A stretch of 58,231 nucleotides of DNA, counting the filler, from Jimgerdemannia flammicorona (lineage: Eukaryota): NCBI GenBank assembly GCA_003990765.1. It is 2 parts of 2 records of this genome, joined end to end, with 100 filler letters (N's around TTAATTAATTAA, not from the genome) between each part and the next. Parts side by side here need not be neighbours in the genome. Positions count along the whole stretch, not along the records: positions 1 to 29,071 come from RBNJ01000522.1; 1 more part is not named here. The stretch is one strand, 5' to 3'. Numbering within the stretch: position 1 is the first letter of the stretch; every line of letters begins with the position of its first letter. The position numbers and the translations under genes are program-made. The notes below the pieces were generated by a model that was not told where the DNA came from, did no database searches, and was given only the letters and a program-made list of their open reading frames with translations. Of this stretch, positions 1 through 58,231 are shown piece by piece.

Positions 1-20
1 AAAAAAAAAAAAAAAAAAAA

Positions 21-1620
21 CAAAGAGTAGTGTATAGATTATAGAATCTGTAGAAATATTATATTATTATCTTATACAATATTCAATTTAATAAGACTAA
101 GTAGGAAATTCATATAGTAATTCCTATCTTGACAAACCTGACAGTATAGCTAGCAACAATATACCAATTTCAAAGGTAAGTAGAACAGTACCTATGCTAG
201 CACTAGTACAACATATATATATATCAATGAGACTATTAGAGCTAAGAATTATAGAAATTACATATGAGGACAATGATGATGATATCTCTCTGAAAGGTAA
301 GAAAAAGTACAAATCCAGACTTCAAAATGAAGTTGAAGTAGATTTAAGGTATTATTAGGACCTACCTAAGATATCTTCTTATAAATATCATGTAAACTAT
401 AATGAAGCCATATACTAGGATGATAAAAAGGAGTGGAAAAAGGCTATAGATGCGAAATATGATTCAATTATCAAGAATGAGACATGGGATTTTGCCTCTC
501 TTCTGGTAAATTAATAAGCAATAAGATCCCACTGAATAAATAAAGATTAATATAATAGTTATGGGAATATAGAGTGATATAATACCCAATTTATAGTAAA
601 GAGGTATTTACAAGAATATGGCATGGACTATGATAAGACCTTTTTTTCAGTATTTAAGCATAATTCACTTTGAATACTTCTTATAATTAAAGTCAAATAT
701 GACCATAAAATTCATCAAATAGATATTAAGACAGCCTTCTTGAACAGTGACATAGATACAGGGCTATATATCTATTAACTACAGAGATACAAACTATATG
801 ATGATAAGCAAAAGGAGCTCATATATAAACTATATAAAAATCTCAATGGTATCAAATAAGCAGCAAGGCTATAAAACTAAAAAATTGACAAATATCTCTT
901 AGATAATGAATTTAAGTATTGTGAGACTGATCTATATATATATATCTGACATATGTATATCCTCAGGAATAGTATATCTAGGAAATTGGATCAATAACAT
1001 TATTCTTATCAGAACAGTAAATGAGATTAATAATATAAAGGCAATACTCTATCAGGAATTCAAGATAATAGATATATATAATGTATTCTATATTTTTAGA
1101 ATATTATTTAGATTATATTTAAATAATTTAGTATAAGTTAATACAAGCCTTTCAGAACTTCTATAGAGACATCTGTGAGATTAAAGAAGTCTGACAATAT
1201 GCCTGAAGATAATGATATCCTCTATCAGTAAGTTGTGAGATCTCTTATATATATATCTTATACTCAGAATAAGGTCTAATATATTATATATAGTCATTAA
1301 AGTGGCACAGTACTTATCCTGCTACAACAATTCACATTGGATGGTAATTAAGTATATTTTCAGATATATTAGATACAGAATATTATACACTCATTAGGAG
1401 ATGGTGATGATAAGGGATAAAGCAGGAGCAGTATAATGATACATATAATATAGACTGGGCTAGAAATCTCAATGATTGATACTATATAACCGGATACCTC
1501 TTTAAAATCAGCAAAAATAGAGTTATTTTATAGTAAACATATAAGCAATATTTAGTAGTAATGTCATCTATGCATGTAGTATATCAAGTATTATCTATAG
1601 CAATGAAGGAAGCTATATAG
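21..1620 (+). pseudogene. pol: Ty1/copia element 1, decayed pol (RT and N-terminal RNase H), 5'-truncated by contig end
   Basis: Manual translation across stops gives copia RT motifs WKKAIDAKYDSIIKNETWD (~434), YLQEYGMDYDKTF, IHQIDIKTAFLNSD (~709) and a decayed YVDD-type motif LGNWINNIILI (~978), then RNase H-like IDWARNLND...LSIAMKEAI* ending at 1620. Confidence 0.9.
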
Positions 1621-3258
1621 TATAACAGTGACCTCAGAATAATGACATCAGCACAGAAGACAGCCTTTCCTTATTAGCTATCAGATCAGAGCACAAGAAG
1701 ATCATATGGCATGACTCACCCAGACTACAAGATGAGCAATAATGACCAACAGTGAGTCATTGGGACCACAAGACAGATATCTTGAGGAATATAAAAGAAG
1801 GATCAAGAAACTGCAGTAGCAGCAACTTAACAAGACCCACTAATTCTGAAATAGCTCAAAGACTTACTATAAACAAAATTCCTACTGCTTGCCAAACCTC
1901 AAGATCAAGGAACCACCAAGGCCCCTCAGTCCAGGAAAGGATATTCCAAGACATCTGAAGAGCCATAAGGTCCTGCACCACAAGGACTCCTATATCAACC
2001 TGGGTATTGGTGACCCTTATCATTATATTCTCTATTACTACAAAATGGAAACAAGAATCACCATTACTACTGAATGCCTCCAGATGTGGTAAGAATATGA
2101 AATAGGAAACCTCCTCTGCCAGAAATTCTCTCAAGCCAGCCCTCAAGAGCTACAAGATGCCAATATGTAAAATAAGGATAGTCAAGAAGATTTATCAGAT
2201 CTCCAGGCATATACTATGATCAATCCCCAACTTAGAGCATATCAGAGTCTCAGACCTCAGGGATCTGTCAGCCCACCATATCAATACACTAGAAACTATA
2301 GTGGCTACAGAAGCCCAGTCCACTATCACTCTCAATAGTGACAAGATAGAAGAGTTCTGGTATCCCATCCTCTAAGACAATCTAGATCAATTCCTGCAAG
2401 GATTGATCTCAGTATTGTAAGGCCCAAGTATCCAGGTTAGACCTTCCCAAGACCCCACATTTGTCCCTTATTTTGTAGAAGAGGACCTTATAGACTGGAG
2501 AGCCTATGTTCTTCTTGCCCTCTCTGCTGCTGAATGTAATGATATCATTGGTGATAACATCATTCTATGCAATATACACAAAATGCACAACAAAGTACAA
2601 AATGTTTGCAGACCTCATCTCCTTTGAGGACAGTGACAAGGACAAAGCCCCCATGGTCCTGAACTTTCTGCTCTGAGTTCTTGATGATACTGAATTCTGC
2701 CAGCATCCTTTCCCATATAACAGTTAATCCTTCTACTAGTATTCTGATCCTGTGTGACTCTGAATTCTGCCAGTATCCTTTTCCTGTGTAATAGTTAATC
2801 CTTCCACTCCCATTCTGATCCTATGTGACTCTGAATTCTTCCAGCATCCTTTTCCTGTATCACCAAAATTCTACCAGAACTCTGAACTTGTACAACTATC
2901 TATACCAATACTAGAATCTGTACTTATATGTAACTGTAGTTTTCTGTATTCCAGTATTTTATTTGGTTATTGGAATTTATATTTAGCTTTATATCTTAGC
3001 AATCATTGAATTATATTTTGTATAAATACCCCTCTTATTTCCTTTGAAATAAAGTCAGTTCCAGTTCACTTTCCCTCAATTCCATGTAAGCAATCTAAGA
3101 GATAACAAGACAGTTTAAAGATAAGAAGTTTGAGGACTATAAGACCTGGAGAAGGCACTCCAATAAGAACTTGCTTATAACAAACTTGAGTTAGTCTAAA
3201 AGATATACCTTGAAGAGAATCTGATATATTTGAAGGACTTAGTGACCACTATGTGACA
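1621..3258 (+). repeat. 5' LTR of gypsy family A (1638 bp)
   Basis: Starts TATAACAGTG (decayed TG), ends ATGTGACA, colinear with 10952-12611. TATAAAT at ~3021 and AATAAA at ~3048; ~70-bp tandem repeat at 2692-2880. Confidence 0.95.
1851..2676 (+). pseudogene. Orphan ORF inside U3 of the family A 5' LTR (~280 codons ancestrally)
   Basis: Lies downstream of TATAAAAG (~1790). Most stops and frameshifts are repaired by the 3' LTR copy at 11182-12034. Confidence 0.7.
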
Positions 3259-3278
3259 ACTTAGTATCCATTGGCTGG
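3259..3278 (+). promoter_or_regulatory. Primer-binding site of family A (decayed TGGYGTCCATTGGCTG; tRNA identity uncertain, Asn-like)
   Basis: ACTTAGTATCCATTGGCTGG directly follows the LTR. The matching ACTTGGTGTCTATTGGCTGA follows the family B LTR at 24514. Confidence 0.65.
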
Positions 3279-3368
3279 TGGATCCCTCACTTTCAAGCTA
3301 AAAAATGAACAACTACCACAACAACTACTCTGACTACAAGAGTTACCCCTGCAAGAATTCAAGATAAG

Positions 3369-4140
3369 ATGGAAATATATCCCCCTATATTCTATAGATA
3401 TACTACTGAATAATTTTCTGCCATACAAGCTCTCAATATGGATGCACAATTGGTCCTTCTACCTGTCAGCCTCAGGGGACCTGCCAGAGACAAGTTCAAT
3501 ATAGCTACCATTGCTAATACTAGTGCAGCCAAGCTTGCCAATATGAAGACCATTCTCAGAACTATATACTATACTGAAGAGATCAAACAAGCTCTCAAGG
3601 ATCAACTCAATACTATCTGCCAGGGACTCAGTGAAGATCCCAACTTATTCTATACTCAAATCTGCCACCAGATTGTCTTGGCTGGCTATGATGATGCCCT
3701 CAAGGAACAAATATTGAATTCAACCTTCCTTAAAGAAGTTTGCTCTAAAATTGCCCTAGCAATCCAGTCTACCCTAGCTGCTCTAACACTTGACCAGAAA
3801 GTGGTCTTTACACAGAGATATTGGACTGCCAGACACTCTATCAAATATTCAATGGAGAAAATAACTAGTATTAAGATAGAGCCATCAAAGCCAACCAGTA
3901 TCATACCTGCCATAGTTGTAAACTGACAACTATCCCCACCTACCCACAAGACAGCCAAAGCTGACTCAGTGGAGGAACTTGCCAAGCAGTTTTCTGAGAT
4001 GACTGCACACCTTGGTGATGTTGTTAGAGAAGTCTGAAGTGCCAACAGAAGACCAGTACAGAGATTTACAGCTGCTATAGAAGAATACAATATCACATAC
4101 TTTAGATGTTGAGAAGAAGGCCACTATGCAAAGAGTTGCA
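3369..4140 (+). pseudogene. gag: Gypsy A gag with decayed CCHC zinc knuckle
   Basis: ORF 3438-3926 (SLRGPARDKF...) follows the PBS. ITYFRC*EEGHYAKSC at ~4091-4140. Confidence 0.8.
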
Positions 4141-4719
4141 TGACCAAAACAAGATACAAAGCCCATCTAAGTAATGCTACCAGAACCAGAGAACAAACCA
4201 ATGCAGTAGTCATCAAGGAGATTGGCAATACTAATGATGAAGAATACTACAAGGAGTCTGAATTCTACCCTGTTACTGAAGGTACCAGAACCTGGTCCAA
4301 GCCCTATGACAAGAAGAGCAACAGCAAGTCAGTTGGAAGACCAAAGAAGACCCCAGCTGTTACTATTCAAAGTAAGACCCAACTCAAGGAGATTGATCAA
4401 GACATGGAGTTAGATAAAGCTACCCACCAAATCATTAAAGATACTACTCCAGTCTCAGGAGAAAGTGAAAGCAAGAAAGAACAGAAGCTGTACAAGACCA
4501 AGATCCATTAGTATGGTATCTACAAGGATCTCAAGGAACAGAAGATCAATGCTACTTTTGGACAACTAGTCAAAGTCTCTGCCTTCAGACAGCAGTTGAG
4601 AGTAGGACTTGCAACCACTGTCAATAACTAAGAGTACAAGATCATAGAAGCTCACAATGCACAAGAAGATAATCAAGAAGATTTAGGTGAAGAATCTGAA
4701 GACCAGTGTAAGACATCAG

Positions 4720-5090
4720 CCTATATCCTATATTAGATTGATAATTGTATCTTTGATGCCATTATTGATACTAGTGCTGGAGGATACCTCATGAGCAAGA
4801 AGGCAATTGACTGCCTAGGCTGGGATATTGAAGAGTCGACCAAGATAGTCTATATCACAGCAGATGATATATGAGCTACCCCTCTTAGCAAGATCCAAGA
4901 CGTCCCCATCAAGATTAGAGGAGCTATCATCCCAGTAGATATGATTGTTACAAATGCCACCAACTATGACATCCTCATTAGCAACCAATGGCTTCACAAG
5001 GCCAAGGCCATCATTGACCTCAATGCCCAGAAGATACAGATCAACTATAGAGAAAGAAAGGTATGAGTCTCTATCAATATCCCCAAAGGA
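4720..5090 (+). pseudogene. Gypsy A aspartic protease
   Basis: FDAIIDTSAGG (decayed DTG) at ~4752 and YDILISNQWLHKAKAIIDL (decayed ILG-DW motif). Confidence 0.85.
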
Positions 5091-5429
5091 GTTCTACCAG
5101 ACATGGAGAAAGGAGATGAAGAGGCACAGAAGTCATGCACTCAGTGAACAAGAACAATAACAAGAACAAGACACCCAAGCTTAAAGATAAGCAGTGGTAC
5201 AACAAGATCATTGATGGCTATACTCCTCAAGGAAGATTTCTCCATGGTACTAGGATGTACTGCTTTGAACACCTGAATGACTGCTGGTCCTGTATCAGTG
5301 AAGTCAGGAAAATCTGCCAACAAAAGTATGAGTAAGAAGCTGCTGAAGCAAAAAGGGAAGCTGAAGAAAATGACCAGCTGCCAGAGCTTCAAGCTGACAG
5401 TAAGGATGAGGAGGAACAAGAATTATACA

Positions 5430-5845
5430 TCACCCTCAAAGTCAAGAAGTTTTACTCCAAAGCCAAGATCTCAGAATATAAGACTGAAGAAGCCATAGAA
5501 ATAGATCTTGCCAGCATTTAAGATACTATCCTTGAACTACAGACCACTACTCTAATTGGCACTGGTTTTGGAGCCAAGTTGTCAGAAAACCATATCAGAA
5601 TTATTAAGACCAGGAGCAGTCTGGCCAAAAGTAAAATCTCAGTTGAAGGAGGAGTAATTAACTCTGATTACACTGGTGAGATTTTTCTCATAGTCAGGAA
5701 TCACAACCCCACTACCCCATTTGAAGTCAAGAAGTATGACAGGATTGGCCAGATGCTGATCTATGAAGTCAAGAAGCCTAAGATCACTGAAGCCATCAAA
5801 CTCATCAAGACCAAGAGAGGAGAACAAGGCTTTGAATCTACTAGA
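5430..5845 (+). pseudogene. dut: dUTPase domain within gypsy A pol
   Basis: Trimeric dUTPase motifs RSSLAK, GGVINSDYTGEI, DRIGQML and RGEQGFEST (ORF 5579-5974). Confidence 0.93.
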
Positions 5846-5989
5846 AGAGGAGCCTATACTGTCACCAAGATTATCAAACTTGAGCTCAAGAAAGACAAGA
5901 ACCAGAATAAGTACATATATACCATTGGAGAAATATTTCCTACAGAAGAACAACTTCTCAAGATCCTGTACTAGAATGAAGGAGTACTT

Positions 5990-6863
5990 GCCACAGACTT
6001 TAGAGATATCCACAATCAAGAACCCAAGTACTACCATGAAGTTGACACTAGTGATACTAAGCCCATCTACCAGAAAGCCAGACCTATACCACCTGTCTAT
6101 AGAGAATGGCTACAAGTAGAACTCAAGGAAATGAAAGAAGCTGAAATCATCAAGCAAGCTATCAACTCCTGGGCTTCACCCATTATCCTTACCCCAAAGA
6201 AAGGAAACAAGTCTGGAGAGTTTGCCCCAAGACTCTTTATTGATTATAGGAAGCTCAATACAATCACCAAAAAGGATAGACAGCCCTTACCAAATATTCA
6301 AGAAATTCTTACCACTCTTGGAAGTGAAGCCAAATACTACACCACTCTGGATCTGTTCTCAGGCTTCCATCAGATTGGTCTCACTCAAGATGCCAGTGAG
6401 AAATTAGCCTTCATCACACCTGATGCCACCTATATCTACCTGCAAATGCCATTTGAAATATACAATACCCCAGCAAGTTTTCAGTAAATAATGAATAGAG
6501 TCTTCAGCAATGAGATTGGAAAATGGCTCTTTGTCTATGTTAATGATGTGATCATCTTCAGCAATACTATATGGAAATATGTCAATGACATACAGCTAGC
6601 TCTCAAGAAGCTCAAGGAGCATAGCCTCTACATCAAGCCCAAGAAGTGCAAGTTTGCAGTCCAAGAAATCACCTACCTAGGATATATCATCAACCAGACT
6701 GGAATTCACATAGATCCTATGAAGATTGAGGCTGTTGCAGCCTACCCAAGACTCAGAACAACTACAGAAGTCCATGCCTTCCTTGGACTGGCCTCCTACT
6801 ATAGAAGATTCATCAAAGGATACTTCAACATTGCAGCACATCTATGAGCTACTGAAGAAGAAG
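5990..6863 (+). pseudogene. pol: Gypsy A reverse transcriptase, interrupted at 6864 by a solo LTR
   Basis: SWASPIILTPKK, RLFIDYRKLN, LDLFSGFHQI, MPFEIYNTPASFQ, VYVNDVIIFS (decayed YVDD), FLGLASYYRRFI. Confidence 0.95.
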
Positions 6864-8896
6864 TATAAGAGGGTTACTTTTTTAGAATAGCTATTACATA
6901 GTTCTGGAAGGGTTTTCTGGAAGTTCTGGATATTCTGGAAGACTGTTTTCTTATGGTCAAGATCAATATCATATGGAGTACATCCTCTATGCTTATTGAT
7001 TTCAAGATTGGATTAATATCTCAACCAAAGTCTTTTTTTGGACTAGTTCTGGATGTTCAGGATTTTCTGTATTTCAGGAAGTTCAAGAAACTAAGACCAG
7101 CTTAGTTGAATCAGCATATTGCTGCAGACAATACCCAATTAGGAAATTTCGTGATGGGGTTAGAAGTGGGACCTAATGGGGAGTGGATTTACTTAAGAGT
7201 GGTTTATGGGTTATTAAATAGGTTTATTCGCTATTTATGATATTGCTATACTAAGAGAAGCTATGTGAGGGGATATTGTGGAGAAGTACTCAGGAGTTGT
7301 GTTTGGATTGTTCAAGTCTGAGATTCTGAGGTCTGGGAGAGGGGATATTTATACTAGTAAGGGGCTATCTGGACTATACTAGATATGGATGTAGCACTAA
7401 GTGCCTTGCTGAGTCAGAATGCAGTCACATAGTACAAGTGTGATCTGACATGTCAAGAGATCATCTGACTGCTGAGTCTAATCTAACTATACTATGACTG
7501 CTAGGCTATTTATAGGTTTAGGCACTGTCTGGGTAGTTCTTGATGACATCACAATCAATTGCATCATCTCTAATAAAGTAGTCATCTAGAAAGAGTGGTT
7601 CGTGGATTACTTCTCCTTATTCACTAAGGTAATAATATATTGGAACTTTGTCTCCATCCCACAAGATGGCATCATCAGTCTCATATACTGGGTAAGGTGT
7701 TGGTAGGTGAAGGAGGGGTGCATCATCTTCACCTTCATCAGATTTGCTGTCTGTATACCTTCTGTAGGTTACAGCACTATGAGTTACAGGGTTGTAGTAA
7801 GCTGGTGACTGTGGTTCATATTGCTCGTACTCAGGTAGTGGAGTGGTTGGTTCGATCTCGAGAGTTGTCTGAAGGTACAGGTTGTGTTCTCTGGTCTCTT
7901 CATTATAGTTGAAGTAATTAGGGGTAAATGCGAGTTTGTATTCGTGCCAGTGGTCATTGTCTCAATAAGTCTTGTATGCAGTTATGAACTGTTGTAAGTT
8001 CATCGGCAAGGTTGGCAGCATGATCAAGGTTGGTAGAGATTCTTGGCTTGAGGTCATGTCAGCATCAGAGGGATCATTGTCTTCTGCTTCATCTTCATCA
8101 AAGTAGATTATATCATAGACATCCTTCATGGCATATTCGACTTGGGACATTTGCAGGATATGATCATTGGGGTGTGGGAAGGTTCTGACTGTTTCAATTT
8201 TCTCAAGGTACTTGTGGTTGAGTTTCTGTATCATGTCATCATTTGGCCATAGGATAGGGTAGCAATCATTTCAGTGGTAGTAACTTGGAGGTGGGGAATA
8301 ACAGTACTATACTCATAGAAGAGTTCTTGATGTTTGCAGGCAATGAGCTTCTGTTATTGAGACATCTGGGTAATGTCTATATCATGGTGGTGTTCAACCA
8401 TGTCTTTCAGGAGGCAGCTGATCTGGTAGTAGCTTGAGATTTGTCCAATTTGGTGGGCCTCACTAAGCATGTTCAGGACATTCCATCGGGCTTCCACAAA
8501 GTAAGGGGTGCTAGACTATGGATATTCATGAGGGGTAGAGGGGGTGGGGCTTGATTGATAATGGTATTCCAAATGTCAGCATGGTAGTTGTAGATCTCAG
8601 TAGTCATAGTTGTGTATATTCAGAAGTTGTGGTTGTTGTTTGTTTTGGTTCTCTATTCAATGCATCTCAGTGCTCAGTATATATGCATTTGGTCCTGATT
8701 GGTAAGATTCTGTTAATGTAAATCTTATGTTCTATGACTTTGTATTGACTCAGCTTTGTGTGCTGTGACTTTGGTTTGACTTAGCTTTGTGATCAAGCAG
8801 GTGATTTCCAGATTTATTTGGAGGTCGCGTGTGATTTCAGTGGCTTGTTCAGAGGGTGACATGTGATTTCGGTGGCTTGGAGGTTGTGTGCTTACA
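6864..8896 (-). mobile_element. 2033-bp solo LTR of another family (D), antisense inside gypsy A RT/RH
   Basis: Perfect 5-bp TSD AGAAG (6859-6863 and 8897-8901). Plus-strand termini TATAAG...CTTACA (decayed TGTAAG/CTTACA inverted repeat). The host frame LYELLKK|KTKFEW rejoins on removal. Minus-strand TATAAAT at ~7350 and AATAAA at ~7225. No gag/pol motifs. Confidence 0.9.
7518..8607 (-). pseudogene. Orphan acidic ORF (~360 codons, 2 frameshifts) inside solo LTR D
   Basis: CCAAT- and TATA-like elements at ~8700 and ~8680 precede ATG 8607 (MTTEIYNY). One frame runs from ~8290 to 7518 with only three internal stops, each of the CGA/CAA->T type. It includes ORF 7962-8234. Confidence 0.65.
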
Positions 8897-9402
8897 AGAA
8901 GACAAAATTTGAATGGACCAAGAAATAGCAAGAAACCTTCAATGAACCCAAGACTAGGTTGACCCAAGCACCCATCCTCAGAAGACCAGATTGGAACCTA
9001 GAGTTCATTCTGCAAACAGACACAAGTACTATAGGACTTGGAGCAGTCCAAGCTCAGAAGAAAGATAGACATGAATATATCATCTCTTATGTAAGCTGAG
9101 GTACCTGTAGAGTAGAACAGAACTACAAGTCATGCAAGCTCAAATGCTTAGCAGTAGTTTGGGCAGTAGACAAGTTCCACTACTACCTAGTCAGGAAATA
9201 CTTCACTATTCAAACAGATCATTCTGCTCTTGTCTGGTTATTCTACACTCTGAATCCCAAAGAAATATATATCAGATGGATCTACAGGCTGCAAGAGTAT
9301 GACTATACTATCAAACATCACTCAGGAAGAACCAATGCCAATGCTGATGCATTCTCAAGGATACCCTGAAATACTCCCATCAAGACTATTCAACATGAAT
9401 AA
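8897..9402 (+). pseudogene. pol: Gypsy A RT connection and RNase H
   Basis: LTQAPILRRPDW, FILQTDTSTIGLGAV, FTIQTDHSAL, NANADAFSR. The frame ends at CAT GAA TAA (9394-9402). Confidence 0.92.
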
Positions 9403-10580
9403 GGAGCTATACTATGGATTAATTAGCTATCTTGGGCAGTAGAATATGCCCAACCACCTTGAACCCTGGACTATCACTATAATCAACCAGACTTGGAAAA
9501 AATTTGAACTAGATAACACCATACTCAGAAAAGGAGGAAAGCTCATAATATCTGAACACCAGAAGTATCATGTAATGAAGGAAGTACATGAACAAGGATA
9601 TCTAGTAGGAACCAATATATACAATAAAGTGAGAAGAACCATATAGTGGTCCAAGATGGAAGAAGACCTGTACCAATTTTTCAAAGGATATAACAAGTGC
9701 CAAAAACAGAATCAAGATCAGCAAGACCAGGCATCCAGGTCATCAAGAATTGAGCCTATTCCCTTCCACTATATTGAAATGGATATTATTGGACCACTAT
9801 CAGTGATACTATTAGGAAACTACTACATTATAGTTATTGTAAACCTCTCTACCAAATAGATAGACAGGAGCATTAAAAGTAGCCAATGCTCTCAATATAG
9901 CTCACTTCCTGCACTGAGAAATCATCTGCTGCTACAAGACACCAAAGAAAATCACTACAGACTGTGACACAGAATTGCCAATGGATTCCATGAGATAATG
10001 TATCAGAAATCCAAAATTCAGCACATCAAGACTACTACATACCACTCTCAAGGAAATAGACAGACAGAGAGAACCAACAAAGCCTTAAAGAACATTTTGG
10101 CAAAAATCTCAGACATATATGACAATTGGGATAACTACCTCTCAACTGCCCTCTCTGTCTTATAAGATATATGATCACAGAGTACACACTTTACCCCAAG
10201 AGAACTGCTTTTTGGAGAAGAAGATTCTGATGAAACCTCAGCCACAAATCTAAACCTAACATGGAGACAGATTGACTCAGAAATCCAGAGACTACACCAA
10301 ATCAGGAAGAAGGCTGAAGATTACATTATTAAGTCACAAGTGCTGATAAGGAAGAATGTAGAAAAGAATCACAAGATCCTAGAACTCATCCAAATCAGAG
10401 AAAAGGTCCTACTATATTGAAATATAGTAGAAGCCTCATAGTTGCAAAAACTGGAGCCCAAATGGGATGGACCCTTCTATTTGCAAGATATCAAGGGAAC
10501 TACCTTCTGGCTTAGAAAACTCTCAGAGACCATACTATCTACTATGATATATAGGAACAGACTCAAGTAGTACTACAATC
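9395..10580 (+). pseudogene. Gypsy A integrase (HHCC, DDE core, GPF motif), starting at its own ATG
   Basis: MNKELYY start, VHEQGY...GYNKCQK, IEMDIIGPL, ITTDCDTE, YHSQGNRQTERTNK, KLEPKWDGPF. Confidence 0.9.
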
Positions 10581-10951
10581 TATACAAGAGAAGCAAAACA
10601 TGATAACTGCCCATGAGGTTCTAATCTATGAATTATAACAGCATGTCCCATAACCAGCAGGCAATCTGTCTGGACCATTATCTAAGAGATATGGCACCAG
10701 CAACTACTCATTCATGAGACTTTCAAAGCCAGAGGAGTTCAAACCATCAACTGATTGGTCAAGATCAGAATCAGGCCCTTGCTTAATATGAAGGGAGCAA
10801 CTCTTAACCATTATGCCAAAATATATAATGAAGATGCTAGCCTATAAATACTACTTTTCGACCCTCTATCAGAGGTTATGGGATTAGGAAATTTTTCAGA
10901 ATTGGACCAATGAATAAGGATATTCAAGAAGATCCTTATTCAGGAGGAAGA

Positions 10952-12611
10952 TATAATGGTGATCTCAGAATGATGACATCAGTATAGAAGACAGCCTTTC
11001 CTTACAAGCTATCAGATTGGAGTACAAGAAGATCATATGGCATGACTCACCCACACTACAAGATGAGCAATGATGACCAACTGTGAGTCATTGAGACTAC
11101 AAGACAGACATCTCAAAGAATATAAAAAAAGGATCAAGGAACTATAGTAGCAGCAACTCAATAAGACCTACTAATTCTGAAATAGCTCAAAGATATACTA
11201 CAAACAAAATACCTGCTGCTTACCAAACCTTAAGGTCAAGGAACCACTAAGGCCCCACAGTCTAGAAAAGGATGTTCCAAGACATCCAAAGAGTCATAAG
11301 GATCTGCCCTACAAGGACTCCTAGTGTCAACTTAGGTACTAGTGACCCTTATCATTATATTCTCTACTGCTGCAAGATGGAAATAAGAATCACCATTGCT
11401 ACTAAATACCTCCAGATGTGGCAAGAATACAAAATAGAAAACCTTCTCTGCTGGGAATTCCTTCAAGCCAGCCCTCAAGAGTTACAAGATATCACTTCGA
11501 TAGATATATGTAAAAATAAGGACAGCTAAGAAGATTCATCAGATCTTCAGGCATGCACTATGATCAATCACCAACTTAGAGTATACCAGAGTCTCAGACT
11601 TCAGAGATCTGTCAGCCCACTGTATCAATGCACTAGAAGCCATGGTGGTTATAGAAGTCCAGTCCACTATCACTCTCAATAGTGACAAGATAGAAGAGTT
11701 CTGATACCCCATCCTCCAGAACAATCCAGATCAATTCCTGCAAGAATTGATCTCAGTATTCCAAGGCCCAAGTATCCAGATTAGACCTCTCTAAGACTCC
11801 ACATTTGTCCCTTATTTTGTGGAAGAGGACCTCATAGATAGGAGAGCCCCTGATCTCCTTGCTCTCTCTGCTGCTGAACATAATGATATCATTGATGATG
11901 ATGATGTCATCCTGTACAATATATGCAAAATAGGCAGCAAAGTATGCAAAATGGATGAAACATTTTCAGACCTCATCTCCTTTGAGGACAGTGATGAGAA
12001 TGAAGCCCCCAAGGTTCTGAACTTTCTGTTCTGAGTTCTTGGTGATACCAAATTCTGCTAGCATCTTTTTCCTATGTAATAGTTAATCCTTTCACTGATA
12101 TTCTAATCCTGTATAACTCTGAATTCTGCCAGCATCCTTTTCCTATATAATAGTTAATCCTTTCACTAGCATTCTGATCCTGTGTGACTCTGAATTCTTC
12201 TAGCATCCTTTTTCTATATTACTGAAATTCTACCAATATCCTGAACTTATACAACTATCTGTACCAACATGGAATCTATACCAATAACTATAGTTTTCTG
12301 TATTCCAGTATTTTATTTGGTTATTGGAATTTATATTAAGCTTTATATCTTAGCAACTATTAATTATATTTTGTATAAATACCCCTCTTATTTTCTTTGA
12401 AATAAAGTCAGTTCCAGTTCACTTACCCTCAATTCCATGCAAGCAATCTAAAAGATAACAAGACAGTTTAAAGATAAGAAGTTTGAGGACTATAAGACCT
12501 TAGGAAGGCACTCCAATAAGAACTTGCTTATAATAAACTGAAGTTATTCTAAGAGATATATCTTAAAGAAAATCTGACATATTTAAAGGACTCAGTGACC
12601 ACTACATGAGA
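10952..12611 (+). repeat. 3' LTR of gypsy family A, containing the second copy of the U3 ORF (11182-12034)
   Basis: Preceded by polypurine tract CAGGAGGAAGA. Colinear with 1621-3258, differing mostly by transitions plus a few small indels. Confidence 0.95.
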
Positions 12612-12895
12612 ATTGCTTCAGGAACTGCTAAAGGAGTTAGAATATAATCAATAGCACTCTATGTTACTCCAACAAGACAATCAGTCTACAATTGCTATGG
12701 CAAAGAACTCTATATATTATACTAGAATGAAGCACATTGACAAACAGCATCATTTCATATAAAAATATATAGAAAATAGTACTATATATATATCTAGATA
12801 CACTCCAATGGAATATATGACAGTAGATTCATTGACTAAAGCCCTTCCAAAGGCTAAGTTTAATTTATATATAAAAGAAATGAGACTTATAGATA
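12612..12895 (+). pseudogene. pol: Copia element 1 RNase H, C-terminal half
   Basis: LQELLKELEY...QDNQSTIAMAKN...RMKHIDKQHHFI...MTVDSLTKALPK. Confidence 0.92.
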
Positions 12896-13255
12896 ACTCT
12901 ATAACAACAGACAATTTTATACCAATGGGAACTATATGTTAGCAAGTAGCAAGCAACAGTAATAATGACAATATGGATATAATTGGAAGTTTTTTTGGAG
13001 CTCTAAAAGCATTCCACTGTATCTTATATACATCTCTCATCAATATTGCTTATATTTCTTTATTTGTGAATAAATCTGGATCTACATTATTAACATTATT
13101 CAGGATTACTGATCTTTGACTATATTCTTTACCTATTTTTATGCTTATAAGCAGGGAATTTCGACCTTTTTCGGTCATCTAGATAGCATCCAGTTGGTCA
13201 TGTTTAGTTAGTCTTTTATTCTGCATATTCTGGGACATATCTTGTTGAGCGGGAG

Positions 13256-13403
13256 TGTTGAAATATCCAACTCGACATGTGGTGGCGCAGCCTGACTACA
13301 TCATCATTGTAAACATCATCAATACGTGTAAAAGCACGTAAGCTAGTATCAATAAACAGCTGCGGCTCTCTCTTCTCTCACTCTTCCTAAGTATTCCACA
13401 ACG
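13256..13403 (+). repeat. Copia element 1 3' LTR (~148 bp)
   Basis: PPT TGAGCGGGAG, then TGTTGAAAT...CACAACG, with internal AATAAA. Resembles the minus-strand LTR at 22280-22451. Confidence 0.8.
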
Positions 13404-14573
13404 TAGTTTTATTTCATTCATTATTTTATCTCTAGTATTCTATAATAAAAGATAATTCTAAATTAATTGAAGAATACTAGAACGCCATCAGAATTGATAT
13501 ACACCCGATATCCAGAGCTGTTCTTGATACAGTTCTTGGTTATCTTACCTGGCCTCTCGATAACGTACCTCTGCTCTAGATTGTGGCTGCGAAATTTATA
13601 TCACCCAGATATCTCTTGATGTGGGCCTCCAAGAAGCCGAAGTGACAATGAATGACCGTCGGTAATGCAGCTAAGCTCCATTACTCTTTGGTCGTCTATA
13701 TCCCCTGTTTTCGAGCACTGTGGGGTCCACTGTCGAAAATCCAGCAATTTTCGAGTGGTGAGATCAAACAAATTTTCATCAGACCGAATCTGATGGGAAG
13801 ATAAGTCCGGGACGAATGAGACATCGTTGTTCTACATATATACGTCGTTCTGCATGTAAAATCATCGTTTTGCGCTCATAGTCATTCTGCGGTTCACCAT
13901 CAGGTTAGGTTAATCGACCCTCTACCGATGTATAATTCCGGTTACGTGCGATCTTAATAACCGAAGAGTTAATTTTATTTTTATTTTTACAATGAGGTGA
14001 ATATGACATTTTGGCGACACACCCTTCCTCGACGAGACAAGTACTCTCCGTAATAATAATAATAATTTCGCAACAGCCTACAGATAGGAGCCTTATTTAC
14101 ATAATTTGCTAAACATATAGCATCTGTAGCCACGGCAAGAACGGTAACTAGTATTACAACCACCGACAGCAATGCATCGGAGTCCTGAGCAATGAGGGCG
14201 TAGATGTCGCACTAAGCTGAAACTGTATAGAATCGCCAAAGTCCTTACGGAATGCTCGAAGCACGCAATGCCGATATTATTATACTTTATCGGAGGAGAT
14301 CAGTGGCAGAGCATATCTTTGAAACGCTGTGATTAGTTTACCTCTTTTGGAGAGTGCTCGCGCAATGTTCACTTTGGTTGCAATTAGTAAATAGGACTTG
14401 GAATTTAAAACTTAAGCTCCTGTGTAAAAGGCGCGTCCAAGGAGACAAGAGCGTATTAGTTCGGAACGTACACCGAAAAGAGCAACACTTGTGAAGGATG
14501 ACGGAACCGCGGACAACGAATACAAATTTATTTGGAGCCAAAATGCCGATAGGTACAGTTGTAGTTATGTGTT

Positions 14574-15830
14574 TTAAAATGCTATCGCATTGTAGTCATC
14601 GTCTTGTTTTGTGAGATAAAATATGTAGATGACTATTGCTATTCTCTTACGAATTAAACGAGGCGGGATTTTTGTTGTTTTTGAGGGCCTTTGAAATGGT
14701 ATAGGCGATATCCGCCCCAATATTGTTGGACCATAGATCCAATAACATGAGGGTTTTGTTGGGTTCAAGGGAATTTGCGAGGGCCTTGGCGCCCTCCTTC
14801 CCTATGATATTTGAACTCAGTTCCAATGAGGTAAGAGTTTTGTTGGTTTCGAGGGTCTTTGCGACTCTCGTCACTGATGAAATTCCATGACAGATGTAAT
14901 GATGTGAGAATTGTGATAGTTTCAAGGGCTTTTGCAACAGCCATTGCGCCCTCCTCCCTGTTGTTATTCAACCGCAGATTCAATAAGGTGAGGGGTTTGT
15001 TTGTTTCGAGGGCCTCTACGAAAGCTATTCCGCCAACTTTCCCGATGCCATTCGATGACAGATCCAATGACATGAGGGTGCTTTTTGTTTTGAGAACTTC
15101 CGCAATGGCCTTTGCACCCCCTTCCCTGATGTTATTCGATGACATATCTAATGCGGTGAGAATTGTGTTGATTTCGAGGGCTTTTGCAACAGCCATTGCG
15201 CCCTCCTTGATATAATTCGACCGCAGATCCAATTTCGAGGGCCTTTGCGACAGCTTTTCCACCATCTTTCCCGATTTTATTCCAAGACAGATTCAATGAC
15301 ATGAGAGTTCTGTTTGTTTCAAGGGCCTTTCCGATGGCCTCTGCGCTCTCCTCCCCGATGTTATTTTATGACAGATACAAAGACCTGAGAACTATGTTGG
15401 TTTCGAGGGCTATTGCGACAGCCTTTGCACCCTCCTCCCTAATGTAATTTGACTGCAGATCCAATGAGGAGAGAGTTCTGTTGCTATGAGGGCCTTAGCA
15501 ATGGCCTTTGCCGATGTTATTCGATGACAGATGCAATAGTATAAGGATTGCATTGGTCAAGGACTTTTGCGAAAGCAATTGCACCCTCCTCCATGATCTT
15601 ATTCGACCGGAGATCCAATGAAGTGAGGGTTTTGTTGGTTTCAAGGGCCTTTCTTATGGCATTTGCGCCATTTTTCCCTATGATATTACTTGACAGATCC
15701 AATGAGGTGAGGGCTTTATTGATTTCCAGGGAATTTCCGATGGCCTTAGCGGCTGCCTCCTCGATTTTATTCGATGACAGATCCAAAGACGTGAGAATTT
15801 GTTGGTTTCGAGGGCTTTCGCGACGGTCCC
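14574..15830 (-). pseudogene. RNI/NLRC3-type leucine-rich repeat gene (28-aa repeats, about 14 units), frameshifted
   Basis: 84-bp units encoding LETNKTLTSLDLSSNxIxEEGAKAIAKA in ORFs 14765-15265 and 15517-15786 and in neighbouring frames, with several frameshifts. The 5' end abuts a DIRS-like remnant. Confidence 0.9.
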
Positions 15831-17300
15831 TTCACAGGTCTCGCATTGCCACTGCAACACCTTGTCTTCCCCTGCTACGTCGCGACTGGGTACCTACCGA
15901 TTTGCTGACTTCACTCGATGCTGGTGACTACTAAATCCTGTCCGAATGGATAGGAAATGCGCTCATTTCACATCCGAATACTCGACGCTTCTTCGCCTGA
16001 TCACAACCTCGAGTTATCACTTTGGCTCAGAGTCATCTTCAACGTCCGGGGCGCCATGCTGTCGTTAGGTGCCACCCAGTCAGCTCTTCATTCAACGTAC
16101 ACATCACAACTATTGGTCCATGCCAACTTCATCATTAAGGCTATCAACGACCACTATGATTGGGCAGCACTTCAACGCTTTGACGTTCAAGTTCGTATAC
16201 TGAAGGCATCTTTCCCAGACCTAAACATTGGTAATCCAGACGCTGTCCATCGTACATTTGAGACAGTAGTCGGTCAACCGTCATCAGCCCCGTTTGTATA
16301 TCAACCCGCTCGTCAAGCGAACTCGTCCAATGCACCACGAGAGGCTCTAAGACAACTCCGCCACACAACTTTCTGTGCTTCCGATGCAGTGTGCAAGGGC
16401 ACATAGCTACCACCTGCACCCAAACCCTGCTCCTGCGACCCTCGTTCACATCAAAGCCAGATTATCCCCTTTCACCAGATGGTGCCACCAGCTCAGTCTA
16501 CCAGAACTACCATTGCATTGGCTGCCATAATAATTGTGGTAGAGCCCACATTTGCATTTTCTGCCATGGATCTCATTCAGGCGCGACATGCTCAGCTCGC
16601 CATAGCTAATCTCACCATTCCGTCTATGTTCTCTCACCCGTCTACTCCATATAATTTCAATTGAGAGGCAACGTGCTCTCCGTTTCACATCCCGACCAAT
16701 TACTAGCCCTCCCTATCGCTTTCATCTCTGTCTCCTGACTTTCGTACATGTCGTTCTCGATTCAGTATCAATCAATTCAGTCAGTCACCCTGTTACTTCG
16801 CTGTCGCACCTCGGAACATCCAGTTCATTGCAAAATAAACTTCCTGATTTGGAACACTTCGCCAATGACTTTATCTACGTCGCATACCGGTCTAACGCAC
16901 ACGCTACTCAATACTGTCGTATCTCAACTCGGCCTCCTGCTCAAGCCCTACAAGAACATCCTACTGACACCTTTATCGAATATGTGGGTTTTTACTCCAA
17001 CATAATAAACAGTCTCCTGTCCGACAAATCGTACCTGCATTCTCCCGTCATTATGGGAGTGGCTCACTCCTTCACGTCACGCTCGTTCGTACCGTCTCCG
17101 TCCTTGCTCCGATCACGAAGCTCAATCACTCTCAGGTCGCCTTATGCGCATCATGCATTATAATTCGACTAGCCCGATTCCGGGATATATCTGGAACTCT
17201 TGGCACCGGCGCAGCTCTACGTTGTTTACGGTCACCGCCTGCTTGCATTCTGACTGGCTCGATTATGATCTATTTATGGGCCAAAACGCTGGTGCAGCGC
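15830..17300 (+). mobile_element. DIRS/Ngaro-like retrotransposon remnant (gag-like ORF1, possible recombinase trace)
   Basis: ORF 15957-16406 contains YDWAALQRFDVQVR, followed by Cys/His cluster YQNYHCIGCHNNCGRAHICIFCHGSHSGATC, typical of YR-retroelement ORF1 C-termini. SGTLGTGAA at ~17190 may be a decayed SGHSFRxGAA. Confidence 0.6.
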
Positions 17301-17765
17301 TCGTTGGCCCCTCTCCCCTCTTTCGTCGTGGGCTCATCGTCTCGTCGTCGTCACTCACGGACCTTCGGTGCCAGCAGCCTGTTAGGCTAATGCTGGTGGA
17401 GTGTTCGTTATCCTCTTCTTCACCTTTTGGGGCTCATAGTTTCGTCGTTAACGCTCATGAACAGGTCGTTGCCTGCTTTGCCATTTCGACTGACTCGGTT
17501 GCGATCTATTTATGAACGCATCGGGGATGTTCGCCGGCGGCGGCCTGCGGGGCCAATGCTGATGAAGTGTTCGTTCCCCTCCTTCCCTCCTTTTGTTTGG
17601 GGCTCACCGTTTGTCGTTGACGCTTATGGACAGGTCATTGCCTGCTTTACCAACCCGACTGGCTCGATTGTAGTCTATTTATGGACGCATCTGGACTTTC
17701 GGCGCCGGCGGCCCGCGGGGCAAATGCTGGTGGAGTGTCCGTCAGCCCCCCTTCCTCTCTTTCTC
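17230..17765 (+). repeat. ~168-bp tandem repeat, about 3 diverged copies
   Basis: AATGCTGRTGRAGTGT recurs at ~17389, ~17557 and ~17723. GCCTGCTT...TCTATTTATG recurs at ~17237, ~17471 and ~17640. Confidence 0.8.
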
Positions 17766-18519
17766 CATTTCGTCGTCAATGCGTTCTTCTTGGGTGACAG
17801 CCAACCTCGCGTCGAAGCGTCGACCAGTGATTATGGCTTGTCATTACCCTTCGTTAACGTTTTTATACGTCGTATTCGCCTCTTACGTCTCGATATACAG
17901 TTCGACATATCCCGTCAGCCTCTAACCCTGCCGTCCCTTGCCTACTTCGATCGCTCTTTTTCGGCTTCGCCATCCGCTCGAAGCTTGCCTCTACCACGGC
18001 TTTCCCACTTTGATTAGCCTGAGGCGTTTTGCCTCAGCCCGTACTCGCTCTCTCGCTCCACGTTATTGGGACGTTTCGGCGCCTCTAGCTGGCTTCGGCT
18101 TTACGGTTATTTCTTCCGCGCAGACGAAAACGAATTCCTCGCTTCAGCTGGCCATTGCGACCAAATCACTTCTACCGTCGTTTTGTGCAACATTCGGCAA
18201 CTCGATCGCTAAGTCGGCGCGGGCCATGGGTTTGGTTGGTGGTGACCGAAACTTTCGAGCGGCACCTAGTTTAGGAACCTTATCCACTTCCCAGGCCCGT
18301 GGTGTTGGCCCCTTCGCATATGAACGCGAATGGCGGACCTTGGAAGCGTATGCTTCCATATAGCCAAACCCATCGGCCAATTTTGCGACTCGAACTTTAC
18401 GCGAAATGGCATTTTCGCGCGACATTTATTTCTACATTCTATACAACTCGAACTTTATGCGAAAGGAAACTTTGACGTAATTGAGTGTTTTCATTGATTT
18501 GCGTCACCGGTTTGCCAAT

Positions 18520-18775
18520 CTCTATGTCCACGTTCGATTCGCTCGTGCAGTCCACAGCCCACGGTCACTCCGCAGCCCACCATACAGTCCACGATCGCTT
18601 GTCCAGTCTACATTCGCACGTTCAATCGTCCGGAGAACGTTCGCCAACAATCGCTCATCCAGTCCATGTTCGCTAGTCCAGTCCACGCTCGTTCGTCTAG
18701 TCCATGCTCGCTTGTCCGGTCTGTGATCATTCGACAATCCATTATGTTTGCTTGTCCAGTCTATGTTCGCTTTTC
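18520..18775 (+). repeat. 19-bp minisatellite, consensus TCCAGTCCATGTTCGCTNG
   Basis: Three exact-period units at 18658-18714, plus degenerate copies at ~18602 and ~18755. Confidence 0.8.
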
Positions 18776-19429
18776 AACCCCACGTTCGCAACACAATTTC
18801 GGTTCCCCTGCGCCCGAGTCATTTCAGTTTAGTTTCAATCGCTTCCCCTGCGCCCAAGTCAATCTAGTTAGCCCCGACTCAGATGTATGCCAATTGTCAT
18901 CGCACGTTCCTAACACATAACCTCTTTCTGAGAGATTAGATCGTAGCGATTAGTCCTTAGAAATTTCGTATCTACAAGCGGTTTTACGCGTATACACGAT
19001 GCCGGTCTCACGACATAGCCGCCTTATTTCGTCATACTTGCCCTGGCTTTGTAGAGCCGCTTCATCATCTAAACATAGGGAAACTAGGGTGGAGTTGGAC
19101 TGAATGATCCTCGCATGATTGTTCCGCATAAATTTGTTGAGCGGCTTCGGCCACTTTGCCGAAGTTTGAACTACGTTCATAACTATATCATCTAAGCCAT
19201 CAGAGTTGTTTGAATTTGACCTTAACACAAGTCCGGCTTCGGAACATGTCAACAGTTATTATCATTTATTCAATCATAAATAATAGCGAACTATTTGGTT
19301 TTCGCAAATATCCCGTCATACAATGACCCAGAGATATTCAGAAAAATAAAAACGTTCATCTGCAACAGCTATTCCAATTGAAACCAACCTGGCATGTTCA
19401 CAAACCGTCGACGAGCAACAGCAGCGGTT

Positions 19430-20335
19430 GTGGAGTTTATCGCGTTTGGAAACACGGTCATGGAATACGCGCAATTTATCGTGACTGCAGTCCAATAGTT
19501 ATTAAGACCTGTGTGGTGCCGCTCATATGTTGAACCGAGTACAGGTACTTTTCTCAAACGAGTCCACGTTGCAGGGGGGAATAGCCGGTGGCGTTTGCCT
19601 CGCAATGCATGTCAAGGTGCTTGGTTTGATTGACGTCCTTTTCACTGAGAAGGTAGAGAAAGTTACAAAACCGGTACTTGTTTGCTAACGTACCCCGCAC
19701 TATTGTCCAGCTCGTACACGCCACTATTGTACTTGTCGCATGTGGCGTTCCAATTACGTTCAACAAGGTCGAGCTCATCGTGATAGGATGGGCAGCGATT
19801 CGCTTTTCCTGAGGGACGCCTTTTGTCGAGATACATACATATTCCGGGATTGACGATAATGGGACCTCCGTGGTCGAGGAACCGTACCCCTTCACGGTTT
19901 GACCACCCGCTGAGTGGCCCGCGGTGATCTCAATGAGACTGCCGAAACTTTCTACGGCGGAGATGAGCAAGTCGAGCACCGTGAAGGGTGATCATTCGCG
20001 GATGCATTGCCCTGAAGCCAACCATCGCAGGAGAAATGAAGGACGTGCTTGTCGGGATTGTCATCGGGGCTTAGAAAGTGTGGTGCAACGATGGCCGCCG
20101 TTGAAGCGATAGCTTGGGATTCGCAACGTCTTTAGGGTGTTGTAGGAGTCGTTCGTGTGAGGTTCAATACCGTGAATGCCAAGGATGAACTTGATGACTG
20201 ACGAGTTTTCGGTGCTCAGGTCAAGGTTTGAATAATACGGGAATCTGTATCCGGTACTCCCCTGGAGTGCAAGGTTGAAGGGGTCGCATAAATTGAGTAA
20301 GGCAAAGAAGACCCATGTAATTCTTGGTAATTTGG
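19430..20335 (-). pseudogene. Alpha/beta-hydrolase (GHSAGG family), possibly secreted, intronless, multiply frameshifted
   Basis: Reading across frames: hydrophobic N-terminus ITWVFFALLNLC, ILGIHG, IVAPHF, DGWLQGN, FTVLDLLI, AGHSAGGQ (nucleophile Ser), IIVNPG.MYLD..RP, YLLSEKD (Asp), CEANATG..LQRG, CSHD (His). Confidence 0.75.
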
Positions 20336-20698
20336 CAAGTTTTGACCGCTCTGGATCTCTGTTACCTCACGTCTCTTTGGATACAATGGTGTAAGTTTAG
20401 AATGGGGAGAATCGCAATCCTTAAGTCACAACGGAATAACTAAAACCGGAGAAGAGGCAAAAGAACCTTAATCATATGTTCGATGGCAAGTATGCCTCGT
20501 CTAGCAGTAATAACTTCGGCGACTACAAACAATCAAAATCATAAATATATCCAATCTACAACTCGTGACCCTTTCTATGCACCTTCAGTATCCTAAAATG
20601 CTTCTCAACAATTGCAAGCAAAATGTTAAGTGGCGGGACTACCGCTAAGATTGAAGCTGGGAAAAGTATGTGACCCCCAATTCAGCAAATTTTACTCG

Positions 20699-20732
<34 letters not shown>

Positions 20733-21192
20733 ATTCTGAACCATTCTGTTGCCGTGGAGATTAAACAGATCGCCATGTTTTATGCGATGATAGGTCAAAA
20801 CTACTCTATACACATGTACAAATTTGTCCTGCTGTGAATATCTACAATATAAAAATTACAAACATAAATATTGAAGATGAGACGTGTATGTATCACCCCC
20901 CGAAACGGCTTCACCAGCTATTCTAGAGTGACAAGTTCTGCCACATAGACAAAATTGACTCGAAAGAAAACTAAACAACCTGAAAACTGAAGGCCATTTA
21001 TGAGCCGAGCGACAAAACTACTCTATACGTATGTATATTTAAATGTGCCGTATTCGTTGTGGAATATATACAATGTATATGAGTGGTGATCAGCTAGATA
21101 CCAAGAGTGTTCATTTTCTGCACTTCGGCAAGTGCTCCTTTCCCGTCCCAATTGTCCATTTTAGATCGAGTAATTTCCCATTTCATCCTAGA

Positions 21193-21273
21193 TTGGGACG
21201 TCCCGGCCCAAGCTTTGGGATGTCCCGATCCAAACCTATGGGACGTCCCGATCCAAGCCTTTGGACGTCCTGA
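21193..21273. repeat. Four tandem ~22-23-bp units built on the palindrome GGGACGTCCC
   Basis: TTGGGACGTCCCGGCCCAAGCT / TTGGGATGTCCCGATCCAAACCT / ATGGGACGTCCCGATCCAAGCCT / TTGGACGTCCTGA. Confidence 0.85.
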
Positions 21274-22279
21274 CTCGTTCGGGAGACACCGATTTCGAAA
21301 TGTACGCAAAGAGACCCCAGGAAGTGCACGCGTCACTGAACGCGAAGATCCCCTTAATCTTGATGTTAAATAAACCGAGCTTGAGAAACTACATGGTGAA
21401 TTTATACACCAGCAAATAAGCTCTCAACCATCGTTAAACTTAACACTACCGCAGTCTGGAAATTCCGGGCATCGTTTGTCATCATCTCCTATTTCGAGGC
21501 ATGATCGTTGCACACCCATGGCATTGTTATGCTACCGTTTTCCCGCTGCAGATCCCTAGGTCATTTAGCCCTATAGACCGAATCAACTTGAATGGAAATT
21601 TAACTTATTACTGTACATTAAATTTGCCCTAAATCAGGTCTCCCTTCGGTCCTGGCGTGTTCCCTTGCGTCTGAACAGACGATGGAGCACCATATTCTCA
21701 GGTTGCACGCGGAACTCGTGTTCTTCGCGTGATTCTGTTACGTTATAAGCCGATGAAGCAACGTGATCCCACCCTGAAAGAATTCTGATGCCACTTTCCT
21801 AACACCAGGAACACATTCTAATAGGTGTCTTCGCAGTCGTACTGCCAGAGTTAGACAGAGTTTGGTCACCCGGACCGGGCCACGACATTAGGTGGTTAGT
21901 TTTATTTGTTTGCAAGTTTATTTTTTGCGTATATACTTGATCTCCTTCGCATGATCTGTTTTACGCGAAAAGTTTTTGATTGCGTGAAAAGAGAGTTCGG
22001 TCGCCAAATTTTAAACATGCGACATACCGTACACATGTATGACCTCAATAATATTGCTCAGCAGCAATGAGAAACTGGAATTTCTTATTTAGAGTCTAGC
22101 ACTAGAGCACAAAATATTAAAGCTGACTGGAAGTGGACATATGTAGATTAACAAATCACTTTAGTTGTCTCCAATTAACGTAACTTGTTTCTATTCAATA
22201 TAATTATATAAAACTAAGAGAAAAATTATTAAAATATACCAATTCTGATATATATTAATAAAATTAACTATATAAGGAG

Positions 22280-23660
22280 TGCTGTGAATATGGGGTGGAA
22301 CAAAGAAGGAAAGAAGGGTATTGTTTATTGATCCGAGTTGCTCACATTTTTATGTGTTGAAATCAGTGATATAATCACAGGTGATGTAGTCACATATAAG
22401 CTACATATAAGCTACAAATTATCAAGATGCAAAATAATAAGAATTTCAACCCTCCTGCTCAGCAATATAACATATAAGCAAGATAAAAAAATGCAAGAAT
22501 AATAAACCAAAAAATAACTGCAAACTGACTACAGATGAAACAAAAGAATACTATCTATACATACTTAAATTATAAGAAAATATAGTGAAAATTAAGGATA
22601 TAAATAGGTTCCATTAGTGGAAAAACTCAAATATAGAGAATGAAATGAGATATAGACTAGTGAATAATAATGCAATACATATAATGCTTAAAGAGAGAGA
22701 GAGATAATGCATTATTTATCTGCTTTCTTTGCATTATGAAATATTCCATAATTATTTATTACTAATATATACTTGTTATTCTATCATAGGTATATAGGTA
22801 AAAATATCTATATTACATATCTATTTCTTGATTATATTGCTTGAATTTGGATTCTAGAAGGGCTTTTATTAGCAAATCTGCAACCATATACTCTGTAGAG
22901 AGATATTTCAGTTATATAGTCTTATTTTCTAGATATTCTCTTATATAATACTATATATCAATATACTTTATTTTGAAATAATGTACTATATTCTTTGCTA
23001 TAGTAATCATAGACTTGTTGTCCTGATAGATAAGTGTAGGATATTATTTCTGAGTAAAGCCCAACTCTTTTAATAGTTGATATAGCTAAATAACTTCCTT
23101 ACTATGAATAATACTTGATATTTAGCTTATATAAATAATATTACCACTAAGTTCTACTTATATATTTGTCAAGATATAACTTCTTTGTTTAGTTGAAAGA
23201 GATATATAATTATAAATTGATAATCATTTAGATCTCTATTCTAATTACCATTATAGATATCTAATAATTATATATTATTACTATTATTACTCAATTCACT
23301 AAGAGTGAGGGTATAGTATATCATTCCTTTAATATATATAAATATATACTTGATTGTCAACCAATGTAAAGTATTAAAGCATAATAAATACTATGCTATC
23401 TTTTTCAGAATACATGAGATAATATATGTAATTCTTATTTTTATATATACAAACTGACTGCTTGCCTCTAGGAGATATTAATATTATCTTTAGTAGATAT
23501 AGTATTATCAGTCTCTGGTTTTTTTAATTTTACTGAAGTTTCTATAGTAATACTAACAGACTTATATATACTTACTGATATTAAATTATTCTAGAATAGC
23601 TTAGATAAAGGTTAACTATAATAGATATATAGTATGTATATTTCATTATATATATTATAA
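22280..23660 (-). mobile_element. Ty1/copia element 2: 3' LTR (22280-22451), PPT and decayed RNase H/RT end
   Basis: Minus strand reads KEVI*LYQLLKELGF...QDNKSMITIAKN...KYIDI*YYIRE...MVADLLIKAL. PPT TGAGCAGGAG precedes an LTR similar to 13256-13403. Confidence 0.85.
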
Positions 23661-24129
23661 AGAGAGAGAGAGAGAGAGAGGCATTTTATTGAATTTGTGT
23701 AGATTGCATATTTCATATATTACTAATAAATGATATAAATCTGATAGAATAGTATAATCACATATTGACATATCAAGTTGCCATCTCAATACTCTCACTC
23801 AATGAGATATGTATTCAAAACAAACAAACAAACAAACTAGAATAAAAAACAATGTATAATACATATATGTAAAAACTAGAATTATATATAATTCAAAGAA
23901 CTTATATAACCCAGAATTACTATTATAAGGAATTTTCACAAATCAAAAAGTGTTCTGAAATGTCCAAAATATCCATAAAAAAAATGCAACATATATAATC
24001 TACTCATAGATAAGGGATATCAATATATATTGTGATAGTTGATTTAAATTAGAAATATGAATCAGAGAAATAGACATTTAATTACAGTATCTGAATCTGA
24101 TTCCCAAATATAATATAGCCTTATAAATA

Positions 24130-27100
24130 GTAGTTATATTTCACAAATATTAAAGTTTTAGCAAATGTAAAAGTTTTATAAATATTAAAAACTTTGCAGA
24201 TGTTAAAGTTTTGGTAATTGTCAAAGATTTAACAGATATTGAAAGCTTTGATACTGGTGAAAAGTAACTCATAACTTAGCTACCTTATAGCTAGCAAACT
24301 TATATAAATATTCCCAGTATCTAGAGTAAATAAACCTCAGATCAAAATAGTTTAAAGCAAAGAGAAAGTAAAGGAACTAGTAAGTCTATAGGCAGATATA
24401 CTTCAAACTCACCCACCTCTGCATCCTGAGGACTCTGTGGAGTCAAAGAAGATCAAGTTTTCAAGATACAGAAATCTGATATACTTATATAGTTATACAT
24501 CTGCTATGTTACAACTTGGTGTCTATTGGCTGATAATTTAAGATAAATCCCTCACTTTCAAGCTAAACAATAAACAACTGCTACTATCTGAACAACCATA
24601 CAAATTGAATTAAGACATTTAGATAAAATGGATATGAAACTACTAGTATTCCATAAATATACCTCAGATGAATCAATTATCACCTTTATTGATGATTTTG
24701 AGTAGTATGTCACTATATGGACTCTGACAGCAGTATAGCAAGTAGCCCTTATACTCTTCAGCCTAAGAGGTCCTGTAAGAGCAGCATTCACAGCAGCAAT
24801 CCATTTAGGAAATGATACTAATGCTATACTGATAGTCAGAAGGCCTGACTCTAAGTCACCTACTATAGAGATGAGATCAAGCAAGCCCTGAAGAATCAGC
24901 TCAATACAATATACCAAGGAATGAGCAAGGATCCAAATACATTCTATACCAGAATCTGATATTAGATAATTTTTACCAATTATGCTGATACTATCCAAGA
25001 TTAAGTAGCAGAAGCTACCTTTATAAAAAGAGTTCACTCTAAGATAGCCATGGCTATCTGCTCATTACTAGTAGTCCTAGATCTAGCACAAAAGGTTACC
25101 TATGCCCAGCAATACTGGATAGTCAGATATCTATAAGACTATATAATGGGAAGAGTTACTGGAGTCAGAATCAAAGTACTCAAGGCAACTAGTATATAGT
25201 GATCAATTGAAACACACCTCAGCCAAGAGCTACTGAGTAGTAGAGAAACAGTGACTCTATAGAAGAACTTGCTAAGAAGTTTGCCAAAATGACTGCTTAT
25301 CTCAGAGATGTGATAAAGGAAATTAGAGAAAGAGACTACTGCCTAGTTCAGAAGTTTGCCACCATCTCAGACAAAAAGAGATATATCTGCTATACTTGTA
25401 GAGAAGAAGACCACTACTCATATAAATATATAAGTGAGACCAAGTACAAAGCTCAGCCCAGCAATGCTATAAGAAACAAGAAATAGGCCAACACTATTAC
25501 CTTCAAAGAAATCAGAGAATCAGATGAAGAAGAATAGGAGGTCTACTCCATACAGACCATTAAGAAAGATATTGTAAGCAATCCTATAAGAGACCACCAG
25601 AGAGATCCAAGAAGAACTCTATAGAGAGATAAATAGAGAGTGCTGCAGAAAACCAAGCCAAAGAAACAGATCAAGATATGGAGTTGGAACAGACTGTCCA
25701 AGATATCATCTAAGAAACTACCCCAACTAGTGAAGGAGAAAAGAAGAAGAAGCTTTGCAAGACCAGGACTTTTAAGTATGATATCTTCAAGGATCTCAGT
25801 CAATAAAAGATCAATATAACCTTTGGCCAGCTGGTAGAAATACCCATATTTAGACAGCAAATGAGATATGGACTTGCTGGGACAACCAAGGAACAAGGAT
25901 GAAAGATAACTGAGGCCAATAATGTTTAAAAAGACTCTGAAGAAAAGAGTGAAAATAATTATAAAACATCTATCTATATAACCTATCAAATTAAAGATAG
26001 AATCTTTGAGGCCATTATTGACACTAGAGTAGAAGGATGTCTCCTCAGTAAGAAAGCAGTAAACTATCTAAGTTGGGAGATTAAAGAAGCAATCAAATTA
26101 TTATTTTTCACAGTAGATAACACAAGAGGCATACCTCTAGAAAAGATCTGAGATATTCTAATCAAGTTTGGAGGAGCAACTATTCCAGTAGATGTGATTG
26201 TAATTAATGCTACCAGCTATGACATCCTCATTGGCAACCAGTGGCTTCATAAAGCTAGAGCAATAATTGACCTCAATGCTCAGAAGATGCAAACTATTTA
26301 CTAAGATCAGAAGATGTGAATTCCCATCAATGTCAACAAAAGAGTACTACTTGAGATAGAGGAAGAATAAAGTGAGCAAGAAGAAGCCTATATAGTGAGT
26401 ATATAGAAAAAGAAAATAAAAGTCAGATGGATTAGTGAGGAAGAATAGTACAAAAGGATCATTGAGGAATATATACCACAAGGAGTCTGCTCTCATGGAA
26501 TCAAGATATACTATATGAAATATATTGATGATTACTATCAGTATATCAGCAGAATTAAGAAAATCTATTATGAAAGAAGACAGAAGGCCCTCAAGAAATA
26601 AGGTAGGAAAAGAAGTAGAAAGAGGATGATAAACCACCAGCCCTCCTAGAGAAGATGAAGAAGAAATCAAGGTCAAGATTTGAAAAATCCACTCTAATGC
26701 AGTTTTACCAGAATATAAGTCAGAGAATACAGCTGGAATGGATATTGCTACAGTAGAAGAGACCATATTTAAGCCTCAGACAACTACTCTACTTACAACT
26801 GGTCTACCATATCGGGATCCTCAAGACAAGAAACAGTTTGGCCAAGAGTGATATTACTATTGAAGGAGGAGTCATTAATTCAGATTATATTAGAGAAATA
26901 TTACTCATTACTAGAAACCACAACTCTATAATTCCATTTTCAATCAAGAAGAAGGACTGATTGATACAGATGTTGATCTTCTCAGTTCTTCAGCAAAGAT
27001 TATAGAAGTCAAGAAGTTGGAGAAAACAGAAAGAGGAAAGAAAGAATTTGGATCTATAGAAAGAGGAGTATTAGCTAGTACCAAGATTACTGAACTAGAT

Positions 27101-29055
27101 CACAAGAAGAAGGTAACTACAAACATGCATAGATATACCATTAGAAATGAATTCCTACTCAAAAAGGAACTCAAGAAGATACTCTATGAATTTGGGAATG
27201 TCCTAGCCACAGACTTTATAAATATTAAGGAAAAGACTCCACACTACTATCATGATATAGATACAGGAGATACCAAACTCATTTACCAAAAAGCAAGTCC
27301 AATTCCACCAGTCTACTGTAAATGACTCAGAGAAGAAATCAGGCAGATAGAAGAAGCTGGTATCATCAAAGAAGCCAGCAGCCCTAGGGCTTCACAACAG
27401 TCAGATTAGCCCTGAAGAAAGGAAGCAAACCAGGAGAATTCACCCCAAGACTCTGCACTAATTATAAGAAGCTCAATCTGGCTATAAAGAAGGATCACCA
27501 ACTACTGCCCCTCATCAGTGACATCCTTATAACTCTGGGAGATGAAGTATAGTATTAAGTATCTTGGATTTATACTCAGAATTCTACCAGATTGATCTCA
27601 CTGAAGCAGTAAGTAAAAAATCAGCCTTCATTACCTCAGATAGAACCTATATCTATCTGCAAATACTATTTGGAATGTACAATGCACCAGCAAGCTTGCA
27701 GTGAATGATGAATAAAATCTTCCTCTATGATATGGGAAGATAGATAATAGTTTATATAAATGATATTATCATCTACAGTAAGACAGCTGAAGAATATCTG
27801 CAGCACATCTAGCAGATGATGGAAAGGCTAAGAAAGCATAATCTTTACATCAAGTCTAAGAAGTGCAAGTTTGTGGAAATCAAGATCTCCTATCTTGGTC
27901 ATATTATTAACTAAGATAGAATATATACAGACTCTCTCAAGATTCAAGCAGTTGTAGTATACCTAAGGCCCACTAATATCACTGAAGCCCAAGCCTTTAT
28001 GGAACTCACCTCATATTACTATAGATTTATTAGAGGATTCTCCAATATCACAGGCCCAATTTATGAACTCAATAAGAAGAATATCAAGTTCCAATAGACT
28101 GGCAGATAACAGAAAGCATTTGATGAGCTCAAGATCAGACTGACCCAAGCACCCATCCTTAGAAGACCTGATTGGACTCAAGAATTCATTCTATAGACAG
28201 ATTTAAGTACTCAAGGACTAGGAGCTGTCCTGGCCTAAAAGAAAGACAAAGTAGAATATATCATTACATATCTTAGCTAAGAAACTCAAGGAGCTGAAAA
28301 GGTGTATAAATCCTATAAGTTTGAATATCTTGCAGTTATCTAGACTATAGAGAAGTTCCACTACTATCTTGTGGAGAGATACTTCACTATTTAGACTGAC
28401 CTCTCAGCCCTCATCTAACTACTGACCACTAGACAATCTAAAGGAATCTATACTTGATGGATTATGAGGTTGTAAGTCTATAATATAACCATTATGCACT
28501 GCTCTGGAAGAACTAATGCCAATGTAGATGCCCTCTCACAGACACTCCAAAAGACCCCCAACCAGTAAATAAACCATGAATAAGGAACTCTATTATAAAA
28601 TTATCACCTATCAGAAATAGTAAAAGATGCCTCAATACCTGAAAGAATAGACACAAATAATTATTAATAGAATATGGAAACAATTTGAGACTGATGGAGA
28701 AATACTGAAAAAAGAAAAGCTACTAGTTATATCTGAATATAAGAAGGAGCAAATAATGAAATCAGTATATGAACTTGGCTATCTAGGAGGAATGAATATA
28801 TACAAAAAAGCAAGAAAAACAATATGGTGACCAGGAATGGAGGAAGATATTGGACAATTTGTCAAGACCTGTAACAAATTCCAGAAATAGAAATAAGACC
28901 AACAAAATCAGACCTCAGGATTAGCATACATAGAACCAGTACTCTTTGCACATATTGCAATAGATATAATTGGCCTGCTACTCTTGATTTTGAATGATAA
29001 CTGATATATTGTTATTATCATAGACCTTTTCACAAAATAGATAAAGGCAGGATCT
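24130..29055 (+). mobile_element. Decayed Ty3/gypsy family B (5' LTR end, PBS, gag, PR, dUTPase, RT, RH, partial IN), cut by contig end; LTR start not resolved
   Basis: LTR ends ATGTTACA at 24513, followed by PBS. Gag from 24628 with YICYTCREEDH knuckle; PR FEAIIDTR (~26004); RT VYINDIIIYS (~27749); RH NVDALS; IN MNKELYY at 28576. Colinear with family A throughout. Confidence 0.92.
26665..27057 (+). pseudogene. dut: dUTPase domain within gypsy B pol
   Basis: AVLPEYKSENTAGMDI, RNSLAK, EGGVINSDY, ERGKKEFGS. Confidence 0.9.
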
Positions 29056-29071
29056 CTCTTTTTTTTTTTTT

Positions 29072-29171
29072 NNNNNNNNNNNNNNNNNNNNNNNNNNNNN
29101 NNNNNNNNNNNNNNNTTAATTAATTAANNNNNNNNNNNNNNNNNNNNNNNNNNNNNNNNNNNNNNNNNNNN
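29072..29171. other. Artificial 100-bp contig linker (N44-TTAATTAATTAA-N44)
   Basis: Symmetric N runs around a six-frame-stop/PacI-like 12-mer. The flanking contigs are 29071 and 29060 bp, consistent with size-sorted concatenation. Confidence 0.95.
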
Positions 29172-29401
29172 GCTAGCAAACTTGTATAAATAACCCAGTA
29201 TCTTCGAGTGAATAAACCTCAGATCGAAATAGTTCAAAGCAAAGAGATAGCAAAGGAACTAGTAAGCCTGCGGGCAGATACACTTCGAACTCACCCACAC
29301 TTCCCTGCAACTTCAAGAGACTCTGCGAGAGTCAGAACAGTCAAGTTTTCAAGATACAGAAATCTGACGTACTTTCAAGAGTAAGCGTCCGCTACGTTAC
29401 A
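29172..29401 (+). repeat. 3' end of a weakly mutated (CpG-retaining) family B LTR
   Basis: Colinear with 24291-24513 and ends GCTACGTTACA. It keeps CpG and CpA sites that are lost in the other copy. Confidence 0.9.
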
Positions 29402-30275
29402 TCAGATAGCAACCAGATAGCAACCACAAAGTATAAAATACCCCAGAGACAGGAGTGAATAAACCTTAGTTCAAAAAGTTCAAAAGCAAAAGACAAGTCT
29501 GCCTACTACACTTCGAGAGATATGTCTGCCAAAAGCCACTTGATCCTAAAGGAATTGGATTGCAACACTTAGGAGAAATGCCTGCTCTATAGCCACTACT
29601 AGGAGATTGTGAGCTTTGTTCATTTCCACTCTGGTCCACTTTCCAATACAAAGCTTGAAGATTTTTCTGCTAAGTTTAAGGAGAACTTCACTGCCTTTTG
29701 AGTAATCTGCTGCTTAAGGAATAAGCCACCATTTTTCAAGAAGTCTACCATGTTTTTGTCCACCAATCCACTGCATTCTGCTGATCTGCCTCGTTCATCA
29801 TCCAAAGACTGCATTGTCCATTTAAATTGCATCATCCAAGTAAACTGAACCACACTGCTCGAACTACACTGCTCAAACCATGCCAATCAACTGCCAGAAA
29901 AGAAATCCGATTGACAAAGATTGCCATCATGCTAGCAACCTGCAAGGAAACTGATTGCCATCCCCAGAGAGTCTGCGCTTTTAAGGAAATCCACCTGATT
30001 ACTCAAGATCACCAGGTAGTACGAAATTAGTTCACTGCTCAAAGAAGGAAATCTGCTTGCTTACAAAGGATCGACATATAAATCGCTGTCAGCTCAAGAA
30101 TGCCACCAAATTAAGAAATCGCATGCAGAATTCTCCAGCTTGAATATTATACCACTAGACACCTATATAATATCTGAACATTTTGTTGATTTTTAACAAA
30201 GTAACTGGGGGCTCAAGCCAATCCACACAGCCGCTCAACCTTGTAATTTGCCTCCATTGGGTCAGGCATATTACA
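29402..30275 (+). repeat. Partial family C LTR (solo or 3' LTR)
   Basis: Matches 46070-46680 and 51800-52752 at both ends (AACCAGATAG...TATAAAATA...GAATAAACC; AAAGTAACTGGGG...GGCAYATTACA). No PBS follows. Confidence 0.85.
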
Positions 30276-30470
30276 GTATACTTAATCTTGAAAGTGTAGC
30301 AGATTTCCTTATCTTGAATAATTGATTTTCTTTGACTCCTCAGAGTCTTTAAGAGTATAGTGGTGGATTAGTTCAAAGTATATCTGCCTATAGACTTATA
30401 TATTAGTTCTCTTACCTTTAAACTATTTTGATCTGAGGTTTATTCATTTTAGAGATATTTTTACACACCT
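30276..30470 (-). repeat. Family B LTR fragment, antisense, interrupted by the family C LTR
   Basis: Reverse complement contains AATAAACCTCAGATCAAAATAGTTTAAAG...GTCTATAGGCAGATATACTT, as at 24330-24405. Confidence 0.85.
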
Positions 30471-30479
30471 TTCTCCACT

Positions 30480-33400
30480 ACTATTCACATTATACAAAAA
30501 ACTCACAGTACTTTTTGTACAGTTTTTGAAGAAAGATATTGATAATATATTATCAAATGAGAGATCTGATAGGCATACTGGGTCAGGTAGACTTAGAAAT
30601 TTGACTGGCAGAATGTAGAGAGGGATATGGTATAGAGATGGGCTTCTTTAGAAATACTAGTAGATAGGAGGAAACTGGAGGGAGTCAGAAGCCCAGCTTG
30701 AGAGATAGAGAGACTGGGCAGATGAGCTTTGTAGCTAAGATAAAGACAGGTAGTGGGCCTGGAGATATATATTAGAGATGACCAGTAAAGATAAAAGGGA
30801 AAGTTGAATACTGAAAGAATTAGAGGAGCATTACTTAGTAGAGTTGGTTTAGTAACTAGAGGGGCTATAGTGAGGAGTATGGACATAACTACTGATGACA
30901 GAGTGATGGTGGATATGGAAAAATATCCAGATGTAATGGTTGATAGTAAGCTGAGCAGATGGGAAACATAAGGAAGGGAAATCTGACTAATTGTATAATG
31001 GGCCTGATAGTAGTCCTATTACTCAAGAAGTCAATTATAGAGTTTATAGTCATATTGTATTTCAGAGAGCTTACAGTAACTGCCAAGATGATTTTGGAAA
31101 TATTGGTGAATCAAATGTCTGATATTATCTTAGTGAGGTTTCTATATAGACTTGAGGGAGTTGAGGTGAGTTTAAAGTAAGAGGAACCTTTGAAGGAGAT
31201 CTTGAAGGTGGGGTTGTCAGTAGATAAGGTAGTGGTGCTAATATCTAGGTGTCTAAGATGAGATCCCAGAATTATATAGCTCTTAGTAAAGGAGATACCT
31301 AAGGTGATGACTATTAAGATAAAGAGGAAGGTTGAGAAGATTATGAAAAAGTATAATGAGGTGGTAGATGTTAGATTCTATATATAAGAGAGTACTATAT
31401 TCAGAAAAAAGATATAGATATTAGACTCTAGCTGGCTGAGAAGAAAGCTACTGAGAAGGCTAGCAGCTAGCCTATAGTACTTATGTGATATACTTTTGTA
31501 TATAAGATAATAAGGATAAAGAGGAGTATGAAGAAGAAGGATTTGTTAGAGGCTCTGAAGAAACTAGATAGAATAGTAGAGTGTCATGCAGTGGTATAGT
31601 AGGCTTATTTGGAATTAATATATTTGGAAGTAGGGAATAATTAGAGGATATATATAGTTAAGATGATATGGAAGAAGGCTTAAGAGAGAAAGAGACAGAG
31701 AGATCTGCTGACTGGTTTAATAGAGAAGATGAAGAGCAGGGTAAGGGAGAAAATAAGATAAGTATAGGAGAGTAACTAGACTGAGAGTAGAGAGGGAGAG
31801 AGGGTAGAAGCTATGATATCAAGTAAGAAGATAAAGGGTCAATAGCTCTATAATAATAGTGCTCAAAGTCTGGAAATATCTAGAGTGGGCTGAAGTTTAG
31901 AAAAAGAGTAGCATAGAGAATATAGAGATATAATATATGTATAGTGCTAGGTATGGAGTATTAGATATAGATAAAGAAAGATGAGTGATTGAAATAAAGG
32001 AAAATGAGTTGTTTAATATTCTAGAGGAGATATAGAATGAGTCTACAGTACTAAAGCTAATGCTGATTTATTGAGTGAGGAGAGGTCTGAGTCTCATATT
32101 AGAGGATGAGTGGGAGATACTTACTGAATGTGTATAATGATGAAAGATCAGACTGCTGAGAAGCTTAGTGAGATGGATATATATATTATCAGAAAGAATA
32201 TCTGGAGGAGAGAGTTGAGTAGTGAGAGAGTAGTGGAGAGACCAAAATTAGATATTCTAGTGATAATGTTAGAGACTGAGAACTATGATATTGATGTGAA
32301 AAGAGAGATATATTTGGTAGTGTTTGCTGAGAAGTATGCTGCTTTCTGATAGAGGCAGTAAAATAGATTGATAATCTGGCAGACAGTATATATAGAGTAC
32401 AAGGAGTTGATAGAGACCAGAGATGATGAGGAGATTGCTGAGATACTGGTTAGATTGGATGCTAAGAAGGATGAGAAGGTGGAAGTAATTGTGGAATATA
32501 ATCTAGATATAGCTAGAGAGAAGTTGAGTATGGAATTGTAAGGGGAAAGAGATTGCTACAAAATACTATTACTTGATTATGAATAGTATAACTAATATTT
32601 TCTCATTAAATGTGAATGATCTGATGGACTCTGTAAGGTATCAAACCATTTTTACTTAGCTAAAGAGTTTAGAGATAAATATTTTAATAGTACAAGATAT
32701 ATACTATAAAGAGAAATTAGATGAACAGGTGTGGACATAGAGATAGAGTAATATGGTAGATTAGAGGAGTAAGTTGTGAATTCTGATATAGAAAGGCAAG
32801 GAGAAACTATATGAGATTGAGGGTTGGAGAGATGATTTGATATTAGTAGAGTGGTAGAGATCTGGGTGGGATCAGATAGTAGTAGACTCTTGCTATCACT
32901 CTTCTGTAAGGAGTGATCAAGTAGAGTGCCTGGATAGACTTCTGTAGTATAGAGTCCTAGCTGAAGTGAGTGTGAATATACTAGAGAGAACCAATATTCA
33001 GACTCATCTCCACTTCTACCAAACTGTCTACACCCTAATAACCCTCAGTAATCAGACCAAGAGTACCACTCTATCTCCCAGATCTCTTAAATATCTATTC
33101 CCAGCAATCTATAATCAGAATCCAGTCTATTCTGGCTCTCAACCCATTCACTCAGTACCAATAGACTCTCCTGTCAATGAGTGGACTCATTCAAGACCAC
33201 AGGTCAATGAATACAGGTATGTCTTAGGTGCCCAGCAGCCAAAAAATATTTTAATGCTGATGTTATTGTTTAAGATATATATAAATTGGGTATAGGTTTC
33301 TTTTTATGCTATTAGTATAGTGTGTGTATTAATTCTATATGTAATCCATTTCACCCAATACTTCATATATACTATATTCTCACATTCTGTACTTCTGTAC

Positions 33401-36400
33401 ATTTATATATATTTTTCATTATTCCATGGTCCTCTCTGCAAATTCCTGTCTTTGGTATCAATACAACCCTTCTCATACATTGAAGGACCAATATGATCTG
33501 GGCTCTGTCACCTGTCCTTTCTGCTCTGATGTTATTTGCATTGAGCAGGTACTCTGCTTCCTGCAGGATGACCTGGAGTCTAATAGTGAGAACCCCAACA
33601 TCAATATTCTCATTGATTACCTTGCCAATTTCTCTGATAATTCTACCTCCACACTTTGCCAAACTATACATTTATCAGCATATACTGCATCCAAGACTCC
33701 TGCTAGTGCTGTGGTGGCCAGACCAGTCTTTTCTAGCATACCAGGCACTGACATTTCTATTGAAGCTAGTATTGCTCAGCTCCAAGAGCATACATCCATG
33801 TAAGACTATCAGTTCAATGAACTTTTTCAGCTTCTATACTCTTACCCAGATACTGTATCTTCATCAGCACTGGTACTAGCTACTGAAGTTCCTATTGCCT
33901 CTGGTCAGACTGCATCTCAAATTATCAATCAAGTCTTTATCAATTGCACTACTGCCTCTCTTTTAGTGGCTATCACATCCACATCTCAATCTCTATCAAC
34001 TATCCCTGCAGTTTGTCTCACTGTTATTCTTAGCCCTGCTGATAATTCCCAGGGGGAGTCTATCTGTTTATCTCCTTCTATCATCTCTGCCCATACTATT
34101 GTTCAGGGTGTCAGCCTCTCTCTGAAATATGTCTATATCAATTAATGGCTGTTGGCTATAGTCATCAATAATTCATTCACTACTATGTTGCTTGGCTATT
34201 TTCTGGAGCAGAATGTCATCTCTATTGGTAGTTTTCTTGAAGCTCAATTCATTAAAACATTTGATGAGTCAGGTGCTCAGATCATTCTTCACAAGCCACT
34301 ATCTCTTATCAAAGACCTTCTGGACATTCCGGCCTTCCTTACTGCCCTGCTCATATACTTCAGTATTCTTCATGATATTACATGGGCCTCACTGATCCTA
34401 CTCCATTCTTTACATATGCTGTAGATTTTATCTTACTCTCAACATTGTTATATTGGTCTGTGCTTCTCAACTATCATGTTTTCTTTTACACAAAATGACT
34501 GGCAGAGATTACAAATGATGATATTTCTTTAGCATAGTGCAAGCATTGGGTCCAGCATGACCCTGACCTCTTTATGATCATTAGTTTGCATCAATATCCA
34601 TAAACTCTGACCACTATATCTCATCTGCCTATATTCTCTAAGTTTTGCAATATACAACAGTGACTATGTCTTACTGATGGCTCCTCTGCTTCATCTGCTA
34701 ATAATGCCTCTCAACAGTCTACTTATTAGGTATATAATGGCATTCTGTTTGATGCTCACTTATGAAGAATCCTGAATACAATAAGAAAGGTTGATCTTAT
34801 GTATATATATGCTCCCATTGTGGTGGTGATCATTTATGGTATTGATACTCCCACAATCTATTGCCTTATCTCTAGGAACTTACCCCTGCTTATTCTATAT
34901 ACATACCCCTGACTGCTCCAAATATCCTACTCAATTGTTCATTTACTGCCCTGCTTAATGATACTGCTCAAGATATTCTACATTATTTTCCTCTCCTCTC
35001 TTCCACTCTTTGCCCTCTTGCATAGACATATGAGCTCCAGTTGTATCCTGATCTGGTGGTAGCTCAAGCTGCCATCACTGCTATTACTTAAGGTGCTCTT
35101 CTTGGCTTTGATGAACTATGTTAGCACTCACTGTCCTATAATCATTGCTCTGCTCTCAACCATCCAGAGGTGATAATATCTGATATTGAGCAGAAGGTGG
35201 CTACTAGCAGAATTTGTAGCCCATTTTTATTTCCTCTGTTTGAATACTTCCACTCATCTCCTCTCAGTGCCATTGTGAGGAAGAATTTGAGTAATACATG
35301 GCATTGCATTCACAACCTCTCTTGGAGTTATCATAGTAATTCTGTTAATACCAGTATTGATACTAATGCCTTTTGGCTTTCCTATATTAAGTTTGATGAG
35401 GCTTTGGACTTGGTTTGCCACTTTGGCCAGAGCTGTCTTTTATCAAAGGATGAACTTACTGATACATATCATCATATTCTTATCCATCCTATAGATTGGA
35501 AGTTACTGGGCTTCAAATAGTCCAATCAGCTTTACTTAAATCAGTTTGTATCTTTTGGTGCATCTCTATCACTATTTCTTTTCAACCTTTCTATAGAACT
35601 TCTCATATAGATTGCTCATCATTATGATATATATGTGCTTATTTACTATGTCAATGACTTTCTTCTTATCTCACTGCCATTTCATTCATCTGCTCTTACT
35701 GATCTACATTTGCTCCTTGCTATCTATCACCATCTTAGTTGGTTGATTCAGGAGCATAAGGTCAAGGGCCCAACAACCTTACTTATTTTCTTAGGCATCG
35801 AACTAGATACAATGGCTATGGAAGCCTGTCTTCCTCCTGGCAAGCTTGGCATACTACTTGCCTTTCTTCAGCAGTGGTTATTGCACATACTATACACTTG
35901 CCCTCAACTATAATCTCTTATTGGCTCTTTGGCATTTGCTTGTAAAATTATTCCACCTGGCCACTCATTCCTTTGGTAGTTTATTGACCTCCTTTCTGAC
36001 AATTCCTCATTCTATATTCTACTGAATGAGGAGTTATATGCAGATATTTGATGGTGACTCAAATTCATACTCCACTGAAATAGTATTTCTGTCATACATC
36101 TGGTTACATGGTTCTATAAACCTGATGCACATTTGTGGATAGATGCCAGTAGTGCCCAAGGCTTTGGTGTACATTTTAATAATGAATGGTTTTCTGCTCC
36201 TTGGCCTCCTGATATGGTCTCATACAATATTCAGTTCAAGGAACTCTATGCCATGGTCGCTGCTGTTGCTATCTGGAGGATTCAATGGTATTTTCACCAT
36301 ATATTGCTTCATGCTGATAATCAGGCAGTTATCACTATTATTAACTTGGGCTCCTCACACAACCTTCTTCTACTGAAACTTCTCCACCAGCTCTATTTTC

Positions 36401-39400
36401 TAATAGCACACCATGCTTTTTAACTTCATATCATATTTATCTCAATATTCAATAATAGTATTACTGATGCTTTATCTTATACTGATCTTTCCTATTTCTG
36501 TTGTCTTGCCCCCTATGCTCAGATGCACACAACTGTAATTAGTATTATTTGCATTCTACACTTCTATCTGTCATTGTCTTCTTTTTGTAGTTTAGACTAG
36601 CAAAAACAATTTTCTGCTCATATTCTTTGGAACAATGTAGTTTCCTCTAATTCTGCACTCTCCATGGCAGTAATCATGCCTCTGGCAATATCTGAACTAG
36701 TGCTAATACAGTGGGTCTGTAGCTTGGCATTGTGATAGCTTCAACCAACTATAATCAAATATTACTACTTAGCTATTTGGTCTCTTCATATCAACTCTAG
36801 CTTTGCTAATCTATTCATTGGTCTTTACCAACTTTCAAGAGTTATACATAGTATGAAACAGTAGCTAGGTATCCATCCAGCTCTACCTCAGCTCCTATTA
36901 TACTCAGTATTCTTCACAGTCTTATTAGTTTACTTTGGTTATCTGATCATGACAATCTGCATTTCACAACTGCAATGTCACTTGTATATATCTGGTTTCT
37001 TTGGTCTGGCAAATTCATGTGGGATAGTTCCTTTGATCTTGCCTCTCAGTTGTCCCATGGCAATGTGGTTTTTCAACCTAATATTACAGACTCCACCCAT
37101 ATTATGCTCACCCTACTGGACTCCAAAATGGATCTGTTCTACTAGGGTATATTACTTTTTATTATCAGAATGGACCCTGCTATGCTATGGATTGTATCTT
37201 TACTCCACCTTCTCTACTTGGCATACCTAGCCCTACCCAACACCCCTCTGTTCCAAGGTTCTGCAAATTGATCATTCTCTCAAGCCTATCTTATTAGTTA
37301 TCTTTATGTATTACTTTTACAGATTGGTTTGAATCCTTGACTTTACACTGAGTATAGCTTTCAGATTGATATAACATCTGATGCTGCTGCAGCTTGTTTA
37401 TCCAATCATGAGATTCAGATATTAGATTAGTGTAATAGTATGGTATTTAAAGGCTATATTCATATACCCATCTCTCACATTCTGCATCTTCAGACTTCAT
37501 TAACCTGTAATAGTTGTCTTGCTACTCATATTACTAATATTTAACATCATTTCCCCCCTCTCTTCTCCCATATAGCCCATGACACCAGCTTACTCTGGGT
37601 CTTAAATAGTATATGACACTAGTATTTACTTCTCCTTATCAGCCTAATATCACTGCATGGCTCATGACACCAGCTCTTTATTCACTTATACAAGCCTTTT
37701 TATCACTGTATAGCTTATGATACCTACCTTCTTTCTATTACTGTATGGCTCACAACACTAGTGTCTTTTCTATTATCATGTATTTTGTAATACAAGCTCA
37801 CTCAGACCTTTACACAGCTTGTGAGACCAGCTCACTCAGACCTCCACATAGCTTGTGACACTAGTCTACTCATACTCTATATAACTCATAACACCAGTTT
37901 TCCCTTCATTGCTTGGCTCACTATGCTAGCCTTCTCAGGCTGTTGCATGACTTGCAATATCTGTCTTTGGTCCTAGCCATGTGGCCCACAATACTGGCCA
38001 TATTCTGATTTTAGGCACAGCTTATTTTATTAAGCCATTGGTATCTTTCACCTTCTACTCTGCTTATATTATACACCCATAACCCTCTTTACCTCATTTG
38101 GGCTATTCATTACTCTGCCAACTATCTTACTGTTATGCATCATCATTCTGCACATTACTACATATATCATTTGGGCTGATTTTTCTATTTATACTATATG
38201 TTTCACCCAAATACAAAACAATGATCATTAATTTGACATTTATTGATTTCTGGTGTTGTTATGTAGTTATTTATAGGTTAGCAATAAGGTTATTGATGTA
38301 TCTTTTTCCTTATCATACAGCTTGATATCATGTGGACATAGCATAGTTGATATTATATAAATATAGCATAGCTGTTACTATATCTTTATAGTATAGATTT
38401 GTCATTATGGTAAAACATTTAATGAGTGAGCTCATTTGAGACTATAAGTCAATGAATACAGAAATGTCTTAGGTATGTAGTATTAAAAAAATGTTTTAAT
38501 ATTAATATTTTTGTTTAAGACATATATAAATCAGACTCAAGATTCCTTTTAGAGTATTAGTATAGTATACATATTAATTCTATATATAATCCATTCCACT
38601 CAATATTTTGTATACACTTTATACTTATATTCTGTACTTCTATATATTTGTATACATGTTATACTTATGTTCTGTGCCTGTATATATTTATATACATTTT
38701 TCTTTATCACACACCTCTCTCTACATATGTATATATACACTTAGTGGCTGGGCTAGTTTTTCTTTTTATACCATATATTTCACCCAAATACAAAACAATG
38801 ATCATTTATTTGACATTTCTTGGGTTCTGGAGTTGTTATATAGTTATTTATAGGTTGGCAATGAGGTTATCAGTATATCTTTTTCCTTGTTATGCAGCTT
38901 GACATTATATGGGCATAGTATAGTTAATTATATAAATATAGTATAGCTGTTACTATATCTTTATAGCATAGATTTATCATTATAGCAAAACATTGACTCT
39001 ATACCATCCTGTTAGTATCCATCAAAGAACTAAGCTGCTCTACTTCTTTCCACCTATCAGACCCTCACTAGGACTAACAGTATCTCTCACCCCATTAGTC
39101 CTATTTACTAGTATATCATATATTATATTAAAGTCCATATTACTAAAGAGAAGAGAGAGTTGTGAGAAGACTATATAGAGGACAAGCAGATTGTAAGGAG
39201 ATTGATATAGAAGGTAGGTTAGATAGATATCAGATAAGATGGAGAAATTGTAGCTAAATTGGACAGATATATCAATACAGAAGAATGTGGAGGATTAGAG
39301 ACTGAGATATATGTAACTGAAAGTAGAGGATTTGATAAGAGTATTAAGAGAGGAGGAGAAGGTATATATATATAATATAGTAGTAAGATTAAGATTTCAG

Positions 39401-39600
39401 AGGCTTGAGAAAGGAGAGAGGTCTACAAGATATCTATTGAGACTTCTGCAGATGAGAAGAGTGTGACAATAGTTGGATAAAGCACTTAATGATGAGAGTA
39501 TAATAGTAGGGAATCTTAGAATCATTAAAGAATAGATAGGGGACTCTATGTAGTAAAGATGAGGGAATAACTAATGAGATATCAATTGAGTACTATCTGA
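30480..39600 (+). mobile_element. L1/Tx1-like non-LTR retrotransposon (ORF1 ~30560-32550; ORF2 APE endonuclease from 32579), 3'-truncated, internally inverted and interrupted by a Ngaro element
   Basis: MNSITNIFSLNVNDL...INILIVQD (APE N-terminus); minus-strand ARIDWILI...SDY (decayed RID/SDH) at 32990-33175; post-endonuclease linker RLEKGERSTRYLLRL at ~39400. Confidence 0.8.
33176..38995 (+). mobile_element. Ngaro-type tyrosine-recombinase retrotransposon, copy 1 (full length, heavily decayed)
   Basis: Split direct repeats A1 (33176-~33425), B1 (~38171-38420), A2 (38421-~38705), B2 (~38748-38995). ORF1 from ATG 33426, RT (YYVNDFLL, FLGIELDT), RH (WIDASS, HADNQAV), YR ending ~37544. No TSD: the LINE frame reads through the reconstructed empty site. 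Confidence 0.92.
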
Positions 39601-40151
39601 AGGACTGATACCCCCCAAGGGTAGTTGGTTTGAGAAATTGACTCATTTAGTCAGAAAGCATCTTTATATCTGTCTTAAATCTTCTGGAACTATTCCTCAG
39701 AATGGGCTAGAGCTGGTATTCAGCAAGTTACTCTTCTTTAGTTATATTTGATTTCTAATTTAGTAATAAAACTCAGTAGAATATTGATAGGATCCAAAAT
39801 GTAAAATTTCTAATATATGAATCTGTATAATACTTTGAATACTATCTAAGAATTCTTCTACAACTAGTGGCTCAGTAGAATACTATTATCTCTCTATAGC
39901 TTACTAAGCAATATTAGCAAACTTGAGAACTATAGCAGTACTTCATTTACTTGTTATAATACTTCCTGAGTAAGTTTTAGTAGATGATAGTAAAAGTGAT
40001 TATGTCTGAGAGTTTTTATAGCCAGATGGCAGTCTTCATTATATTATATATAAAATAAGATCCTTTCAACTTAGACTCCAGCTTTCATAATCAAGAGGCT
40101 TCCACTATATTCTAATTATCAGAACTTTATCTCTTAGCTTATTAATCAATA
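39600..40151 (-). mobile_element. Ty3/gypsy integrase C-terminus/3' fragment (A/B-related)
   Basis: Minus strand NIVEAS*L*KLESKLKGSYF aligns with family A 10421-10483. A G-run resembling a PPT lies at ~39611-39616. Confidence 0.7.
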
Positions 40152-41569
40152 TGTGATTATGAATCTCCTATTTATTACTACTATAATATATAAGTCTTAA
40201 TTATAATTAGATATATTAATCTATATTCTAAGTAAGCATCTATACCTAGTCAATGTTTTTGCTATAATATCGATCTACATTAGGGAGGGGTAACTATACT
40301 ATGTTTTGCATAATGTCAACTATGCTATGCTCACGTGATATCAATCTTTGTGATGAAACACCAATAACCCCATGTCACTGAAATGACCATACATCACCCT
40401 GAAATCCTAGGAAAGAAACCTCAAATAAATGATCGATTGCTCTGTATTTGGGTGGAAACACACAGTATAAAAGACCAGCCCAACCACTATGTATATATAT
40501 GTAGAGTGAGGTGGATGGTAATGAAATGTGTACAAATGTACGGAAGCGCAAAAGCATAAGTATAAAGTGTGTACAAAGTAATGTTGGGTGAATGGTAGAA
40601 TTACATATAGAAGTAATGTACATACTGAGCTAGTACCCGAAAAGGAAAGACAATGCCTGATTTAGAAATGCCTTAGACAAACAATGGTGTTGAAACATTT
40701 TGGGCACTATACACCCAAGACCTTCCTGCATTCATTGACCTGTGGTCTTGAGCGAGCCCCCTCATTCAATGTTTTTGCCATAATGTCCATCTATGTTAGG
40801 GAGGCGTAACTATACTATGTTTTGCATAATGTCAACTATGCTATGCTCATGTGATGTCAATCTTCGTGATAAAACACTAATAACCCCATGTCACTGAAAT
40901 GACCATGCATCACCCCGAAATCCTAGGAAAGAAACCTCAAATAAATGATTGATTGTTCTATATTTGGGTGGAAACATACAGTATAAAAGACCGGCCCAAA
41001 TGTTATATGTAAAATGTGCAGAATGATGATGTGTAGTGGTGTGAGTTGGCAGCGCCGAAAGAAAGAACTTGGCCCAAATGAAGTAAAAAGAGAGTTATGG
41101 ATATGGAAATATGAGTGAAGTAGAAGATAGAAAGGTGCTGAAGGCTTAATAGAAAGGCCATGCCTAATGTTGATGATATGGCTGGTGTTGCAAGCCATGC
41201 GGTTAAAACCGAGGGCAGGTGTCGCAAATCATGTGAAAGCCAAGAAGCGGATTTAATGAGCCCAGCGATCCAGGGATAGAACTGGTGTCATGAGTTGTGT
41301 GGGGGTCCAAGTAGGCTGGTGTCATGAGCTGCACGATAATGAAAAGAAGGAGGGCTGGTGTTACAAGCTGCACAATGTCAGAAAAGGTTGGTATCATGAA
41401 CTATGCGGTAGTAAGACGCTGAGGTGGGTGGATTTAAGGCTGGTGTTGTGAGCTGTGTGGTGATGGAAGGCTGATGAGGAGAGGTAAAGGCTGGTGTCAC
41501 ATGCTGCATAGAACCTGGAATAAGCTGGTGTCATGGGCTATACGGTAGAAAAAGAGGAATGGGAAATCA

Positions 41570-42590
41570 TTAACTGCAAGTAATATGAGTAGCAGAACAA
41601 GTATTACGAGTTAATGAAGCCCGAAGGTGGAGAATGCAAGAAATAGGCATATGAATATAGCCTTTAAATGCCATGCTCTCCCAACAACGCAACATCTGAA
41701 TCTCATAATCAGATAAACCGGCCGCAGCAGCATCGGATGTTGCACCAATCTGAAAACTATGCCCGGCATAAAGAAGTGGATTCAGACCAATCTGTGGAAG
41801 TAACACGCAAAGATGACTAATGAGATAGGCCTGAGAGAACGATTGATTCATGGAACACCAGAACAGAGGGGTGTCAGGTGGGGCTGGGTGTGCCAGGTAA
41901 AGAAGGTGAAGTAAGGATACAATGTATGGCACAGCAGGATCTATTTTGGTAATAAAAAGTAATGCACCCTGGTGCAACAGGTCTGTTTTAGAGGCTGGCA
42001 GAGTGAGCGTAATATGGGTGGGGTTGGCAATACTAGGTTGAAAGACCACAGAGCCACAGGACAGCTGGGAAATGGGATTGAAAGACCTGTCCCACATAAA
42101 TTCACTAGAGCGAAGAAAACCGACATATGTAAGTGACATCATGGTCGCAAGATGCAGATCATCATAATCAGATAGCTGAAGCAAACTGATAAGACTGTGA
42201 AGAATACTGAGCATGATAGGAAGCCGAGGTCGAGTTGGGCATATGCCTAGCCACTGCTTCATACCACACATCACTCAGGGAAGTTGGTAAAGACCAATGA
42301 ACAGATCAGCAATGCCAGAGTCAATGTGTAGAGAATGAACAGCTGAGAGGTAATGTTTGATTGTGGATGGTTGAAGCCATCACAAGGCCAAGCTACAGAC
42401 CCACTGTATTAGCACCAGTTTGGATGCAGGCAAAGGCCCACCATAGGCATAATTACTGCCATGGAGATTGCAGAATTGGGGGAAGCTGCATTGTCCCAAA
42501 GAGTATGAGCAGCGCATTGATTTTGCTAGTCTGAACCACAAAAAGAAGACTATGACAGGTGGAAGTGTGGAATGCAAACAATATCTATTA
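41570..42590 (-). pseudogene. Ngaro tyrosine recombinase
   Basis: ORF 41570-42274: GFLRSSEF, LPASKTD, YAGHSFQIGATS (HSFR->HSFQ), IQMLRCWESMAFKGYI. The SAM-like N-terminal part lies upstream of stops. Confidence 0.93.
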
Positions 42591-44099
42591 TGGTCAGGAG
42601 CATCTGAGCATAAGGAGCAAGATGATGGAAACGAGGAAGGTCAGCATGGGATAAAGCATCAGCAATGCCATTATTGGATGTTGAGATGAATATGGCATGA
42701 AGTTGAAAAGCGTGATGCACCATTTGAAAATAGAGCTGGTGGAGAAGTTCCAGCAGAAGAGGGTTGTGTGAAGAGCCTGAGTTGATAATAGCAACAACCA
42801 CCTGATTATCAGAATGAAGCAATATATGGTGAAAACGCCATTGAGCACCCCAGGTAGCAGCGGCAGCAACCACGGTGTAAAGTTCCCTGAACTGAATGTT
42901 GCATGAGGCTGTATCGGGAGACCAGGGAGCAGAAAACCATTTGCTATTGAAATGTGCACCAAAGCCTTGGATCCCACTGGTGTCTATCCATAATTGTGCA
43001 TCAGGCTCATGGAACCATGCCACCAGATGTATAACAGAAATACTGTTCCAGTGGGGTAGGAATTCAAGCCACCAACGAATGTCAGCATAGAATTCCTCAT
43101 TCAGTGAGATATGGAATAAGGCATTGCCAGAAAGAAGGTTGATAAACCGCTGCAGGAATGGGCAGCCCAGTGGAATGATTTTACAGGCAAATACCAAGGA
43201 ACCAATAAGGACTGCAGTTGAGGGTGTGTACATAATATGTGCGATAGCCACTGCTGAAGAGTGGCAAGCAATGTGTCAAGCTTGCCAAGAGGCAGGTGGG
43301 CTTCCATAGCCATTGTATCCAATTCGATGCCCAGAAAGATGAGTGATGTTGTCAGGCCTTTGACCTTGTGCTCTTGAATTGACCAGCTGAGATGACGACA
43401 GATGGCAAGAAGTAAACATAGGTCGGAGAGGGCAAACAGCCGGAATGGCGATGAAATGAGGAGAAAATCATCGATGTAGTGGATGAGCATGCATATGTCA
43501 TGATGGTGGGCAATCCATGCGAGAAGTTCCATGAAAAGGTTGAAAAGAAATAGTGATGAGGATGTGCCAAAAGGAGTGAACTGATCGAAATAAAACTGCC
43601 CTGACAACTCGAAACCCAGCAACTCCCAATTCGTAGGATGGATGAGAATATGACGATATGCATCGGTGAGGTCAACCTTCAATAGAAGACATCCCTGGCC
43701 AAAGTGACGAACCAAGTCCAAAGCCTCGTCGAACTTAATGTAAGAGAGCTGGAAGGCATCAGTATCTATGCTGGCATTCACTGAATTGCTGTGATGGGGC
43801 CAAGAAAGGTCGTGAATACAATGCCATGTACTATTAGAATTCTTCTTCACAATGGCGCTAAGAGGAGATGAGCAAAAGCATTTGAATGGAGGGGATGAGA
43901 ATAGGCCACAAATTCTACCGGCAGTAACTTCCTGCTCGATGTCAGACATGATCACTTTTGGGTGGTCGAGAGCAGAGCGATGATTGTAGGACAGCAGGTG
44001 CTGACGAGGCCCATCAAAGCCAAGAAGAGTGCCTTGAGTAATAGTGGCAATGGCAGCCTGAGCTATCCATTGGTCAGGATATAACTGGAGCTCATGCAC
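42550..44099 (-). pseudogene. pol: Ngaro RT-RNase H (one frameshift near 43220)
   Basis: ORF 43101-44099 (SPLSAIVKK, IHDLSWP, KVDLTDAYRHI, PFG, YIDDFL, FLGIELDT) and ORF 42550-43251 (DIRWW, WIDTSG, IQFREL, SDNQVVV, NGIADALS). No methyltransferase domain, which fits Ngaro rather than DIRS1. Confidence 0.95.
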
Positions 44100-44249
44100 C
44101 TATGTGACAGGGCAAAGAGTGGAAGAAGAAAGAGAAAAATGACATAGAATGTCTTGAGCAGCTTAATTAAGAGGGGTGGTAAATGGGGGATGGAGTAGGG
44201 TATTTGGAGTGGCCGGGGGTATGTATAAAGAATAAACAGAGGCGAGTTC

Positions 44250-45701
44250 CTAGAGGCAAGATGATGGATTGTGGGAGCATCAATACCATGGATGATCACC
44301 ATTGCAGCAAGAACAGGAATGCACATAAGGGCATCCTTTTCTGTTGCACTCAGGATCCTTCATGAGTGATCCATCAAATAGAACACCATTGTATGCCTGA
44401 CAAGTAGACCATTGAGAGGTGTTCTTAGTAGATGGAGCGGAGGAGCCATCAGTAAGATGTAGCCTCTGTAGTACATTGCGAGACTTGAAGGGCTTAAGTG
44501 GATTAGATGTAGAGGTCAGAGTTCATGGATGTTGATGTAGACTAAGGATCATAAAGAGGTTGGGGTCATGCTGGGCCCAGTGCTCGCACCATACCAAAGA
44601 AACACCATCGTTCATGATCTCTGCCAGTCATTTTGTGTGAAAGGAGACATGATAATCTAGAAGCGCAGACCAATACAATGATGTTGATAGTAAAATAAAA
44701 TCCATGGCATATGAAAAGAATGGAGTAGGATCGGTGAGGCCCAGGTATGCATCATAAAGAACACTGAAATACGTAAGCAGGGTGGCGAGGAAAGCAGGGA
44801 CATCCGGAAGATCTTTGATAAGGGATGGCAGCTTTTAAAGAATGATCCGAGCACCTGATTTGTCAAACATTTTGATGAATTGAGCATCAGGAAGACCACC
44901 AATAGAAACAACATTTCACTCTAAGAAACAGCCAAGCGACACGGTGGTGAACAAATTGTCGATGACTATGGCCAACAGCCATTGATTAACATGGGCATAT
45001 TTTAAAGAGAGATTGATGCCTCAGACAATGGTATGAGCAGAGACAACAGAAGGAGGTATAGAGATAGACTCACCCTGGGGATTACCGGCAGGGCTGTGAA
45101 TGCTGGTGGACCGAACCGAAGGGATAGTCAGTAAGGGCTGGGATGAGGATGGGGATGTGAGAACCACTGAAAGAGAGGCAGTAGCATGATCAATAAAGGC
45201 TTGATCAATGATGGGAGATACGTCCTGACCAGAAATGGCAGGAACTGCACTAGCTGGTGCCGCCAAAGATACAATGTCAGGGCAAGAGTGTAAAAGCTGA
45301 AAAAGTTCATCAAACCAATGGTCTTACATGGATGCATGATCTTGGAGCTGAGCAATGCTGGCTTCGATAGAAATATCAGAGGCCGGTGTGCTGAAAAAAG
45401 CTGGTCCGGCTGCCATAGTGCTAGTGGAAGCCTTGGATATGGCTTGTGCCAACAGACACATGATTCGGCGGGGTGTGGAAGTAGAGTGATCAGGGAGGGT
45501 AGCAAGATAATCCATGAGGATAGTAATATCAGGGTTCTCGCTATCAGATTCCAGGTTATCTTGCAGAAAGCGGAGTACATGCTCAATGAAATTAACATCC
45601 AAGCAGAAAGGGCAGGTGGCAGAGCCCAGGTTGTGTTGGCCCTTTGACATATGGGAAGGGTTGTATTGACACAAAAGGCAGGAATTTGTGGAGAGGACCA
45701 T
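44250..45701 (-). pseudogene. gag: Ngaro ORF1 (gag-like)
   Basis: ATG 45701 directly follows repeat A1 and is homologous to 33426 onward. C-terminal Cys/His cluster at ~44290-44400. Confidence 0.8.
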
Positions 45702-48700
45702 GGTAATGTAATGAAATGTATATGAATGTATGGAAGTACAAAAGCATAAGTATAAAGTGTGTATGAAGTAATGTTGGGTGAATGGTAGAATTACATATAA
45801 AAGTAATGCACATACTGTGCTAGTACCAGAAAAGGAAAGACTATGCCTGATTTAGAAATGCCTTAGACAAACAACAGCATTGAAACATTTTGGGCACTAT
45901 ATGCCTAAGACCTTCCTGCATTCATTGACCTGTGTTCTCAAGCGAGCCCCCTCATTAGACAGATCTGTATTCAGCAGATATATTTGTATCCATCAGATAT
46001 ACCTATCTCTATAGGTAAACTGGTTACTCTCTCTCTAAAGTGGTATTGCTGTATATTCTATAATTACTGAGATAGTAACCAGATAGTAATATAACTTATA
46101 TAAAATACTCCAGAGATAAGAGTTAATAAACCTCAGTCTGAAAAGTTCTAAAGCAATAGACAAGTCTGCCTAATATACTTTCAGGGATATATCTGTCAAA
46201 AGCTACTTAATCTAGAAAGGATTATAATACTTAAGAGAAATACCTACTCTATAGTTACTACTTAGAAGATTGTGAGATTCTATTTTCACTCTGGTTTACT
46301 TTCTATTATAAAGAAAAGAAGTCTGCCCTTTTTGAAATATTTGCTAATATAGGAAGAGTCTGCATTAATTGAGTTAATTACCATATTTAAGAAATCTGTA
46401 TTATTTGAGTTATCTAGCATTTTTATAAAATCTGCTTTATTTAAAAAATACTGCCAAATCTGTCATATTATACTGATTTTACTCAAATAGGAAATACTGT
46501 CAAAATTTGTCTACTGAAAATATCTGCTGAAATTATCTATATTATATATAACTGAACTTATATCTATTTGTGAGTAAAAAATTTGACTATTTTGTAACTT
46601 TTTGACAAAGTAACTAGGGTCCCAAACTAATCTATATAGCAGCTCCAATCTTTATAATTGGTCTCTATTGATCTGGCATATTTGATTCTCTTTAAAATCT
46701 ATATGACTTTTTAGCTCCTAAGAACTCAATAGTCAAACTAGATATATTTGATAAAATACTAATTTCTGCTATTATAGAAGAATAGATTATCAATAGCTTT
46801 TGGACAGAAAGATAAATAATTACCTCAAGGCTTGCCAATTACCCAGTATCAGAAGGATCTCAATCAGAAGCCAGTATAGTACAGAATCCTCAAAGAGTAT
46901 CAATAGACTTTTTACCTAGAGATCTGATCCAATCAGATCAATCAGAAAATATAGACAACTCTGCTCAAAACTTTAATAAGCTTTCATAAGATTTAGAAAA
47001 CTTCATCACACAATCCCAGTTTCTCTTAGAAGTCCCACTAGTCTCTCCCATTAAACCACTGCTAGGTACAGTAACTACAGAATCAGAAGGATTAACAATA
47101 GCTACTTCAAGGATATCCAGACCTACTATATCTTACTCATGAAAAATAACTCTATCTTCAGGATACCCAAGCATTCCATACTCTAGCAACAACTCTGAAA
47201 GTGAATCAGAAACAGAATTAGAATCAGAATAAGAGCCAGAAGATAGTGATGAGAAAATGACTGCCCCAATGTCAATCTTTGCAGAATATCCAGAAGAATA
47301 CGAAATAGAATTCTTTGATAGGATTGAAGAAATAGAAGCTCTAAAGAATATTTCAGCCTAGAGAAAATTTGCCAACTTCAAAACCTAACTTAGAGAACCA
47401 GTCAAGGGAATTTTCAACTTTGCAGCAAATGATGTATATACAGAATTTGAACAGTCATCCAGACAGCAGTATTCTGGGAAGAAGAATATGAAGCCATGAC
47501 TTTCTGGCTTATTAAAAAAATATACAGAAAATGAAACCTATAATTTGATCCAAGAATCTATTATGAGAATAAAATAAATCTTGGAGAATCACTCAGGATA
47601 CTCTTCATCAAAATCTAGAAAAGAATATATACAGCTAAGTTCAATATTATCAATTATGATATCATTGATCCAATGATATTTGTAAATGGGATTCCCCCAA
47701 ACATTGCCCAGTATGTCTGTATTCTAGATATCAGAAGGCCTGAAAAATAAGTAGATTCAGCTTAAGAATTTGTTTATATCTGACAAGTAATCATCTGGAG
47801 TAATCATAATAGGAAAGATGACAAGAAAGACCTCTTGGTTAAAACCCTATAAGGTCTTCTTCAAGAACATGGGAAATCAGAAGAAAAAAACCCAGTCAAA
47901 TAGTAGAAGCAAGAGAAATGATATCTAGAACACTAAGTTAGACTGATTGATTGGGTAAATTGAAAAACTCACCATATATATAAAAATCCGAACTACCCAT
48001 AAACAATAGAGAATATATACTGAAGAAACCAAGACTACTCACCTAGAGACAATAACAGCTTCTAGCTAGAAGGAGAATGAAGTTATCTATCCCAAAACAG
48101 ATCTCAAGTTCAAGCTTCTAATAGAGATAATTCAGATACTATACTACTAATTATACCAATAAATGAAGGACTGAAGGGACTCAGAACTACTAAATTAAAA
48201 TATTATAACTCAGTACAAGAAGACTGAAGTTTACTATATCAAAGACTTTGAGAAATACAACTGTAAAAACGATAGTGATCCAGACCTAGACTTATATCTA
48301 ATTAAAATTATCTCAAAAAAAAAAAAGTCTACTTAGCTGAGAAAAGAAAGAGACTAGTAAGAAGACTATTCAGAAATATCAGTAGAACAACCATCTAAGA
48401 AGAGGATGAAGAAGATGAAGAGGAGCAGTTTGAAATATCTCCCAGATCTCTCTCACCTTTGTTTTCAAACCAAATAAACTACTACTATAAAATGAAGAAA
48501 AAGAGCAATAAGAACAAGTGCATATGTTCTAAGACTTTAGAAGAAGTACATTCCAAGAACTATGCCCAGAGATATTTATAATAAAGTCTAAAAAAAGATT
48601 TAAGAAGTCAAGATAGAAGTCTTTTCTATAGTTCCCATAACTGATATATACTAGAGTTCAAAATAAACTATTGAGAACTACCAGGTCCAGTAGTGGCTGA

Positions 48701-51700
48701 ATTCTAATCCTATAGCAAAAACTAGTACCAACCACTATTCTGACTGCATAAAGATATATCAGTACATAGTTATATAGAGATATTGGAGGACAGAAGATAA
48801 TAATTCTCATTGATACAGAAGTAGCTATCTGTATTATTGTCAAAAGATTCCTAGACACCCTTCAGTGGTCTATTAAGGGATCATCCAATCTTAGTATTAT
48901 AGTAGCAGATAGAACCTGAACTCAACCCCTTGGAGAAGTATGAAACAATACTATCTCTCTTAGACACATTCAGTTCTATATTCCAAAAGCTATTATAACT
49001 GAAGCCCTTACTTATAACATGATCCTTGGTACCAACTAGATGAAAGAAATAAATACAGTTATTGACATTGGTCAAGAGGTACTCAAATTCGAATACAGAG
49101 GGAGGAAATACTGAATCAAGGTGCCCAGCTATAAGTAATTAAAAAAGAAGAAGAATCTGAAGATAGAACTGATCCCAGACTCAACCCATGAATCAAACTA
49201 GTAGATGACAGACCAGAAACCAATATATAGGTAAAAGATACTAACTTTATTATCATCAGAGCTATTGCAGGATATGTCAGAGGATCCCACCTGTCTAAAA
49301 AGATACAAGTGCTCTGAACATTCCTCTGAGATTATTGGAACAAGTGATTCACCTGAAACAGTCTACTCTAAATGTAGAAAAAGGAAGAAGAAATATAACT
49401 TCTCTCTGAAGACATTAATAACTAAAGCTGTAAAAGTATAAGCAATCTGATATCAAGAATTTCTGATAAAGAAACCCCTGAACAAGAAGTTTCCAAACAG
49501 AAGAAACTCTCTGAACTTATCTCCTAGGATGACTCTCACTAGACACTACTAGAAGATAATGATCTCTAGAATACTGAAGAAGGACTAAGTGTAATTACTA
49601 TTATTTCAAGATACATCAGAAAAGAGCCTTTTGGCTAGAAAGATACCAGTATTAGATAGTATCAAGACTACAGCTATTAGTGCTATTTATTGGATCAGAA
49701 AGTGAGACAAATATACCCTAATCCCGAATTTCTAGTAATTGTTATGCAGACAACTATATATCAAGAAACAACTACTATATTAATAAAATGAGTTCATGGA
49801 AGAGTCCATTATACCCACACAAAGGTACAGCCCTTAGTCACTCTTCTCTCTATCTATAATAAGAAATGTTACTGATTTCTGAGACAATAAGAAGTTGATA
49901 ACCAAAAATAGCACTTATAAGTAATGAGATATTACCTTTATAGAAAATACCTGATCTGTCAAATTAGCAAATATGAGAAGATACAACTCAGCCAAGATTT
50001 TATAGTACATAGACTCAAGAGAGGAGATAACAGAACTAAGATCAGAAAAACTGAGCCAAGAACTCTACCAAAAGGATCTCCAAGATCTATAATCTAAGAA
50101 TATTATAATTCTCATTAGATATACAACTTATCAAGTATAGACTAAAAGATGCTATCAACTATATAAAAACTCTAGACTATACTGGAAGAAGGGGAATTAA
50201 CTATCTCTAAGACTCTTTTACTGAAGACAGATGGCTACAACTTGATTTTAGAGCATAGTAACTCATAATTACAGAAATCTCAGCTCAAGAACATCCTGTC
50301 TTCAGCAAAGACATTGCACAGTATATTCTACTATATTCTGAAGCCAGACCCTCAACAAAAGCCTATAAGGAAGATATAGACTTTGATCTTTGCAGTCTCT
50401 AAGATAATATCATCAGCCCTAGAAGCACTATCCTCTTTAGTATAGAAATTACTGTACAGCTACCCCAAGGAACTTATATTTAACTAACCTCAAGATCTAT
50501 ACTTACAAAATAAGTAATTACTACAGAAGGAGAAATAATGGATTCAGAATTTTCTAGTAAAATCAAGGTCATCTTGAAAACAGCAGTACTGAATAGATTC
50601 AAATCTTCAAAGGAGAGAGAATTTCCCAAGCAATCTTCATGAAGGTTAAAATACCTCAACTTCAGGAGTCCCTGAATTGACCTAAAATACAAGACAGACT
50701 GAAGGATTAAGAAGCTCAGATAAGAGATAAGTATACATAGTACCAATTAGTTTAACTTCTTAAGAACCTTATTCTAGAACCAAGAGAGCACAATACCTTC
50801 GAAATATTTCCACCACTAGACTCCAGGAACTTGTTCTTTGAACCAAATGAAGTTCTTAAGAACCTTGATATGGAATGATATACATTTTCTGATAAGATGA
50901 ACTCTGTTTACTCTCAAGCAATTAACCAAAACTAAGACATTCTGTCAAAAGGAATCATCATAGGCCATCTGGTGCTCTATTTTAATTGAATATACAGAGA
51001 AGTTTAAAACTAAACCTATCAGAAAATGACAAAGGTCTTAGAAGATAGGAAAGACATTTCTGTAACCTGGGAGAAATTAAAGAATTTCACCTATATTGGA
51101 GAATAATTGACCTCTAAATATCAGGAAATATTTACCATAGACTATGGTAACCTACTATATAACCCATAATACCACTATAGCAAAAATACAGAAAATGCAA
51201 TATCTATTCAGCAGAAGTCTTATAGAATATACTATTATCCATAAATATTTGAGAAAGAATATATTTAAGAACTCTTAGATATTAGAGTTATCTAATTCTC
51301 TATCATCCTCTGGACCAGCTCTATACTTATTATACCTAAGAAAGGAGAATAGAGACTCTGTATAGATACAGAAAGCTCAACTTAGTGGCAGAAAAAGATA
51401 GCTATATTTTGCTGAGAAATGATGATCTTCTAGACTAATTATAAGATACTAGATACTTCAGCTATATGAATCTTTTTATAGGATTTCACAAGATCTCCAC
51501 AGATCTCAAAGATATTTAAAATCTATCTTCCTTGCTCCAAGAAAATTGTTTGAATATATGAATACTCTTTAGACTCTACTATTGTGACAAACCAAAATAT
51601 ATCACCTGAATTATAACTTAGTCAGATGATATGAACATATAGCATAGTAACTAGACGGAGCAACCATTGCTGTAGAAAACTATATAAATAGCCAGACTAC

Positions 51701-52754
51701 TGGATAAGGCATACCTGTGCTGAACCAGAACACCTGTGCTGAACCTGCACACCTGTGCTAACCAGCACACCTACTATAGATAGTAATCTATAATTAGCAA
51801 CATAGTAACCAGATAGCAACCATAATGTATAAAATACACTAGAGATAAGAGTGAATAAACCTCAGTCTGAAATGAAGTACAAACCAAACAAGTCTCTTAA
51901 GATTGAGCATTGGTCCCCTTATTCCCACTTCAGTCCACTTTCTGATACAAAGCCTTAGTTCACTTGCCAGAAAAACCTGAAGATTTGCTGCCAAAGTTTA
52001 AGAAAAAACTTCGCTGCCTTTTGAAGAGAAACCTGCATTCCCAGAGAGTCCACTATTCTTGCCACAAGTCAGTCTTCTGATGTAACTTTGCAGAGATTTG
52101 TTTGCACAAATGAAGCCAGTCTCAACATAACTTGCCAAGAACCCAAGTTATTGAGTTATCTACCACCAATTATTATTCCCGGAGAACTCCACTAATTCAG
52201 GAAGAATCTGTGACATCCGAGTTATTTGAGTTATCCAAATTATCTGCATCGTCTGAGTTATTCACCCATTCCCAGTAAGAAGAATCTGCACCAGTACAAT
52301 TCCCATTGAGCCAAAACCAAGTCATCTGCCAATTTGAGTCATCCGCCAAATCTGTATAAGGAATATTGCCAAGATCATTCCGCATAAGGAACCCACCATG
52401 CTACACAGAGATCGTTATACTATATAAAGATTGTCACTCCAGAAATCGCATACTTTTGGAGATCGCCATCACCCAAGAGAGAAAACTACTGAATTGCCAG
52501 ACCATTGCATAAGAATGCCCATGCCACATACACAAAATGGCTGCTCCACCCAGAGAACTGTCCCAATTAGGAAATTGATACACAAATTGCTTGCAGATAT
52601 CCAGCTTTGACTATTATACCTCTAAATACCACAAGGATGTCAGAAATCTTAGAACATTTTGTTGCTTTTTGACAAAGTAACTGGGGGTTCAAGGCAAACA
52701 ACATCAACTCCCCAACCTTGTAATTTGCCTCCATTGAGCCAGGCACATTACATT

Positions 52755-52772
52755 TGGGGGCTCAACTGGGAA
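52755..52772 (+). promoter_or_regulatory. tRNA-Pro-type primer-binding site
   Basis: TGGGGGCTCAACTGGGAA starts 2 nt after the LTR and resembles the canonical tRNA-Pro PBS TGGGGGCTCGTCCGGGAT. Confidence 0.8.
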
Positions 52773-55700
52773 GTTTTCAAATCAATGTGACTTTTCAGCT
52801 TACAAGAACCCACAGTCAAACTGGATACATTTGATACAACACCAATCTCTGCCACCACAGAAGAACCAGTTATCACTAGCATTTAGACAGAAAGAGAAGT
52901 AATCACCTCAAGACTTGCCAATATGCAATATCAGAAGGATCCCAACCAGAACCAAAAGCTAGTATAGCCTGAAATCCCCAATCAGATCAACCAGACAACA
53001 CAGGTGGCCCTGTTAGAGACTTTGAAGAACTTGCCCAAGAATTAGAAGACCTTATCACACAAGCTCGAAATCCTGCAGCCAGTACTCCAGAGAAATCCCA
53101 CCAGTCTCACTCATTGAACCTTTACCACCAGCCCTTGCAGAATTAGAAATAGCTCCTATAAGAATACCTAGGCTCATTCCACTTCATCCAAGGTCCAGAA
53201 CACTATCCTCAAGATATCCAAGCACCCTCCTCTCTAGTAATAGTTCAGAAAGTGAATCAGAGCCAGAATTCAAATCAAAATCTGGACTAGAACAAGAACC
53301 AGTAGAAAGTGATGACAAAATGGCCATCTCACTACCAACCTTTACAGGATATCTAGAGGATGACCCTAGAGAATTCCTTGATAGAATTGAAGAAATTGCC
53401 ATTCTGAGGAATCTCTCAGATGAAAGGAAAATTGCCATCTATAAGACCCAGCTCAGAGAACCAGTCAGAGGAATTTTCCACCAAACAACAAATGAGCCCC
53501 ACTTAGAACTAATAACACAAATACAAGCAGTAGCATCCTATAAGCTAGAATACATAGCCATGGTCCACTGGCTCATCAAAAAGTATGCAGTAAATGAAAC
53601 TCACTACAAAGCTCAAGAATCTATCATGGGGATGAAGATGAATCTTAGAGAATCACCCAGAGCCTTCTTTATAAGAATCCAGAAGAGAATGCATGCAGCT
53701 GGGTTCAATACCACCAACCAAAATATCATAGGTTCAATGATCTTCATGAATGAGATTCCCCTGAATATTGCCCAGCATGTCTGCACCCTAGGTATCAGAA
53801 GGTCTAAAGAGCATGTAGATGCAGCCCAAGGATTCTTTGATATCAGACAAGGAACTACCTGGACTGACCATGACAAGAAGGATGATAAAGAAGACATTCT
53901 GGTCAAAACCCTATAAGAACTCCTTCAAGAACAAGAGAGATCTGAAGAAAGAAGGCCAGTCAAAGAAGAAAAGAAGAACAGAAGTGAAATCCAAGACCTC
54001 AGCTCCAAGTTGGACTGATTGGTTGTACAAATTGATAAACTTACTATATATAGAAATTGGAGTTATCAAGACAACAGAGAATATCTCCCATAAAGGAACC
54101 AAGGTTATCCACCCAGAGATAACAGGATCTATCATAAGAAGAAAGAAGATACCCTGTCTGAGACAGAGCCCAAACCCAATGCTTCCACTATTGATAATTT
54201 GGACACTATGCTACTGAATGTGATAACAAAAGAAGTGACTAAAGGGATTCAGAAGCACCAAATCAAAGGAATGAAACTCAGTATAAGAAGACTGAAGCCC
54301 ATTCTGTTGAAGACTTTGAAGAAGAAAGCAACAGTAAAGACTACAGTGATCTGGACTTGTACCCAGCTAAAGCCACCACTCAAAAGACAGTATTCTCAGC
54401 AGAGAAAAGAAAGAGACCTATAGGAAGACCATCCAGGAATATAAGCAGAAGAATCATCCAAGAAGAAGATGAAGAGCATGAAGAGGAGCAAGTAGAAACA
54501 CCTCTCTGGACTCTCTCACATTTTGTCTCCAAGACAAATGAGTTGTCACCAGAGGATGAAGAAATGGAGCAAGAAGAATGGGAACCTACTGTGTCAAAGC
54601 CCAAGAAGAAGTACACCCTGAAAACCATGTCCAGAGATATCTACAATAAAGCCTGGCAGAAGATTCAAGAAGTCAAGATAGAAGTCCCTCTCCTATAGTT
54701 CCTGTAACTGATACCTACTGGAGTCTAAAAAAAAATTACTGAGGACCACTAGGTCTAGCACCGGCTGGGTCTCAATTCCACAGCAAGAGCCAGCTCCCAT
54801 ACCCATCCAGGCTGCAGAAAGACATGTCAGCACCTACTTACATATAGATATTTGAGGATAAAAGACAAAAATCCTCTTTGCCAAATGATTCCTGGACACC
54901 CTCCAATGGCCAGCAGATGGAGCCCAGACTCAACTCCTTGAAGAAGTACAAAACATCATTATCTCCCTTAGACACATTCAGTTCTCCATCTCAAAAGCTG
55001 TTGTCACCAATGCTGTCATCTATGATATGATCCTTGGCACCAACTGGATGAAGGAAATGAATGCAGTTGTTGATATCAGTCAACAAGTACTTAAGTTTGA
55101 CTACTGAGACAAGAAGTACAGGGTTAAGATAACTAGCTATAAGCAATTAAAGAAGAGGAAGATCACTATCCAGAAGAAATATACTAGTAGTAAAGAGTCT
55201 ATTATAGAAGAGAAAGAGGAATCTGAAGATAGAAATAGTGCCATACTCAATCCCTGAATCAATCTGGTAGATGGCAGGCCAGAAGACAATGTGTGGGCCC
55301 AGAACACTGTCTCTATTACTATTGGAGCCATTGTAGAAGAAATTAAAAGATGCCCCACCTCCCTCAAGAGACACAAGTGACCCAAGTACTCCTCTAAGAT
55401 CATTGTGACAAGGAATTCACCTGGCACAGCCTGCCCTGAGTATAGAAAAAAGAAGATGAAATAGAGACATACTTCAGAAACACCTGCAGCTGAAGCTGTA
55501 GAAGTATATGCAATTTGGGGCCAAGAATCATCCAAGAAAGAAGAAACCCCCAAACAGGAGGTTTCTGAACAAGAAGTACTTGAAGAAGAAGAGGTCCCTG
55601 AACTCATTCTCTGGGATGACCCTCACTGGACACAATCTGAAGATAATGACCCTTGGAATATAGAAGAAGGACCCAGTACAATCCCCATTATTCCCAAGAA

Positions 55701-56434
55701 AGAAACTCACCAAGAAAGGGCTTTTCAGCTAGGAAGATATCTACACCAAATGGTCTTTTACTCTCCCTGAGACTACTGCTATCAGTGCCATCTACTAGAC
55801 CAGTAAGAAAGATAGAGACCTCAAAGGCCAGAAACCTGGGCTATAGTTGTATAGTCAACTACCTTTCAAGAAGTTACCACCAAGTTGTAAAGTCGTTTTA
55901 GAGGATAAGGTCTCTTTACCAGAACAGAAGTATACCCCTTGTCCACTCTTCCCTCAACTTATGACCAAAATGGGTACTGATTTCTGAGACAACAAGAGAT
56001 CAACAACTGGGTATAGTATTTCTGAGCAATGGGATATTGCAATTATGGAAGACACTCAGACTGCTGAGACTGCAGACATCAGAAAATTCACCTCAGTCAT
56101 GATATTGCAATCTACACCTTGAAGAGAGGAGATAACAGAAGCTGGATCCAAAAAAGCCAGACCAAGAAGCCAGAATGAAGGATCCTCAAGATCTATGATT
56201 TAGGAGAAGAAATTATATCTCTCATCAGATATGCAATCCACCAAAGATAGGTAGAAAATGCCACTAACTTCATAGAAGCCCTATACTCTATAGAGAAAAG
56301 AGAAATCAATTATCTCTGAGACCCCCCTACTGGAGCCTGATGGTCACACCTCAACCTCAGAGCCTGGAGGCTCTCTGCTAGTAGAGCTTCAGCCCAGAGA
56401 CAGTCTGAACTCAGTAAGGATATTGCCCAGTATG

Positions 56435-56830
56435 CTCTGCTATATCCCAAGGCCAAACCTCTGACCAAAGCCCACTCAGAAGATATAGGATATGATCTTT
56501 ACAGTCTGGAGGATGAATCCATCAAGTCTGGAAAAACATTCATAATCAGAACTGGACTAGCCATACAGCTACCTCAAGGAACTTACATATAACTAACCTC
56601 AAGGTCAGGACTTGTATGACAAGGGATAACTAAGAAGGAGGAAACATTAATCCAGGATATACAGGTGAAATCAAGGTCATCCTACACAACAGCAGTACAG
56701 AATGATACTGAATCATTAAAGAACAGAAGATTGTCCAAGCAGTCTTCATAAAGATCAAGACTTCACAATTACAAGAAGTTTCCAAACTGACTAAAGGAAC
56801 AAGTCAAGCCAAAGGATTTGGAAGTTCAGA
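56435..56830 (+). pseudogene. dut: dUTPase domain within gypsy C copy 2 pol
   Basis: TKAHSEDIGYDLYS, IRTGLAIQLPQG, TSRSGL, INPGYTGEIKVIL, KIVQAVF, KGFGSSD. Confidence 0.93.
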
Positions 56831-58231
56831 CAAGAAGGAAATATATCTCTTTCAAGTTAACCACCTCAAGAGGAATATTCTCTAGCAAGTATGCCACCAG
56901 CCAGTCAAACTGTACATGAATCTCATTCTGGAGCCTGGAGAGCAAACCACTTTCGAAATGTTTGTACCACCTGACCCCAGAAATCTCTTCTTTGAACCCA
57001 ATGAAGATATCCTACACCTGGACATAGAAGGATACATATTTTCTGACAAGATGAATCCAGTATACTCCTGAGCAATTAACCAAAGTTGGGAGACCATCAT
57101 TTTGCTAAAAGGAACCATCATAGGATATTTGGTTTCCTTCCTCAACCAAACCTATAGAGAAGTTTATGAACTAAACTTATCAGGAAATGGCAAAATGTTT
57201 CAGAAGAAAGAAAAGGCCCCTTTGTGACCCAGGAGACAGTGAAGCCTTCCACCAACATTGGAGAAGAATTAACACCACAGCAATGGCAACAACTAGTAGA
57301 ACTTCTCAACAAATATCAAGATATATTCACCACCAATTATGGCAACCCACTATACAACCCATCATATCACTATAGTATAAATTGATATTTGAAAAGGAGT
57401 ATAATTAAGAACTCTTAAACAATGGAGTCATCTGACCCTCAACCAGTCCCTATACTTATTATACCAAAGAAAGAAGGAAGAAGACTCTGTATAGACTATA
57501 GAAAACTTGACTCAGTCACTGAAAATAATACCTATCCTTTGCCCAAAATCAAAGACCTCTTGGACCAGTTACAAGATGCCAGATACTTCAGCAGTATAGA
57601 TCTCTTTGCAGGATTCCACGAGATATCCATGGACCCAAAAGACATCTAAAGACAACCTTTCTTGCTCTAGAAAAACTGTTTCAGTACCTCCAAATGCCCT
57701 TAGGACTCTGCAATGCACCTCCCACCTTCTAGAGGATGATGAATTTGGTCTATACCCCCCTGATCCACTACTGTCTGATTGTATACATGGATGATTCCAA
57801 CATCTATTCAGCAAATTTCAAGGAATACCTATACTACCTAGAAGAATTCTTCAAGCTCACCTGCAAGAACTACCTGAGACTCAATGCCAAGAAATGCTAT
57901 TTCAGAAAACAGAAACATGAATTCCTTAGATTCATTGTTTCGAAAAAGAAACACATGTGGACTTAAAGAAAATCAAGAAGATCAACAATTGGCCAGTACC
58001 CAAGACCTCAATAGAAACCCTATCATTCCTGATACTAGTATCCTACTACAGAAGGTTTATAAGAACTTTACCCAAATTGCTGCTCCAATCTGAGTTCTCA
58101 AGAAAGAAGTATCTAACAAGTGGACAGAATTACAGGAGAAAACCTTCAAGGAACTCAAGAACTACATGACCATAGCACTAATGTGCCCCAATCTATAGAA
58201 GTCATTTATCTTGTTTTTTTTTTTTTTTTTT

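Follow-up and report, generated by a model that had tools for sequence, protein, structure and literature searches.

The window, by which we mean the whole stretch of Jimgerdemannia flammicorona DNA that was analysed (58,231 nt), contains near its beginning two long terminal repeats (LTRs) in direct orientation on the plus strand. BLAST aligned positions 1621-3251 with 10952-12604 as direct repeats of approximately 1.63 kb (85.96% identity over 1659 columns), and a MAFFT alignment extended the matching ends to about 3258 and 12611. The 5' LTR is accordingly given as 1621-3258 and the 3' LTR as 10952-12611. The two LTRs differ at 233 positions, 190 of which are transitions. The 3' LTR follows directly on a purine run (AGGAGGAAGA, 10942-10951, plus strand), and just downstream of the 5' LTR lies a stretch that resembles a primer-binding site in its sequence (TAGTATCCATTG, 3262-3273, plus strand), possibly of the kind that pairs with the initiator-Met tRNA. 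The flanks gave no matching 5-nt target-site duplication (TATAG before the 5' LTR, ATTGC after the 3' LTR).

Between the LTRs, the internal region (3408-10420, plus strand) encodes in this order gag, protease, dUTPase, reverse transcriptase (RT), RNase H and the zinc domain of an integrase. Domain matches place the aspartic protease (Pfam RVP_2) at about 4760-5045, the dUTPase at 5522-5842 (E = 1.5e-18), the RT (RVT_1) in a stretch ending at 6844, the RNase H (RT_RNaseH) at 9100-9369 and the integrase zinc domain (Integrase_H2C2) at about 9557-9715, all on the plus strand. An integrase core domain was not matched in the internal region. All internal frames, from gag through integrase, are broken by stop codons and frameshifts, and the closest polyprotein in the databases is only 42% identical to that of the element. 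Judged by its sequence, the carrier is an old, degenerate Ty3/gypsy element with a dUTPase between protease and RT. A foreign insertion of about 1.96 kb (6845-8802) splits the RT from the RNase H; it is missing from a related element at 24.6-28.9 kb of the window and from the homologous polyprotein P0006. On the minus strand of this insertion (7617-8270), open frames of 102 and 114 codons lie next to each other; they are rich in acidic residues and have no Pfam match. In one sequencing run labelled as a soil metagenome (X1; share 0.08), 7468 contigs match the element at 80% identity or more, and these contigs differ from it at 827 places.

Each of the two LTRs houses a broken copy of one gene, located at 1878-2676 in the 5' LTR and at 11209-12034 in the 3' LTR (both plus strand). 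The copies were identified by tblastn against the relatives P0134 and P0128 and by hmmsearch with a profile of the protein family, which yielded i-Evalues of 7e-64 for the 5' LTR copy and of 4.5e-32 and 1.1e-64 for the two frames of the 3' LTR copy. Because the Met-Pro start and the stop of P0134 align at these boundaries, we assign the gene to the two intervals, with a length of about 271 codons. The start position reads ATT in the 5' LTR copy (1878) and ATA in the 3' LTR copy (11209), neither of them ATG, and the natural stop is a TGA at 2674-2676 and 12032-12034, respectively. Measured against P0134, the 5' LTR copy has in-frame stops at 1956, 2090, approximately 2217, approximately 2373 and approximately 2418; the 3' LTR copy also has five, one of which, the stop at about 2217 in 5' LTR numbering, is common to both. 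The 5' LTR copy is further disrupted by a 1-nt gap at about 1993, a net 11-nt gap at about 2163 and an 11-nt gap at about 2612, and the 3' LTR copy by a single extra base in a run of A at about 11510. An ATG at 11272 in the 3' LTR copy corresponds to the start of P0128. Neither window copy is an uninterrupted frame, and both are pseudogene members of the family.

An earlier note on this DNA had proposed that the LTR has its own gene for a protein, which becomes visible when the two LTRs are allowed to complement each other. This proposal is borne out by the natural, uninterrupted relatives P0134 and P0128, which are collinear with the LTR frame up to the same stop. The eight pairs in which a stop codon of one LTR faces a sense codon of the other were all found, with four stops private to each LTR, and the frameshifts are indeed copy-specific, three in the 5' LTR and one in the 3' LTR. 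The TATA box at 1790, described as separate from the TATA at 3021 and the AATAAA at 3048, was located together with these two. The proposed gene model had to be revised at its start, which was placed at an ATA at 1851 and lies 27 nt further downstream according to the Met-Pro of the relatives (1878 and 11209), and in its length, which was put at about 284 codons and is about 271 according to the relatives. The shared TGA had been suggested as a possible former CGA; the relatives have a Trp codon at this position.

This shared TGA is accompanied by a neighbouring change that is also common to both copies. One relative, P0139, ends at the same stop (approximately 2217 and 11565 in the two LTRs) and has the identical neighbouring change from Pro to Leu. 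As the stop is shared and P0139 ends there, the truncation may be older than this insertion and may mark a sub-lineage, with parallel change as the alternative; the truncated form of the gene may thus have spread as a sub-lineage. This suggests that the element transposed with its gene already truncated, in which case the gene would not have been needed in cis.

The relatives were found with an alignment of the C-terminal half of the two window copies, in which each stop was written as X, by hmmsearch against 1.84 billion representative proteins. Six proteins matched at E-values of 0.001 or lower, among them P0128 (1e-53), P0129 (7e-44), P0130 (1e-12) and P0131 (6e-9); the two others are long repetitive proteins with unrelated domains and were set aside. 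Residues 102-246 of P0128 (247 aa) match profile positions 1-151, and its N-terminal 100 residues, which the query did not cover, align with the LTR frame further upstream. A profile built from the four proteins retrieved nine members among 5.8 billion clusters, and together with P0130 the family comprises ten proteins (P0128, P0129, P0130, P0131 and P0134-P0139). All ten come from metagenome records and none from an annotated genome; the contigs measure 600-4848 nt for the nine members with known contig size. P0134 (271 aa) begins with Met-Pro-Ala-Ala-Arg where the window reads Ile-Pro (1878 and 11209) and ends at the stop of the LTR frame, and P0130 and P0131 also start with Met-Pro at the start position of the gene. 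In tblastn, residues 1-99 and 102-270 of P0134 align to the 3' LTR with 60-65% identity. Within the window, the family profile matches only the two LTRs.

Several further searches were negative within their scope. The family was not found in the viral contig and genome contig collections searched, and a metagenome scan with a purine/pyrimidine pattern taken from 2013-2044 returned three loci, none of which is related to the element by blastn. A word-indexed search of proteins between 92 and 294 aa gave no match to the N-terminal piece. The residence of the family in an LTR is established for this one element only.

Seven members are 63-85% alike among each other. In the core (residues 121-215), the close relatives share 84-86% identity, against 36-57% in the linker (216-244) and 74-86% in the C-terminal motif (245-271), an unevenness typical of proteins. 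P0138 is an exception, with 24% in the linker and 41% in the C-terminal motif, and beyond the motif the sequence of its tail is unlike that of the other members. Several members are fragments of decayed copies that start at an internal Met or end at lesions. The distant relatives P0130 and P0131, which stand at 36-47% identity (47% and 41% to P0134, respectively), still have uninterrupted frames, of 214 aa and 342 aa. The two window copies gained five stops each over approximately 15% of total LTR divergence, so that open frames in relatives as distant as these indicate constraint on the family. Since database proteins are open frames by construction, it is chiefly the distant members that carry this argument. 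By these sequence comparisons, the LTR frame is a real gene of a small, previously undescribed orphan family.

The window copies themselves were examined for coding signal. The longest run without a stop common to both copies is 201 codons, followed by a run of 156 codons in the next frame of the same (plus) strand. Columns of the whole LTR alignment were shuffled both with and without keeping neighbour pairs, and only stops present in both copies were counted; the mean longest run was approximately 105 codons, and 201 codons were reached by 3 shuffles in one set of 500 and by 1 in the other. This test is not convincing alone because picking the sense codon from either copy is biased. A codon-usage score trained on the gag-pol frames of the element itself, which picked the true frame in all eight left-out segments, chose the proposed frame for the C-terminal half in both copies (margins of 0.30 and 0.37 relative to the remaining sense frames; P = 0.001 and P < 0.001 in 1000 dinucleotide shuffles) and gave no clear frame for the N-terminal half.

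The differences between the two LTRs reflect decay after insertion. Within the gene they number 49, 38 and 31 at the first, second and third codon positions (265 sites each, P = 0.086), and the divergence of the gene (14.9%) is no lower than that of the rest of the LTR (11.2-11.7%). Both window copies are dead pseudogenes that have decayed neutrally since insertion, and as the LTRs of one element diverge only after insertion, codon bias between them is uninformative on selection in the family. Among 100 C/T differences between the LTRs, the next base is A in 41 and is itself an A/G difference in a further 17, and CpG occurs at 0.32 of its expectation across the window. The transition bias and the CpG deficit point to deamination, within repeats, of cytosines that were methylated or targeted in some other way.

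The encoded protein is rich in Arg at its N-terminus, has a core that is conserved and mostly helical, and closes with an acidic tail. In P0134, residues 1-40 include 10 K/R versus 2 D/E, and the 56 residues 216-271 include 17 D/E versus 3 K/R. The tail holds an F-x-x-hydrophobic-hydrophobic motif after acidic residues and ends with P-x-x-L-N-F. The motif (FADLI, FSDLI, FTNLI or FNNLL) is kept in eight of the ten aligned proteins; P0135 reads MDLI, and P0130 and P0139 stop short of the tail. The Arg-rich character of the N-terminus is weak in the distant P0130 and P0131. Motifs of the F-x-x-hydrophobic-hydrophobic type occur in acidic activation domains and also in several other short binding motifs. 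Four X1 contigs have a run of GAT repeats at the position corresponding to window 2645, just before the conserved end of the gene; since GAT runs read as poly-Asp in the frame of the gene, the acidic linker varies in length among copies.

Database searches did not connect this protein to a known domain. Pfam gave no match for the window copies (E-values up to 1) or for P0128-P0131 (up to 0.1), a profile search of the PDB returned no relatives at E-values up to 1, and the ESM Atlas held no usable neighbour for a stop-free stretch of 79 aa or for P0134. Rfam had no match over the whole window. AlphaFold2 models reached a pLDDT of 33.0 with the two window copies and of 42.9 with the alignment of ten members, the second model being mostly helical. 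The low pLDDT means that the protein may be largely disordered or that the alignment is too shallow.

The remainder of the window is rich in other retroelements. A second dUTPase-bearing Ty3/gypsy element, the related one mentioned above (24.6-28.9 kb), occupies 24290-29374 and is approximately 70% identical to the first in the nucleotide sequence of pol. Its detectable terminal repeats are short (24290-24486 and 29172-29374) and adjoin two runs of N at 29072-29115 and 29128-29171; a search with the family profile revealed no LTR gene in this element or its surroundings. Two candidate distant copies of the gene, at 8240-8503 (minus strand, within the insertion) and at 22468-22668, were rejected, as they scored approximately 3 bits with hhalign probabilities of 0.7-3.9%. 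The U3 region showed no similarity to the rest of the window in tblastx and blastn. Another RT-bearing element is present in two copies of opposite orientation, at 33171-37678 and 41436-45962, which share 77% identity over 4.5 kb; an RVT_1 domain lies at 43101-44099 on the minus strand inside the latter copy. A further retroelement is present in tandem at 46691-51551 and 52775-57681; its copies are approximately 70-80% identical and match the same polyprotein weakly. At 14757-15824, direct repeats (61-75% identical, units of about 240-430 nt) form an array on the margin of a GC-richer stretch (45-51% GC, 14-20 kb), in which long frames have no Pfam match. Among 15 other long frames of the window, Pfam gave matches of the RT type only.

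Within the LTRs, the gene is surrounded by candidate transcription signals on the plus strand. An upstream TATA box (TATAAAAG, 1790-1797) lies 81 nt before the start position of the gene and is kept in the 3' LTR (TATAAAAA, 11121-11128). Two TGASTCA sites lie upstream of it (1712-1718 and 1753-1759; counterparts at 11043 and 11084). The motif is not enriched window-wide (14 sites found, 12.8 expected), and we regard the pair as a weak hint only. Between the stop of the gene and a second TATA box is a tandem repeat of 71 nt (2690-2860; 2.4 copies, 86% matches). The second TATA box (TATAAATA, 3021-3028; counterpart at 12374) is identical in both LTRs and is followed by the sole AATAAA of the 5' LTR (3048-3053; counterpart at 12401). 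Tandem repeat, second TATA box and AATAAA lie within 360 nt and end approximately 200 nt short of the LTR end, so that, given the position of the AATAAA, about 200 nt remain for R and U5. With the gene upstream of the tandem repeat, the TATA box at 3021 and the AATAAA at 3048, its placement in U3 fits this anatomy, under the U3 boundary that we infer. The TATA box 81 nt upstream and the lone AATAAA downstream would also fit a self-contained transcription unit.

Taken together, we consider it probable (roughly 75%) that the U3 of this Ty3/gypsy LTR houses a complete accessory gene of about 271 codons, which would work as follows. The second TATA box (3021) would drive the full-length RNA; U3 would then measure approximately 1.43 kb and include the gene. 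Transcription from the upstream TATA box would begin about 30 nt past 1790, and the resulting mRNA would traverse the gene and end after the AATAAA at 3048, giving a message of approximately 1.25 kb that any LTR could produce. The full-length RNA would also carry the gene towards its 3' end, as happens with sag of mouse mammary tumour virus (MMTV) or lentiviral nef, and the product of the gene may act in trans. A gene inside U3 is present in two copies per full element. Solo LTRs could preserve it after the element itself is gone, and it could be transcribed independently of gag-pol.

A cellular gene might instead have been captured into U3 from a host gene family and travel there as a passenger without a role for the element. 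Such a capture would accommodate that neither P0130 nor P0131 is tied to an LTR, that the gene is missing from the related element at 24.6-28.9 kb, and that the present copy probably moved with a truncated gene. We nevertheless judge it improbable, because all ten members are metagenomic instead of deriving from an annotated genome, seven of them resemble each other to the degree expected of repeat copies (63-85%), P0139 shares the stop of the window copies and as many as 7468 X1 contigs match the element at 80% identity or above. Moreover, the start and stop of the gene fit neatly between the TATA box and the poly(A) signal of the LTR.

Slightly less credible still is a placement of the gene in a very long R or leader region, with the TATA box at 1790 as the main promoter and the gene as the first frame upstream of gag. 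Leader ORFs upstream of gag occur in some plant elements, and the TATA box at 1790 with its two TGASTCA sites is as promoter-like as the TATA box at 3021. However, this would make R approximately 1.25 kb long and would require the full-length RNA to continue past the AATAAA at 3048 of the 5' LTR. The succession of tandem repeat, TATA box and AATAAA within 360 nt, about 200 nt from the LTR end, is instead the usual layout of U3, R and U5.

An open frame arising by chance from base composition and from choosing the sense codon of either LTR, a choice that does inflate open frames (shuffled mean of about 105 codons), has a negligible probability, since it is refuted by the uninterrupted relatives P0128 and P0134, with independent proteins matching the whole length (E = 1e-53), further relatives at about 40% identity and a run of 201 codons in just 0.2-0.6% of the shuffles.

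The charge layout of the product suggests, as the likeliest reading but with low confidence, a trans-acting regulatory or adaptor protein for the element family. Among specific roles, an activator of the LTR is conceivable but tentative, an adaptor to a host pathway or an antagonist of silencing appears unlikely, and a factor for RNA handling or export more unlikely still; a role other than these is a somewhat better prospect than any of them, although itself below even odds. The anti-silencing or host-modulating role suggested in the earlier note remains a guess. It also seems doubtful, at about one chance in four in our estimation, that every LTR, solo LTRs included, constitutes an autonomous gene that is equipped with a promoter, a frame and a poly(A) signal and makes a trans-acting regulator for all copies of the family. 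The gene is a concrete candidate for the means by which such a family could exert control in trans, over itself or over its host. It represents an orphan family that is clearly constrained in sequence, lacks a known domain and numbers only ten detected members, and it cautions annotators not to presume that long LTRs are non-coding.

Accessory genes housed in LTRs are a hallmark of a few complex retroviruses, and LTR retrotransposons are generally described with any extra genes in the internal region. The ORF3 types of bdelloid elements, ORFs in the env position of plant elements and CERV of Cer1 resemble the LTR gene in being lineage-specific extras of unknown or regulatory function in Ty3/gypsy-like elements. 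In the portions of the literature available to us, extra ORFs of LTR retrotransposons are located in the gap between pol and the 3' LTR or elsewhere within the element, and these portions describe none inside an LTR (PMC5408684, PMC2864245, PMC10309623). According to the same portions, bdelloid and basidiomycete elements also bear a dUTPase (PMC5408684, PMC2864245, PMC10309623), which lies between protease and RT in the bdelloid elements (PMC5408684) and, as in the present element, in PosPlaTy3-5 of Postia placenta, in Phanerochaete and in Tmt1 of Tuber (PMC2864245). An LTR gene is not mentioned for PosPlaTy3-5, the Phanerochaete element and Tmt1 in the text available, which sets them apart from the element described here. 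In the open-access literature searched, judged by titles and abstracts, mentions of ORFs in LTRs concern almost only MMTV sag and other retroviruses, with no Ty3/gypsy case among them; where the term "LTR ORF" is used for fungi, it denotes polyproteins and not a gene inside the LTR. As far as could be found, a gene inside an LTR is thus known from few retroviruses and has no precedent in Ty3/gypsy elements.

Among these retroviral genes, lentiviral nef and foamy-virus bel/tas lie at the 3' end, extend into U3 and have accessory or regulatory roles. They only overlap U3, whereas the LTR gene lies wholly inside the LTR and has a TATA box of its own. By Pfam and the PDB profile search, the LTR protein belongs to neither the Sag nor the Nef family, and these searches gave no sequence similarity to the foamy-virus proteins either. 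The foamy-virus activator Tas has an acidic C-terminal domain, a layout similar to that inferred for the LTR protein. Acidic transcriptional activators in general may serve as a working analogy only, based on the acidic tail and the F-x-x-hydrophobic-hydrophobic motif.

The closest arrangement is that of MMTV sag, which likewise forms a complete frame inside a long U3 (more than 1 kb), so that both LTRs and the 3' part of the genomic RNA contain it. Sag is expressed from spliced messages. There is no sequence relation between the two genes, as the window copies and the six fetched proteins (four of them family members) lack a corresponding Pfam match, and the carriers differ as well, the present one being a Ty3/gypsy retrotransposon without env whose LTR protein has no evident membrane anchor. 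Should each LTR prove to be an autonomous gene, it would represent a retrotransposon counterpart of the retroviral Tas, Tat or Nef that arose in a Ty3/gypsy lineage and defines a new protein family.
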